Positions 1 to 64,000 of a stretch of DNA of 64,000 bases are shown here, piece by piece. The stretch spans positions 744,001 to 808,000 of the forward strand of contig CAUYUJ010000001.1 in assembly GCA_963575745.1 (NCBI GenBank), given 5' to 3'. The translations under genes were made by a program, and so were the position numbers. The stretch comes from Prorocentrum cordatum. Lineage: Eukaryota. Below the pieces are notes generated by a model that did no database searches, was not told where the DNA came from, and saw only the letters and a list, made by a program, of their open reading frames with translations. Within the stretch, counting starts at the first letter, position 1; every line of letters begins with the position of its first letter.

Positions 1-1483
1 GGCAAGCGCAGTATATGCATGGTCTGTGGTAGGATTGCCAGTTTATGAACCCAAATGTTGACGCGTGCTCCATCCAATCCCCCTTGATTTCCACGCACAG
101 AAATCTGGCTGGGAGGTTTCGATCCATATTCTCATATATGCTTCCAGGGGGATACGCAGAGCCGTCGCATTGTCGAGGGGGGCGTACTCCTAGGGCAGCG
201 GCTTCGAGGCACCAGCGGATGAATTCCATAATCCCATGTAGCGTACACCACCCTCTGCACCCGCATTTGCAATTATCCCGTTTCGAAATGCATGCTATTT
301 CGTGGCGTTTCCCAGATGCTAAGTTGTATGCTGTGAAGTTTAGCAGGGTGTCAGTCTTCCCAACCTGCGCGGCGCGAGTGTAGCGGACGCCGTCGCAGTA
401 AAGGGCCATAGGGTAGACCATTCTGTCGTCACCTGGGAGGTGCCTGAACTTGTGTTCCTCAAACGCTTTCTGCCAGTTGCAATCTCTGGCGCGGCGGTGC
501 ATGCTACCTTCGTCGAGAGAGTCGAGGCCGTCGAGTTCGAGTTCGCTGACTGGGTGGCATTTAATGGGCGCGCATCCGCTCGGGGGGGTGGGAATTCAAA
601 CGATGAGCGCGGGGGTTTCCAAATGCTTGTAACACCCCAAGCACCGCCACAATAACAGCGGGGGGAAATGATCCAGGCGCGGGTGCACGATCCATTAGAT
701 GCCGCCCAGCTATGACGAGACTCTCGTGAATGGGAGCGACAAGGACGCCTTTCTCCTCTCTGGGGGTCCAAACATCCCTGGCACAGCGATGCCATATGTG
801 CTCGCGATGCCTGCGCCGCCTAGCCCAATGGGCCCACCAAGACAGTTTTCCGAGCTCGAGCCCTGCCGTTGCAAGAGGTGCAAGCCCCCGCCTCGCGAAA
901 AGGAAAGCCAGCCCAAATGGGTACAGGAGAAGGGGGGGTGGGCGCAAGGAGTGCCCCAGTCAGCCTCGCCTCAGAGTCGGCCAGCAGCTCGCCTCAGAAT
1001 CGCCTCAGAGTGCCCCAGTCAGCCTCAGCCTCGCTGATTTTCGAAGTCCAAAACCATGTTTTCACATTTGGGTTGGGCGGGAAGGAGTGGGGTTGGGTGG
1101 GAGGGGGTGCCAAGATTCGGACGATCCCAGAAGTCCTGCCTCTTAGTTTTGACGCGCATGGGGAGCTTGATGGTCAGCAGCTCCACATTTGACGAAACGG
1201 GCAGGTGCCTGTCAAGATGTTTCTGGAAGCTCCCTGAATCTGCGTCTGGGTGTTTCTTTAGCTTGGCCAGTAGGTCTCCTTTTGCACCTGCCTTTGACGC
1301 AAGGAAACATAGCGTGCACAATCCGCGAGCAGATAGTCGGCCACGGCAATACAACGTCAACAATTCCTGCTCCAGCTGCTTGCCATAATGCTTCTCCTCA
1401 TCTAATCTGTCTGCTCCATCCCTCTCCCACTCCTCGCGCTCCCACTCTCGGCTGCCTGCTGGCTCCCATCGGCGCGCACTCAT
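1..1483 (-). CDS. CMC-superfamily (CACTA/EnSpm/Plavaka-like) DDE transposase, multi-exon, 3' part outside window
   Basis: ATG at 1483. Exon ~1483-1141 reads LLTLYCRGRLSARGLCTLCFLASKAGAKG...SGSFQKHLDRHL. Exon ~778-722 reads DVWTPREEKGVLVAPIHE. Exon ~550-1, translated by hand and open to the window edge, reads MVYPMALYCDGVRY...CKCGCRGWCTL...FLCVEIKGDWMEHASTFGFINWQSYHRPCIYC. The LYxDG, KGDW and downstream CxxC motifs match the CMC transposase core. Confidence 0.7.
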
Positions 1484-1520
1484 GGGCGCGAACGGGCTGC
1501 AATTCCTGCATGTGGGGTGG

Positions 1521-1549
1521 CTCGGACCAAAAACGGTTGGCCGAAATGG
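1521..1549 (-). promoter_or_regulatory. Tandem degenerate spliced-leader relics upstream of transposase
   Basis: Minus strand CCATTTCGGCCAA-CCGTTTTTGGTCCGAG resembles two tandem CCATTTTGGCTCAAG units, ~40 nt upstream of the ATG. Confidence 0.4.
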
Positions 1550-1683
1550 AACCCATGCGCCCGCGCCCCAAATCAGATCGCCCATCGGGCTCGCCTCCCT
1601 CCCGCCCGCCTCCCTCCTCGACGCCTGCCCAGCCCTTGGGGGGCAGGGCGGTGCTTTCGGGCGGCCCCTGTCCCGGCCACGGG

Positions 1684-1824
1684 GATCAGCGGGAAATCAG
1701 CGGGAAATCAGCGGGCCATCAGCGGGAAATCAGCGGCCATTTTTTGTGTACAGTATCAGGGAAAGTGCCCCCGTCAGCGGGGCATCAGCGGGACATCAGC
1801 GGGAAATCAGCGGGAAATCAGCGG
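1684..1824. repeat. 11-bp tandem repeat (ATCAGCGGGAA)n in two clusters
   Basis: Directly visible, about 10 copies, upstream of the transposase. Confidence 0.9.
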
Positions 1825-2287
1825 GGCGTCTGGGGGGCCTCTGGGGGGGGTCTGGGGGGCGTCTGGGGGGGGTTCGGGGGGGCGCAGGGGCCTCGGGGGG
1901 GGGGGGGGCGAGGGTCAAAGGGACCTCCGCGAAGGGGATTGAGGGTCGGCAGGGGGTCGCGGGAGGTCGGCTGCGGGTCAGCGGGAGCAATTCGGCGCCG
2001 AGGCTTGCACCGACGACCCCGCATGGGGCCCCGCGCACATCCTTCACTTGTCGTTGTTATTCCACCTCCTCCTCCTCCTCCTCCGAGCCCACTTGTCATT
2101 CTATTTCTCACCCTCCCCTCCCACCTCCTCTCCCCTCCCCTCGCCTTCCCTCCTGTCAGCCACTTCGTTCTCATCCCACCCCTCCTCCTTGTCGCCCATT
2201 GTGCGTTCCTTACGCTTCTCAGTGGCATGGCCATTACAGATAGTGTAAGCTGAGCTCTCGCTGCATGGGTTCCTTCAGATCAACTAT

Positions 2288-2489
2288 CCCGCCCGTCGGG
2301 CCTAAAAATGAATTGCAGCTGAACCCCTCAGCTTCAAACGGGCGCCAACCCCCGTTCGAATAGGAGCATCACGTAGCTACTGCGAACCTAATCGCAAGTT
2401 GCCCAGAACTGTGAAGCTCTCATCCTATCGGCGCCTAGCTGGGTCCGACAGCGTGTAACCCCAGGAAAAGAGAAAAGCTGGTTCACACG
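2288..2489 (-). ncRNA. Candidate structured RNA (ncRNA or structured 3' UTR element)
   Basis: Series of adjacent stems whose irregular pairs are G-U on the minus strand, plus an AUUUUUAG tract before a terminal hairpin. Confidence 0.45.
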
Positions 2490-2724
2490 TCGTGGGGCGA
2501 CACGTGGGAGAAGCACTGAAACGGAAAGAAACAGAGACAGATAGGCGCGCATACAAGTATAATGGGACGACGCCCCCATCGACATGTTGTCATATCCAGC
2601 CGATCGGCCGTGCACAGATCTGACAGGGCCCCACCCGCATCGCCTGTGTTATATCATATCCCATACTGACCCCTTATGAGACCTCCCTCCCCCGAAAGCC
2701 TCTCCAAGGCTGCCCTCCGAGCCC

Positions 2725-5700
2725 CTAGTCCCAAAGCAACAGGGCGTTGTCCCTCATCTGGCGGAGAATAGCACACTTCTCCAACAAATCTTCAAGGGCG
2801 GCCCTGTGCTTGCTGACAATAGCAGAAAAGATGCCAGTGCACTCATCCTCAGTCCAGTTCTGCTTTGCATCGGTGATGCCGAAGGTCAGCAGTCGCATGA
2901 AATTGGAATCACACTTGGCGGCGGCCTCCACCTTCCCCAGGAGCTCGGAGATGGGCTTGCAGTACTTTGTATCCACCCTCGCCCACTCCTCGGTCTTCTC
3001 ATTGATGCCGTCGACGATGTTCCTACGGGCGCGGGCGCAGGGCGGACCGTCGACCAGGGCAAGGGCAGGGGCGGGGGCATGGGCGGATGGAGCTCAGACC
3101 AGGAGGAGGCGACAGAGGAAGCGGGAGGATGAGGGAGGAGAACGATGAGGACGGAGGAAGGGCAGGGGTGGAGGAACGGAGGAGGAGGAGGAGGAGGAGG
3201 AGGAGGAGGAGGAGGAGGAGGAGGGGGAGAGGGGGGGGAGGAGGAGTCCTCGCTTGCATGCACGTGGTGTTGTATAGGCTCGCCACCTCAGCAGCCTGGG
3301 TCGTCCAGCTCTTGGGCTTGGCGCTGCTCGCCTTGCCGCCGCGGCTGGCGGCCACCTTGCCCGCCCTACCACCCTGCTGCTTGCCAGCGGGCGTCTTGCC
3401 AGCTTTGCCAGTCGTCTGGCCCGCCGACGGCCCCGCTGGCGGCCTCGACGTGCCAGGCTGGGCAGCTGGCGGCGCCGCTGGCTGCGCCGCGCCCTCAGGC
3501 TGGCCCGGCGACGCCCGTGGCGTCTTGTCGCCAACCTGGCACGGCGGCGCGGCGCCCTTGGCGCAGCCGTCCTGACTGCCCTGGCTGATTGCTGCTTTGT
3601 CAGGCGAAACCTCTGCAGGCTGGCTCTCCCTGGCGTGCGGCGTCTGGAACGGCTGCGGCGAGGTCGCGCTCGAAGGCGCCTCCGCGGCTGGCGGCAGGCG
3701 CGCGGCCGCGGCCCCAGCCTGCGCCGCCACTTGCTGGTGTGTCCCCGCGGGTGCGGCCGCCGCCTGCTGCGCTGCCCCTGCGGCCGCGGATGGCACGCAC
3801 GGAGCCTCTGCCCAAACGGGCCGCGCAGGCTCTCCCGCGGGCTCGATGGCAGGCGCGGCCGCAGGCGGGGCCAGCCTCGCCCTCTCCTCCTGCGTGATGC
3901 GCCACTCGTCGGTGTGCGTCTGCTCGTAGCTCTGCTGGATGTAGCGGAAGGTCATGCGCTTGGAATACTCGTCGATCTCGCACCAGCCTGCCCCGCGCTC
4001 CAAACAGGCGCGGATGATGTTGCGCGTGCCCCACACTGCTTGTGGGCTGTGCCTGCCGCCCTCCGCCTTCAGGATGGCGTCGTAGTTCAGCATCCTGCCC
4101 ACCTTCCGAGTGGTCTCAGACGTGGTCTGGATGTGATGCCGTTTCTTCTGGTAGTCACCCCACTCGCCCTCGGCGTACGATTGCCGAAATTTCCTCTTCT
4201 TCGGGTTGCTCAGCTGCGAATAGTTATACTGGTCTTCCTCAGACAAGTGGGCGAGATAGCGAGTGAACCTCCATCCCATCGGTGAACGGACATTGAAATC
4301 GAATCCACTTTTCGCAATTGCCTCCAGCACCTCATCTCTGACAAATCCTTCGGCATCCTCCTGCCGCTGGTCCTCGCGCCTCACGACGGGCGGCGTCTTG
4401 CCGTCATGCTTGGACTTGAAGATGGACAGCAAGGCCTGCGGGTAGACAACAGGAGCAAGCAAGCATGGATGAGAGGACTCAGACAGCCTGGAAGGTTAGA
4501 GGAGAGATCGAGAGATGAGGAACGGATTGGAGGAACCGATTGGGAGAAAGGAATGGAATCAGTCAGCGATCGAGGGGGAGCGAGGGCAGGATGGGAGTGG
4601 GGGGGAGAGAGAGAGAGAGAGAGTGAGTGAGTGAGTGAGCGAGTGAGCGAGAGAGAGAGAGAGAGAAAGAGAAAGAGAAAACATGAGAAAGAGAGACAGA
4701 GAGAGAGAGAGCGAGATCAAGAGCGAGATCAAGAGCAATAGCAAAAGCAAGCGAGCCATGGGCACGGTAGTGCCCAAACTTTGACACGGCCCGCCGCGCC
4801 TGCTCGTACGTTGCGACGTTCTCACCCGTCAGCGCCGCGTCGATCTCTGCGTCTGTCATCGGCTCGTCACTCTGTGGCAGATGCTGGTCGGCTCCGAGGG
4901 CCTCGCTCGCGCCTGGTGGCTCTGGCTGCTGTGGCTGCTGCTGGGCTCCGAGCGGTGCCTCGCTCTCGGTCTGTGGCGGCTGTGGCTGCTGGGCGGTTCC
5001 GAGCGGCGCCTCGCTCGTGGTAGGCGGCTGCGGCTGCTGCTGGGCTCCGAGCCTCGCCTCGCTCGCGGTCTGCGGCGGCTGTGGCTGCTGGGCGGCTCCG
5101 AGCGGCGCCTCGCTCACGGTAGGCGGCTGCGGCTGCTGCTGGGCTCCGATCGTCGCCTCGCTCACGGTCTGTTGCGATTGCGGTTGCTGGGTGGCTCCGA
5201 GCGGCGCATCGCTCGGGGTAGGCGGCTGCGGCTGCTGCTGGGCTCCGAGCGGCGCCTCGCTCGGGGAAGGTGGCCGCGACTGCTGCTGGGCTCCGAGCGG
5301 CGCCTCGCTCGGGGTAGGTGGCTGCGGCGGCTGCTGGGCGGCTCCGAGCTGTGCCTCGCTCGGTGTAGGTGGCTGCTGTTGCTGCGCTGGCTGCTGGGCG
5401 GCTCCGCCGATGGGCGACTCGGGCGGTGGCCCGGCGGCGGCGGGCGCTGCTGGCCCAGCAAGCGGTTGGGAGGCGGGGAGCTCGTCCTCGAGCCACGTCC
5501 CACCGCGCCTTTTCGTACCCCGAGGCGCAGGCTCAGCTGTGTCGACCTCCATCTCAGTGTCGCCCCGATCGGCGAGCTCGAGGTCCGCGGGGCCATCGGA
5601 CTCCACGAGGTCGACGACCTCCGCCTCCACGAGAACAAAAAACACGCTATTCACGACAGAGGGCTGGAGACAGGAGGAGGAGGAGGAGGAGGAGGACGAC

Positions 5701-6577
5701 GACGACGAGGAGGACGAGGAGGAGGAGGAGGAGGAGGAGGAGGAGAAAGGGGATCGGCATCCCGCCTTCTCGTGGATTTTGGCGCGCGGGCACCCCCGAG
5801 GAGGAGGAGGGGGAGGAGGAGGAGGAGGAGGAGGAGGAGGAATCGCAACAGCAGCCAGAGCAAGAGGAATTCGGAGGCGCGGCCTGCGCCGCGGGGGCAG
5901 GGTCCCGAGGGGGCCCCAGCATCAACCTGGACATGCCCTCGGGGTCTTGCGATGAAGGGCAAGGGGGGGGGGGGGGGCATCAGCGTCAGCATAGCATAGC
6001 CGACAGAAGAGGCGCAGCTCTAGACCCCTGGCACTCCCTCTCGGGGGGTGTCTCGAAAAACGAAACAGTGGATTAGCGGTTTGCGGCCCAGCCACCGCGG
6101 TGTCGGTCAGGGCATTCGCGAGGATCGGTTGCGAGAGCATGTCCTCGTGCTGCCGATAGTCGTGCATCACCTGCTGCACCTTCGATCGAGGGACGCTGGG
6201 GCGGGGCGACGCCGATCGATTCCGAAACAGGAGAGCTTCCTATGATGTTCCACGGGTCAGTTTTGTTCCCTCACCCCCTCGCCATCTCGAGGTTCAGAAA
6301 AGGCGAGGGCTGCACGCGGTCGTTCAGTGGGAACGCGCCGCTGCTGCGAATGACCACCCGATGGTTGGCCCCGTCGCTGGCCGATCCTGCAGAAACCTCG
6401 GGAAGCTCTCCAATCGGAGGTCCTATGTTCTCTGTGGGGGCTCTCTGTCCTCTCTGGGGTCGGCTGTCATCTATGGGTTGGGGGTCCTCTGTTCTCTATA
6501 GGTTGGCTTTGCTTCGGAGCCCTCGGAGCCATCGGCGGCAGGGTCGAACGTTCGGGCTCGGAGATCGAAGAGCTCAT
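2725..6577 (-). CDS. Multi-exon protein of unknown function with Pro/Gln repeats (putative transposon accessory gene)
   Basis: ATG at 6577 (MSSSISEPERSTLPP). Coding-like blocks at ~6180-6080, ~5630-4765, 4432-3249 and 3022-2725. A GA-AG intron at 3248-3023 joins CMQAR|NIVDGINEKTEEW in frame. Globular-looking segment FDFNVRSPMGWRF...KKRKFRQSYA...EGG...RACLERGAGW. 5' exon boundaries approximate. Confidence 0.65.
4895..5410 (-). repeat. Coding tandem repeat, ~10 x SEAPLGAQQQPQPPT
   Basis: In-frame units of ~51-57 bp within ORF 4563..5654. Confidence 0.9.
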
Positions 6578-6638
6578 GGCTGGCTCGAGGTCACCCCTGG
6601 TCGTTTGAAAGCGATGCCCCTGTCAAATACGCGGCTGG

Positions 6639-6655
6639 CTTGATCCAAGAAGGCT
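6639..6655 (-). promoter_or_regulatory. Degenerate dinoflagellate spliced-leader relic
   Basis: Minus strand AGCCTTCTTGGATCAAG vs SL AGCCATTTTGGCTCAAG (14/17), ~60 nt upstream of the ATG at 6577. Confidence 0.55.
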
Positions 6656-7022
6656 TTCTTTCATTTAATGAAGTTGGCTCGGCTGACGGGGCGAATCCCT
6701 GGCGACCCGAACGAGGCGAACCGAGCTCTCATGCTTAAAGCTCAACGTCTGGAAAGCTCTCGACGAGGCGCGGCTCAGCGTCTGGAACGCTCTCGACGAG
6801 GCGCGGCTGACTCTGGCGACCGTTTCCAGTCTAACATAATGATTTCGGCCGATAGTTGGAGATGCGGAGGGAAGGTGGAAGGAGACATGAGGAGGAGGAG
6901 GAGGAGGAGGAGGAGGAGGAGGAGGCGGGGCGACGAGGCGAGTGAACACGCGGAGGGAATAGGGTGAGCACCGAAGGGCGAAGAAGGCCAGGTATCCTTT
7001 TCAAGTGCCGATCTCAGGTCGG

Positions 7023-7749
7023 TCACATATCGAATTGGAACTCAGGGGCACTGAGGATACCCCCGCTCAGCCTCGCAGCATGCGTCTGCTCGGGCACGGG
7101 GGCAGGGCCCGCGAGCTCTAAATGCGGGGACTTCGTGGTGAGCCTCCGCTTGGAAGGAGGCGTCGTTGGGGCTGGGCAAACCTCTGGGGCCTCCTCGCCT
7201 CCGTTCCCCCCGTGATCAGCAGCAGCTCCAGCGGCAGGAAGATGAGCAGCAGGAGATCCGTGATCGGCAGCCGCTGGACGTTTCATGTGCGTGCTGGGAT
7301 CAGCAGCGTCATCATCATGTGCGGGGCCAGCTGGAGGTCTGTGATCGGCAGCCGCTGGGCGTTTCATGCATGCGCTGGGGCCAGCGTCGTCTGCATCGTC
7401 TTGGGCGGGATCATCGTCAGCTGCATCATCTTGGGCGGGATCATCAGCAGCAGCAGCTGCAGGGCGTTTCATCGCTCCTGGAGGGGGCGCGGGCAGTCCA
7501 AGGAGGGGGATGGACGCGGGCAAGTTGGGCCCTGAGGCCCTAACGTGCTTAGCACTCCCAGTGCGGAGTCGGCGGATCGAACAACAAACGACTCGAGCGT
7601 GGCTCGGCGGCGGTGGCGCTATCAGAAGTCTCTCGGCCGAACCGCCTGGCCATCGAACCTCGTGCCTTCTATCTCTCTCTCATGCACTCTCTCTCTCTCT
7701 CTCTCTCGCTTTCTCTCTCTCTCTCTCTCTCTCTCCCTCTCTCTTTCCG

Positions 7750-7784
<35 letters not shown>

Positions 7785-10564
7785 GCCTCTCTCTCTCTCT
7801 CGTTCTCTATCTCTGTCTACTCAATCCGCCCCTCCTCCTCCTGCCTATCCTGCCCACCTCTCCCCATCAGCACCCCTATCCCTAATCTACGCACCTCTTT
7901 CCTCCCTCCACCCCTTATTCCCGCCCGATCCGTTCCTGCTGGAGCCCCTGGTATCACTGCACCAGGCCGCCTGAGGACCGTATCGAAGGTGGCCTCCTGG
8001 TGATTCTTCTCCGCCTTGGCCCCGTCATGAGTGATCGTTCCGTCGAGGATGCGTTGGGCGACGTCCTTGCACCAGGCCATGGACGCCACCTCCCCCTCTG
8101 CCCATGTGTCGGCGAAGTACTGGCAGGGATCTGAGCGCAACACATATCCTCCTCATGTTGTCCCTCGTTCTCCTCCTCTTCTCCCTCCTACTTCCCTTTC
8201 TCACCCAGCCTCCCTCCTCTTCCCCCATCCCCCTTCTCTCTTAAGAGTCCTACTATTTCCTTATATCGAACATATCATCATCGTTTTCGATAGGGGTCGG
8301 TTTTCGTTGACCCCCGAGCTCCAGCACGTCAATCTGGAAGATCTGCAGGCCATTCTTCTTGACGGAGCACAGGCGGATCTTCCTCTTGAACTTCGGTGCC
8401 TCCCACCTGGGCTCGACGTTGCGCCCTCCTCTTCCACCTCCTCCCCCTCCTCCTCCTCCTCCTCCTCTTCATCATCCGTCCCCTCCTCCTCCTCTTCATC
8501 CTTCTCCTCCTCCTCCTCCTCCTCCCCCTCCTCCTCGGTTGCCCGTTTCGACTCGGGTCGGTCGGTTGTTGCCATGCTGCGTTTTTCTGGGCTCTGGGTC
8601 GGGCGATTGATTGTTTCGCCCAAGTGCCTGAAAGAAACGGAGATCACGTTATCGTCGGCATCGGTGGCGGACCACTTCATCCAATCGGGGAGTTTAGCTT
8701 TCGCTTTGGCTTTGCCTTTTGCTGCATGTTTAGCTGTGGGCTCTGGCGCTGCTCGCTCCTCGGGGGCCGCCGCGGCTGCGGCCTCCTGCTGGCCCTTGGC
8801 CTTCTGCCACGCCATGATGATCGCCTGGGGGCAGCGCGAGCGCAATGGGATGCAGAAGGATAGACGACGAGGCGACCAGGGCCATTCAGGAATTGAGGAA
8901 GACAATGATGGGATGAAGGAGAGGGTAAGGGAGGGTGGGAGGGAGGGGGGGCGCCCCCCGCACATTTTAAGGGGACTGGTCTCCCCAAATTACCCCGCTG
9001 TTCGAGGGGGGCCAGTCGCCCAATGTTCAATGGGATTGGCCCCCTAAAACGGCGGGGCATTTCGGGGGGACCAGTCTCCATCAAATGCACCGCTGTTTTG
9101 ACGACCCTGGGCCCCAAATTAAAAGGATGCGTCGCCTGCGGGACCTCCTTCCTCGTCGAATCCGACCACCACACTGCTTCCATGCAATCGGTCGGCTTGC
9201 TACCCTTCGGGATCACCATCTCATCGCAATATTCAGGGTCGGTCTGTCTGTCGGCGATCTCGATTCGGTACGCCCTCAAGGACTCTTTGTCGTAACTGTA
9301 CGTGTACATGAGGGCCGAGGTGCCTGGCGGCGGGGCGGGGGACCCCTGTTCTCTTCTTCTCGTCGCAGTCCTCTCCTTGCCTTTTTATCGTCCTCCTAGT
9401 CCTCGCCTTGCTGCCGCTAACTCCTCCTGTCCTGGCCAACTCCTCCCCCTGTCCCGGCCAACTCCTCCTCCTCCTCCTCCTCCTCCTCCTCCTCCTCCTC
9501 CTCCTCCTCCTCCTCTTCCTCCTCGCCATCCTCTTCCTCCTCCTCCTCATCCTACCGCGCCCCCGTTCGCTGTCGACTCGCCGCGTCGCCTGTTCTGCTG
9601 TCTGCTGGCTCGTCCTCTTCGCCACCATCATCATCATCATCATCATGCTGATCTCCGCCAGCGCTGTCATCGTCATCATGAGCTGCGGCGGGCCGCTTGG
9701 CAGCGACAGGAAACGTGCCTCTGCCGCTGCCTCTGCCGCTGCCTCTGCCGCTGCTGCTGCCTCTGCCGCTGGCATTCGTGCCAGCGCCGCCAGCCCAGCT
9801 CGCCAGCGCAGGCTGGCGCATCTCCTTCTCATTCTCCTCATCGCCGTCACCCTCCTTGAACAGCTTGAGGTACCACTTCGGCGGTCGACTGACGGCCGCT
9901 CGTTTTCGATTGCAGTTTTTCACGTGGCCCGATCGTCGAGTGTCGATCGTCGATCTCGATCTCCACCTTCGATCTCCCTCAAAATCGTTTTCGGTTTCGT
10001 TGCCGTCGATCGTCGATCTCCCTCCTCCCCCCTCACTCCTTCTCTCCCCCCCCCTTTCTCCTTCCCCTCCTTCCTGAGTCGATCCGCAGATCAGCCCAAA
10101 AAGTCAGGGCTCCTGCGGAGCTTGATGCAGTGCGTCATCAGGCACCGAACCCTCTTGCCGTTCTCTGCCTTCCAGTCCTCCATCTCGTGCTCGGCGAGCG
10201 GAAACCTGGCTGCGCGGGCACGGGGGCGCTCGGGGGCGACGACGACGAGGGGGGGCGAAGGATCGGCGAGAGGGGGAGGAGGAGGAGGAGGAGGAGGAAG
10301 AGGAGGAGGAGGCTCGGGAGGAGGAAGAGGTCGAGGAGCAGGAAAGAAAGAAGGACGAGGAAGAGGAGAGAGGGCGGGGGGCATCGCCTCCTGTCATCCG
10401 CCACTTGCTCGATCGCCCTCTCGAGGGCCGTCGGCTGCAAGCTCAAGGTCGGAGCGATGGCTGCTATCGCTTTCCGCGCCCCCTTTGAAAAGAGCCCTAG
10501 CGAATGCAAGCGAGGTAGCTTCCCCTCTATCCTTCTCTCTCTCTCTCTCACTCTCCCCCTTTTG

Positions 10565-10595
<31 letters not shown>

Positions 10596-10635
10596 GTTTT
10601 ATCGTCTCTGTGGTATTCCTTTACCTCTCTCTCAT

Positions 10636-10666
<31 letters not shown>

Positions 10667-10735
10667 TCCATCCTCCTTCTCCTCATCGTCTCGCCCTCCC
10701 CCTCCTCCTCCTCCCTCGCCTCTCTCGCTCTATCC

Positions 10736-10788
<53 letters not shown>

Positions 10789-10793
10789 CCTCA

Positions 10794-10863
<70 letters not shown>

Positions 10864-11081
10864 TTCTCTCTCCCTCTCTCCGGGGGCGCGGCTCCCGCGA
10901 CAGCGTTTCGGTTGATGAGCGGCACGAGCGTTCTCATCAGCTCGGGCCTGGGTTTGTGCCGTCGAGCGTTGTTCGGGTAATTTATGAAATTGACCTTGCT
11001 GATGATCGGATGCATTGCGTTCCGAATGGCAGCTACGTCTGAAAAACGTGGATGGTCGGTCGCCTTCTGCTGTGGAGGCAT
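7023..11081 (-). CDS. Multi-exon protein of unknown function with MKRPAA repeats (putative transposon accessory gene)
   Basis: ATG at 11081 (MPPQQKATDHPRF). Successive coding-like exons are separated by (GA)n/(GAG)n introns: KAIAAIAPTLSL, FPLAEHEMEDWKAENGKRVRCL, PPKWYLKLF, YTYSYDKESLRAYR...EAVWWSD...EVPQAT, LPDWMKW, EVASMAWCKDVAQRILDG, and a final exon with MKRPAA x3 ending at 7023. Boundaries approximate. Confidence 0.65.
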
Positions 11082-11469
11082 ACACGGAATATGAACTCGC
11101 ACGCCCTGGGCCACAGGGCTGCGCAGCGGCGCGAGAGCACGAGCAGCAGAATGGGGAAAGAAGAAAAGTCGGGAGGGAGGGGGCGAGGGTGAGAAGGCCG
11201 GTGGGAGGATGCCCAGGAAGGGGCGGGCGGGCGGGGGGAGAGGGGGGTACAGTCGGGGCGCTGCTTTTTTCGTTGGGGAGGGGCTCGGTGTTCCTTGCTT
11301 GTTTTTAAAGTTTTCCTAAGGTGTTCCCTCGGTTTTCGTTGGGGAGTCGAAGTTTAACTTCTTGGGGAAAGGGGCCTCGTCCCTTATTTTTAGTTCCTTA
11401 GATCAACGCCCCGACGGTAGAGGGAAAGGGAGGGGGAGAGAGAGACCGTGAGACACGAACGAATCCGCA

Positions 11470-11800
11470 CGTACATGTATGTGTAACAATATTTAACACG
11501 ATATGTACACGTAAACATTCAATTGCGAACATGTGTGTGTTTACTATTATTGGTAGTATTGTCATTAATATTATTCACATATATATACACCTATTTACAT
11601 ATATATATGTGCATACCATAATTACATACAGTTGCATTCATATATTTTTATATATGTATATGCGTATATATACATATATATATATATATATGAAATTTAG
11701 TTATATATATATGTATACGTATAGTAGTGTACGTATGTGTTTTTATATGTATATATATATGTATACATAAATGTTTATATATATATACATATCTGTGTGT
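11470..11800. repeat. AT-rich degenerate (TA)n/(TATG)n microsatellite
   Basis: Directly visible; sharp drop in GC content. Confidence 0.9.
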
Positions 11801-11924
11801 GTTTAACACGAAACAAACACAAACAACAATGCGCACGAAAAAATGAAAAGACGCAGCGGCCCAGCGAAAACACGCAATTATTATCATATACGTCCCGCCC
11901 ACGATCAAGAGTCGCAACGACCCT

Positions 11925-14900
11925 GTGGGGAGCTTGCCGAAGGGCGCCGAGCTTGTCCAGCTGTTCGCCTGCGCCTGGCTGCTGTGGGAGGGCGGCGCGC
12001 GCCTCCCCGCGCTGGGCGCCACTCACGTGCATCGGCACTGCAGGGGGTCGGCCGTCAGCAACGGTGCGATCATCAAGGTGTCCTCCTACTCCTCCGCCTA
12101 CTCCGAGGTCTTCGCGGGCGCTCTGGGGCTAGCATGGTACCGGGCCCTCCGCGATCGCTTCGGCGGGCGGGCTTCAGGAGCCTTCGTCGAGTTCGCGGAC
12201 TCCGACTTCGCGCGCGGCGAGCGGGAGGCTTTCGAGGTGCCGGACGTCCTCGGGGCGATCACCAGCATGCGGGCTCCGGCTTCTGAGCAGGCATGCTCCA
12301 TCGGGCGCGTGGCACGCGCCCCGGAGCGCGGCGCTGCAGCCTTCGACGCGGAGGTGGCGGACGGGCGCAAGCTGGAGGACGCCGACATCGCCATCAGGGA
12401 GGAGTACGCCGCGAAGGTGCGGGGCTGCGAGCCTGAGGCGGGGAGCGAGCCGTTCGAGCTGTCCAAGTCGCTTCGTGCCCACATCATCGGGGATCAGTGG
12501 AAGGATGAGGATCTCGGGCCTATCTGCATGCAGCTTCGCGCCGAGTCTGGCGCCGGCGATAGCCCCGAGGCGCAGCGTCTCGGCGAGGACTTCGCGCTCG
12601 AGCAGTTCGCGACCGTGGGCCCAGGGGAGCAGCGCTGGCTGCTAGTCCTCCCTGCGTCGGGCGGACCGGGCTCGGGCATATCGTGGAGGCGCTTCATCTT
12701 CCTCCGTGTTCATGCTGGTCCGTCGGGGGGCCACAAGACGGTGGTCGCCACTCGTGAGTGCGCCCGGCGGCTGGTGGTCTGGCCGGGGCTCGCGGCGGAC
12801 ATCGAGAAGTGGTGCGCTAGCTGTTGGGCCTGCCTCCGATTCAGGAAGCAGACTACGAAGGTTCAGGCCAGCTTCATCGTGGCACGGCACCGGCTTCCAT
12901 TTCATCATGTGGTCATCGACGTGGAGGGCCGCATCACCCCCCCCGACGTCGACGGGTTCGCGTACGTGCTGACCTACATCTGTGTGACGACGGGGGCCCC
13001 CCTTCTCGAGCCGCTCAAGCACCTGCAGCACTCCGAGGTTCGTCGCGCCTTCTTTCGATGCGCGACTCGGGCCAAGACCTGGCCGATGCTGGTGAGTTCG
13101 GATCGTGGCAAGGAGTTCTGCAACGCTCTCATGGAAGAGCTCTGGGCGCTCCTCAACTTCGCAGGCCGCTTCGGCACGTCGTGGAGGCCCTGCGAGCAGG
13201 CGGACGCGGAGCGGTCCCACATCGAGTGCGCGAGGGAGATCGGCATCTTCCTGCACGACGTCTTTAAGTGTGCCCCCGGCCAGTGGGCCGAGCTGCTGCC
13301 GATCGTCGAGTTCGTGCTGTGGAACTCGCCCGGCAAGTCGGCGCTGTCGCCGAGGGACCTCTGCATGGGTTGGTCGTTGGCTTCGCCGCTGGAGAGGGAG
13401 CTGCTGCCGCTGGAGCCCGCCGTTCGCGAGGCAGTCTCCGACGTCGCGGCGGCACAGTTTGAGCAGTTCAGGCGTTTGCGGGAGGTTTACCTTCAGCATC
13501 GGGCTCGAGCCGGCCGGCGCAGGGCGGAGCTGGCTAATCGCACGAGATCGTCGAGGCGCCCGGAGGTCGGGGACATGGTGTTGTTCAAGGACCCGAAGCT
13601 CTCCAAGGCCGTGGCCGGGCACGCTCCGGGCCGCCGCCCTCTGCGCGGCCCCTTCGAGGTCCTCTCCACGAAGGGCAACGTCGCCACGTTGCGGGACCCC
13701 GAGACCCGGCAGGTGCTCAAGGATATCCACGGCGATTTCTTGATCGGCGTCCCGGGCTTGGTCGACGACACGGAGCGCATCGTGAAGTTGGAGGAGGACG
13801 ACGGCCGTGGCAGGGCCTCTGCCGGACAGCTGCTGGCAGCGCGGCTGGCCCCTGGAGGCGGCGAGGCCGCCGAGGCGCTGGCGCCGCGCGTGAAGGCGCG
13901 GATGCGAGAAGTGAAGGTCGGGCGGCTCGTGGCCTACCAGGGCGAGGAGGCGAAGCGCTGCCGGGTGGGCAAGGTGCTGAGCCTGGCCGAGGACCTGAGC
14001 AGCGTGACGGTGCACGTGTACCAGGCGGCGGTCGACGGACGGCTGCAGGTGGTCTGGACAGCGGCGTACGACCGCCAGGAGGGCGCGGACTTCCAGCGGC
14101 AGAGGGTCGAGACGCTGGAGGCGAAGCGGGTGCTGGGTGTCGTGGAGCTCAACAAGGGCGTGCTGAACCACGCGGCGGCGAGCAGACTGGCGCGGGCCGG
14201 CTGGCGGCTGGACGAGGGGACCGTCCGGCGCGGTGCCTTGGCGGCGGCGGCAGTGGTGCCGGCCGCGCCACGGCTCTCCGACCTCCCTTCGAGCCGCGTC
14301 ATCGCGCTCGTCGCAGCTTGCCGTCCGCTCGAGGAGCTCGACCTGAAGATCGGCGAGGTCCAGGCGTGGGCGCACGGCGTCCCCCTCTTCGTGGAGATCT
14401 TCGATGGGGTCGGGAGGCTCTCGCAGGCGGTCCAGAGCTTAGGCGCAGCCAACGCGGTGTGCAGCGTGGTGGCCGGCATCGACCTTAAGCGCAGGACGTA
14501 CGGGCAGTACTGGGACCTCAGCAGGGCCAAGGACCGCGCCCGGCTTCGCTACCTGCTCTTCGAGGTGCTGAGGCCGGCAGGAGCCCACTGGGCGCTCCCC
14601 TGTGCGAAGTGGAGCAGCCTCGGTGGCCACCAGCCCGACGCCAACGCGCACGCGCTAGCTTCTTTCACCATGGACGGCCTCGAGCACCTCGACGGCGCGG
14701 GCTGCCTGGCCTCCTTCGAGGGCCCTCGTGCGCACGCGCTGGTGGCGAGCGTGGAGTGGCAGCAACGGTTCGGGTCAGCCGAGGCGCCGCGCGGGCGCTG
14801 GCGGCACGTGCTCCCCGACGGCTGCATGTTCCACTGCAGGAGCCCGGACGAGGAGCCCTTGGCCATGCAGAAGCCGTACGTCATCGTGGGCAACTTCCCG

Positions 14901-17761
14901 CTGGACCTGCTGGACGTTCAGTGCCGCCGTGGAGCGCTGCGGCCTCTAGGGCGCGGCCTCGAAGGCGTCGAGGTCGCCTCCGTGGAGCAGCGCGGCGACG
15001 CCGGGAGCTCCATGATCGGAGCCGCGCGAGCGCTGGAGGGGCCTCGCATGCCCTGCGAGCCGGGACGCGCGGCCGCTCCGGCTGCTGGGGTGACTAGGTC
15101 GGTGGACAAGCTGAGCGACGCCGAGATGGCGGAAAGGAAGGCGCGGCGCGAGCCAGCGGCGGCGGCGGCGAAGAAGAAGTGGGCCGAGCTGGCCAAGAAG
15201 GGTGACTGGGACCAGGTTCGGATGCCCGGCAAGTGCTTCAGGTTTGCCGAGGTGAAGATTTCGCCGAGGCGCTCGGCGGAGTACAAGGCCAAGGTTCTGG
15301 AGGCGGTCGGGCTCGTCGGCGAGTGCGCGGGCTACAAGCACCTGGGCAGCCAGGAGCTGGAGGCGCTGAAGGAGATGATCAGCCTGAAGGCCGAGGCGTT
15401 CTGGGTGAAGGGCACCGCGCGGACGGTCATGCGCGGCTTCAAGCACGACGTGGTGACGACTGGCTTGCCTGCGCGCGGGCCGCCGATCCGCTTGAAGGGC
15501 CCGGAGTCTTCCATCGTCCGCGAGGAGCTCGAGGCGGGCGTGGAGCAGGGGCTGTACTCCCGGGGGACTTCGCCCTGGGGCAGCTGGGCCTTTCCGACCA
15601 AGGAGCACGCGAGCGGCCGAAGGCGTCGGACCGTCGTGGACTACCGGATGGTCAACCGCAGGATGGTGATGTTCGTGTACTACATCCGCCGGTGCCGAGA
15701 CGTCAAGGGCGAGCTGGTGGGCTGCGCCTTCATCTCTGGCATGGACGGCGCTCGCGGCTTCAACCTCCTGGTCAACACTGAGCACGCGAAGGAGGTCCTG
15801 GCTGTGCTGGCGGACTGCGGCTGCTACCTCCCCGAGGTGCTGCAGCTGGGGCCAGCGACGGGGCCCTTCGACTTCCAGTTCTGCACCGACGAGCTGTTCA
15901 CTGGCACTGGCCGCGGACGCTACGGATCGGTCTGGAAGAATTACATCGACGACTTCTGGGTCAGGACGGGGCAGTGGCTGAACGGTCGCGCCTACACCGA
16001 CCGAGAGTACGAGGAGATGCTGGCGGCGGCATCCCCCCCCCCGGCTGCCTCTCGCCCGCTGGGCGACTCGCTGGCAGCGGCCGGGTTCGCGGGGACTCGC
16101 AAGGCCAGCCAGAGCTACGACCACGCCAAGGGCATGCTCGTGGGGCTGTGCGTGGCGCAGTCGGCCACGGGAGCAGCGGCTATGGAGGGCGGCGGCGTTG
16201 CCTTGGCGAACGGCCTCCGCATGCTGGTGGTGGCTGCCGCGGTGCGCACGGCGTCCTTGGTGGATGAGGGGCTGCGCGCGGGCGTGCAGCTGACGCGGGA
16301 CATCTTCGAGGCGGCCGGCGACCTGGTCCAGAGCGTCTCCTGGAACCTCAGCGGGCTCATCCACGAGGTGTGCGAGGGGGCGGTCCTGGTGGTGCGCGTC
16401 CTGGTCGTCGTGCAGTGCTGCTACGCTCTTTACTGCCTGCGCTCGTGGGTGGCTTGCCGTGCGCAGCGGGCGGCGCTGGAGCGCGCCGCCACCGCCGGCG
16501 AGGCGGCTCAGCGCGGACTCACGTCCAGCGCGCGAACCTGCGAGGCCGGCGACGGGCCCGCCTTCGGCCGCGAGCCGATGGCCAGAGCGGCAGCCGCTGG
16601 CAGGAGCCCGAGCGGGGCCATCTCGTCAGCAGATGGCGCCGCCAGCCCTGTGGTGGCGCTGTGGCGCGAGGCGGAGTTCGAGACCCCCCTGATCGGGGCG
16701 GCGGCACGCCCCCGAGCGGAGGTCCTCCAGATCCAGAGGAGCGCAGCTGTGGCACTGCGGGACCTGGAGCATTCGGACCGCCAGCGCACCGCGCGCGCGC
16801 GCGCGACCTGGCCGCCTGCGGCGCGGTGGTGTCCGCGAAGCTGGTGGAGGCTGCGCGCAGCACGGCGGCGAAGGACGCGGGCGACCTGTGCGAGTTCGAG
16901 GTTGAGGTGGCCGGCAGCCGCGGCGTGCGGTATGATGTGCGACTTCGCGCCGGACGCTTGGCTGCAGCGTTGCCCCCCGCATCGTGCACCTGCGCGGACT
17001 TCGTCAGCGGCGTTGGCGCCCCCTGCAAGCACATTGGGGCGGCCTGGTGCTGCGCGGTGGACGGCAACTTCAGCGAGCTGGTGGAGCTGGCGCTTGCGGC
17101 TGGCCGCAAGGAAGGAGCTGCCGCTGGACCTCAGCGACGCGCAGCCCTGGCGCCGAGCGACTCCCTGGGCCTCGCGGGGGCCGTGCGGGAGCTCCGCGAC
17201 TCGGAGGCCGAGGTCGTTCGCCTGCGCGAGGAGGTCCAGCAGCTGAAGGCGCAGCTGGGGGTGGCCTCCAGGCGCGGAGCCGTGACCGAGTTCCTCTCAG
17301 CGTCGGAGACGCTGGCGGCTTGGGCGCGGGCTTGCGGCGAGGCCGAGAGCTACGTGCACGTTGCGTGTTTCACCTTCGACCAGCCGGGCGTGGTGAACTA
17401 TCTGGAGGCGGCTCGAGCTCGAGGTCTCACCGTCCGTTTGGTGTTCAGCGGCCGTGACAAGGCCTTGACCAACAACCAGGGACCGCGCCTGCAGCGGCTG
17501 CGAGCCTGTGGGTGCGAGGTGCGCGCGCACAAGGGCTCGCGGCTGCACGCAAAGGTGATGATGACAGAGCGCGAGATCGCGCTGGGCAGCTGCAACTTCA
17601 CGACTGCCAGCTTGGGCAACGCGGAGCGCGGAGCGTCGTTGCAGGAGCTGTCCGAGGAGGCGGTGCTCGAGCAGAAGGAGTGGTTCGAGCAGCTGTTCGA
17701 GGCGGCGGCGCCCTTCAAGGACGGGATCGGCGAGGTGGTGCCTCCGTCGCCGGCCCGGTGA
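11925..17761 (+). CDS. Retroelement polyprotein INT-SH3-DNMT-RT-TM-SWIM-PLD (frameshift at 16791-16805)
   Basis: ORFs 11925..17246 and 16370..17761 fuse into 1944 aa (...QRTARAR|DLAACGAVVSAK...) if one GC unit is removed from the (GC)n run. Confidence 0.8.
12640..13750 (+). other. Gypsy-type integrase (HHCC Zn finger, DD35E core, GPY/F)
   Basis: VHAGPSGGH...WPGLAADIEKWCASCWAC; VIDVEG, SSDRGKEF and AERSH with exactly 35 residues between D and E; VGDMVL...RGPFEV. Confidence 0.92.
14381..14930 (+). other. C5-cytosine DNA methyltransferase-like domain
   Basis: FVEIFDGVG (motif I FxGxG), GID/WDL, ALPC (catalytic PC), FEGP (motif VI variant), DGCMF...QKP (motif VIII-like). Motifs IX/X not recognised. 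Confidence 0.7.
15390..15970 (+). other. Ty3/Gypsy-type reverse transcriptase, fingers/palm only
   Basis: HDVVT...GLYSRGTSPWGS...RTVVDYRMVN...FISGMDGARGF...LQLGPATGPFDFQ...NYIDD (YIDD at 15942-15953). Confidence 0.9.
16806..17060 (+). other. SWIM zinc finger
   Basis: VEVAGSRGVRYDVRL...SCTCADFVSGVGAPCKHIGA = CxC-x10-CxH with the usual upstream V.GS..Y.V strands. Confidence 0.85.
17281..17761 (+). other. Phospholipase-D-superfamily (Nuc/Zucchini-like) single-HKD nuclease domain
   Basis: VHVACFTFDQPGVVNYLEAARARGLTVRLV...LHAKVMMTE...LGSCNFT...NAE; HxK(x4)E and GSxN. Confidence 0.85.
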
Positions 17762-17773
17762 GGGCGCCGCGAG

Positions 17774-17983
17774 GCGCTGGAGGTCAGCTGGGCGAGAGGC
17801 CTAGCGGCCGTGGCGCCGGGACCGCGAGGCGCTGGTGGCCAGCTGGGCGAGAGGCCTAGTGGCCGTGGCGCCGAGGGCGAGGCGGCGCTGGAGGCCAGCT
17901 GGGCGAGAGGCCTAGCGGCCGTGGCGCCGAGGGCGAGCAGCGCTGGAGGCAGCTAGGGCGAGGCCCAGCAGCCGTGGCGCTGA
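17774..17983. repeat. ~55-bp tandem repeat, 4 copies
   Basis: GCGCTGGAGGCCAGCTGGGCGAGAGGCCTAGCGGCCGTGGCGCCG units immediately after the PLD stop codon. Confidence 0.9.
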
Positions 17984-18430
17984 GATGGCAAGAGCGTGGC
18001 ATTTTGCTACGCCGTCGACGCCCGGCAGCGCCGGGAGCTATGAGCGACTGCATGACGCCGAGTTCGGCGACTTCGAGGAGTTCATCAACTTCAATTTTGT
18101 GGAGGTGCACGTCGCGGTGGACGTGCCGGAGCGCCTGTGCCGCGGAGTGGTGTCCCGCTCGAGGAGAGGGGCACGTGAGGAGCGGCAAGGGCGCACAGGC
18201 GGCGGTGTGCAGGCCGGCGGCGATGACGGCCCTGGTGGCGACGGCTGCTTGCCCCGCGCTGCCGCGTGGCTCAAGGAGAAAGGGCCCCTCCTCCCCCTCC
18301 TCAGAGGCGCGGGGGAGGCTTGGGGGGCCCGCCTGGGTTCGAGGGCCCGCAGGGGCCCATAGGGCCCGGGGGCGGCACCAGGAGGCCGCTCCCGAGGCCC
18401 TGAGGGGCCGAGGCTCCAGGTGAGCCTCAG

Positions 18431-19046
<616 letters not shown>

Positions 19047-19189
19047 AATTTGCATCATACTAGTAACAATAGTAGTAGTAGTAGCACTAACAACCATCAT
19101 CATCCCAACAGGTCGTAATAGTAGCCGTAATCATACGAATAATATAAACAGCAATAATAAAGATTATATTGTTAATAATAATAAGATGT

Positions 19190-19220
<31 letters not shown>

Positions 19221-19238
19221 GAGGAGGAGGAGGAGGAG

Positions 19239-19585
19239 CAAGGCTCCCAACTGAGAGCGGTGACGTAGCACGCGCCTACCAGCAAGGCTCCCAAGAGCGA
19301 GCGGTGACGCAACAAGCTCTTCCCACCAAGGCTCCCAATGGCGAGCGGCAACGTAAGCATCTCTGGGCACGAGGACTCTGAACAGAGAGCGGTGATGCAA
19401 GAAGCTCTTCCCAGCAAGGGTCCCAACAGAGAGCGGTGACGCAACACTCGCTTACCAGCAAGGCTCCCAAGAACGAGCGGTGACGCAACCAGCTCTTACC
19501 ACCAAGGGTCCCAAGAGCGAAGGGTGCCATGAGCCACCTCGGGTAGGTTGCTAAAGCGCTCTTTCCGTTTCCGTGCCGGCCCAGG
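19239..19585 (+). repeat. 44-bp satellite array with conserved tail, copy 1
   Basis: ~7 units of CAAGGCTCCCAAGAGCGAGCGGTGACG..., ending in GGGTGCCATGAGCC...CCGTGCCGGCCCAGGT. Confidence 0.88.
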
Positions 19586-20159
19586 TAAGGGAAAGAGCGA
19601 GGTACGAGTGAATGACGTAGTAGCGTGGGGCGAAGCCCTCAAGGGGGGAGTGCAGAGGGGGGGAGAGGTCTAGGGGGAACGCTTTAATTGCCGCTTTCGG
19701 GTTTTCCCTCGGGTTTTGCATGTGTTTCTGGTTCTCCCCTTTTCCGTCCCAGGAGGGCCCCAGATGGCCCAAGAGGCCCCAAAGATCGTCACAAAAGGGC
19801 CCCAGAGGCCCTCCAAAGGGGCCCCAAACGGTCCAACAGGGCCCCCAGACGGGCCCAAGACGGCCCAAGAGGCCCCCAAGATCGTCCCAGGACGGCCCCA
19901 GAGGCCCCCCAAAGGAACAGAAAAGATCCAAGAGGGCCTCCAGACGGCCCCAGAGGGACCCAAGAAGGCCCAAGAGGGCCCCAAGACGGCCCAAGAGATC
20001 CCCAAGAGCGCCCCAGGAGGAGGAGGAGGAGGAGGGGGAGGAGGGGGAGGAGGAGGAGGAGGAGGAGGAGGAGGAGGAGGAGGAGGAGGAGGAGGAGGAG
20101 GAGGAGTCAGGAGGAGGAAGGAGGAGGAGGAGGAGGATGAGGAGGAGGAGGAGGAGACG

Positions 20160-20574
20160 TAAGAAGCTCTTCACACCCAGGCTCCCAAGCGCGAAGGTGA
20201 TGTAAAGAGCTCGTCACACCAAGGCTCCCAAGAGCGAGCGTCAACGTAATCATCTCTGAACACCAGGGCTCCCATAGAGAATAGAGAGTGGTGACGTAAC
20301 AAGCTCTTCCCACTAAGGCTCCCAAGAGCGAACAGTGACGTGACAAACTCGTGCACACCAAGGCTCCCAAGAGCGAGCGGTGACGTACACAACTCTCATC
20401 ACCAAGGTTTCCAAGAGCGAGCGGCAACGTAAAAGTTTCGGAACACCAAGGCTCCCAAGAGCGAACGGTGACGTCACAAACTCTTACCACCAGGGCTCCC
20501 AAGAGCGAAGGGTGCCATGAGCCTTCTCGGGCAGGTTGCTGCAGCGCTCTTTCCGTTCCCGTGCCGGCCCAGGT
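20160..20574 (+). repeat. 44-bp satellite array with conserved tail, copy 2
   Basis: ~8 units of the same consensus and the same tail as 19239-19585. Confidence 0.88.
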
Positions 20575-21195
20575 CGGTTTTTCGCCCCAGACCCGCGTTG
20601 CAAGCAAGCACGTCGTCGGAGATCCGGGTGCCTGACCTCCCCTCCCCCCTCCCTCCTGCCGAGGCAGCACTCCGCGGGAGGCCACGATGTTGAGAGCCAG
20701 CGCGGGAAGGGCGGACAAGTTGTCCACTCTGCCCGTGCTTGCCAGTGCCCCTCCTCCCCCGCGGAACCCCGACATAGCGATCTCTTTACAACGTGGACCC
20801 CCCAGATCGTCGGAGTCTGGACGCACTTTCCCACGACCGCCTTCTCGGGCTTCTCGTTCTGAGTCGTTCGCCCCCACGACGCACCTCCCCACGCGGGCCC
20901 CGGGGCCAGCGAGGACCTCCCGAGACAGAGCATCTGCCAAAAACCCGCCGTCGTGCGGCGCGGGGGGGGCCTCCACTGCCGCGAGCGGCCCCCCCAGTGG
21001 GCGCCACCCTCCTCTCCCGGAGGAGCCCCAAGCCAGCGGCCCAGCCCCTTGCTTCGGCGAGTGGCTCCTCGAGGCGCGCTCGCGCGAGCGCGCGCGGTGC
21101 AGCAGAACCGGCGCTCTTTCGCCGCCGCCCGCCGCCGCGGTCGTCCCAGGTTTCCTCGGCATGATTTCTCCGGTCCTCCGACTCAGAGATCCGAG

Positions 21196-21351
21196 GATAT
21201 GATTTTTCAATCCGGCGGTTTTTCCTTTAGTTCGGTTTCTGGGGCCCGTTATCGGGCCTGCATGTGGGCCATCAAAAATTGATCTGGGACGAAAAAACAC
21301 CCCGGGGAAGGAGTCGGGACCTCTGGGGCCGCCGGTTGAAAAAATCATATC
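21196..21351. mobile_element. MITE with ~23-bp TIRs
   Basis: GATATGATTTTTCAATCCGGCGG ... CCGCCGGTTGAAAAAATCATATC; related internal sequence at ~61920-62035. Confidence 0.7.
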
Positions 21352-21961
21352 GGCAGAGGTCTGGGTAGTAGAAGAAGATGCCGATCCCGCTGCTCCTCCT
21401 GGAGAGCCTTAGCGGTCATAGCCACGGCTTGATCTTCCTCAGGAATCTGGTCAGAGCGCACCGTCCGCGAGAGGTCCCGGGGGTAGCAGTGTCCCGTCGT
21501 GGCCAACCGTTCTCGAAGCGAGGCGGCCCCCTGGGGGCAGGAATTCATGATGATAATGATACGTTCTAGGATTTCCAGAATTACCTTGATTTCCGAGCAG
21601 AAGAAGCACTCCATTTCGCAAGCTTCTGGAAGTTCTCGTTGGTCCCCGGAGGTTACCTCGCCTCGGGGTGCTTTCAAGCAGCTTGGTCTTCGCCGAAGGA
21701 GCGGTCCGGGCATGCCCGGATCGCGCCGAGCGGCCGCCAGTGGCCCCGAGCTCCGGCCTGTTGGCCCAGGCCTTCGACGGTACAATTCCTACAGCCTGGG
21801 CGTCTGAGCGCGTTTCCTCGACTTCGGCATCTGGGGCCCTCCCGGCTGGCCCCGCGGGGCCCTCACGAGCGGTTCCGGGCGGAAGACTGGCCCCCGGGAG
21901 AGGTTTTGGGACAGCTGAGACCGCGCATTGAAAAAGTTGCATTGTCGAATGTTTGGGGTCA

Positions 21962-22077
<116 letters not shown>

Positions 22078-22333
22078 TTCATCGTGCTCGTCGTGGCCGT
22101 GGCCAGGGAGGGAGAGGGGAGGAAGAGGGGGGTAGTCAGGAGAGAAAGGGAGGAAAAGCAGGGGAAGAAAGAGGATGGGGTGGGAGGACGGAGGCGACGA
22201 CGGCGACGACGACCACGACGTTGACGACGTTGAGGACGCTGATGACGTTGCGACCACCACCACCAACCGCCTCTGCCCGCAAACCACCAACACGCCTCCG
22301 CTCGCACCACCTCGGCGGCCCCGCTGCCTGCAG

Positions 22334-25300
22334 GGGTCCTGCGCGGCGGCGCTCGACGCTGCCGCCCCCCCCCCCTCCGCCGAGGGAGACCACCGCAAGG
22401 GGGGCTCCCCCGCCCACGGTGGCCCCGCCGGCATCCTCGGTGGCGACGGCGCCGACGTCCTCACGACGACGCTGACGACATGGACGGCGACGACCGACTA
22501 CCGCCTCCGGCGCGCGGCGGCGCCGAAGGCATCCGACGATGTGGTTTGTCAAGTGCGCGGCCCCGGAGGCCCCGCCCCAGGCCCGCTTCTGATACCCCCC
22601 AGGGGCCCACGACGGGCCCACGGAGGCCGGAATAGGGGACAAACGCCCGGGTAGACCAAAGCAGGGGGAACGGGAAGGGGGAAGGCGGGGAAGGGAGCGG
22701 GAGAGGGAAGCGCAGGCGAGGGGAGGAGTCGGGGAAACGTAGGACCCGAGTTCGCCAGAACTCGGGCTTGCCTACGCTGGTTGACGTTGGCGGTCCAATT
22801 GTCGTGGGACGTTTGCGGCAGGAGCTCGCGTCAAACTGCCAAATTTCAGACTGGGTCTCGTCATTTTTCTGACGGCCCCCTCGGGCCAGCTCGAGTCCTC
22901 CAAACTCGAGCCTTCGGTCCCCAGAAGAGGAGGAGGATAATAATCTGATTCTCCACAGTCCGCACGTTTCGGCCAGCAGGTGGCTGATTTAGTGATTTTC
23001 CCGAAGGGCAGAAAAGAACTCATAAACACAAGCCTTCGGAGCTCCGCGCAGATTTCTTGGCCCTGCGCTGGACCCCCCTCCCTGGCGAGCGGAGCGCGCC
23101 AGGGACGGCGCTGGAGTCGCTGCGTCCAGCGCCGACCCAAGAAATCCTCGCGGAGGTTCGAAAGCTTATGCTTATGAGCTGTTCGCCCCGTGCGAGGATC
23201 CCGGGATCGACCACCTGCTCGTCGGAAGGCGTGGATGGTGGCGCGTCAGGGTTCCGATTGGGGATGGGGGAGAAGATCGGAGGAGCAAGAAGTCATGATA
23301 GTGGAACGTTCCAAGGTTTCAAGGATTCCCCAGACGTCTTAGTTTTCCGCACGGGCTGCAGAAACGAGGGCCGCTGGATATAGACCCTATGATCTGACGT
23401 TGCGAACAAAAATGAAGCATCGCAACAGAGAAAGAGCGTGTTCTACCGCTGCTGGCGGAAAACCGGGGGGGGTCACTACCGGTTCGAACCCCTCCCCCCC
23501 CCACCCCCCTCCAGAAAACCGGGGGGGGTCACTACCGGTTCGAACCCCTCCCCCCCCCCCCAGCTCATCATGAAAAGGGGGGGGGGTCACTACCGGTTCG
23601 AACCCCCCCCCCCCCTCGAAAACCGAGTGGGGGTGCGGACAGAGGTGGGGACGGTGTTGGTGGGACAGTGGTGAGGGGACAGCGGGACAGTGGTGGGGAC
23701 AGTGGGACAGTGGGACAGTAGAGGGCCGGTAGTGGTGGGGACAGTGGTGGGGACAATGGTGGGAACAGGGGGGACAGTGGACAGTGGTGGGGACGGTGGT
23801 GGTGGGGACAGTGGTGTGGGCACAGTGGGAATGAGGTGGAAACAGTGGGACAGTGGAGGGTACAATGGTGGTGGGGACAGTGGTGAAGGCGGTGGCGAGG
23901 ACGGCGGTGGGACAATGGGACAGAGGTACAGTGGGGACAGTGGTGGGGACAGTGGGGACAGTGGTGGGAACAGTGGGACAGCTCAGTGGGACAGCGGCGG
24001 AGTCAGTGGGACAGTGGGGACAGTGGGGATAGTCGGGCAGTGGTTGGGGCCGTGGAGACAGTGGGGAGAGTGGAACCGTGGTGGGAACAGTGGTGGGGAC
24101 AGTGGGGACAGTGCGACAGTGGTGGGGGCACTGGTGGGGACACAGTGGGGACAGTGGTGGTGAGGACAGTGGTGCTGGGAACAACAGTGGAGGATGTGAT
24201 GCGGACGGTGGTAGGGACCGGGAGTCGTTTGCTGGCGGTGAGTGGGGGGGTGGGGAGGGGTTCGAACCGGTAGTGATCCCCCTCCGGTTTTCGAGGGGAG
24301 GGGGGGGGGGTTCGAACCGGTAGTGACCCCCCCGGTTTTCCGGATCCGAGGGGGGGGGGGGAGGGGGGGAGGGGGGGGGGGGGAGGGGTTCCAGCAGGGG
24401 GGGGGGGGGATTTTCGGGGGGGTGGGGGGGGGGAACGACCCCCGGGCTCCGGAGGAAAAGGTTGGCAATTTTCCACAGTAAAGCGGCGGTGGATCACGCT
24501 CTCTCGATTATCGCCAGCCCTGGACCCCATCTTCCTGCGTCAGTTTTCGAGCCAGATCGATATGTGAGGGTCGTGGGACCAGAAACTTGGCGAAAACGCT
24601 TTTTGTTAGAAATACAACGCCAGGATCTCGTCGGATGGGGCTAAGACGAGGAGATGTCCGTTCCACAGCGTTCCGGAACGCTCCCAGAGCGTTCCAGAAC
24701 GCTCTGAGAATACCGCGGCGCCCGAGACATCCTCCAGAGCCGCCGGGTCTCAGAGATCCTCCATGTGTCTTCACCCGCTGCTGTCCTCGTCCTGGCTCCG
24801 TCTCGTCTCGGGGGAAGGACCCCCCGGACGGCCGCCGAGGGCCTCGCCTCCCGACGGGCCTTCGGCGCGCCGGCGGCGGTCCCCACGCAGCCGCCCGCCT
24901 CGAGGTGGTCCGCGCCCCGGGCACCTGCCCGACGGTGCGCGGGCAGGCGGTGGGCGCGCTGAGGACCGGCGCTGCTGCGCGCCTCCCCTCCTCCTCCTCC
25001 TCCTCCTCCTCCTCCTCCTCCTCCTCCTCCTCCTCCTCCCTCCTCCTCCTCCTCCTCCTCCTCCTCCTCCTCCTCCTCCTCCTCCTCCCCCCTCCTCCTC
25101 CTCCTTCTGCTCCTCCTCCTCCTCCTCCTCCTCCTCCACCTCCTCCTCCTCCTCCTCCTCCTCCTCCTCCTCCTCCCCGGGAGGGCCTTGTCGTTCGTCC
25201 TGCTGGGGACAACCTCGGCCACGCGCAGCAGGGGGGGTAATTATTAGGGGGAGAGGGGGAGGCTGCTTGGAAGCACCCTGCTTCTTAGAGGGCGCGGGCC

Positions 25301-28300
25301 GTGTCTATAGATGCAAGGCTGGCGCCTTCTGAGAAGCAGCCTCTTCCTAAGAAGCCCCTCCCCCATACCCCCTTTCTGCGCGCCGCCAGGGCACACGACT
25401 GTCGTTGAAAGTCGGTATTTATGGATTCCCAGACGCAAATAGGTTCCAAGCTCCTTCCTGCTTCAAGAACCGATATGATGTTGCTGCCTTGTGTTGTTCT
25501 TTGGGTGGGCCCGAGCCCAATCTACTGAATCCGCGTTCCTTCTTCATGTTTCCACCTACTTCTTCCGACTGGCGGATAGGAGGAGGGAGGAATGCTTAGA
25601 AGTTTTCCTGCTTCTTAGAAGAAGCGGGCCTTATCGATTGATGTAAGGCCGGAGCCGTCTAAGGAGTAGCCTCCGTTTAAGAAGCCTTCCTACCCCATGG
25701 CGATGACGGGCGTGGCTGGGAGGCCTCCTACCCTGACCTTCCAGGAGGGCTAAAAGTAGCACCAGACCATCGACGTCAAAATTCCTGTCGAGGTCTGAGG
25801 CGTTCCAGACAGGTCTACAGGTCTGGAGTCTTAGCACCCTGGAAGGTCAGGGTTTGCATCCCCTGCTCGTTCCCGCTCTCCTTTTGCATTCCTTCGCTTG
25901 TTGTGCGAGCCCAGGGCCCCAGCCCCTTGGCCGTGCTGCGCGCACGGGGGCTTCGCCCCCGGGCAGCAGCCATTAAGTCGGGCCTGTCCCTCTACAGGAG
26001 GAATATCAAAAAATAGTTTGGGGACGATTTTTGATAAGTTCTGACAATTCAGGAATATTGTTGGACTATGTTTTATGTCTCGCCTAACATCCGCATGTAT
26101 GGGGGGACGCACGCCCAGAGTCTCGCCCCCAAGGTGGGAGGCTGGGGGGGGGAAGGGGGCACGTCACGATTCGCGCCAGCGTCGTCCTTGAGCGTGTACG
26201 AGTGGCAGGTCCCACGCGGTGCCTGCGCGAATCGTGACGTGACCAGGGGTGGGGCGGGAGGCGGGGCTGTAATGTGCGAGCCTGTCGCCGCATTCGTGGG
26301 CTCCTGGAAGGGCCAGCGCAACGCAGACCCAGACTAGGCCTCGCCGTCCCTTTGGGGGCTGCGATCTTGCGAAACTGACATTCTCTTCGCTCCTTCACAC
26401 ATCTGTTCTCGTCCTTCCTCTGCCTCCGTTCTCCTGCCCCGCGCTCCGTTCATCGTCATCTGCCCGCCTCACATCTTGAGCGCAAGCGTCACTGCGTGAA
26501 TAAAGGACGTTGAGCGAGGTCAGGCGTTCGTTGGCGAAGTATTCAAGGGGACTACAGATATGTTCATGCAATCACGTGGTGGTCCTGGCTATAGTCGCCA
26601 TTCATGTAGAACGGCTCGGGTACGTCTCTGGGTAAGTTCCCAACCTTCTCTTGATGCGTTTCCGTTCTGAATAGAGCCATGCTCGTGCGTCTCCCTCATT
26701 CCTCCTGCATCCTCCGTTCTCCTGCCTCCTATGTCCCACCGTCTGGTTGGACCATCGTTTCGAATAGAGCACTACTTGCTCCAATGTTCTCATCCACCTT
26801 CTCTTCTTCCCCCGCCCTCTCATCCTTCTCCTCCTCCTCCGCCTCCCCCTTGCCTCCCTCTTCCTACCTTTCCTGTTGTGGGGCTCTGAGCTGCGCAACC
26901 GTCGCCACTGTCGTGGGCTCCCTGGAGGCCCAGCGGAGGGGGGGACATACGCAGGCCCAGACTTGACCTCGCAGCTCCGTTGGAGTGCTGCCACCTGCGC
27001 AGCTATCGCCACTTTCGTGGGCTCCGGGGAGGTCTGGCGCAATGGTGACATGCGCAGACCCAGACCAGACCTCGCGGCTCCGTGGGGGGTGGCGCCACCT
27101 GCGCAATTGTCGCCATGCTCGTCGGTTCTAGGGAGGTCCAGCGCAGTGTGGACATACGCATTTCCAGTCTAGACCTCGCGGCTTCTCGGGACCACTGCAT
27201 GTTCGAGGGCGCGTGGGAAGCACAGCGCAGTGGGGACATGCGCAGGCCCAGTCTCGACCTCGCGGCTTCGTTGGGGCGTTGCCACGCGCGCAGTTATCGC
27301 CGCTTTCCTGGGCTCCTGGGGGGTCCAGTGCAGTGGGGACGTCCGCAGACTCAGACTAGACATCACGGCTCCGTGGGGGCGTTGCCACTTGCACATTTGT
27401 CGCCACGTTCGTTGGCTCTTGAGAAGTCCAGCGCGATGGGGTATGATGCGGACCCAGGCGAGACTTCGCGGCTCTGGGGTTGTTGGCACTTGCGCCGCCA
27501 CGTTCATGGGATCCTGGGAGGTCTAACGCAGAAGGGCTCTCCGCAATCCCAGAGAGACGTCGTGGTTCTCTGGGAGGCTATCTGGGTACAGCAAGCGTTC
27601 AACAGCGCTGCATACCTCTCAATGTGTGGAGCGTGTATGCTGGTAGCCGCTTCGCGCTTAGAACGGGTTGGCTACGGTTCGGCTACGTTTCCGAACCTTC
27701 CGTTGGGCTATCGTTTTGAATCGAGCATCTCGGGCGCATCTTCTCCTCTCCCTCCAGCTTCCCTCCCGCTCTTTCCTATCATCTTTCCTACTTCTCGCAT
27801 GGCTCCTACTTCCTGCTTGTCTCCGACCTGCCTCCAGCCTCACTATCCCTGGGGGGGCTGCGAATTGCGAACATGTCGCCGCTTGCGAAGGCTGAGGAGT
27901 GGCCCAGCGCAGCGACGCCGTACGAGGATTCAGGCTAGACCCTGGCGGGGCTGGGAATTGCGAAACTGCCGCTACGTTCGGGGACTGATGGGACGGCGGC
28001 GTTCGGGGCGGGCGGGGGCCCCTGCAGGCCTGATGCGCGAGGCCCCGCCAGAAAGGCCCGCCTCCTTCTCCCGAGGCTTGGTGCCCGCGGCGGCTCCCAC
28101 GGTCGCAACGCTGAACACGTCCGTGCTGTCCCCGATGCGGGCGAGACGGAGGACCGGACGATACGAGAGGAGGCGAACTGCGAGGGCCTAGCTCGGTTCG
28201 ACGAAACCTGATCCTCGTGCCATTGCCCTGACCTGAAGTTGGCAATCTACCTCATGCGGGCAGCCGTGAGCGGCAACGAACAGGGGTTAGCCATCGGCTT

Positions 28301-31300
28301 GCGAAACGGTTCGCTGCCGAAGCACCCGCACGTGTTTCAGATCCAGCACTGGAGCGACTTGGAGAAGATGAGACTGTGGGGCGGATGGGCCAACTCCCCT
28401 CAGATGGACTCTTCACCCTCGGCAGCTGAAACGTTTTCGAATCGATATGGATGATATTGAAGCATGGGGATCAATGGCGGGAGGAGCAGGAGGAGGCAGG
28501 AGGGGAACATGTGGAGAGGGAGGAGGAGGAGGAGGAGGAGGAGGAGGAGGAGGAGGAGCAGGAGGAGGAGGAGCAGCATGAGAACGCGGGGGAGGGCGGA
28601 GGCAGGAGGGTCATGGGCGAGGGGGAAGGCACGAGGGACGAGGAAGGAAGGCTGGGTGGGGGGGCGGGCGGGTGAGCGGGATCTAGAGTGGGAGGGACGG
28701 GGGATGGATGGATGGATGGAAACGCCCCCACCTGGGCTGGCAGGTTGAAGCCTCGGGCTGGCCTCGGCAGTGGAGGGGCCACAGAGCCGGAGGCAGCAAC
28801 CGACGGCGACATCCACAAAGCCCATCCAGGGAGAATCGCTCTTCAGGAGCATAGTTGCGGAGGTGCCCCGACACCTGCACGCGGACGCCCGGAGGAGGAG
28901 CGGGGAGGAGCCGGGGAGAGGAGGAGGAGGAGGAGGAGGAGGAGGAGGAGGAGGAGGAGGAGGAGGAGGAGGAGGACGACGACGACGACGACGTCGACGA
29001 CGACGACGACGGGGAGGGCGAGGAGGGGCGGAGGAGAGGGGGCAGACTCCGCACCCTGCGCTCCGGACAGAGGACCTCGGCTCAACCCAAGGACGAGCTC
29101 GAAATGGGAAGGCCTGGGAGAGGGCACTTCAGACGCCCAACTCGACAGGGATCCCGCCCGATCTCCCAAACCGCCTCGTGTCAGCGCAGCACGCAGCTAC
29201 GAGACCTTGGAGGTCGGAGGGAGAGGGGGTCACCCAGGGAGACGGCGCATAGACCGGCCGGCTGCCCAGAACTCGGCCTCACAGCGCTCCAGATGGGCTC
29301 CTAGGAGGCATGCCTCTGCATAGCTGGCATCCTCCGGGCGCACGCTCAGAACGGCCCGGGTGCAGTCCTCCTTTGACTCTGAAGGGGCAGTGCACCGGGC
29401 GTTCCAGAAAGGCTGCCTCCATACAGAGGTTCCGGCACAGCTGGAGAGATCCTCTCCATCTCGAGATGGAAGGCAGGATTGCGGATACGGACATCACATG
29501 AAATACACTGCTGCACAGAGGCCCACGGGCGCGCCCCAGCCAGATGACTAAGGCAGAGAAGACGGCACCTCATACGCGCCATCGCCCGTTGGCCTCGAAG
29601 GACCTCCCAGGGAAGGGAGAGGGCCAACGCTCGGCTGAAGTCTGTACACGGGACGGGCCCCAAGTTGAGGTAGGTTGTCAGCCAGAGGTGCGCCCCGAGC
29701 TCTCGGACCAGCTCCTGGCGGCAGCGCTCCGCCACAAGAGCCCTGACATGGGATTTGTACTGAGCCGTCGACCCCCCTGGTACGAGGTCGCTCCAAGACG
29801 GCCAGTCCGGAAGGCCCCAGTCCTCCAGCAGCACAAGTGAAGCTCTGGCCCATGACCTGCCAGAAGTGGTATGGGCACGTGCGAAGGCGGCGTTGTACAT
29901 GTCCCCGTCCGGGAGCAGCCCAAGACCAGCCCGGCGGGAGCAAACAGACCAGCACCAGAGATCCCCCACCCGACCTTTGCCAGGGCCAGCGCCGCTGGTT
30001 TTCCAGGGCGGACAATCCAGAAAAGCTCGGGCCCACGCATAGTAGCTGTCATTCAGAAGCTCGGCCGCACCCTCTTCGACAGCGCAGAGCCAGCGCCCAA
30101 ACCGGAAAGATGCCTCGATTTGTGTCTCGAAGAGCCGTATAGAGCAGCAGCCACCGGAAGGACCCCAGAGGCGACGTACCCCGCCAAAACGGCGCACTGC
30201 GAGGACGCCGCGCCGAGCTTCATCTGGAGCACCTTGCCGAGATCCAAGTCAGCCAGCCATTGCAGACCAAGCCACTTGTGGCACGGCACAAGCTGCAACG
30301 GCACTGGGCTGCACCAGGCCAGAGGCAGCACGATCGGGGGAGGAGGTGAGGGGGAGCGCGGATGAGGCTGGCGGGGGAGGGGAGGCGAGGCAGGGCCGTG
30401 CCGAGGAGGTTGGCGGTCGACGAAGCCTCCTGGGCCGCGCAGGGCAGGGACGCGGTGCCCCTCATCGTGGGCGTGATCGCCGAGGGCCTGACACGGGAGG
30501 AGCAGGGCGGCGCTGCGGCGTGGCTCGCGCCGCTGGTCGAGGCCCGGAGACGGCCCAAGAGCGGGTCAGAGCGCCCAGGACGGCCTCGAGACGGTCCAGG
30601 AGGCCCCCAAGACGCCCCAACAGGGCTCCAAAGGCTCCCCAGGAGGGCCCCGAGGGACCAACGTCTATGATTTGCCAGTGGTCATTGAAAGGTTTCAGCG
30701 TTCTCGCCTGTTCGAACATCTGACGTTCCAAGGCGGCCCAAGAAGCCTCCACGGGAGAAAGCAATCCCGACACCGACATTTTTCGGCAGCGAAATCCGAA
30801 CCATACCCTCGCCGATCAACGATTCGGGCAACTCGATGGGGGCTGGGGCTAGGGTTCGTAAACCGTCGAACGCGTGGCGGAATCCGAACCCTGCCCCCCG
30901 CCCCCCATCGATTCGGGAGAATCGATGGTTGGTGGGGGCAGGGTTCGGACGCCGCCACCTACTCCGGATGGCATGATAATCGGGGGAGGTGCGACTAACC
31001 TTCCGACGGAGCGCCCCTCAACGCGCGTCCAAAATTCTCCCCACCCCACCAGGCCCAGGAACTTGAGCTTCAAAACTGCCACCCCCCACACACACTCCCC
31101 CCCCAGCGGCAAGCGCTCATCCCCCCCCCGCACCCCAGGGGGGGCCACGCGCAGTGTTGTGCTTTGGGCGGGCCCGAACCTCTGGATTTCTGCTTCATAT
31201 CTCCACCTACTTCTTCCGACTGGCGGGTAGGGGGAGAGGGGGAGGCTTCTTAGAAGCACCCATGTTTCTAAGAAGCCTTCACCTCTACCCATACCCACTC

Positions 31301-34300
31301 GTGCGCGCCGCCAAGTATTGGCGGGGGGAGGTAAGGACGCGTGTCGGGGAGGATCAGCCCTGGAGCCGAACTCCCCCTAGTCCGTCTCCAGCCCCAGCTC
31401 ACCCAGGAAGGTCGGTTGGGCTCCAGACCTCTGGAGGTCCGCCTCATGACAAAGATCATGACGTTTGGGGTCTGGTTGTTCCGCTATTCCTGTGGCCTTC
31501 TTGGGGCGTTTCGTCGCCACGGATCCTGGCCAGCACGCGCCCCTGGCCTGGGGCCGCAGCTTACGCGCATCCACCGCCTCGGGGACCTCTAGTAGCGTTT
31601 TTTTACTCCCGGGCGATGGCGGGCGTTACCCAAGGGGAGAAGGGAGGGGCGGGGGGGCGGTAACGTTACGTGTCGCGCCGGCGCCGCCTGGGAATGCTCA
31701 GGAATGAGCCAGGACAACGCGGAGGTCAGCACGAGTCGTGACGTTACCTTACCTTTGGTGGCCAAGGCTGGTAACGCTTGCTATCGCGAAACACTGAGGG
31801 AACAAAGAAGGCCCTTCCTATCTCTCAGAGCTCCATGCGGTAGACGTGTACATGTAGATTTTCGGGCCTTGGAGGGCCCAAAGATGTCCACGCCCGCTGT
31901 CTCCTGGGCTCCTGGGACATGGGTTCCCGCGCCAGCGGGCCTGTGAAAGCTCCGGCCTGGGATCGGGAGAGGTGCGCGGAGCAGCGGCAGCGGTACCGCC
32001 TTTCGGCGGCGCGCCGAGGGTGGAAGTGAGGAGGGGGCAGGCCTTTTCAGAAGGCGGCGCGGCTTCTCAGAAGCCCTCCACCCTTCAGGCGAAGAGAGAG
32101 CCTCTGAGAAGCCCTTCTGGGCCTTCGGAGAAGGCCCGCCCCCCGTGCCCGAAGAGGGAAAGGCTCTGCACGGAGAAGCTCGGCCGAGTTCACCCTGGCC
32201 GAGTTGCTCCCCGCCGAGCGTACAGTTGCTGCCCTCTGCCCTCCCCACGGGCGCATCCGCCGAGTCTCGTCCCCCACGAGGCGGCGCTCGTCCTCTCGGA
32301 GCGGGTGCTGGGCCGTGCGGACGGTGCCGGCGGCGCCGCCTGCGGCGCGGGTGCGGGCGTGGGCACGTCGCAGCTGGTTCCGCTGCTGCGGCTGGCGGCG
32401 GCGGCTGTCGCTGGGGAGGCGGTCGCAGACCCAGAGGCCGACGCCGCAGCCAGGCCCCCCGCCTGCAGAGGGCAGCTGCACACACCGCCACCGTCCCTAG
32501 ATCTCCGGCGAGATGTGTTTCTATTCAATCCAGGCGTCCCGCGCCCTAAGAGCTCGTCTTTCAAGGGATTGGGTGGCGTCGCCTTCATCAGCACCATTGT
32601 GACGAACGCCTCACTCTTCCCAGCCAAGATTGCTGGCTTCTTGCGGGTTTGTCATCTGGAGCCTCCACCTTCTGTGGGCGATCTTTCTTGAGTCTAGAGA
32701 GCGCTGAAGGGTTTTGAGCAAAAGGGTCGGGAGCAAATTTGGGGGGCCTGCAGCGCAATAAAGTTCGCAGCTTTTCAGAATTACTCCTAGCTGGCTCAAT
32801 GGCATCGCCACTGTTCGGGACACGTATGCTCCCGCGGCCGCAGGGGTAGCAGGTGAATTCGCTGAGTCAATGATTTGCAAACTCGCAAGGATGGAACGCA
32901 CGCACACATTTTCCACGTGTCGGCCGACACGCCAACAAAGCTACAAACGCGCATCGCTTAGCTATCATTCGAGCCACAGACGATTGCAATTCGATCGTTT
33001 GCGGCCTCACCTTCGATGCAGACCTGCGGTTTCGACCCAGTCCAGCCCCTGGGAGCAACCTAGCTCCAACACTGCTTTCTGCACTCCATTATCCCCATGT
33101 TTCGTCCGCTGCTAGATTGAATCCGAACTTGTGGTTCATGACGCAAGTGCTCTCAGGCGATTACCCTACGAGCCTCCCGACCCTTTTGTTATAATTCCTC
33201 CTGCGCTGTTAAAACTGAATTCGACATGTCGGGCCCGTTTTGTTGGCCCCATGGGCTATCAGAAATTTACCCGCGGGGCGACAAGCTGGCCCCCGGGGTA
33301 ACTAGAGGTGTCGGGACTTCTCTGGGGCCGCGCGCTGAACACGTCTCTCGTCGTCGGATGTCCTGGTCTCCGCCTGGCGTGCAGATATCCTCCCGGTCGA
33401 GACCCGGATGTCCTTGGCACCATCCAGAGGGCCCGACTGGCGGCCCCTGGCCAGGGGCGGTGGTGGTGTACGGCTGTCGTGCTCCGAAAGCTGGGAGGGG
33501 CAGACAGGCACGCGCCTCGTCCTCCGAACTTTGCGTATTTGTTGTTCGCTTTTAGCTTCAACGGTCACGCGCTGGTGTGGGAGTCCGGGTGGCGTGGCAA
33601 CGGGGACAAGGCTTTCATCTCGCGGCGGCAGCGGGCGCTACCAGGGTGGCGGTGGGGGCGCCAGTAACGTCACGTTGGTGCCGTCTGGGAATGCTCAGGA
33701 ATAGCCACTTCCCCAACAGTGCCAGCTCGAATCATGACGTTACCAGCGGGAGCGGGGGTAGAGAGGACGAGGGCAGTAACGTGCACCACTGTAAATGTGT
33801 TCAACGATGCTTTCTGCTCTCCGCGACAGGTCGCCTCAGGCCCTGCCGTTTTTGGAAAGCCGGGAGGGGCGGAGAGTGCCGACGACTGGCGCAGCGTCTT
33901 CGATCTCTGCGGGGTACTCGTCCGCTTTGTGTACACAGGCCTGGGGTCTTTGGCTCTCCGAGACAGGTCGTCTCAGGCTGACGTCGTGGTGGGGTCGTCT
34001 GGCTCTCCGGGACAGGTCTCTCTCGTCGTGGCTGACTTGCTTCACCAGGCGACGCGCAGGTGCCGTAACGTCTGCTCTCCGCGACAGGTCGCCTCAGGCC
34101 CTGCTGCCGCCGCCGCTGCAGCTCGCGGGGCGCCTCCTGGGCCAGGAGGCCCCCCCGCGCCCCTGCAGCCCCGCGGCCTGCGCGGACGCCGCGAGGGAGC
34201 TCCGCCGCGTGGCCGAGGCGTCGTCGCCGTCGCCGTCGCCGTCGTCGTCCTCCTCCTCCTTCTCCTCCTCCTCCTCCTCCTCCTCCTCCTCCTCGTCCTC

Positions 34301-34318
34301 GTCCCTGTCGCCGTTGTC

Positions 34319-34371
<53 letters not shown>

Positions 34372-37300
34372 TCTTGTCGTCGTCGTCGTCGTCGTCGTCA
34401 TCGTCGTCGTCGTTTGTCATCGTCGTCGTCGTCGTCGGGCCCGCGGCCCAGGCGCTGGCGGGCGCCTGCGGGCGTGCGGGCGCGGCGCCCTGCGCCGAGG
34501 CGGCTTGCTGGGCCCTGGCGGGCCTCTGGCGGCGCATTTGCCGCCCGCAGGACGCTTGGCAGGCCCACGTACCCAGCGCCGTCAGCGACCCAGCGGGCGC
34601 TGCCGAGGGCTGGTGGGACGCCCTCGCGCAGATGCTGGAGTGCGCCTGCGCGCTGGCTGGGTGCCTCTCGCAGCTGCACTCCTCGCCGGGCGCCGCGGCG
34701 GCGTTGGCGGCCGCGGCGGCGGGCCCCCTGTGGGGTGCAGTGGAGCCACCGCCGCAGTTCGCTGCCGCGGCGGCCACGCCTGGGACCGCTGTGGCGGTGG
34801 CGGCTTGGAGGAGCGCAGCGAGCGCATTGGCGCCGTGGGCAGCGAGCATGGCCACGGATGGCTCCGCGGGGCGTGGGACTGCAGACGAAGGCGCGTCAGA
34901 GCATTGGCCGCGCGCCCTGGCCGCGTTGGCGGCGCCGGCGCTGCTGGCGAGCGGAGGGCCGGCCGACCTGCTAAGTGCGGGCCGCACTGTGCTGCTGGTG
35001 CCCGCGCAGGTCCTTCATACCACCGTCGGGCGGCTCCTCGAAGCCGCCTCGCTGGCGCACGGCCTGAGGGAACTGCTGGACGGGGCGAGCGCAGGGTCGG
35101 CCCTCTGCGCGGCAGCGGTGGCCCACGCCGCCCTGGGCGAGCGGGCGGGCGGCAACGGAGGAGATCTGGGAGAGTCCAGTCGCGAGGTGTTCTCGCGCGC
35201 ACTCGAGGATGCAATCGTGTCGAAAGAGGGGCTACCGGCAGCCATGCCTGCGCGTGCGGTGTTCCTCCTCGCGAGCGCGGTCGGCCACCGGGTCGAGCGC
35301 GGCGACTCGGGCGCGCGAGGGCGTTGGGATGGCGTCCGCGAGCGACTCTGCGAAGGGCTTGCGCCTGCACTGGGTCGCGTGACCCAAGCCGAGTGGTCCG
35401 CGTGGGGCGGGGAGGCGCTCGCGCCCATCGTTGCGAGTGGACTCAGATGGCTGCTCGCGGGGCGCACAGCCGCCCCAGGCGGCCTAGAGGAGCTCCGCCC
35501 GCAGGCGCTGGGCTGCTCGGAGGCCGCGGTGGCCCAGCTGGTGCCCAGTTGGTCCCAGCTCGCCTACTCCCTGAGTGGTGGCCCTGGCTGCGCGGCGCTG
35601 CTGGCTGCCGCGCCCTCGACGGAGTGGCTGGTGGAGGCCCTGCTGCGGTGCCTGTCGGACGCGCGAGCCCACGAGGCCCTCGGCCCGTTGGCGCTGCTGT
35701 CGTCGCTGGCGGACGGGGACCCGAGCTGCCCCGCGATGCTCGCGCGCCTCGGCGCGGGAGCCGCCGTGGCGCGCTGCCTGCAGCGCCTGTCCACTTGCGA
35801 GCAGGGGGATGCCGCCGCCCCCGACCCTCGAGCCTTCCACCTTGGCGCCAGGCTCGTGGCGACCGCGTCGGCGGAGCTGGAGGGCGGGAGCGCCCGCGAG
35901 ATGCTCGAACTCGTCATACAGGCCGTCGACCTCGGCGGGGCGAGCCTCTGCCGCGAGGCTGCCACAGGCACTGCGCACCTGGTGCGCGCGCTCGCCGCGC
36001 TCGCGCTCCGCGGCCAGGGCGGCGCGGCCCTGCGCGCGCTGTCGGCGGCGCCCTGGCTGCGCGGCGCCGTCGGGGCCAGCCTGCGGCAGCCCCTGGCGCA
36101 AGGGGCGGACGAGAGCGGCGGCGGTGTGGCAGAGGCGTCGTTCTTGCTGGTGACGGCCGTGCTCCTGGCGGACGAGGCGGCGAGCGAGAAGGGCAGCCAG
36201 GGCGGCGTCTCCCACCTCCTCGCCGAGGTCGGCGCAGGAGCGTGGCTGGCGGCGCTGGGCCCGCGCGCGAGCGGTCGGCTGCGGGCGTGCGGCTCGCTGG
36301 CCCTGGCCGCATGGCTCTGGCTGGGGGTCGGCGGCGGCGCCGCCTGCGAGGCCGCGTGGCCTGTCCCGCCGCTGCCATCGCTGCTGCTGGTGGCCGCCTC
36401 CAGCCTGGAGGTCAGAGGAGGAAGCGAGACGGATTTCGCTGCTCGTCCAGGAGAGTCCTCGCCGCCACGGCCGGATTCTCCTCGACACTCCGGCCAGAAG
36501 GCACACCAGGAGAGGCCCGGGGATCAGCGGCATCGGTATCTCCTCGTGCCCCCCACCAGGAGAGCAGCCTCGAGGGCGGCCAGGAGGCGAGCTGCGTGCG
36601 GGACGCCAGCTCCCTGCTCTCCCTCGCGGCGCTCTCCGCGCGGCAGTTCCCGCTGCGCTCGCGCGTCTATTGGCTGAACGTGCTGAGCTGGCGGCGGCCG
36701 GTTGCCGAGCAGCTGCTGCGGCCGCGGGGGCCTACGGAGGACGCGAGCACGGCCGTGCTGCTGCTGCTGGGGCTCCTGGTGCGCAGCAGGCCCCTGTGGC
36801 TCAGGGTGGACAGGACTCGAGGAGCAAGTCATGGCATAAGCATCAGTTGTCGCACGTGCGCGCTGATTTCTTGGATCGGCGCTGGAGCCCACCCCCACGG
36901 GCGCGCGGAGCGCGCCAGGGGCGGCGCCCGCCGCCAGGGGGCTCCGAGAGCTCATGCTGATGCCATGATTTGTTCCCCGAAGGACGCTGGCGCCTGTGGC
37001 CGCGCTGGCGACGGAGGTCTGGGCACGCCATTCCAAGACCCTCATCGCGTTGCGAAAAAATCTTGACGGAAGGTGTGTGATATTTTGCAACCTGTAGGGG
37101 CCCTCACCGGGCCTCGAGTCTATCAAGAAACGACTCAGAATGGGAAGCCGGTGCTTGGGAAGCGGGTTTATGCCTGTGAGGGTCCGCCATGAAACTGTCA
37201 CGACGTCGGGGGTTTGGGGACGCAGCGGCGACGCCGGCGCGGGCATTCACGGCGGAGCGCCCTCTGGGGCGAGTCTCGGGCCCCGCGGCCCACAGGAGAG

Positions 37301-38511
37301 GCCACGGCCTGGAGCTCATGCGGGAAATGGTGTCGGCGGCCTTTGGGGACATCCTAGGGCGGATGCCGTTCAGGGCTGAACGGTTCGCGTGGTGTCATCA
37401 GGGGCAACGATAGGGGGGATGGGATAGGCACGGGGGGTGATGCATCGACCCCCAATCGCCCATTGATCGCCGGTAGGGGTCTGACATAGCCCCACCCCGC
37501 CCAGGAATGTGCGGATTCGCTACCGGGGGCCCATCGCCGATCTATCGGCGATGTAGCGCCGATTCCAAGTCGATGTTTCCCCCCCCTGTGCCAGTCGCCC
37601 CCCCCATATCGTTGCCCCTCACGTCAGTCTACACCTTCACCGGCCCCCCCATATCGTTGCCCCCCCTGTGCCAGTCGCCCCGTGTCGTCAGAAGCCAAGC
37701 CGCCAGTCTACACCTTCACCGGTCCCGGCCAGGCCAGTCTTCGGCCCAGGAGGGCCGCGGAGACCAAAAACAGCGAAGAAAGCCAGGACCCACCTCCTCG
37801 TCAGGACCTGCTTGCTTTGTGGCGAAGCGCTCAGTGAGCGTTTCCGCGTTCGGGTCTGCGGCTGCGACCGCGCTGAGCGACCGCCAGCGCCGTGGCCAGA
37901 ATTACCCGAGACGTGCCCAACCCGATTGGCTTCTCGCACAAGTGGCAGCCCCCCAGGGAGGGATAGGGAGAGGAAGAAGGGGGGGGAAGGAGGAGGAGGA
38001 GGAGAAGGAGGAGGAGGAGGAGGAGGAGAAGGAGGAGATGGATGAAGACCAGCCGCGTGTCATCGAAAACGGGGACCCCACCAAAGGAAGGGTTGGGAAC
38101 AAGTTCACCCGCCCCCTGGAGAAGGCACAACGTTAGGGGGGAATAGGCTCAGGGGGGAACGCATCCAACCCCAATCGCCCACTGGTCGTCGAATAGGGAA
38201 CAGGGGCCCGATGGCCGACCCCGCCCAGGAGCGTGAGCATTTGCTATTGGGGGCATGTCGCCAATCTATCGGCGATGTATCGCCGATCCCAGATCCCCGA
38301 AGTCATGATTTTGTTCATGGCGTGGACCCCCAGAGGTCTGGACCCCTTCCCCAGGACTGGCTTCTCACCCAGAGTACTACAGTTATTCCCAGCCGTCCCG
38401 TGGTGTTGGGTCTTAGTTTTGAAGGGACAGCGCCTCAGTATCAACATCAACATCATCATCAGCATCATCATCCTCATCACCATCACCATCACCATCACCA
38501 TAATCATCATC

Positions 38512-38543
<32 letters not shown>

Positions 38544-38558
38544 CATCATCATCAGCAA

Positions 38559-38589
<31 letters not shown>

Positions 38590-38894
38590 TTCATCATCAC
38601 CATCACCATCACCATCACCATCATCATCATCATCATCATCATCATCACCATCACCATCACCATCATCATCATCATCATCATCATCGTCATCATCATTATC
38701 ACCATCATCATCATCACTATCACCATCACAATCAGCATCACCATCATCATCATGATGATCTGCCCCATCATCAGCATCATCACCATCATCAGCATCACCA
38801 CCATCTTAATAATCGTCAGGATCACCAGCATCACCAGCATAAGCATCATCAACAGCATCATCAGCATCATCATGATCATCAGCATAACCATTGC

Positions 38895-38950
<56 letters not shown>

Positions 38951-39006
38951 GTCATGCTCATCAGTACCATTGTCATCAGCAACATCAGCATCAACATCAG
39001 CATCGC

Positions 39007-39039
<33 letters not shown>

Positions 39040-40137
39040 TATCATCATCAGTACCATTATCATCATCAGCATCATCATCATCAGTATCATCATCAGCATC
39101 AGCATCATCAAGACCATTATCATCATCACCAGCATCAGTATCAGCATGTTCATCATCATCACCATCATCACCATCATCACCATCACCAGCATCATCATCA
39201 TCATCAGCATCAGCATCATCATCATCGTCAGCATCAGCATCGTCATCACCATCATCATCATCATCATCACCATCACCATCACCATCACCATCATCATCAG
39301 CAGCATCAGCATCATCATCAGCATCAGCATCAGCATCGGCATCATCATCATCGTCGTCAGCATCATCAGCATCATCATCGTCATCATCATCAGCATCATC
39401 ATCGTCATCATCATCACCATCCCATCATCCCATCATCTCATCCACGCGTCCCCCCATCGATTTCGGCACACCGCTCACGCATTTCGTGGCCCCGTAGGGA
39501 GCTCCACCGAAGGCCCAAGTGGCGGTCTCCACCTGCGCCCTCCTCATCCACCTCGAAACACCCTCACACGCTTCGTGGCCCCGTAGGGAGCTCCACCGAA
39601 GGCCCCAGTGGGAGGGTTCGCATGGCACTTCGGCACACCCCTCGCACGCTTTGTGGCCCCACAGGGCCCCAGTGGGAGGGTTCGCATGGCACCGCCGCCC
39701 CATTTCGGCATACCCCTCGCACGCTTTGTGGCCTCATCGGCAGCTCCACCTGAGGCCCCAGTGGGAGAGTTCGCATGGCACCGCCGCCCCATTTCGGCAC
39801 ACCCCTCACACGTTCCGTGGCCCCGCGGAGTGCTCCACCTAAGGCCCCAGTGGAAGGGTTCGCATGGCGCCGCCGCCCCATTTCGGCACACCCCTCACAC
39901 GCGTAGCAGCCCCGTCCCATCTCGGCACACCCCTCGCACGCTTCGTGGCCCCATGCGGAGATCCACCGAAGGCGATACTCACAACGACGCTACTCACAAC
40001 TGCGTATGGTTGGGTCCTTCGCCAGGGAAATTGATGACCCCGAGGCCCGGCAAAGGCACTAGGAGGCCGAAGACAGTGAAACTAGAATCTTCCGCTGCGA
40101 TTCTGTCTTCCCCCCTCCCTCCTGTGACGCCGCGGGA

Positions 40138-40193
<56 letters not shown>

Positions 40194-43100
40194 TGACTAC
40201 GACGACGGCGGCGGCGGCGGCGGCGGCGGCAGCGGCGACGACGACCTAGACAGCGTCGAAGGTGGCGGATGCGGCGACGTTGACGACGACGGTGGCGTTG
40301 GCGGTGGCTGCGGCGGCGACGGCGACGGCGGCAACGGCGACGACGAGGACGACGACCCCGAAGAAGGTCCAGCCATCCGGCCCGAGGGCGCTGGCGCAGC
40401 TGCACCTGGCGAAGGCCCTCGTCTCCGCGGCCGACGCCGCGCCCCGCAGTGGCCGGGGGCCGGCCGCCTCCTACGGCTGGGACGTCGCCTCACACGAGGC
40501 CCGTCGGGGATTGCTACGTTCGTTGAGCGACGGAAATGAAAGGGTCGTCTTCGCCGACATTGGCGCGCACGCTGCCCGCGGAAGGTGGCGCGTAAGCGCC
40601 CTCGTCTCCAATGCAGCATGCCGCGCGGGCGGCCCGCGTAATGAAGCCGCCGCAGGGGGGTCGCTGTTGGGGGACCTTCCCGGGGTCCTCCCGGGGCCCT
40701 CCTAACGGATCCATTCGTCTCTGGCTCTGTCTAGTTCGTCGCAAGTTCGATTCAAGTTCGACTCCGGTTCGACCCAGGTTCGACTCAAGTTCGACTCGAG
40801 TCAACGGACGTTCGATGCACGAGTGGAGCGAGTGGTTCCAGGAAGGTCCCGGAATGAACCTCTAAGGTGCGGTCGGGAGCTGTCGGGGGCAACGATGCGG
40901 GGGGATCGGTATAGGGGGGGGGGGGGGCGCATCGACCTCGAATGGGCGATACATCGCCGATAGATCGGCGATAGGCCCCCATTGTGAATCCGCACGTTCC
41001 TGGGAAGGTTGGGGCTATCGGGCCCATATCGGCGGTCAATCGGCGATTGGGGGTCGATGCGTCCCCCCCTATGCCTATCCCCCCCTATCGTTGCCCCTCC
41101 ACTTTGGCTTAGCGTGTCGCGCCGCCCATTCTGGCCCACCAAGCTCCCGCGCGGCACGCCAAGAATTTCCAGTCCCCGACAGCCAGGACCCCGAGCTCTC
41201 CCCCGCCACCGGCCCAGCCCCGAGGAGCCCAGCGGCACGCCATATCCGTTCGCAAAGCACAGCGTGTCGCTTGGACCGCCACCACCTGGAGGGTTTCTCC
41301 GAAGGGCTTAGGCGACCCGTCCTCCTCCTCCTCCTCCTCCTCCTCCTCCTCCTCCTCCTCCTTCTCCTTCTCCTCTTCCTCCTCATCCTCCTCCTCTTCC
41401 TCCTCCTCCTGCTCCTCCTCCTCCATCTCCTCCTCCCTCCTCATCCTCCTCCTCCATCTCCTCCTCCCCCTCCCCCTCCTCCACCTCCTCTTCCTCACCC
41501 TCCTCGGGTCGCCTACTGCCCCGGGGGAAACCGTGCACCCCCACCCCGAGATCCTGGCGTCGCAACCTTTGTCACGACGGGCGATGATGCCTTGTTTCGG
41601 GCCCCGAGATCATCACAGATCAATCGGGCTCGAAGATGTCGCGACGGGCGATGATGCCTTTTTTCCGGGCCCCGAGACCATCACAGATCGATCGGTTTCG
41701 AAGAGTGGCGCAGAGATATCGGGTTCGGGCCGTTTGTCGTGATGTTTCCTCGCGTTGCTCAGTGTTTCGCGCCGTCGGGTTCAGGAGAGCTTGATGCGTA
41801 GAGACTATCCCCGCCCTGCCAAGTCGGTTGGCGAATTGCCTGGTTTCGCTTCTCGGGGGCTTCCAGGAGGGGGGTGATGACTGGGGGAGGTGGGCATCGT
41901 GGCGGGGGCCCATGAACTCTCCCCAGATTTCGCGACCCTCTTCTCGGTACGTCCGTTGCCCCCTCCACACCCCCCCCTCGTCCGGGCCGTTCCTTTGGTC
42001 CACATCGGGGAACTTGTTCGTGGCCGAGGCTCGCCGTGGCCAGAGAAGCCCCTTCGTTCCTGATGGTAGCACGATGACTGCATCGGAACGTCTTAGCGGA
42101 GGTTTTTCTTTGTTTTCGGCATCTTGGAGCCCTCGCCAGGCTTTGGGACCGTCAACAAAGCGGTCCCGAACGAAAGCAAATTGGTTCTGGGGAACAGGTC
42201 CATAGCCCCAGGGGCCCCTCAGTGAAAAAGCAAGACATCGGAGGTGTGGGATTCCGATTCGACCCGCCGGCATCAGCTGGGGCCAGCCGCTGGAGCCAGG
42301 CGTCGGCGATCCGATGTTGTCAATCCGATCCGGGTCGACTCGAATCCGTTTTTATTCCTTCCCTGGCGATGACGGGCCTCACCGGTGAGGGGGAAGGGGG
42401 CCAGTGACGTCTTGCCTGGCCTCGCCTGCCTCGCCCCCCCCGTCCCCTCCCAGCTCCCTCTTCCCCTCTCCTGTCCTCGTGTGAAGCACCGTACAATAGA
42501 ATGAAGGGGACGAGGACGACGAGAGAAGGAACACCACGACGGCGACGACGACGACAGGGGGAAGGAGAAGGAGGAGAGGGAGGATCGAGGAGGAGGAGGA
42601 GTAGGAGGAGTAGGAGTAGGAGGAGGAGGAGGAGGAGGAGGAGAAGGAGGAGGAGGAGGAAGAGGAGGAGGGACAGAGAGAGGCTCTGCCGTGGCAGATC
42701 CCTATGGGCATCTGCTATCCGAATTGTCTTTGGCTACTCATAGGCGCTCCCAGACGGCGCCAGCGCGAAATGCGAAGCGGCCTATTCGATGATGCGTCTG
42801 TTGTCGGCTCGTGCTCTGGGAGGGGATGGGGCGCTCCTGCGCACGAGGCGAAAAATGGGCCCGCCGTTGTGGTCCTCCTCGTCCTCTTCCTCTCGTGGGC
42901 AGCTGCCTCCATCCGACCACTCAGGAGAATGAAGGCAGTGCGCTGTTGCAACGGTTGGGCCGGAGGCGGCACCCGTACATCTCATGCTTTTGCGCCATTC
43001 CGCACGCCCCCAGCGCGCCGCGGCAGTGTGGCGCGCGCGTCGTTGCACAGTGAAGCACGGCGAGCAACCGCCCCTCTCGGGCAAGGTGCCCAGACCCCTC

Positions 43101-46100
43101 CCAAAGCACGAACCGATAACCGAAGTGTAATCAAGCAGCGCAGTTCGGCCTGGGCCCCAGTGTCAGTGTATCGTTTCACCGACCCCCCCTCCCCATCCTC
43201 ATCCCCCTCGAGACCCCCACCAAATTACCACCCCAGGTGGGGATACACCCCTGGAAGCCCGAAGGGAACGGCCTACATCTTCATCCAGGGGGGTAGATCG
43301 GCCAGCGGGGCCCAGGCCACGCCGCGGGGGATGGGGGTCGGATAAACGATGCTCAGAAGTGCAATCAAGCAGGTTGTTTCGGCCTGGGCCCTAGTGCCTC
43401 GCCCCTTCTCTCCTTTCGGTTCGTTCTTGCATCGTCCTGTCTTTGTGCGCAGCAGCTCGCTGTGCAGTGAGGAGGAGGAGGGCGACGAGAGACGGCAGAG
43501 GAGGAGGGAAAGGAGGAGGCAACGGGGGAGGGAAGGGACTGGATGGAGTGAAACCATGTTCAGCAATCCCCTACGTTGCGCTCAGGCATCCGTAGCTACC
43601 ATCGTAGGTCCCTGCACATATCAGTAGCATGGTGCGCATTCTGCCATCGCAGATCCTCATCGATATCTGCTAGTTGAGCCTTCTTGGCTAATCGCACGCA
43701 TGCCCCAACGTCGCCAGCACGAACCGTGACGTTACTTGGGGGGCTGGGCGGTCCGGGTCGGTAACAGCCGCTATCTGGAAATATGGAAAATGCTCTCTTC
43801 GCTGGCGGTCCGATCCGAATCCGATCTGGTTTCGCGTTTCGACTTGGCTCTGGCCTGCCAGGCCCAGCGCCCCCCCCCCCTTCACTCCACAGTGAGTCAT
43901 GAGTTCGCATGGTGATGAGCGAGCTCTGTCAACGGCGTCAGCTTGGGCCCGAAGAGTCGGCAGCACCTCATGCTTGCTTGGCACTTCAGCATATCTAGCC
44001 ATGGTCGAGATTCGCTGGCGAGTTCTCTCCCGCAGTCTCCGAGTTCCTCGTCGCGGAGCTGGCCGCTCAGAAAAAAAGGGGAATGCCCATGGGGGCTATA
44101 CGGGCGCACCCCCATCGGGGGCGGGTGCCCCCTCATCTTCTACCCCTGAGTTGGGCAATGGGTTGGTTCCAGTCGAACAGCTCCACAGAGTCTGGGATCG
44201 AGCTCGCTATGGGCAATACCTTTCCTCGGAAGTGTTTGCAGTGTCTGCATGTTGTTGTCACCGTTTGGGCGTCCTGGAGAGTTCTCGTCACTGCGGATGG
44301 GTTGCCCTAGAAGTTTTATTCAAGCACGCACGCTCGGGCATGTCCAGGAAGGTGGTTTCAGACCTCCCCCAAGGCGCCTGGTGGCCTCCTCTCCAGGTTG
44401 TTGGCCCCGTCGAGGAGGATCGAGGATCGAGGTCAAGGCTTTTGTGGATCGAGGTTCGAGGATCGAGGAGGTTCGAGGATCGAGCTTCGAGGATCAAGGA
44501 GGATCGAGGATCGAGGATCGCGGCGGGGGGCCCTCGTGGCCGAGCTGGACGCAGCGCGAGAGCGGGACGTGGATGGCGTCCCAGGGCGGAAGTCCAGTGA
44601 CCAATTCTGAACAATGTGTGCCTAGGCACTTGACGACTGTGAATGCAAGCCATGTGTTGCTTAATATGTCTCTCTCACTCCTCCTCCACCTCCTCCTCCT
44701 CCTCCTCCTCCTGCCGCCCCTCCCCCTCCCTCTCCACCTCCCCCTACCCCTTCCCCTCCTCCGTATAACGCCTTGTTTAGCAGGCGCATTGGCTGTGATC
44801 GCTTGAATTCCGACTTTTCCCGCCTACGCGCTAGATTGCGCATTGTTTCGTGCTCGTGCTCGTGCTTGCCAACTGCAGTTGGCACGTCAAAGAAGAAATC
44901 GGCATTTCAGCGGGTACACCGCGGGAGTTTCTGCTCCCCCGATGGCCCTGGGGGTCCGCAGAAGCCGTAGGCCACCTCAAAGGGAGCTCAAAGTTCGACG
45001 ACAACGTGCACCGAAAGATGTCTTTTTGCAAGATTTCTGCTCGTATGGTATAACTGTAGAAGACAATCACGCTGGAGGTTTTTGGCGTCGGGGTTTCCTT
45101 TCTGGGCCGCAGACCCGTCGGACAACAACTCGGGATTGAAAGCCGGTCCCAGGAAGGGGTCCAGAGATCCGTTGGCTGGGGACTCGGAAATATCGAGTCG
45201 TCGGAGGTCTGGGTCCGTCTTCCTTCCTCCTCTTCCTTCCCATTCCTCCCTTCTTTTCCCCACTGTTCCCTCGCCTCACTTCCAAGCCTTCTCCCATTTG
45301 TTCCTCCTCTAATCCCCCGCCGCGGCCGCCTCCAAGCGCTCCGAGCAGCTGAAGGTCGAGGCCCATTGGGAGTGAACCCCAGACTGCTGGTCTTACTTTC
45401 ATTTTCCGTGTTCCACGGCGCTCGCTTTCAGGCCATTCCTCATCTTGCAGGCCGCTCGAGCTGATTCGCTAAACAACCTCCTCCCACTGGCCTACCCCTT
45501 CCTTGGTGAGCCCATGTTCTACAACGACTACCATAGGTAGTTAGGCCGAGGGAGAAGAGAGGATGGGAATGTCTTCCTCCTCCTACTCATCCTCATCCTT
45601 CTGATCCTCCTCCTCCTTTTCCTCCTCTTTCTCCTCCTCCTCCTCCTCCTCCTCCTCCTCCTCCTCCTCATCCTCCTCCTCCTCCTCCACCTCTTCCCTC
45701 CAGCCGTTTTGGCTGTGGCGGTGAGGGCCCGCAGAGATTCCGCAGGCGCACTTCAGAGCGGCTCGTCTGCGGGGAGCCATGTCCGGGCTGTGAGCAGCTC
45801 GGGCGTTCGGCAAGGCGACGTGCCCTGCATGGGGCCTCTTGCGGTTCTTCGTGCAAGGGGCGCGGTCCTGGAGCTGCACGCCCACACGCTGGGCGAGATA
45901 CTGACCCGGGAATTCGTCAAGGCCAGCTTGGCGGACAGCGGGCACCACATCGGGGACGACCTAGGGGGTGGGTTCCCGATCGCCAAGGTCGAGGAGGCAG
46001 GCGAGGGCATGGACGTGGCGCATGTGCAGGAGTGCGGCGTGCTTCCCCCCGTCCCCGCCTTCCCGACGCTGATCCAAGGGACCCTGGATGAGGTCAACGG

Positions 46101-47386
46101 CACCATCGAGGCGGATTCCGAGCGGGTCCAGGCGACGGTGGAGGACATGCTGGAGCCCGTAAGCGTGGTCGACATCGACGGCTTACACCCCGATCGGGTC
46201 CCCGAGACGGAGGACGAGGTCAATGGCACCATCGAGGCGGACCCCGAGCGGGTCCAGGCGATGGTGGAGGACGTGTTGGAGCTTGTGAGCGAGGTCGGCT
46301 ACGACGGCGTAGGCTTCGATCGGGACTCCGAGGTCCTTTTGGGACGACGCTGAGGCTGGTTGAAGGGGCCCTGGGTGAGGTCGATGGCACCATCGAGGCG
46401 GACTCAGAGCGGTCCCAGGCGATGGTGGTGGACACGCTGGAGCCCGTGAGCGGTTTCGACAACGACGGCGTAGGCTTCGATCGGGCCTCCGAGACGGTGC
46501 AGGTCGGGACGACGATGACTGAAGGGACCTTTGGTGAGGTCAAGGACACCATCGAGGCGGATTCCATGCGGGTCCAGGCGACGATGGGGGACATGTTGGA
46601 GCCCGTGAGCGGGGTCGACAGCGGCTTGGATCGGGACTCCGAGATAGAGGAGGTCGGGACGACGCCGAGGCTGCCGACGGTGCCGCACACCTTCGAGGTC
46701 GCTAAGCAGGAGAGCGCCACGGAGAGCGAGGTGGAGCTCGGCAAGCAGCAGCGCCTTGGCTCCGTGATCAAGGCCAACCAGGAGGCCTACTCGCGGGCTG
46801 TCGCTGCGCGCGCCGCCCGCCTGGCCCAGTGGCGGCTCGCCACCGATGTGCTGGTGGGCGAGGTGCTGGAGGCCCCTGTCGGGGCGGCGGAGGTGCAGGT
46901 CGAGGGCTGCTCCGAGGTGCCGTCCGTCGCGGCCCAGGAGGTCCAGGGGTTCGATGAGGCGACTGTGGCGCTGAGCGAGTCCCGCTACCAGAGGGCGAAG
47001 GCCACGGGGCTCGGCGGGGTGCACTGGGACAGCTTCGCGCCGCGCTTGGCCGCGTTGACGCTCCTGGCCGCAGTTCCACCCGAGGGCTGAGTGGGCGGCA
47101 GCTACGCGTAGTTGCTGGGCTCGGCTCGAAAAACTTGTTATTTCTGGGGACGGCCTGGGGGCTGCCTCGGTTCGGGCCGCGGGGTCCTGGGTGCGGCCCT
47201 GGTGGCTTCGTTCGGTTGCCCGTGGGTCTCCGTCCCCGCGGGGGTGGTGGGGCCTTGGCCACGGTTCTCCCCTCTTGGGAGGTCCGTCGCTGTGGTGCAC
47301 CCACCCGTCTGGAGAAGCCCTTGGGCTCCTCGTCGCCACTCCCGCTCGCGAGCCGCAGCGTCGACGGGTGGACTTTTGTCCGCCCA

Positions 47387-47421
<35 letters not shown>

Positions 47422-47599
47422 CCTCTTCCCTCCTCCTCCTCCTCCTCCTCCTCCTCCTCCTCCTCCTCCTCCTCCTCCTCCTCCTCCTCCTCCTCCTCCT
47501 CCTCCTCCTCCTCCTCTTTCTCTTTCTCCTCCTCCTCCTCCTCCTCCTCCTCCTCGTCCTCCCCTCCTCCTCCTCTCCTCCTCCTCCTCCTCCTCCCTC

Positions 47600-47632
<33 letters not shown>

Positions 47633-47946
47633 TCCTCCTCCTCCTCCTCCTCCTCCTCCTCCTCCTCCTCCTCCTCCCCCTCCTCCTCCTCCCTCCTCCT
47701 CCTCCTCCTCCCTCCTCCTCCTCCTCCTCCTCCTCCTCCTCCTCCTCCTCTCCTCCTCCCCTCCTCCTCCTCCTCCTCCTCCTCCTCCTCCTCCTCCTCC
47801 TCCTCCTCTCCTCCTCCTCCTCCTCCTCCTCCTCCTCCTCCTCCTCCTCCTCCTCCTCCTCCTCCTCCTCCTCCTCCTCCTCCTCCCCTCCTCCTCCTCC
47901 TCCCTCTCCTCCTCCTCCTCCCTCTCCTCCTCCCTCTCCTCCTCCT

Positions 47947-47977
<31 letters not shown>

Positions 47978-50900
47978 TCCTCCTCCTCCCCTTCTCCTCC
48001 TTCCCCTCCTTCTCCTCCTCCTCCCCCCTCCTCCTCCTCCTCCTCCTCCTGCTCCTCCTTCTCCCTCCTCTCTCCTCCCTCCTCCTCCTCCTCCTCCTCC
48101 TCCTCCTCCTCCTCATCCTCCTCCTCCTCCTCCTCCTCCTCCTCCTCCTTCTCCTCCCCCTCCCCCCTCTCCTACCTATGGTGTTGGTGGTGGTGGTGGG
48201 AAATCGGCCCATGGTTCCTTGCGCCCGACCCGGCTCTCTTCCCACCCCTCGTTTCCTGCCTTCCGTTCCCCTCCTGAAGTCGCTCGCCGCCCTGGCTGCG
48301 GACGTGGCGCTGTGGCGGTCGGCGCGCGCAGAGGCGGGCCTCCCACCCCAAAGCTCCTCGCTCGCTTGCTCCGGTTCCTCCTCGTCGCTCTTCTCTTTGT
48401 CATCCTGCCTCCCCCTCCTCGTCTTCAGTCCCCCCTTCGCCTTGTGCTCCTCCTGCGTCCTCCTCCATGCCTTCGCTGTCCTCCCGCCCATGCCCACCTC
48501 CTGCGATCTTGCCCTCCCATCCGTTTCCGTCCTCCTCCTCCATGTCCTCGTGATCCCCCTCATGTAGTTTTCGCCCGCACGCTGCGCGTCCTCATCTCCT
48601 TCTCCGTCGCATCATTATGTTCCCTCGCCTTTCTTCTCTTCTTACGACCTTCTGACGTTAGAGTTCCTCTTTCGTTGTCCCTCCTTGTTCCTCCTGATGT
48701 TTCCTTCTTGCTTCTCTTTCAGTTTCCCTCCGTCCTCCTGTTTCTCTAATCATTTTCCCTTTTCACCAATCTTCCTGATTATCGACTTCTCATTTTCCCT
48801 CCGAACGTCTCTCCGCCTTTCTTCCCTTTTACCGCCGCGTCGACGTCGTCCCCGTCCCTCCTCCTCCTCCTCCTCCTCCTCCTCCTCCTCCTTCTCCTTC
48901 TCCTCCTCTTCCAGCGACGACGACGAGAAAGAGGAGAACGAGGGGAAGGTTACGTAAGAGACAGCAGGACACGTGTGAGTGGGACAGAAATAGGAGGAGG
49001 AGGAGGAGGAGGAGGAGGAGGAGGAGGAGGAGGAGGAGGAGGACGGAGAGACGCCGGCTTGCAGTCCTGCTCATAGACACCCTGTGTCTCCGACGCGCCA
49101 TCGTAGGTTGCAAGCACATGTTTGCAAGACGCACAGGAGTGATGCGCGCAGTAAGGGATGCCCACCCTGTGTGGAGGTGCGCACGGGACTGGAATTCCAA
49201 GAACAAGTCGGGCGCAGCCGACCGCTGTGCAGCAAGTCGCAGGCGGTGCGGGGACACTGAGACAGGCAAAAACACCAGAAGGCCAGACCCGGGAGGGAGA
49301 GGGGCGGAGGGAAGAGGGCCAGCGGCAGGCCACAGGGCGCCGCGTAAGGACCCGGTAGGCCGGGAATCAGACAGAGGTGTAGAGAGCAGAGTGCAGCTGG
49401 AGAGGGGATTTAAGCTAACGCCAGAGGGCAAGCGGACCAGAAAGACGGGTGGTTGGGGGATCTGGCGGCACCTCCCACCGCACAGAGTGCATCTGCTGCG
49501 GCTGCTCCGAAGAAATTGGTGCAGCAGTGCTCGGCGCTGTTACAGCGTGCGAGAACAGACGAGTGCCAACTGGCTCGATTGACAGCCAACGAGTAGCGAT
49601 GGGATGGAAGACAGCGGACAAACGCCAGCAGTGGCAACCCAGGCATGTGCCCGAGACCTTGATATAGCACCCCGCAGAGGCGGATAAGAGTGAGGGGGCG
49701 GTGGGGACGTCAGCAGTCTGCGAGACTCTGGAGAAGCCCACCGCAGGCGCCAATGTTTCACAAATTATACAACGAGCCCGCCGCAGGCGCCGATTGTTTC
49801 GTTAAACCAATGCGGGTAGGTCGCGGGTGGGTCTCAAGTTGGTCGCGGGTGGGTTGCAAATTGGTCGCGGGTGGGTCGCGGGTGGGTCGCGGGGTGGGTC
49901 GCGGGTGGCTCGCAAGTGGGTCGCGGGTGGGTCGCGGGTGGGTCGCGGATGGGTCGCGGGGTGGGTCGCGGGTGGGTCGCGGGGTGGGTCGCGGGTGCGT
50001 CGCGGGGTGGGTCGCGGGTGGGTCGCGGGGTAGGTCGTGGGTGGGTGCAGGGTGGGTCGCGGGTGGGGTCGCGGAATGGGTCGCGGGGTGGGTCGCGGGG
50101 TGGTTCGCGGGGTGGGTTGCGGGTGCGTCGCGGGTGGGACGACGACAACAAACAAACAACGCAACAAGCAGAATCCTTACCACGGATCCCCACTTCAGCC
50201 ACGCACCCAGGGACAATGAATGACCGTTCGGCCCGCGGATGGGACGACGACAGCAAACAAACAACGCAACAAGCAGAATCCTCACCACTGATCCCCACTT
50301 CAGCCACGCGCCCAGGGACAATGAATGACTGTTCGGCCCCTCTACTCTGACCAAGCCCAGTAGCCGATTGCCGTAGATAGCACGCTGGGGAGTGCTATGG
50401 ATGGAAGTGGGCTCGTAGCGCCATAGCTCAGAGAGGGACCATGGTAGTGTAGGACGTCGCCGCGCCGACGAAGATGGGGTGCCATCGCCTGTGCGCGAGA
50501 AGCACAAACGTCCGATCGCGACCGATTTCCCGTATACACGCGCCACGCAGCACGCGCCATTTCTTCTGCCGCGGCGCTGGAGCAACTGCCGGTGATATGC
50601 ACGAGACTGGGACGCGGGCGCACACACCGCACAAAGACCGCAAAGGGTAGTTGCGACGCGTGCGCTCGTGCCGTGAGCAGTGTGCTTCCGGGCGAGTTGC
50701 AGACTCGGGCGAGCAGTGCCGGAGAAGCGGCACGCCGGAGACGACGAGGCCAGGCGGCCGCAGGTCGGCACGAGGGAAGGGGAGCCTTGCAGGCAGGGGT
50801 CCTGGATTCCGGGGCGCTCCCCGGGATCGGGCCGAGCGAAAGGGGGAGGTGGGGAGGGTGGGGGGGCTACGAAACCTGCTGCATCATGCAGCTGGTTTCG

Positions 50901-51125
50901 GCCCCGCCGCCGGGCCCATTCCTCGATGCATGGGCGCCTCTCGGCGCCAGGAGGGGCCAGGAAAACCAGCTACGTGAGCTAGGCAAGCCTTGTGCTGGCA
51001 AGTTGTATAGTCACGAGCCTCGAGATCTCTCGAGTCAGCCTTGTGCTGGCAAGTTGTATAGCCACGAGCCTCGAGATCTCTCGAGTCAGCCTTGTGCCGA
51101 CCGCCCAGGATCACCATCATCATTC

Positions 51126-51161
<36 letters not shown>

Positions 51162-54100
51162 GCATCATCATCATCGTAATCGTCATCATCATCATCATCA
51201 TCATCATCATCAGCAGCATCATCATCATCATCATCATTATCATCATCCTCATCATCATTATCCTCATCCCCGGGAACATGTTTTATTATCCCCGCCAGAA
51301 CGCCGAACTTCATTATCCCCGGGGTACTATTATCGCCCGTGCTCGGTTATTGCTACGCTTCCCGCGCTTTCCCCCTTTTGGGCCTCCTGGGAGGCCCTCG
51401 TCGCCGCCGCTGGATTCGCTTTGAAGTCCAGGTCAGAACGCACCCCGGGAGAGGTCCAGGGCGTAGCGGTATTGGTACCCTGTGCTGTCCCCCCAAATAC
51501 AAGTCCCTGGAGCTCTGGACCGCTTCCCGGGGGTCCTTTCTTTTTGTCCTGGATCGGTTTTTGACGGCCCCGAGGCTCCTCGAGGGCCCGCAGGCGCCGA
51601 CCACGACGAAAGACCTCCGCCCTGATCTTTTCAATGCGTTGGAGATCTCGGTTTACTGTCGGACCCAGGTATCAGATCGAGGTCAGCTCGGGGAGGGTAC
51701 CCTAATGTTATTCGTGCTTGTTGGATGTTCCTGCGCATCCTGTCGGAGGGCACCCTCGAATGTTCTTCAGTTTAGGCCGGCGGAGGGTCTCATGTCTTTG
51801 CAGGATGTTTTCCTGTCCCAGGTCTGACTGTGTGCCAGGCTTGAGAAACAGGCTGCGGGAGGCAGGCGGAGGCCGTGCGCAGAGGAGGCTCGGCGGGCGA
51901 GCGCAGCAGGCGAGCAGCGACCATCTAGGCCTCCCAGACTGGGTCCAAGCAGTTGTGGTCGGAGGATTGCGCCGCGTCGTCGATGCGTCAACCGTGCGGC
52001 TTGATGTGGGGCCAGATCTGCTCCACGCGGGCGGGGCCGATGCACCGCCGACGTCACCGATGCATCGGCGATGTGTCGTCGATGTGTCGACGATGCGGCG
52101 CGACCCTCCGACACTCTCGGGAGAGGGGTGGGCCAGCGCTCTGCTTGGCAAACAGATCGATCTCGACTTCAGCTGCAGTTGCTTGGAGGTTGTCATGCTA
52201 CCTTGCTTTCGTTGAGGCCGTGTGCAGGGGAGGCTCGGCGAGAGAGCGCAGCGGGAGAACGCAGCGGGCGAGCAGCCACTGGCGCCGGGCCAGGTGGTGG
52301 CGGCCGCCTCCGCCCTGCCACCGCGCGGCGCGCTGCCGGGCGCGGGCGCGGCGACGTGGGGCGCCGCCGCCGCGGTCGTCGTCGGCGTGTCGTCGTTGCA
52401 GCCATCGTCGGGGTCGTCGCCGTTGTTCGTCGTCGCTCGTCGGCGCCCATCGTCGACCCTCGTCCTTCCACGCTCGTCGTCGTCCACGTTCGTCGCCCAC
52501 GCTCGTCGTTGACGTTCCGTGTCGTGTGTCGTCGTTGTCGTCGTCGAGGTTCCACGTTCGACGTCGATCGCAGTCGTCGGCGTCGAAGATGCTCCCCAGC
52601 GTCCATATGTCATTGTCGTCCTCGTCGTCGCCGCCGTCGTCGACGTCCCCCGCTTGCCCTTCAGGGATAAAGGCTACCGCTTTCCCTTGGCGGGTACGGG
52701 AGAGCAGAGCGAGGAGGACGACGAGGGGGACGGACGTGCGGCCATGAATTTTGGCGTAGCGTGTCGCTCCGCCGGTTCTGGCACACCACGCTTCGGCGCG
52801 ACAAGCTATCCACATCGCGGTCCCCAGGCATCAAACTTCCGAGCTTTCCCGAACCTCTTGCCTCGCGGAGCGGAGCGACACACTATCCGCCCGCAGGGCA
52901 TAGCGTGTCGCCAGAGCCGCCGCTGCGACACAAGTTCCCGACAGTTCGAGTTCAAGGGGGCGAAAGAGTTGCAGGAGGAGTAGAGGGACGAATGTGTGGA
53001 GGAGCGCCCCTCGTGAAGACAATTATCCTGGCGAGGGACCCAACCATACGCAGTTGTGAGTACCGCGTTGTGGGTACCGCTTTCGGTGGAACTCCCTATG
53101 GGGCCACGAACCGTGTGAGGGGTGTGCCGAAATTGTGCGGCGGTGCCATGCGGACCTTGGTGGGGCCTTCGGTGGGGCTCCCTATGGGGCCACGAACCGG
53201 GTGAGGGGTGTGCCAAAATGGGGCGGCGGTGCCATGCAGACCCTGCCACGATGGCCTTCGGTGGAGATCTCTGTGAGGCCACGAGCCGTGTGAAGGTTGC
53301 CGAAAGTAGGTGGCGGTGCCATGCGGACCCTGCTACTGTGGCCTTCGGTGGAGCTTCCTCTGGGGCCACGAACCGTGTGAGGGGTGTGCCGTAATGGGGC
53401 GGCGGTGCCATGCGGACCCTGCCACGATGGCCTTCGGTGCATCTCCCCTATGGTGCCACGTACTGTGCGAGGGGTGTGCCGAGATGGGGCGGCGGTGCCA
53501 TGCGGAACCTGCCACTGTGGCCTTCGGTGGAGCTTCCTCTGGGTCCACGAACCGTGTGAGGGGTGTGCCGTAATGGGGCGGCGGTGCCATGCGGACCCTG
53601 CCACTGTGGCCTTCGGTGCATCTCCCCTATGGGGCCACGTACTGTGCGAGGGGTGTGCCGAGATGGGGCGGCGGTGCCATGCGGAACCTGCCACTGTGGC
53701 CTTCGGTGGAGCTTCCTCTGGGGCCACGAACCGTGTGAGGGGTGTGCCGAAATGGGGCGGCGGTGCCATGCGGACCCTGCCACTGGGGCCTTCGGTGGAG
53801 CTCCCTGTGAGGCCACCAACCGTGTGAAGGTTTGCCGAAATTGGGTGGCGGTGCCATGCGGACCTTGCCACTTGGGCCTTCTGTAGAGCTCCCTATGGGG
53901 CCACGAACCGTCTAAGGGATGTACCAAAATGGGGCGGCGGTGCCATGCGGACCTTGCCACGGGGGCCTTCTGTGGAGCTCCCTATGGGGCCACGAACCGT
54001 CTAAGGGGTGTGCCAAAGTGGGGCGGCGGCGCCATGCGGATCTTGCCACTGTGGCCTTCGGTGGAGCTTCCCCTGGGGCCACGAACCGGGTGAGCGGTGT

Positions 54101-57100
54101 GCTGAAATGGGGCGGCGGTGCCATGCGGACTCTTCCACTGGGGCCTTCGGTGGAGCTCCCTATGGGGCTGCGAACCGTGTGAAGGATGTACCGACATGGG
54201 GATGATGATGACGATGACGATGATGACGACGATGACGATAACTATGATGATGACGTTGATGACGACGATGATGATGATGGTGATGATGATGGGATGAGGG
54301 ATGGGAGGAGGGAGGAGGGGGAGAAACGAGGCGCGAGGAGAACGCAGGGCGCCGTCTCTTCAACACGAGGACCCAACACCACAGGATGGTTGGGAACAAA
54401 GAACTGCTGTCCAGGTGGGCGTGGTTGCCCACACCCTTTTGGGCTTGTCCAACGGGTTGTCCGGCATGTGCGGCTGTAGCGAGAGTGATTACGCGCGCTA
54501 CGTTCTAGATCTCGCGTGTGGTGGGCTCGTGAAGAGATGTCTTCTCTGCGTTCTGAATATATGGCTATGGTGAGAGCGGCATTGGTACTTGTTCAAGACG
54601 CTTCGCGTTCACCGTCCGCCCATTCCAGTTCTCGCCGGAAGAGACGCGGACGGCGCCAAGATTGGGCGACCATATTCCGAAAGTAGTGAAAGACTCCCCA
54701 GCATGTGAGTTGTGCTTTTTCCTGCGCTCGATGTCTCATCCATCCCATCGCAGCTGGGCTTGGGTGTGCCGTGCGGCTGGTCGACGTTGAATTCGTCGAC
54801 TAATCGTGGGTCGGTCATCATTACCAACGGATCAATGGTATGGACGCTGGTTCTCTGGAACCCGCATTTCTTATCCACAGCAGGAGGCCAGAAATTGCCA
54901 GAACACTGCCCGAGAACAGCCGACGACCCCAAAGGCGCCCACGAGGGCCGACGGGGACCCAGAGAAGGGCCCGAAAGAGAGCCAAGAAGAGAACGAGGCG
55001 GCCAAGGGGAGCCTCTGGGCTGCCCCCCACGCGAGAGCACCTCTGCGTTGGGCAGCAACCCCGTCCGAATGCCGTCAAACACGGGGCCAGATCGGGGTTG
55101 AGTTTGGCTTCGTTTCGGTGCCCAAGTTGGGCCCAGCATCGTCCAAAATTGATCCCAGAGCGCGGCGCCAAAAAACGCAGACACAAGTCGCATTTTGAAA
55201 AATACCCCAGAGAGCCCAACAGTTAGCTTTCATTGGCCTGAGAAGCGTTCTTGAGGGCTCAAGAAGCTAATTCTGGAGGCCGGCAAGGGGCCCCAAAGGG
55301 GCGGAAATGGAGCCAAATTCTCCCCAGAGAGCGCATTGGGAATGGTTGGAAAGTCGAGCTCGTCTTGGACGCCGTCTGGAAGGCGCCGTCTGGGGCATTG
55401 AAGCAGTCGGGCGGCGGAATGGCGGAGGCTTCTGGGGATGGGGAAGGGGGGGCCTCAAGCCCTGTAAGGAGCTCTCACACTTAATTGTAGCACGCTCCTC
55501 ATCCCAGTGGACGGGCGGATTCAACAGGGACCCGCAAGAGAGGGATGAAGTTCACGGGTGGGCCTTTTGGGGGCATTTTGGGGACCCTCTCGGGGCCTCT
55601 TTTTGGGCCTCTTGGGGGTCTCTTGGGCGTTTCTTGTGCGTCTGCTGGCGGTCTCGGGGGTCCTCTTGGGGCGGAGGGCTCGGAATGTCAGTTCGAGTTT
55701 TAGTTCGAGTTGCTTCTCTTGGGCCCCTCTTGGGGTCTTGGGGCCCTCTTCGGCCGTTTTGGGGCCCTCTTGGGGGCTTCTTGTACCGTCTTGGAGCGAT
55801 TTGGGGGGCCTCTTTTGAACGCTGTTAAGACAACGCGAGCATGCTCAAACTTACGTTTTGCCCCCGGGGTTTAGACGATTCTTGCTTCTTGGGGCCCTCT
55901 CGGGGGTCGTCTTGCAGCCCTCTTGGAACGTGTTTGAAGCCTCTGGGGCAGTCTTGAGGCCATCTTGTTTGTCTTTGAAGACTCCTCAGCGTGTTGGCGC
56001 CCGGCTTGAGCCAGCGTAGATGGCATCTCGGGCATCCTGGAGGCCACGGAGCGTAGATTTGGAGGCTCTGGAGGCCCTGGCGGTGTGTCGGCGAGCTCGT
56101 CCCCCCCCCCGGGCTTCCCCAGGCCCCCCCCCGAGCGACGCCCTTCTAATCGGATTTCAGACCCCAGGGGCGGTGTAGGTACTACCTATCCTCCCCCATT
56201 CCTCCATGCGATCCCCCAGTCCATGGCGCTGCACGCACACAGCATAGAAACTGATTCGAGACTCTGTATGTCCTCTGTCTCTTTTTCTGTATCTGTATCT
56301 GTTTCTCTCTCTCTCTCTCTCACTCTTTCTCTCTTTCCTCTTGCCTGTTCCCCACTCCTGGACGTATTCATTGTTCTGCAGCTGCTCATCCACGACAACC
56401 GGTCGGGGTGTTGACCCTGGCGCTGCGAACGACCATCGCACCGCGGCGTTTCACCCGGGAGGTAGCAATCCCTTGCGGGGTCGCTTGCCGCAATAATGAG
56501 CTCCTCCCTGCAGTCCCTCTCGGTCTTCTCCCATGGGGGCAGGGCGCTGGCAGGTGGCGCGACGGCAGCGCCACGACGTGGGCGATCGCGCGGGCGGCCG
56601 CGCACAGGCTCGAGGGGGCGCTGGCCGCGGCGGCCGCGGAGGCCTCCCGCCCAGAGGGCAGGGCGGGGGGGGAGGGTCGGGGGCCACGCCAAGGGGGGAT
56701 ATCTGCTTGTCGACACGCGGTCGGACGTGTTCGTCGTCGCCGCGGAGGCCCCTCGCCCAACGGGAAGGGCGCGGGGGGGAGGGTCGGGGGCCACGCCACG
56801 GGGGGCATCTGCTTTTCGGAACGCGGTCGGACGAGTTCGTCGTCCCTCGCTGGCCTGCCAGCCTCGGGGCGCCTTCCAGCGGCTGCGCCTCGCCGAAGGC
56901 TTCTGCTGTGGGTGTCCGAATCGCCCCGAAAGGCCGCCGGAGAGGGACGGGGATGGGCCCCAGGGGGGGGGGGATGGGCACAGACGCGAGTCAGCGCTGG
57001 TTCCCCAGACAACATGGGAAATTATGGGACGCGGAGGGGAAGACGAGAGTCCACAGCATAAATTAGAATAAGATTGGGAATCCTGGACGTCGTGTCCATT

Positions 57101-57310
57101 TGGTTGTCCCTCCCTGGGCGCCTTGAGAGGCGCATCGACCCCTGGTCGCCCAGTGATCGCGGAGAGGGGCCCGGTGGCCAGCCCCGCCCAGAAGCGTGCG
57201 GGCTCGGCGTCGGGGTCGTGTGTCGCCGATCTCTCGGCGACGCGCGGCTGGTTCCGGATCCCCGACGTCTCGGGCGGGTGGGAAGGGGTGACCTGCATTC
57301 GGCGGCGAGC
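22334..57310 (+). CDS. Host multi-exon gene, Ala/Leu-rich (possibly ARM/HEAT-like), unknown function; extent uncertain
   Basis: GC-rich coding-like exons at ~22334-22552, ~23051-23155, ~28028-28140, ~30394-30541, ~32280-32470, 34098-34217, 34452-36410, 36584-36805, ~40390-40650, ~48280-48335, ~52220-52370, ~56545-56642 and ~57130-57310. That all belong to one gene is inferred. Confidence 0.4.
23428..24505. mobile_element. Foldback-like element with modular inverted ends and central minisatellite
   Basis: Three copies of GGGTCACTACCGGTTCGAACCCC at left and two inverted copies at right. Outer IR GAGCGTGTTCTACCGCTGCT / AGCGGCGGTGGATCACGCTC. Core (GGGACAGTGGT)n. Confidence 0.75.
26870..27530. 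repeat. ~100-104-bp degenerate tandem repeat, ~6 copies
   Basis: Units GGGCTCC..GGAGGTCCAGCGCAGTGGGGACATGCGCAGGCCCAG...; fragments also at ~26280-26370 and ~27850-27990. Confidence 0.8.
29400..30330 (-). mobile_element. 5'-truncated, frameshifted LINE ORF2 fragment
   Basis: LVPCHKWLGLQW (RT domain 7 YKYLG-like), then thumb-like RLFETQIEASFRFG, then C-terminal ARMRC...QCISCDVRIRNPAFH zinc knuckle. Confidence 0.65.
34452..36410 (+). CDS. Large exon (653 codons) of host gene
   Basis: CAG|GCG acceptor, GAG|GT donor, open frame, helical Ala/Leu-rich translation; joins in phase to exons 34098-34217 and 36584-36805. Confidence 0.75.
37401..37618. mobile_element. PIF/Harbinger-like (Tourist-type) MITE
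   Basis: TIR GGGGCAACGATA/TATCGTTGCCCC, 3-bp TCA duplication on both sides, internal palindrome CATCGCCGATCTATCGGCGATG. Confidence 0.75.
38386..40032 (-). mobile_element. Composite non-autonomous element (head + ~89-bp satellite + (GAT)n + hairpin tail), copy 1
   Basis: Reverse complement shares head, array unit and tail with 53021-54396; ~1-kb (CAT)n tract at 38440-39420. Confidence 0.75.
40886..41097. mobile_element. Second copy of the GGGGCAACGAT-TIR MITE, inverted
   Basis: Same TIRs and internal sequence as 37401-37618 in the opposite orientation; partial third copy at ~38125-38300. Confidence 0.7.
45702..47090 (+). pseudogene. Intronless SL-bearing retrocopy encoding an acidic repeat protein, frameshifted
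   Basis: AGCCGTTTTGGCT (SL-like) at 45702. Four repeats of EVNGTIEADSERVQATVEDMLEPVS. ORFs 45709..46353 and 46422..47090 are joined by a frameshift near 46335-46340. Confidence 0.6.
47430..48170. repeat. (CTC)n microsatellite
   Basis: Directly visible. Confidence 0.97.
49815..50140. repeat. (GGGTCGCGGGT)n minisatellite
   Basis: 11-12-bp G-rich units, followed by a ~110-bp direct duplication at 50135-50340. Confidence 0.9.
53021..54396 (+). mobile_element. Composite non-autonomous element, copy 2
   Basis: Head CCTGGCGAGGGACCCAACCATACGCAGTTGTGAGTA, ~12 x ~89-bp units, (GAT)n, tail GGACCCAACACCACAGGATGGTTGGGAA. Confidence 0.8.
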
Positions 57311-58339
57311 GAGGGGGGGAAGTGAGGAGGAGAAGGCCCTCTCGGAAGGCGGCGGGGCTTCTCAGGAGCCCTCGCGTCTTCGGAGAAATGTTCTGCGTCT
57401 TCAGGGAAGGCTTGGAAAACCTCGCAGAAGACTTGGGAACTTCCGAGCCTTCTGATAAGGCCCGCCCGTTCTTACTTCCCCCTGGGCTCGCCTGCGATAA
57501 ATGGGGGGGTGAAGAAAACAGCCCTCAAGGGGCCCTTGTCCTCACCCCCCATGTGGGTCACCCGCCATTGCCACCCGCCCGAACGTCGTGATTATGTCGT
57601 GGCGTGGACCCCCAGGGGTCTGGACCCCTTCCCGGGGACCGACTTCTCATTTGAGCCGTGCTTTTGAACGGCCCCGATGCACGGTCAGGGCCCCGGGAGG
57701 CCGAAAACTGAAACACAGAAACCTCACGCCGCGAATATTTTACTTCGCGAGGGGGTCCGGGTCTTCCTTCTCCCCCTCGGCGATGCAACGCGGATTCCAG
57801 GTCGAGGTCCGCCCGGTCCCCTTCGAACGTTCCCCTTTCGCGGGGGGGAGCAGGGGGCGCGGGGCGCGGGTGACGGAGGCCCGAGACTCTGGGCGAGCAT
57901 CTAGTCAAAGCGCGTCGGAAGGATGAGCAACTTTCCAGGGTCACCCTTGCATCCTTGCCACTGCGGCCCATCCCTGGCCACTTTCGCTGGCCACGCCCCG
58001 CTCGAAAAGTGCCGGCATGGCCTTCCAAGCCCTTGGCATCCTCATCGTGGATTCTCATTGTACGCGTTCAGCTTGCGGTGTCCCCGTTTATTGGGACCTG
58101 GCCGTAGTTGTGGAGGTGCGCAGCTCATCTACCCCGCGCTCGCCTCCAGCCCATCGCCCCGCTTTCATGTAGCCCCCCGTGCCGCGCGGATTGGGACGCC
58201 GAAGTCGCGGCGGGCATTGTACTTTGTGTAACGACGCGACAAGATGTCCGATCCCAGGCCCCGTCGCGTCATGAACAGCAAGCACATCATTGCGGGGGGC
58301 TTTCGACAGTATTCGGCCTCCCAAGGGATATTACATATA

Positions 58340-58473
58340 CAAGTTTGTATGTATGTGTGTATGCATGCATGTATGTATGTATGTATGTATGTATGTATGT
58401 ATGTAGGTATGTCTGTCTGTATGTATGTATGTATGTATGTATATACGTATGTGTGCATGTCTGCATGTGTGTA

Positions 58474-58520
<47 letters not shown>

Positions 58521-58652
58521 ATGTATGTATGTATGTATGTATGTATGCATGTATGTGTGTATGTGTGTATGTGTGTGTGTGTATGTGTGTATGTGTGTAT
58601 GTATGTGTATGTATGTGTATGTATGTGTATGTGTCTGTATGTATGTGTATAT
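58340..58652. repeat. Compound (TATG)n/(TCTG)n/(TG)n microsatellite
   Basis: Directly visible. Confidence 0.95.
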
Positions 58653-58654
58653 AT

Positions 58655-59621
58655 TCATCTTCCTATATTTTTACAAGCCCGGGCGGGGGGAAAACCCGTC
58701 CCCCCCCCCCCCAAAAAAAAAAAAAACGGATTCCTGGGATCTGGGGCTTTGGGAACCTCCAGACGGGCCTCGAAGCGGCCCCCGGGCCTCGCAGGGCGTT
58801 TTGCCAAGCCTTCCCAGCACACCTAGGGCGATCAGGGGGGTCATTGGAGACGTCCCAGAGACCCCCAAGACAGCACAAGAGCGCTCCAAGAGTGGCCGAC
58901 GTGGCCTCAAGATGGCGCAAGAGGCCTCCAGGACGGCCCCAAAGAGGCCTCCAGGAGCACTCCCAAGAAGGCCCCCCGTGGCAAAAACCATTGATTTTCT
59001 ATTGGTTTTTGGTGAAGTCTGCGGTTATCCTCTATTCGGCTTCCCGACGCTCCAAGACTGCGGTCTTCTGGGCGTTCGAAGCCGCCTGGGGGGCTCCCAA
59101 ATCGCCCCACAACCATCCGAAAGGGCTTCCAGGCAGTCCAAGAGAGCCCCCAAACGGCACAACACGGGTCCAAGATGGCCCTCAGAGAGCCCCATGGCGG
59201 CCCAAAGTGGCCCAAAGACACCCTCCGAAGCATTCCGAATCGTGACCCGGTCGTTCAGGGAGACCGCGGTTGGAGGCAGGGTGGCCCGAGGAAGCCCCCG
59301 GAGGCCCCCAGAATACGCCCAGGAGGCCTCCATCAGGCCGTAAGAAAGCCTGAAACAATTGTTATGAGGCCCCCAGAGGCTCTCCAAGGATGAGCCTCCG
59401 CAAAAAAGAGCTGAAAGGATGGGGAGTGTGCGCAGGGTATGGCGAAAATAAGGAAACAGAAGCATGGAGAAAGGATAACGAAAAACATTATTATAGCGGC
59501 GATGCCGGAAAAGGCAACAAGGAGTTATCGCTAAGTTGTCGGCTTGACTTTCCTGCTATTTCGCCGGCATACCAAACTTCAAGGACCAAGGTGCATGGCG
59601 CGAAGCGCCACTGCAGTCTTG
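58655..59621 (+). mobile_element. Helitron-like non-autonomous element
   Basis: Starts with TCATCTTCCTATATTTTTA. Ends with hairpin TGGCGC-GAA-GCGCCA followed by CTTG|T. Flanked by TA-rich microsatellite on both sides. Confidence 0.4.
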
Positions 59622-62299
59622 TGTATACATATATATATATATATACATAGATAATATATATACACACATATATATATATGTACCGTTGGAGACTGGGACA
59701 CGTACGCCTCCCCAGGCCCCCCTCCGCGCCGTGACAGGGAGGCAAGGCGGCGGGACAAGGCCACCGTGGCGAAAAACAGTGGTGTGATGGACAGAGCGGG
59801 TCCTGGAGGCTTTTGTCGCTTTCGAACTCTTAGGGCCTCGGGGTTGCCAAAGCAGGACTCTGGATGGAAAGCTGGCCCTGAGGCCCTGGGGAAAGCCCTT
59901 GAGTCCAGGCTCGGCTTCTCCCAGGACCCCTTTCCCTCAGTTGCCAGTCTGTGGGCAGTTATCCTTATGATGGCCACCACCTCATTTCGATGCCGATCTT
60001 AAGGATTCCCGAAGTTTCTGAGGGCGCACCCCTGAGATTGTCATCGCCTTTGGGCTTGCCAAGTCGAGGGTTAGGGATAAGCTCGAGGCTGCTTATTCGT
60101 GCCAAGGCCACCTCCCTGAGGGCTGCCAGAGCCGAGGGTGCCTCCCGCTTTGGCGCCCTGGCCTTGGGCGAATGCCCACATCCCTCATCGCCCGCCCGTT
60201 GCGCAAGCCTTGATTGCGCACGCCCTCCCTGCTCGAGCTCCTTCGCTGACCACATGTGCCTCAGACGGTGCTTTGCTGCCCTCGCTGGCATTGCTGGCAA
60301 GTGCGTCAGAAGAGCCTTGCTGAAATATCAGTACTGTCATCTGTGCACCGTTGCCCCCGATCGACCTGCGCAGTACTTGGCGAGGCCGTCCAGGATGGCC
60401 CTTGGCGTGCGCGACGCGGTCTTGACTCGACGCGTCACATTGACCTTGCCAGTGCCGCGAAGAGCCCATGAGAGCCCGTTCAGCACGACCACCCAAGGCT
60501 CGCCGACGCTGCAGCAGACGAGCCGCCACAGCCACGGCGTGGAAAGAGGAGGACAGTGCAGGTGCGCGTTGTAAACCGAGCCGCCTGCAAGCACCTCAGG
60601 ATATACGTCCCTCCTCTCCCCCCCCTCCTGATGCTCCACCCTTTCCTCCTTGTCCTATTTCGTCCCCGGTGCCGGATGCGGTGGCGGCGGCTTTCTGTGG
60701 ATGGCGTGTTCGATGAGCGCACTCCGTACCGTACACGCTGCTCGCCTGACCGCCAGGGCTGCCCAGTTCCGGCAAGCAGCCCAGGAATTGTCAAAAGCCT
60801 TTCCTCCTACGTCTTGACATCCCTGTGCGCCCCGTCCTCGGCCGCAGACACTTTGAGGCGTTCTTGGCTTCTTCTTTGTTTATCATGTAGTGGGATGCTG
60901 TTCGCACCTGAGTGCGTCGCCTGGTCTCCGCAGTGCGGCCGGCCAGGCGTTGACTCGCTTCCTTCGCTGATTTCATCACATCTCCTCCCTCCTTTGGCAT
61001 GTCGCCGTCGATGGCGTCGTGTGTGAAGTTCCCAGATTGTCCGGAGGTGCTCCCTCCCACGCCGCCGTCCACGTTGGTCCACGTTGTGTGGTTCCCCCTC
61101 CAAAAACGCGTTCTCGATTGCACGCGCAGGCTTCAAATAAACATTCCACTTTTCCCGGCTGCTCATGGGCAGCTGTGTAGTCGTTCATGTGAGCTTTCGT
61201 GAGTTACGTTGTAATTATCTGTCCTTTCTTGCAGAGTCCGTTACACTTCCGCGTCGCTTTCGTGTCCCCGCGGCCTCTGTGCTCTGATGGCGCTAGACCC
61301 ACGGCCTCGCGCGTCGCGCGTGGGCCGCAGCACGAAGGCTCTCATAAATGGTTGCACAAGGGCAGCTCCTCCCTGAGGACTGCCGCTGCGGTTGGCCGCG
61401 GTCTGTGCACTCAGACGGGATCTCGTTGCCTCGTGCAGTCGTGCCTTCGGTTGCGCTGAGCCGCTTGCCCCTGGTGCCCCCTCCATCTCTCGCGCCTAGG
61501 ATACAACTCCTGGGATGTGAAGTTCTGAAACGGCGATGGTGTATCCCTGGGCGGAAATTTGCCGAATCCGGTTTAATCCCGCATAATCCGGCACAGTCCT
61601 AGTTAATCCAAACGAATCCCGCTTATCCGAATGAATCCCAAGCTTAATATGGCCTGGTCTGGCCCAATGGCCACTTCATGGGGCTTACTTGACAGCCCTT
61701 TCTCGTTCTGGCGAAGACCTGCCAGGAGTTGCCTCCTAATTTCGCGCGGCGAGCGTCCCTCCCACAAGGACATGCTGCCCGCGAAGCGCCCGAGGGACGA
61801 GGGCGACGCCCAGCCGGCGGCGCTTTGGGGTGGTGCGTGACCCGGTGGGCAGGCGGGGGCGATAGGTGGCCGTCCAGTCCATATCTCCGACGATCTGTTT
61901 TGTTGAGCAGTGTGTTAGTTTCAAGATTTCGGTTTTCGGGCCCGTGATCGGGCCCGTGGAATCTGAAATTGCTCCGGGACGAAAAATTGCCCTCCGGGAA
62001 TGGGTCTGGGATCCTTGGAGCCACGGATTGAACAAATAACATTGGCGGATGTCTGGGAAGAGGGGGTTGGGGACTCGGGGGCTGCGAATATCATGCCCGG
62101 GGCCATAAGATCTCCCTGATTTCGTGGCTAATTACTCTTCATCTTCAAGCGAATGCGCGTACAGAAATATAGGACTCCCCATTGGAGCAACAAAGTGTTT
62201 CAACATGTCTGAAGAGATATCTTTCCGGTTGTGAAAACTACCCCGAGCAGTGCCTGCACTCAGGGGCGCCGTACTTCTGTTCGAAGTAACTGGGCATTG

Positions 62300-62690
62300 G
62301 TGTCGGTCTGGCGGCTCCATGCTCGCCGTCGCCGCCCCGACGCCGCCTCGTCGCCGCCCGTCGTCAGGGCATGGGTCTCGGTCTGTCGGCTCCGTGCTCG
62401 CCGTCGCCGCCCCGTCGCCGCCCGTCGTCTGGGCCTGGGTGTCGGTCTGGCGGCTCCGTGCTCGCCGTCGCCGCCCCGTCGCCGCCCGTCGTCAGGGCCT
62501 GGGTGTCGGTCTGGCGGCTCCATGCTCGCCGTCGCCGCCCCGACGCCCCCCCGTCGCCGCCCGTCGTCTGGGCCTGGGGGTCGGTCTGGCGGCTCCGTGC
62601 TTGCCGTCGCCGTGCCGTCGCCGCCTCGTCGCCGCCCGTCGTCTGGGCGTGGTTGTCGGTCTGGCGGCTCCGTGCTTGCCGTCGCCGCCC
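62300..62690. repeat. ~57-65-bp tandem repeat, ~6 copies
   Basis: GGTGTCGGTCTGGCGGCTCCGTGCTCGCCGTCGCCGCCCCGTCGCCGCCCGTCGTC units. Confidence 0.9.
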
Positions 62691-63049
62691 AATCGCCCTC
62701 TAGATTGTACAACGTAGATATACTGCACAGCATAGATGCTCCTAGTATAAAAGAATTCGGATCTCGCCCCCCCGGGATGATCGGTACCTTCTTGGGGTGC
62801 GCAATTTACAGATGGCCTTGCCCCATCGGTCATTCTAAATCTGAATCCATACTATCCCAGGCGAGCCAGTATCGAATCCCCCCTTGTCTTTCTGATAAAC
62901 ATACCATCGGTGCACACTCTTTCGTATCCAAAGATATGTTCCAAGAATCGGTAGCCAAGAAAGTGCGCGCGCGTCGTCGCACGCGCATGCCTTAAACAAA
63001 TAATTTTTGAATAAAAAACCAGTCAGAAATTCAAAACCGAGTGCCTCGA

Positions 63050-63937
63050 CTAGCTTGCCGAAGGACCCACCTATATGAAGTTGTGCGTACCGCAATCGAC
63101 AATATCTTTTTCGTTGGCACTCCCTATGGGGCCACGAAACGTGTGAGGGGTGTGCCGAAATGGGTGCAGGGGACGCATGTGGACGGTAGCACTGGGGCCT
63201 TCGGTAGAGCTCCCTATGTGGCCACGAAACGTGCGAGGGGTGTGCCGAAATTGATGCGGGAGATGCATGTGAACGGTGGCACTGGGGCTTTCGGTGTCCC
63301 TATCAGGCCACGAAACGTGTGAGGGGTGTGCCGGAATGGGTGCGGGGGACGCATGTGGACGGTGACGCTGGTGCCTTCGGTAAAGCTCCCTGGGTGTGGG
63401 TGGCGCATGTGGACGGTGGCACGGGGCCTTCGGTGGAGCTCCCAATGGGGCCACGAAACGTGCGAGGGGTGTGCCGAAATGGGTGCGGAGGACGCATGTG
63501 GACGGTAGCACTGGGGCCTTCGGTGGAGCTCCCGATGGGGCCACGAAATTTGTGAGGGGTGTGCCGAAATTGATGCGGGGGACGCACGCGGACGATGACA
63601 TGTGGGCCTTCGGTGGAGCTCCCGATGGGGCCGCGACTCGTGTGAGGGGTGTGCCGGAAGGGGTGCAGAGGACGCATGTGGACGGTGGCACGGGGGCGTT
63701 CGGTGGACCTCTCTATGGGGCCACGAAACGTTTGAGGGGTGTGCCGAAGTGGGTGCGGGGGACGCCTGTGGACGGTGGCACTGGGGCCTTCGGTGGAGCT
63801 CCTTGTGTGGCCACGAAACATATGAGGGGTGGCCCGAAATGGGTGCGAGGGACGCATGTGGAAGGTAGCATGTGGGCCTTCGGTGGAGCTCCCTACGGTG
63901 CCACGAAACGTGTGAGGGGTGTGACGAAGACGATGGC

Positions 63938-63990
<53 letters not shown>

Positions 63991-64000
63991 GAATGTTAAT
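63050..64000 (+). mobile_element. Composite non-autonomous element, copy 3 (divergent subfamily, runs to window end)
   Basis: Head GCCGAAGGACCCACCTATATGAAGTTGTGCGTAC, ~9 x ~90-bp units sharing GGCCACGAAACGTGTGAGGGGTGTGCCGAAAT, then (GAT)n. Confidence 0.75.

What the first reader, a model, noticed from the sequence alone, without database searches (positions are those of the whole stretch)
11925..17761. Gypsy-like retroelement carrying both a cytosine methyltransferase and a SWIM-PLD nuclease module
Seen: one reading frame, after a 2-nt repair, holds an intact DD35E integrase, a C5-MTase-like domain, RT, a hydrophobic segment, a SWIM finger, a coiled coil and a single-HKD PLD domain. Established: DNMT capture by dinoflagellate retrotransposons has been reported in Symbiodinium. 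Single-HKD PLD proteins include nucleases such as Nuc, Zucchini and the restriction enzyme BfiI. I know of no LTR-type element with TM-SWIM-PLD. Inference: the MTase plus nuclease pair could act like a restriction-modification or addiction module that marks self cDNA, or the PLD could be a membrane-anchored Zucchini-like RNase or a substitute for RNase H.
Basis: partly seen in the sequence, partly recalled or inferred. Interest (0 to 1): 0.92.

Follow-up and report, generated by a model that had tools for sequence, protein, structure and literature searches.

The report
Dinoflagellate retroelement with methylase-like and PLD-nuclease domains
This is a broken, front-truncated copy of a previously undescribed family of dinoflagellate retroelements whose giant polyprotein joins an integrase and a reverse transcriptase to a cytosine-methylase-like domain and a zinc-finger/PLD nuclease, a combination not reported for any retroelement.

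Summary
In window 11932-17761 (+) one reading frame carries these parts in order:
- an H2C2/DDE integrase with an intact D,D35E triad
- a roughly 200-aa Rossmann domain whose best fold matches are C5-cytosine methyltransferases
- a reverse-transcriptase fingers/palm with conserved D...YxDD
- two hydrophobic helices
- a SWIM finger
- a coiled coil
- a single-HKD PLD domain

The frame is broken once, by one extra CG in a (CG)8 run at 16790-16805. A 97%-identical paralogue and contigs from four public runs lack those 2 nt.

The organism is Prorocentrum cordatum. The same order recurs in independent proteins and contigs at 32-97% identity. SWIM and PLD show dN/dS of about 0.2-0.3. This rules out a one-off chimera or misassembly.

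The copy is 5'-truncated at 11932, and no LTRs were found. Longer relatives carry a Ty3-type RNase H upstream of the integrase, which argues against the PLD standing in for RNase H.

The methylase-like domain fails Pfam's DNMT threshold and lacks a target-recognition domain. It therefore differs from the known Symbiodinium DNMT elements.

The PLD is most likely a coiled-coil homodimeric Nuc/Zucchini-type nuclease. Its biological role is inferred, not shown. The restriction-modification reading is untested.

The parts
11932..18275 (+). Extent of the retroelement copy in the window. It is 5'-truncated and runs 3' past the stop codon.
   Evidence: tblastn of relatives starts at 11937. Contigs of 3 runs match from 11932 on and continue upstream with a different, shared sequence. 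Contigs of 2 runs diverge after 18275. No upstream part of the family was found elsewhere in the window.
11937..12686 (+). Conserved region of unknown function upstream of the integrase
   Evidence: Aligns to P0007 from aa 974 on. No credible Pfam family.
12687..12848 (+). Integrase zinc-binding domain (H2C2)
   Evidence: PF17921, E 5.5e-11, aa 281-334. H, H, C and C invariant in 8 of 8 sequences.
12897..13211 (+). Integrase catalytic core with D358, D419 and E455 (D,D35E)
   Evidence: PF00665, E 4.2e-6, below the cut-off. The triad is invariant in 8 of 8 sequences.
13212..14321 (+). Integrase C-terminal region and a conserved spacer with no family hit
   Evidence: Aligned with P0007, P0008 and P0021. 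No Pfam hit.
14322..14966 (+). C5-cytosine-methyltransferase-like Rossmann domain without a target-recognition domain. Motifs are F-x-G-x-G, P-C and E-G-P.
   Evidence: A profile search found 414 representatives at E<=1e-3. P93, C94 and E133 are nearly invariant in 40 sequences. The AF2 model has pLDDT 83.2. Fold matches: M.HaeIII Z 10.6, M.HhaI 10.4, DNMT3A 10.2; the top 4 of 48,161 chains are C5-MTases, tied within 1 Z with other Rossmann folds. PF00145 is sub-threshold in 4 of 40 relatives.
15207..16106 (+). Reverse transcriptase fingers/palm (core motifs 15570-15962; YIDD at aa 1366). No thumb or RNase H follows.
   Evidence: blastp to the gypsy RT of P0009 gives 1e-15. Profile against PDB: 8r0s 4e-7, Ty3 RT 0.0019. 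D180 and Y-x-D-D are invariant in 6 of 6 sequences. dN/dS 0.08 against L001.
16188..16457 (+). Two hydrophobic helices (aa 1448-1466 and 1501-1537), a likely membrane hairpin
   Evidence: Kyte-Doolittle, 19-aa window, peaks 1.55 and 2.28. Two such segments precede SWIM in 6 of 7 family sequences.
16790..16805 (+). (CG)8 microsatellite holding the 2-nt insertion that shifts the frame
   Evidence: '2 left out at 16790' in 4 of 4 runs. P0004 and P0160 read through.
16934..17044 (+). SWIM zinc finger (C-x-C-x11-C-x-H)
   Evidence: PF04434, E 3.4e-4, 20.5 bits against 19.6. Stronger in relatives, down to 9e-7. Conserved in the alignment. dN/dS 0.29.
17162..17272 (+). Coiled coil ahead of the PLD domain
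   Evidence: In the predicted homodimer, residues 2-44 touch their own counterparts (11, 14, 21, 25, 28).
17336..17695 (+). Single-HKD PLD (Nuc/Zucchini-type) domain. Motif HAKVMMTE...GSCNFT at 17546-17602.
   Evidence: PF13091, E 1.8e-13. PDB: MitoPLD 4ggj 1.8e-6, Nuc 1byr 2.4e-3. H-A-K, G-S-x-N and E-x-G are invariant in 11 of 11 sequences. dN/dS 0.20-0.25. DrmC and MkoB hits.
17759..17761 (+). Stop codon after the conserved C-terminus ...GIGEVVPPSPAR
   Evidence: The same C-terminal motif ends 9 of 11 aligned relatives.
17773..17984 (+). 55-bp tandem repeat (3.9 copies) in the 3' untranslated part shared with other copies
   Evidence: P0004 and contigs align through 17964-18275.

Best explanation
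Window 11932 to about 18275 (+) is a 5'-truncated, recently disabled copy of a multi-copy retroelement family. The family occurs in Prorocentrum cordatum and in other, unnamed marine protists.

The family encodes one giant polyprotein. In longer relatives it starts with a Ty3-type RT-thumb/RNase H piece. The remaining parts are present here, in this order:
- an H2C2/DDE integrase
- a spacer
- a TRD-less C5-methyltransferase-like domain
- an RT fingers/palm
- a hydrophobic hairpin
- a SWIM finger
- a coiled coil
- a single-HKD PLD domain, at which the protein ends

The only lesion in the open frame is one extra CG unit in a (CG)8 run.

Shown:
- the domain identities
- their fixed order across lineages
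- conserved catalytic residues of the integrase, RT and PLD
- purifying selection on RT, SWIM and PLD

Inferred:
- The PLD works as a coiled-coil-held homodimer that builds one Nuc/Zucchini-type, metal-independent phosphodiesterase site from two HKD motifs. It is placed on nucleic acid by the SWIM finger and tethered to a membrane by the hairpin.
- My preferred role is cutting or end-processing of the element's own RNA/cDNA intermediates, at about 0.35. Target nicking is second, at about 0.2.
- The methylase-like domain probably binds SAM and keeps the Cys/Glu chemistry. With no recognition domain, its substrate (cDNA, RNA or none) is open.
For: Organism and paralogues: P0003/P0004/P0005 are named Prorocentrum cordatum.

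Architecture in independent sequences:
- P0004, 97% identity, continuous through the shift
- P0006, 52%: X-RT-TM-SWIM-CC-PLD
- P0008, 32%: IN-X-RT-Tpt1-ZnF-SWIM-PLD
- P0007, 42%: RH-like...IN-X-RT
- P0160/L001, 63-70%: RT-TM-SWIM-CC-PLD
- L006: RNase H-IN-X-RT-TM-SWIM, with the PLD starting at the contig end
- L012 and L013: open frames of 2585 and 3311 aa

The X domain has 414 representative relatives.

Selection:
- Of the 40 substitutions listed out of 328 between the window and other copies, 31 fall on codon position 3, 7 on position 1 and 2 on position 2 (my count on the table).
- Nei-Gojobori dN/dS against L001 is 0.08 for RT, 0.29 for SWIM and 0.20-0.25 for PLD.

Decay typical of mobile DNA:
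- frameshifts at different places in the window, L001, L002 and L006
- degenerate P0005, P0161 and P0162

PLD:
- Pfam 1.8e-13
- MitoPLD 1.8e-6 and Nuc 2.4e-3
- H, K, G-S-x-N invariant in 11 of 11 sequences
- Homodimer prediction scores 0.80 against a best control of 0.00. The runs agree in at least 91% of contacts and partner pLDDT is at least 85. The interface holds the HKD residues and a parallel coiled coil. The mark was reached by 21 of 30 proteins solved as pairs and by 0 of 23 solved as single chains. Because Nuc and Zucchini dimers are solved, the pass may be from memory.
Against: - No LTR, target-site duplication, Gag or protease was found. The element class and its termini are therefore not defined.
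- No whole genome is held, so copy number is unknown.
- The methylase-like call rests on fold matches at Z 9.3-10.6. These are tied within 1 Z with an SDR at 9.0 and FtsJ at 8.9. It also rests on sub-threshold Pfam hits.
- dS is 0.75-1.04, near saturation.
- Both compared copies are themselves frameshifted.
- The PLD's Asp of 'HKD' is Glu here.
- Nothing here shows what the PLD cuts, whether the hairpin enters a membrane, or whether the polyprotein is processed.
- L012 and L013 do not reach a SWIM-PLD before a gap or the contig end, so universality across the family is not shown.
Confidence: 0.7

Rival explanations
1. RT-SWIM-PLD is a target-primed reverse-transcription block. The PLD nicks chromosomal DNA and the adjacent RT extends from the nick, as in non-LTR and Penelope-like elements, where a zinc finger and a nuclease follow the RT.
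For: The order RT, then Zn finger, then nuclease resembles R2 and Penelope (recalled, not tested). The window copy is 5'-truncated with an intact 3' end and no LTR. PLD nucleases include DNA endonucleases: the Nuc hit and the DrmC hit.
Against: An intact integrase under selection is kept in all lineages. Hydrophobic helices separate the RT from the nuclease. One truncated copy is not a pattern. The loose ends include 3'-side breaks as well.
Confidence: 0.18
2. One reading: the methylase-like domain and the PLD form a restriction-modification or addiction-like pair. Own cDNA is marked and unmarked DNA is cut.
For: Both domains travel together in every lineage that reaches the 3' end. The PLD hits DISARM DrmC at 4e-8 and Mokosh MkoB at 6e-9. 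DISARM pairs a methylase with DrmC (recalled).
Against: The methylase-like domain has no target-recognition domain and no motif VIII arginines. It gives no PADLOC hit. The DrmC similarity is generic PLDc_2 similarity. There are no methylation data.
Confidence: 0.1
3. The PLD replaces a missing RNase H.
For: No RNase H lies in the window copy, and none follows the RT palm.
Against: Relatives carry a Ty3-type RNase H upstream of the integrase: L006, PF17917, 3.7e-8, above the cut-off; L012, PF17919, 0.0064; P0007 against Ty3 RT/RH 4ol8, 0.021. The window copy simply lacks that 5' part.
Confidence: 0.04
4. Chimera or misassembly: a retroelement fragment joined by chance to a host SWIM-PLD gene.
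For: Gene models in this genome do fuse neighbours. P0004 runs on into a KH-domain gene, and P0005 joins a tyrosine-recombinase element.
Against: The same junction and order occur in at least 6 independent sequences from different sources at 32-97% identity, with a conserved C-terminus. No free-standing SWIM-PLD relative was found among 12 short hits, all of them contig fragments of the same family.
Confidence: 0.02
5. A domesticated host gene family derived from a retroelement, no longer mobile.
For: Strong purifying selection. No termini were found.
Against: Several copies per genome with independent frameshifts and truncations. Different flanks lie at 11932 and 18275.
Confidence: 0.05

Closest known systems
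Ty3/gypsy (Metaviridae) LTR retrotransposons
   Same: H2C2 zinc-binding domain plus DDE integrase. The RT is closest to caulimovirus and Ty3 RTs. Relatives carry a Ty3-type RNase H.
   Different: No LTR, Gag or protease was found. The RT palm lies downstream of the integrase, whereas the thumb/RNase H-like piece of relatives lies upstream. Four extra modules are present: the MTase-like domain, the hydrophobic hairpin, SWIM and PLD.
DNMT-bearing retrotransposons: SymbioLINE-Dnmt, SymbioDIRS-Dnmt3, KnitGypsy-Dnmt3 (PMC5890265, passages read)
   Same: A retroelement polyprotein that carries a C5-methyltransferase-type domain, and a dinoflagellate host.
   Different: Those elements have bona fide PF00145 domains with all key residues, and they use an AP endonuclease or a tyrosine recombinase (KnitGypsy is in a charophyte). 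Here the domain fails PF00145, lacks a TRD, and sits with a DDE integrase and a PLD. The words PLD and SWIM occur 0 times in that paper.
Zucchini/MitoPLD and bacterial Nuc (single-HKD PLD nucleases)
   Same: One HKD motif. Best solved sequence relatives are 4ggj at 1.8e-6 and 1byr at 2.4e-3. A homodimer with the HKD at the interface is predicted. Hydrophobic helices lie N-terminal, as with Zucchini's membrane anchor (the anchor is recalled).
   Different: Here it is the C-terminal domain of a retroelement polyprotein, preceded by SWIM and a coiled coil. HKD reads H-x-K-x4-E. The substrate is unknown.
DISARM (DrmMII C5-methylase + DrmC PLD nuclease)
   Same: A methylase-type domain and a PLD nuclease in one system. 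DrmC profile hits at 4e-8.
   Different: DISARM is a prokaryotic multi-gene defence system with a helicase. Here the parts form a eukaryotic single polyprotein with RT and integrase. The methylase-like part gives no PADLOC hit.
R2 and Penelope-like elements (RT followed by zinc finger and endonuclease; recalled)
   Same: The order RT, then zinc finger, then nuclease at the C-terminus.
   Different: The nuclease is PLD rather than PD-(D/E)xK or GIY-YIG. A membrane hairpin intervenes. An integrase is also present.

Membership tests
Ty3/gypsy LTR retrotransposon | Flanking long terminal repeats | tested here: inconclusive
   No direct repeat other than low-complexity DNA in 8000-24000. The copy is 5'-truncated, so a 5' LTR could not be present.
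Ty3/gypsy LTR retrotransposon | pol order PR-RT-RNase H-IN | tested here: not met
   The integrase (12471-13313) precedes the RT palm (15225-15962). In relatives RNase H precedes the integrase and the RT palm follows it.
Ty3/gypsy LTR retrotransposon | H2C2 + DDE integrase | tested here: met
   PF17921, 5.5e-11. The D,D35E triad is invariant in 8 of 8 sequences.
Ty3/gypsy LTR retrotransposon | RT of the Ty3/caulimovirus/retrovirus group with catalytic D...YxDD | tested here: met
   RVT_1 itself stays below its cut-off: 0.33 here, 1e-4 in L012.
Ty3/gypsy LTR retrotransposon | Gag and aspartic protease | tested here: inconclusive
   None found in the window or in P0007, L012 or L013 by Pfam. The 5' ends of all sequences are cut.
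C5 cytosine methyltransferase (PF00145) | Profile match above the curated threshold | tested here: not met
   No hit for the window segment. 4 of 40 relatives hit at 0.0069-0.25, all below 22 bits and colinear with profile positions 2-98.
C5 cytosine methyltransferase (PF00145) | Motif I (FxGxG), motif IV (PC) and motif VI (ENV) | tested here: met
   F-D-G-V-G, L-P-C and F-E-G-P here (E-N-P in most relatives). P93, C94 and E133 are nearly invariant in 40 sequences. Their equivalence to the enzyme motifs is inferred from colinear ranges, not from residue pairs.
C5 cytosine methyltransferase (PF00145) | Motif VIII arginines, target-recognition domain, motifs IX-X | tested here: not met
   The domain ends about 70 aa after motif VI. 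Fold alignments cover only M.HhaI residues 10-191 and DNMT3A 630-810.
C5 cytosine methyltransferase (PF00145) | Fold of the catalytic domain | tested here: inconclusive
   C5-MTases rank first: Z 10.6 with rmsd 3.2 over 152 aa, and the top 4 of 48,161 chains. An SDR at 9.0 and FtsJ at 8.9 are within 1 Z.
C5 cytosine methyltransferase (PF00145) | SAM-dependent methyl transfer | not testable with these tools
   Needs an enzyme assay.
PLD superfamily, single-HKD nucleases (PF13091) | Profile match above the threshold | tested here: met
   50.9 bits against 27.
PLD superfamily, single-HKD nucleases (PF13091) | H-x-K and G-S-x-N catalytic motif | tested here: met
   Invariant in 11 of 11 sequences. 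The Asp of HKD is Glu here, Asp in P0006 and absent in P0008.
PLD superfamily, single-HKD nucleases (PF13091) | Homodimer forming one active site | tested here: met
   Prediction only: score 0.80 against a best control of 0.00, with the HKD at the interface. The pass may reflect solved Nuc and Zucchini dimers.
PLD superfamily, single-HKD nucleases (PF13091) | Nucleic-acid rather than lipid substrate | not testable with these tools
   The nearest relatives are nucleases, but no assay was possible.
SWIM zinc finger (PF04434) | CxCxnCxH signature and profile match | tested here: met
   C-T-C-x11-C-K-H. 20.5 bits against 19.6 here, and 26-29 bits in P0160 and P0163.
Symbiodinium DNMT retrotransposons | Bona fide DNMT with an AP endonuclease (LINE) or a tyrosine recombinase (DIRS) | tested here: not met
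   No PF00145, PF03372 or PF00589 hit. A DDE integrase is present instead. Definition taken from PMC5890265.

The most novel reading that the evidence does not exclude
This could be a new class of retroelement of dinoflagellates and related protists, defined by two features.
- Its polymerase is split around the integrase: the thumb/RNase H lies upstream and the fingers/palm downstream.
- It carries its own nucleic-acid marking and cutting kit: a TRD-less C5-methylase-like domain, in one lineage a Tpt1 RNA 2'-phosphotransferase, and a membrane-tethered SWIM-PLD nuclease.

The kit would serve one of two ends: a second, integrase-independent insertion route, or a self/non-self system acting on cDNA in a genome with heavily modified DNA.
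Probability: 0.2. Interest if true: 0.9.

Novelty: new variant of a known kind. Interest (0 to 1): 0.75.

Why it matters
Retroelements are classified by the nuclease or recombinase that inserts them: DDE integrase, AP endonuclease, restriction-like nuclease, GIY-YIG or tyrosine recombinase. A PLD-family nuclease has not been reported in that role or as an accessory in the papers I could search.

Dinoflagellate genomes are huge and shaped by retroposition. They carry unusual DNA modifications, yet their mobile elements are barely described.

This family is widespread and under selection. It couples RT and integrase to a methylase-like domain and a PLD nuclease. That gives a concrete, testable entry into how mobile elements cope with, or exploit, such genomes. 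It also offers new small enzymes to characterise: a minimal C5-MTase-like fold and a SWIM-guided PLD.

Tried and rejected
Searches and tools that gave nothing:
- Own-genome search: no genome is held, so no copy count or full-length copies in P. cordatum.
- LTR search in 8000-24000: only low-complexity repeats.
- Spliced-leader motif (recalled 21-mer, up to 3 mismatches): 0 matches.
- Pfam on the segments before the integrase, between the integrase and X, after the RT, and on L006's RNase H-to-integrase region: nothing credible.
- Upstream part of the family elsewhere in the window: none.
- Viral-contig scan: 0 relatives.
- No RNA holder listed among sequencing runs, so nothing can be said on expression.
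- Cluster-member look-up for source names: database switched off. The host range of the relatives is therefore unknown beyond 'marine/freshwater/estuary metagenome' labels, which I did not pursue.
- Atlas look-up of the window's own X segment: not held. P0008 was too long. Homologue P0028 gave leads to clusters carrying PF00145 at TM 0.43-0.44, and to one named 'cytosine-5-methyltransferase family'. These are leads only.

Analyses that failed or stayed inconclusive:
- AlphaFold of RT plus the following region: pLDDT 39.8, unusable. Whether the RT palm has its own thumb therefore stays open.
- L012 and L013 do not reach SWIM-PLD. L012 has Ns and its contig ends; L013 ends in acidic low-complexity sequence. 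This is neither support for nor evidence against universality.
- The run depths cannot give copy number.
- I could not decide whether the extra CG is a real mutation or an assembly error. The contigs covering 16790 are 3-6% diverged copies, not this locus.

Literature:
- Searches for a PLD/SWIM-bearing retroelement and word searches in four papers found none.
- Supplements were not consulted.
Full report
What is in the sequence

Between 11847 and 17761 on the + strand there are two long open frames. ORF A (11847-17246, 1799 codons) and ORF B (16268-17761, 497 codons) overlap and differ by -1. The surrounding DNA is 60-73% G+C with many microsatellites.

Pfam finds four domains:
- an integrase zinc-binding domain (aa 281-334, E 5.5e-11)
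- an integrase core (aa 351-450, 4.2e-6, below the curated cut-off)
- in ORB B's frame (ORF B), a SWIM finger (3.4e-4, just above its cut-off)
- a PLD-like domain (1.8e-13)

The frames meet in a (CG)8 run at 16790-16805. Frame A reads ...DRQRTARARATW and frame B reads RDLAACGAVV from 16802. A 97%-identical paralogue, P0004, reads ...QRAARARDLAACGAV... without a break. Contigs from all 4 public runs laid on the region lack exactly 2 nt at 16790. The '2-nt repair' is therefore real and has a simple cause, microsatellite slippage. Those contigs are 3-6% diverged copies, so I cannot tell whether the extra CG is a mutation of this copy or an assembly error.

Organism and family

The window's own protein and two paralogues are labelled Prorocentrum cordatum, a dinoflagellate. 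No whole genome is held for it.

Relatives found by protein search share the same order of parts:
- P0006 (52% identity): partial X, RT, hydrophobic region, SWIM, coiled coil, PLD
- P0008 (32%): integrase, X, RT, a Tpt1 RNA 2'-phosphotransferase, RanBP zinc fingers, SWIM, PLD
- P0007 (42%): an upstream region, integrase, X, RT, then cut by its contig end
- P0160 (63% over the SWIM-PLD part): RT through PLD

Contig scans gave 11 metagenome loci and 2 loci from bins labelled bacterial. Among these:
- L001 repeats RT-TM-SWIM-PLD.
- L006 (8.2 kb) reads RNase H, integrase, X, RT, hydrophobic helices, SWIM and the first part of PLD at its end.
- L012 is an open frame of 2585 aa and L013 one of 3311 aa.

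A search restricted to short proteins found only contig fragments of the same family, with no free-standing SWIM-PLD gene. The module is an integral, conserved part. L012 and L013 stop short of where it would lie and say nothing either way.

The individual domains

Integrase. H..H..C..C and D358, D419, E455 are invariant in 8 of 8 aligned sequences, including a canonical gypsy polyprotein.

RT. Pfam is weak here (E 0.33), but three results support it:
- The segment matches the RT of canonical gypsy P0009 at 1e-15.
- A six-sequence profile hits solved RTs: 8r0s at 4e-7, Ty3 at 0.0019, and foamy-virus PR-RT.
- The motif A Asp and Y-x-D-D are invariant.

What follows YIDD has no recognisable thumb or RNase H. 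My attempt to fold it failed (pLDDT 39.8).

Methylase-like segment (14322-14966). It has no Pfam or PDB sequence hit. A three-sequence profile found 414 representative relatives at E<=1e-3 among 1.84 billion proteins, most of them short fragments. In a 40-sequence alignment W64, P85, H89, P93, C94, E133, P135 and G151 are nearly invariant. These give F-x-G-x-G, P-C and E-(N/G)-P in the order of C5-methyltransferase motifs I, IV and VI.

The AlphaFold model is confident (pLDDT 83.2, pTM 0.80). Its structural matches are:
- Foldseek's best hits are DNMT3B, DNMT2, DNMT3A and M.HhaI, at E about 2e-4 and TM 0.4-0.5.
- Re-alignment gives M.HaeIII Z 10.6 (rmsd 3.2, 152 aa), M.HhaI 10.4 and DNMT3A 10.2. 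48 of the 50 rows are C5-MTases.
- An independent scan of 48,161 chains again puts four C5-MTases first (Z 9.3-9.6). An SDR at 9.0 and FtsJ at 8.9 are tied within 1 Z.

Four of 40 relatives give sub-threshold PF00145 hits, colinear with profile positions 2-98. An Atlas look-up of a homologue points the same way, as a lead only.

The alignments cover only the first 180 or so residues of the enzymes (M.HhaI 10-191). There is no target-recognition domain and there are no motif VIII arginines. 'C5-MTase-like' is thus a fair description. Membership of the DNMT family is not established.

Hydrophobic region. Two segments (aa 1448-1466 and aa 1501-1537, peak hydropathy 2.28) precede SWIM. Two such segments are found at the same place in 6 of 7 family sequences.

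PLD. H-A-K, G-S-x-N and E-x-G are invariant in 11 of 11 sequences. The nearest solved sequences are mouse and another MitoPLD/Zucchini (1.8e-6, 6e-6), Nuc (2.4e-3) and NucT. Defence-system profiles DrmC, MkoB and DpdK also hit.

A two-copy prediction of the coiled-coil-PLD part scored 0.80 against a best control of 0.00:
- The runs agree in at least 91% of contacts, and partner pLDDT is at least 85.
- The HKD residues and a parallel coiled coil lie in the interface.
- The mark was reached by 21 of 30 proteins solved as pairs and by 0 of 23 solved as single chains.
- Since Nuc and Zucchini dimers are solved, the pass may be from memory.

Selection and decay

One search printed 40 of the 328 differences between the window and related contigs. 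Of these, 31 are at third codon positions of ORF A, 7 at first and 2 at second (my count).

| Segment | dN/dS against L001 |
|---|---|
| Linker plus RT | 0.08 |
| Hydrophobic region | 0.37 |
| SWIM | 0.29 |
| Coiled coil plus PLD | 0.25 |
| Last 150 PLD codons | 0.20 |

dS is 0.75-1.04, close to saturation.

Against this background many copies are broken. The window, L001, L002 and L006 have frameshifts at different places, and P0005, P0161 and P0162 are degenerate. This is the pattern of a mobile family, not of a host gene.

Ends of the copy

Homology to relatives starts at 11937. In three runs, contigs that match from 11932 on continue upstream with one shared, coding-like sequence that the window does not have. 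The window instead has an A+T-rich, apparently high-copy stretch at 11400-11930.

No upstream part of the family lies elsewhere in the window. The copy is 5'-truncated. At the 3' side, P0004 and contigs follow the window to about 18275, through a 55-bp tandem repeat. No LTR was found.

What the missing 5' part holds in relatives

- L006 has a Ty3-type RNase H above Pfam's cut-off (PF17917, 3.7e-8) about 740 residues before its integrase.
- L012 has PF17919 at 0.0064.
- A segment of P0007 aligns only with Ty3 RT/RNase H among all solved chains (4ol8 residues 243-475, E 0.021).
- L012 and P0007 align over their whole length.

No RT fingers/palm was detected upstream of that piece in either sequence. 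Detection is weak for this family in general. It is therefore possible, but not shown, that the polymerase is split around the integrase.

How it likely works

Shown:
- a conserved polyprotein with catalytically intact integrase, RT palm and PLD
- a conserved Cys/Glu-bearing methylase-like fold
- a conserved hairpin and SWIM finger

Inferred: the PLD acts as a coiled-coil-held homodimeric phosphodiesterase of the Nuc/Zucchini type. The SWIM finger places it on nucleic acid, and the hairpin tethers it to a membrane.

Its role is open. I favour cutting or end-processing of the element's own RNA/cDNA intermediates, at about 0.35. Two observations fit that:
- a sister lineage adds a Tpt1 RNA-end enzyme at the same place
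- the Zucchini-like anchor-plus-dimer layout

Target nicking for RT priming comes second, at about 0.2. The restriction-modification idea rests on analogy only. The RNase H-substitute idea is weakened by the upstream RNase H of relatives.

Comparison with what is known

The Symbiodinium DNMT elements are LINE and DIRS elements with bona fide DNMT domains. KnitGypsy-Dnmt3 is a charophyte gypsy element (PMC5890265, passages read). A 2026 preprint on adenine-methylase retrotransposons mentions neither PLD nor SWIM (abstract and passages).

An opinion paper on accessory domains of retrotransposon polyproteins names the chromodomain, the DnaQ-like exonuclease, helicases and methylases, but no PLD (passages). 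A review of dinoflagellate genomics names no such element (passages).

Three full-text searches for PLD/SWIM with retrotransposon terms found nothing relevant. Within those limits the family is undescribed.

Verdict

I rate this a new variant of a known kind: a Ty3/gypsy-related retroelement with a rearranged pol and novel accessory modules. Interest is 0.75.

Noticed in passing
window 11400-11930: An A+T-rich stretch, including an (AT)n run at 11640-11792, abuts the truncated 5' end of the element. It is unlike the 60-73% G+C surroundings and has high summed contig depth in runs X1 and X5. It may be a separate high-copy repeat.
   Followed up: partly
window 17773-17984: A 55-bp tandem repeat (3.9 copies, 87% matches) sits directly after the polyprotein stop codon. 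It lies within the part shared with other copies.
   Followed up: partly
window 18434-19045; 19237-19520 and 20156-20514: A 612-bp (ACT)n microsatellite, followed by two arrays of a 44-bp tandem repeat on either side of GGA/AGG runs.
   Followed up: no
window 23458-23619: Three copies, spaced 56-58 bp apart, of a 48-nt unit with G-run and C-run arms around a central ACCGGT-containing core (GAAAACCGGGGGGGGTCACTACCGGTTCGAACCCC...).
   Followed up: no
P0008, P0010, L013 (relatives, not the window): A sister lineage inserts a Tpt1/KptA RNA 2'-phosphotransferase domain between the RT and SWIM-PLD (up to E 7e-27 in L013). P0008 also has RanBP-type zinc fingers there.
   Followed up: partly
P0007 aa 259-500; L012 aa 395-450; L006 ORF1 aa 18-146: In longer relatives a Ty3-type RT-thumb/RNase H piece lies upstream of the integrase, while the RT fingers/palm lies downstream. 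No fingers/palm was detected upstream. The polymerase may be split or permuted.
   Followed up: partly
P0005 aa 1262-1440 (P. cordatum gene model): This gene model joins a tyrosine-recombinase (DIRS-like) element to a copy of this family. Next to the recombinase lies a second, very weakly similar X-like segment (blastp E 0.012-0.76, with F-x-E-L-x-x-G, D-C-K-T-W-S and E-N-P motifs).
   Followed up: partly
family alignment, downstream of the second hydrophobic helix (window about 16548): A short motif G-L-(S/T)-x(4-5)-C-x-(A/E)-G-D-G-P is conserved after the hydrophobic hairpin in the window, P0004, P0160, P0006 and P0163. Its function is unknown, and it may be a processing site.
   Followed up: no
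many X-domain relatives (e.g. P0008, P0021, L006), not the window: Most relatives extend the methylase-like domain by a C...H-x-H-x-x-R-G...W...S-G-x-Y segment, which may bind zinc. The window's lineage and P0007 have lost it.
   Followed up: no

What the first reader, a model, noticed from the sequence alone, without database searches (positions are those of the whole stretch)
15390..16130. RT lies downstream of integrase and stops right after YIDD: possible split or permuted RT
Seen: Gypsy-type RT motifs run through NYIDDFWVRTG. The frame then continues without a break into unrelated sequence; no KC/xLG motifs, thumb or RNase H follow. Established: Gypsy order is normally RT-RH-INT, and INT-before-RT variants (Gmr1-like) keep a whole RT-RH. 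Inference: the C-terminal half of RT and RNase H may be encoded upstream of integrase, in the part missing here. That would be a circularly permuted pol whose RT assembles from two pieces.
Basis: partly seen in the sequence, partly recalled or inferred. Interest (0 to 1): 0.85.

Follow-up and report, generated by a model that had tools for sequence, protein, structure and literature searches.

The report
Retroelement with split, reordered reverse transcriptase
A family of dinoflagellate retrotransposons encodes the front half of its reverse transcriptase after the integrase and the back half (with RNase H) before it, an order I found described nowhere; the copy in this window is a truncated one that keeps only the front half.

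Summary
In the 1799-codon frame 11847-17246 an integrase (12687-13196) lies upstream of a reverse-transcriptase (RT) fingers/palm module (about 15294-15959, YIDD at 15942-15953). No thumb or RNase H follows it. The window copy (11934 to about 17875; best hits are Prorocentrum cordatum proteins) is 5'-truncated and has one frameshift at about 16796-16802.

In fuller copies (P0157+P0003, P0165, P0166, P0167, P0168) the missing piece lies upstream of the integrase: RT motifs D/E, thumb and RNase H. Against ordinary Gypsy pols the two pieces align to adjacent segments, P0164 residues 145-314 and 316/317-575. P0166 carries both pieces in one uninterrupted 2457-codon frame that fills its 7372-nt contig.

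Of 17 family proteins with at least 250 residues after the front half, none has the back half downstream. The front half keeps its catalytic Asp residues and evolves at dN/dS 0.075.

That the two pieces assemble into one enzyme is an inference. Co-folding could not be run. Five literature searches found no description of such an RT.

Verdict: a real new variant of LTR-retroelement pol. The permuted order is well supported; the two-piece mechanism is untested.

The parts
11934..17875 (+). 5'-truncated copy of the retroelement. It holds the pre-integrase region, integrase, middle domain, RT front half, linker, SWIM and PLD. It lacks Gag, protease, the RT back half and RNase H.
   Evidence: tblastn: P0157 aa 1680-2170 matches 11934-13406 (95% identity); P0003 aa 27-1169 matches 13374-16802 (96%); P0003 aa 1166-1523 matches 16793-17875 (90%). 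Weaker similarity continues to 18164.
12687..13196 (+). Integrase: H2C2 zinc finger (12687-12848) and DDE core (12897-13196).
   Evidence: Pfam Integrase_H2C2 E 5.5e-11 (42.9 bits, above cut-off). rve E 4.2e-6 (27.4 bits, below the cut-off of 32.6). phmmer to Gypsy integrases E 1e-12 to 1e-15.
14388..14903 (+). Conserved middle domain of unknown fold ('FVEIFDG...HWALPCAKW...VIVGNF'), between integrase and RT front half.
   Evidence: Conserved in P0003, P0166, P0168, P0107, P0058, P0007 and P0030. No Pfam, NCBIfam or PDB sequence hit. The single-sequence fold was unusable, pLDDT 34.9.
15294..15959 (+). RT front half: pre-RT stretch, fingers, and palm motifs A, B and C. YIDD at 15942-15953.
   Evidence: Fold matches Ty3, CaMV, HIV-1 and MMLV RT up to just past YxDD. 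phmmer to Gypsy pols. Motif A Asp present in 39 of 39 covered rows; YxDD Asp residues in 30 and 31 of 35. dN/dS 0.075 against L001.
15960..16118 (+). Conserved tail of about 50 residues after YIDD, with a degenerate motif-D-like 'AAGFAGTRKAS'.
   Evidence: Conserved in P0006 and P0166. dN/dS 0.078. Family matches to the query end at query residue 314-321. The front-half profile's tail overlaps the start of the back-half profile on P0163, P0164 and P0153.
16119..16795 (+). Poorly conserved hydrophobic/helical linker. No thumb or RNase H.
   Evidence: dN/dS 0.36. pLDDT below 50. No back-half profile hit.
16796..16802 (+). Frameshift in a (CG)n run. It separates the RT frame from the SWIM-PLD frame in this copy only.
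   Evidence: Frame 1 ends its match to P0003 at 16802 and frame 2 takes over from 16796. P0003 and L001 read through in one frame.
16934..17044 (+). SWIM zinc finger.
   Evidence: Pfam SWIM E 3.4e-4, 20.5 bits, cut-off 19.6.
17336..17695 (+). PLD-like (HKD) nuclease-type domain at the C-terminus of pol.
   Evidence: Pfam PLDc_2 E 1.8e-13, 50.9 bits, cut-off 27. Weak NCBIfam similarity to DISARM DrmC, DpdK and NucT, all below their cut-offs.

Best explanation
The window holds a dead copy (5'-truncated, one frameshift) of a dinoflagellate Ty3/Gypsy-related retroelement. In this family the RT domain is cut right after the YxDD hairpin and its two pieces are swapped around the integrase.

In fuller relatives the polyprotein reads: Gag-like, CCCH fingers, protease-like, RT back half (motifs D/E, thumb), RNase H, about 650 residues of unknown function, integrase, middle domain, RT front half (fingers, palm motifs A-B-C), short conserved tail, variable linker, then SWIM + PLD. 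In sister lineages a Tpt1/KptA-like domain takes the place of SWIM + PLD.

Shown: the order, the exact complementarity of the two pieces, their conservation, and the lack of any second RT in the element.

Inferred: the two pieces fold together into one working RT. The front half would supply the catalytic Asp triad. The back half would supply the motif-D lysine, the primer grip, the thumb and RNase H. This could happen within one polyprotein or as two chains after protease cleavage.

Also inferred: the order arose as a third cyclic rotation of the block [front half, back half + RNase H, integrase]. Gypsy has N-C-I, the integrase-first elements have I-N-C, and this family has C-I-N. A duplicated or dimeric intermediate is the likely route, because both pieces keep a motif-D-like overlap.
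For: (1) Complementarity.
- phmmer with the Gypsy pol P0164: residues 145/146-314 (ending 'ylddil') match window aa 1196-1371 and P0166 aa 2166-2318.
- Residues 316/317-575 match P0157 968-1232, P0165 1134-1399, P0166 257-500, P0167 1448-1718 and P0168 334-612.
- Integrase residues 652-885 match window aa 285-526 and P0166 aa 1261-1468.
- In P0164, RVT_1 spans 201-360, so the cut lies inside the RT domain.

(2) Profiles built here.
- The front-half HMM hits each fuller family protein that reaches past the middle domain once (P0165's match is in two parts around a gap), downstream of the integrase (P0166 2119-2391, P0165 2903-3063). It hits nowhere in P0157, P0167 or P0168.
- The back-half HMM hits 17 of 168 proteins held: the 5 upstream-part family proteins and 12 ordinary pols.
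- In the four Gypsy-order pols (P0159, P0162, P0163, P0164) and the three integrase-first pols (P0158, P0160, P0161) the two HMMs hit neighbouring segments in the order front then back, abutting or overlapping in all but P0159, where about 90 residues separate them.

(3) No artefact of gene models. P0166 is 2457 aa on a 7372-nt contig and P0167 is 2002 aa on a 6569-nt contig.

(4) Of 145 family proteins, 81 reach past YxDD and 17 have at least 250 residues beyond it. None has the back half downstream.

(5) Constraint.
- dN/dS is 0.075 over 256 codons of the front half, with dS 0.67, against metagenome locus L001.
- The catalytic Asp residues are kept.
- K996, LG1009-1010 and the RNase H residues D1118, E1161 and D1186 are invariant in 5 of 5 back-half sequences at 36-48% identity.

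(6) Fold of the front half: RT fingers/palm only.

(7) Many copies.
- Three P. cordatum loci are 94-98% identical in protein.
- 1396 contig pieces of one public run lie on 12111-16330 at 85-99% likeness.

(8) Overlap. The front-half tail and the back-half head both align to the motif-D region of P0163 (657-873 and 833-1082), P0164 and P0153.
Against: - No test of assembly or of enzyme activity was possible. The co-fold could not be run.
- The back half is absent from the window. It is known only from predicted proteins of other loci, and I could not read their DNA.
- P0157 and P0003 are linked only by a shared contig length and by their overlap with the window copy.
- The back half could not be folded here. 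Its RT assignment rests on sequence alone: phmmer/HMM E 1e-8 to 1e-15 to ordinary pols, and Pfam RT_RNaseH above its cut-off only in P0167 (39.3 bits).
- Gag and protease are read by eye. Pfam gives only CCCH fingers.
- No LTRs or target-site duplications were found, so retrotransposition is not shown. Copies could also have spread by segmental duplication.
- The lysine of the tail's motif-D-like stretch is kept in only 3 of 19 covered family rows, so the overlap argument is soft.
Confidence: 0.6

Rival explanations
1. The order is real but the RT is not a two-piece enzyme. The front half works as a thumb-less polymerase, helped by its conserved tail, the middle domain or a host factor. The upstream back half survives only as a scaffold for RNase H.
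For: The front half has its own conserved 50-residue tail under strong constraint (dN/dS 0.078). The middle domain always sits just upstream. The connection domains of retroviral RTs show that polymerase-adjacent folds can persist without catalysis (recalled).
Against: The back half keeps the motif-D lysine and the motif-E 'LG' invariant in 5 of 5 sequences at 36-48% identity. That would not be needed for an RNase H scaffold. The cut falls exactly where the two pieces abut in ordinary RTs. No RT is known to me that works without a primer grip and thumb (recalled).
Confidence: 0.2
2. The family is non-autonomous or extinct. The halves are relics of a rearranged element, and copies spread by segmental duplication or by the RT of other elements.
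For: The window copy is truncated and frameshifted. P0165 has a 108-residue gap in the front half. L001 has a frameshift before PLD. No LTRs were seen.
Against: dN/dS is 0.075 at dS 0.67. The catalytic residues are kept across 40 representatives at 30-62% identity. The same order holds at 36-48% identity in environmental contigs. The family has 215 clusters at E<=1e-10.
Confidence: 0.1
3. Artefact. The apparent order comes from nested or tandem insertions of two elements, from chimeric gene models or from misassembly.
For: Several long gene models in the hit lists are plainly concatenated copies (P0063, P0119, P0153). P0005 fuses a DIRS-like element to this family.
Against: Nested conventional elements would show front and back halves adjacent somewhere, and none does. 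The same junction partners recur in independent sequences at 36-98% identity: a unique domain before the back half, and tail/linker/SWIM-PLD after the front half.
Confidence: 0.05
4. This copy alone lost the rest of RT-RH by an in-frame deletion or fusion.
For: None found.
Against: Every relative that reaches past YxDD shows the same end of the RT module. This includes L001 at 83% nucleotide identity.
Confidence: 0.02

Closest known systems
Ty3/Gypsy (Metaviridae-type) LTR retrotransposons
   Same: The RT front half, the RT back half + RNase H, and the H2C2/DDE integrase are each most similar to Gypsy-type pols. The fold is closest to Ty3 and CaMV RT. Relatives have a Gag-like region, zinc fingers and a protease-like motif upstream (read by eye).
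   Different: Order is C-I-N instead of N-C-I. The RT domain is not contiguous. CCCH rather than CCHC fingers. Extra modules are present: about 650 unknown residues, a middle domain, and SWIM + PLD or Tpt1-like. The coding region is very long (P0165 is 3612 aa). No LTRs were identified here.
Gmr1-like Gypsy elements and other integrase-before-RT pols. The name Gmr1 is recalled.
   Same: The integrase lies upstream of the RT fingers/palm.
   Different: Those keep front and back halves adjacent, with RNase H after them. Here the back half and RNase H stay upstream of the integrase.
Permuted palm of birnavirus and permutotetravirus RNA-dependent RNA polymerases (recalled, not tested)
   Same: A nucleic-acid polymerase whose conserved palm elements are not in the canonical linear order.
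   Different: There, motif C moves ahead of A-B within one compact domain. Here A-B-C stay in order. Motifs D/E and the thumb are moved more than 1100 residues upstream, with RNase H and the integrase in between.
Retrotransposons with captured accessory enzymes, e.g. DNMT- or DAM-bearing elements (PMC5890265 and bioRxiv 10.64898/2026.05.21.726589, passages read)
   Same: Pol carries non-canonical enzymatic modules, and dinoflagellates are rich in such elements.
   Different: Those papers describe added domains in LINE, DIRS or LTR elements with an ordinary RT. The passages found for 'split', 'permut' and 'domain order' say nothing of a divided RT.

Membership tests
Ty3/Gypsy LTR retrotransposon | RT of the Ty3/Gypsy-caulimovirus-retrovirus type | tested here: met
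   Foldseek E 3.8e-8 to CaMV RT and 1.4e-7 to Ty3 RT. VIA Z 14.7 and 14.5. Front-half HMM matches Gypsy pols at E 1e-17 to 1e-29.
Ty3/Gypsy LTR retrotransposon | Contiguous RT (fingers-palm-thumb) followed directly by RNase H | tested here: not met
   No back-half hit downstream of the front half in the window or in the 17 family proteins with at least 250 residues after it. In relatives the back half lies upstream of the integrase.
Ty3/Gypsy LTR retrotransposon | pol order PR-RT-RH-INT | tested here: not met
   The order is back half + RH, integrase, front half in P0165 and P0166. P0157+P0003, P0168 and P0107 are consistent with it.
Ty3/Gypsy LTR retrotransposon | Retroviral-type integrase (H2C2 finger + DDE core) | tested here: met
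   Integrase_H2C2 42.9 bits, above cut-off. rve 27.4 bits, below its cut-off of 32.6. phmmer to Gypsy integrases E 1e-12 or better.
Ty3/Gypsy LTR retrotransposon | Gag and aspartic protease upstream of pol | tested here: inconclusive
   Absent from the window (truncated copy). In P0157, P0165 and P0167 Pfam finds only CCCH fingers. The Gag-like stretch and the 'LLDGGA'/'LIDTGA' motifs are read by eye.
Ty3/Gypsy LTR retrotransposon | Long terminal repeats and target-site duplication | tested here: inconclusive
   Repeat search of the window shows only low-complexity families around the copy. The 5' end is missing, and no DNA of full-length copies was available.
Integrase-first (Gmr1-like) Gypsy elements | Integrase upstream of RT | tested here: met
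   Integrase at 12687-13196, RT front half at 15294-15959.
Integrase-first (Gmr1-like) Gypsy elements | Whole RT-RNase H downstream of the integrase | tested here: not met
   Only fingers/palm to YxDD plus a 50-residue tail lie downstream. P0158, P0160 and P0161 show what the whole arrangement looks like.
Palm-permuted polymerases (birnavirus-type C-A-B) | Motif C placed N-terminal to motifs A and B within one domain | tested here: not met
   Motifs A (Asp at model residue 151), B and C (YIDD at 217-220) are in canonical order in the front half. The rearranged part is D/E + thumb.
PLD-superfamily (HKD) nuclease-like domain, C-terminal module | PLDc_2 profile match above the curated cut-off | tested here: met
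   50.9 bits against a cut-off of 27. Also found in P0003, P0006, P0026 and L001.

The most novel reading that the evidence does not exclude
An obligate two-piece reverse transcriptase. A widespread dinoflagellate retroelement lineage replicates with an RT whose catalytic fingers/palm and whose primer-grip/thumb/RNase H are encoded more than 1100 residues apart and in reverse order. They reassemble by complementation. The order would be the third cyclic rotation of pol (C-I-N, beside Gypsy N-C-I and Gmr1-like I-N-C), born from a dimeric or duplicated intermediate. The free C-terminal end of the front half would then have become a docking site for swappable enzymes (SWIM-PLD nuclease or Tpt1/KptA-like).
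Probability: 0.5. Interest if true: 0.92.

Novelty: new variant of a known kind. Interest (0 to 1): 0.85.

Why it matters
RT is the defining enzyme of all retroelements. To my knowledge it has always been described as one contiguous fingers-palm-thumb unit, and pol domain order is used as a classification character (Gypsy against Copia and Gmr1-like).

A family that splits the RT inside the palm and still shows strong purifying selection would have several consequences:
- It would be a natural split-polymerase system, useful for understanding RT folding and for engineering split RTs.
- It suggests that pol orders are related by cyclic rotation.
- It may explain why standard tools under-annotate dinoflagellate retroelements. 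Pfam RVT_1 misses this copy completely.
- It warns that "RT-only" and "RNase H-only" fragments in protist genomes may be halves of one enzyme.

The family is not rare. There are 215 clusters at 50% identity with E<=1e-10.

Tried and rejected
- **Co-folding of the two halves.** Tried three times and answered each time with an error; nothing was sent. The assembly question stays open.
- **Folding the back half.** Not attempted, so its fold is unverified.
- **Own genome.** Not held.
- **Metagenome scan with the integrase region.** No relative found.
- **Metagenome scan with the RT region.** Gave only two short contigs, L001 and L002, without the upstream part.
- **Degenerate DNA motif for 'LQLGPxxGPFDFQ'.** No match in genome contigs or viral contigs.
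- **Pfam RVT_1 on the window RT.** No hit, even at E<=10.
- **PDB sequence search with the window RT.** Only E 0.48 to CaMV RT.
- **Middle domain.** No Pfam, NCBIfam or PDB sequence hit. The ESM Atlas was unavailable. The single-sequence AlphaFold model had pLDDT 34.9 and is unusable. My impression of C5-methyltransferase-like motifs is recalled and unsupported.
- **RNA evidence.** One seawater metatranscriptome run gave 2 contigs over 15933-16139. The other run's RNA status is a guess. I make no claim about expression.
- **Other long ORFs of the window.** 10 scanned, no Pfam family.
- **Earlier findings of this scan.** Nothing on this genome or sequence.
- **Literature.** Five full-text searches plus passages of PMC5890265 and of bioRxiv 10.64898/2026.05.21.726589 gave no report of a split or permuted RT in a retrotransposon. 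Subscription journals are not covered.
- **Rejected readings.** An in-frame deletion private to this copy, and a tandem array of ordinary elements (see rivals).
Full report
**What is in the window.**
The window is GC-rich eukaryotic DNA full of simple repeats. No whole genome is held for it. Its best protein matches are gene models of the dinoflagellate Prorocentrum cordatum.

Frame 11847-17246 (+) is open for 1799 codons. Pfam finds an integrase zinc finger at aa 281-334 and an integrase core at aa 351-450 (nt 12687-13196). In the next frame (16268-17761) it finds a SWIM finger and a PLD-like domain.

Pfam's RT model does not see it at all. A PDB sequence search gives only E 0.48 to CaMV RT.

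**Is it an RT, and where does it end?**
An AlphaFold model of aa 1150-1468, built on 40 aligned family sequences, has mean pLDDT 67.5 and is good up to about residue 270.

Fold matches:
- Foldseek's best PDB matches are CaMV RT (E 3.8e-8), Ty3 RT (1.4e-7), foamy-virus PR-RT, HIV-1 RT and MMLV RT.
- VIA-align gives Z 14.7 to Ty3 RT (model 2-225 on chain 15-219, 190 residues, rmsd 4.4).
- It gives Z 14.5 to CaMV RT.
- It gives Z about 13 to HIV-1 RT residues 4-191, or 4-200.

HIV-1 YMDD is at 183-186 (recalled). The model therefore covers the fingers and the palm through motif C and stops there.

About 50 further residues, to 'TRKASQSY' at nt 16118, are conserved in relatives at 47-62% identity. 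They contain a degenerate motif-D-like 'AAGFAGTRKAS'. After that, conservation and model confidence collapse.

**The copy in the window is damaged.**
- tblastn shows that similarity to the paralogous gene model P0157 starts only at its aa 1680, which is nt 11934. The copy is therefore 5'-truncated.
- P0003 switches frame at 16793-16802, inside a (CG)n run.
- P0003 and the metagenome locus L001 read from RT into SWIM in one frame.

**Where the rest of the RT is.**
A search with the integrase part found P0157 (2194 aa, 96% identical, same 461-kb contig length as P0003). Upstream of its integrase (aa 1930-2164) it has:
- a Gag-like stretch and a protease-like motif (read by eye),
- CCCH fingers (Pfam),
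- at aa 968-1232, a segment that aligns to the Gypsy pol P0164 residues 317-572.

In P0164, Pfam places RVT_1 at 201-360, RT_RNaseH_2 at 427-523 and RT_RNaseH at 452-554. The segment is therefore the last 45 residues of the RT model (motifs D and E), the thumb and RNase H. The window's RT aligns to P0164 146-314 and ends at 'ylddil'. The two pieces abut to within two residues.

**Independent relatives.**
A search with the P0157 back half returned four more proteins:
- P0165: 3612 aa, a third P. cordatum locus, one model running from Gag to PLD.
- P0166: 2457 aa on a 7372-nt contig, 48% identity.
- P0167: 2002 aa on a 6569-nt contig.
- P0168: 2105 aa.

P0166's frame fills its whole contig, so no introns are involved. 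With P0164 as query, it shows the back half at 257-500, the integrase at 1261-1468 and the front half at 2166-2318.

P0167 runs Gag-like, CCCH, protease-like, back half, then RNase H. Its Pfam RT_RNaseH match scores 39.3 bits against a cut-off of 24.8. P0107 shows integrase C-terminus, middle domain, front half.

**Profile tests.**
I built HMMs of the front half (275 columns from A2) and of the back half + RNase H (P0157 940-1240 from A3). I ran both over all 168 proteins held.

- The front-half HMM hits the family proteins that reach that far once each (P0165's match is in two parts around a gap), downstream of the integrase. It does not hit P0157, P0167 or P0168.
- The back-half HMM hits 17 of 168: the five upstream-part proteins and 12 ordinary pols.
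- In the four Gypsy-order pols (P0159, P0162-P0164) and the three integrase-first pols (P0158, P0160, P0161) the hits lie in the order front then back. They abut or overlap in all but P0159, where about 90 residues separate them.
- Of 145 family proteins (E<1e-10), 81 reach past YxDD and 17 have at least 250 residues beyond it. None has a back-half hit downstream. P0165's hit is upstream.

The three orders N-C-I, I-N-C and C-I-N are the three rotations of one circle. That framing is my inference.

**Is the front half alive?**
- The motif-A Asp is present in 39 of 39 covered rows.
- The two YxDD Asp residues are present in 30 and 31 of 35 covered rows, among 40 representatives at 30-62% identity.
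- Locus L001 is 83% identical in nucleotides to 15182-16315 but 92% identical in protein.
- Nei-Gojobori dN/dS is 0.075 over 256 front-half codons (dS 0.67). It is 0.078 over the 49-codon tail and 0.36 over the linker.
- In the back half, K996, L1009-G1010 and the RNase H residues D1118, E1161 and D1186 are invariant in 5 of 5 sequences. They were identified as catalytic from the alignment and from memory.

**Size and variety of the family.**
- phmmer of the window RT against 1.84 billion representatives gave 1124 hits at E<=1e-3, 215 at 1e-10 and 58 at 1e-30. Matches mostly end at query residue 314-321.
- Of 20 long hits scanned with Pfam, 7 carry a Tpt1/KptA-type domain after the front half and one carries SWIM + PLD.
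- Nine show only a partial RVT_1 match ending at profile positions 158-162 of 205: eight start at position 3-7, and P0144, a fragment, starts at 65.
- Six are ordinary Gypsy-type pols at 26-28% identity.
- One public run holds 1396 contig pieces at 85-99% likeness over 12111-16330 and far fewer beyond. This fits a conserved core with a swappable tail. Its RNA status is a guess, so I draw nothing about expression.

**Mechanism.**
Shown:
- the permuted primary structure;
- the complementarity of the pieces;
- the constraint on both pieces;
- the lack of a second RT.

Inferred, at about 0.5-0.6: the pieces complement each other to form one palm, either within the polyprotein or after protease cleavage. 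The motif-D-like overlap in both pieces hints at an origin through a duplicated or dimeric intermediate. That hint is soft, because the tail's lysine is kept in only 3 of 19 covered rows.

**Known or new?**
Five full-text searches and passages of two papers on accessory domains in protist retrotransposons (PMC5890265; bioRxiv 10.64898/2026.05.21.726589) gave no description of a split or permuted RT. The library lacks most subscription journals, so this is absence in what I could search, not proof of novelty.

I file it as a new variant of LTR-retroelement pol. It fails two defining Gypsy features (a contiguous RT-RH, and the PR-RT-RH-INT order) and one defining feature of integrase-first elements.

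**Verdict.**
- Observation: confirmed.
- Interpretation: supported for the gene order, untested for assembly.
- Confidence that the family's pol is permuted with the cut after YxDD: about 0.9.
- Confidence that it works as a two-piece RT: about 0.5-0.6.

Noticed in passing
relatives P0010, P0012, P0015, P0019, P0027, P0058, P0144: A Tpt1/KptA-type RNA 2'-phosphotransferase domain (Pfam PTS_2-RNA, E 2e-5 to 3e-15) follows the RT front half in 7 of 20 long family hits scanned. It sits where this copy has SWIM + PLD. I did not find this pairing in the literature searched.
   Followed up: partly
window 16934-17695: SWIM finger plus PLD-like (HKD) domain at the C-terminus of pol. The weak best NCBIfam similarities are to the defence nucleases DISARM DrmC and DpdK, and to NucT, all below their cut-offs.
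   Followed up: partly
window 14388-14903: Conserved middle domain between integrase and RT front half, with no Pfam, NCBIfam or PDB sequence match. The motifs 'FxEIFxG' and 'HWALPCAKW' reminded me of C5-methyltransferase motifs I and IV (recalled, unsupported). The single-sequence fold failed.
   Followed up: partly
P0166: This 7372-nt contig is labelled by its source as a Phycisphaerae MAG. It encodes a eukaryote-type retroelement pol 48% identical to the P. cordatum copy, so it is probably a misbinned eukaryotic contig.
   Followed up: no
P0005: This gene model fuses a DIRS-like element (RT, RNase H-like and tyrosine-recombinase motifs, read by eye) to a degraded member of this family. It is likely a nested insertion merged by the gene caller.
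   Followed up: no
P0157 aa ~800-945, P0166 aa ~60-215: A beta-rich segment between the protease-like motif and the RT back half looks dUTPase-like by eye. It has no Pfam hit. It occupies the place where ordinary pols have the RT fingers/palm.
   Followed up: no
P0157 aa ~1240-1900: About 650 conserved residues of unknown function lie between RNase H and the integrase. They include an invariant 'GxGxGxxVAA...PRVxE' stretch and a Cys-rich 'CACGR...RCxQC' motif.
   Followed up: no
window 16796-16802: The only frameshift of this copy lies in a (CG)n run, so it could be a slippage mutation or an assembly or sequencing error.
   Followed up: partly
window 18311-19100, 38312-39300, 47335-48050, 53091-54274, 63104-63926: Long trinucleotide arrays, and tandem repeats of 89-90 nt, fill much of the window. 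The retroelement copy is bounded by such arrays on both sides.
   Followed up: no
window 33668-37066: A second long open frame (1132 codons, GC about 0.75 locally) has no Pfam family. It may be a composition artefact or an unknown gene.
   Followed up: no
window 12111-16330 compared with 16331-18200: In coded run X2, contig cover is dense over integrase to RT front half and falls more than ten-fold beyond 16330. This suggests that most related copies in that organism carry a different tail.
   Followed up: no
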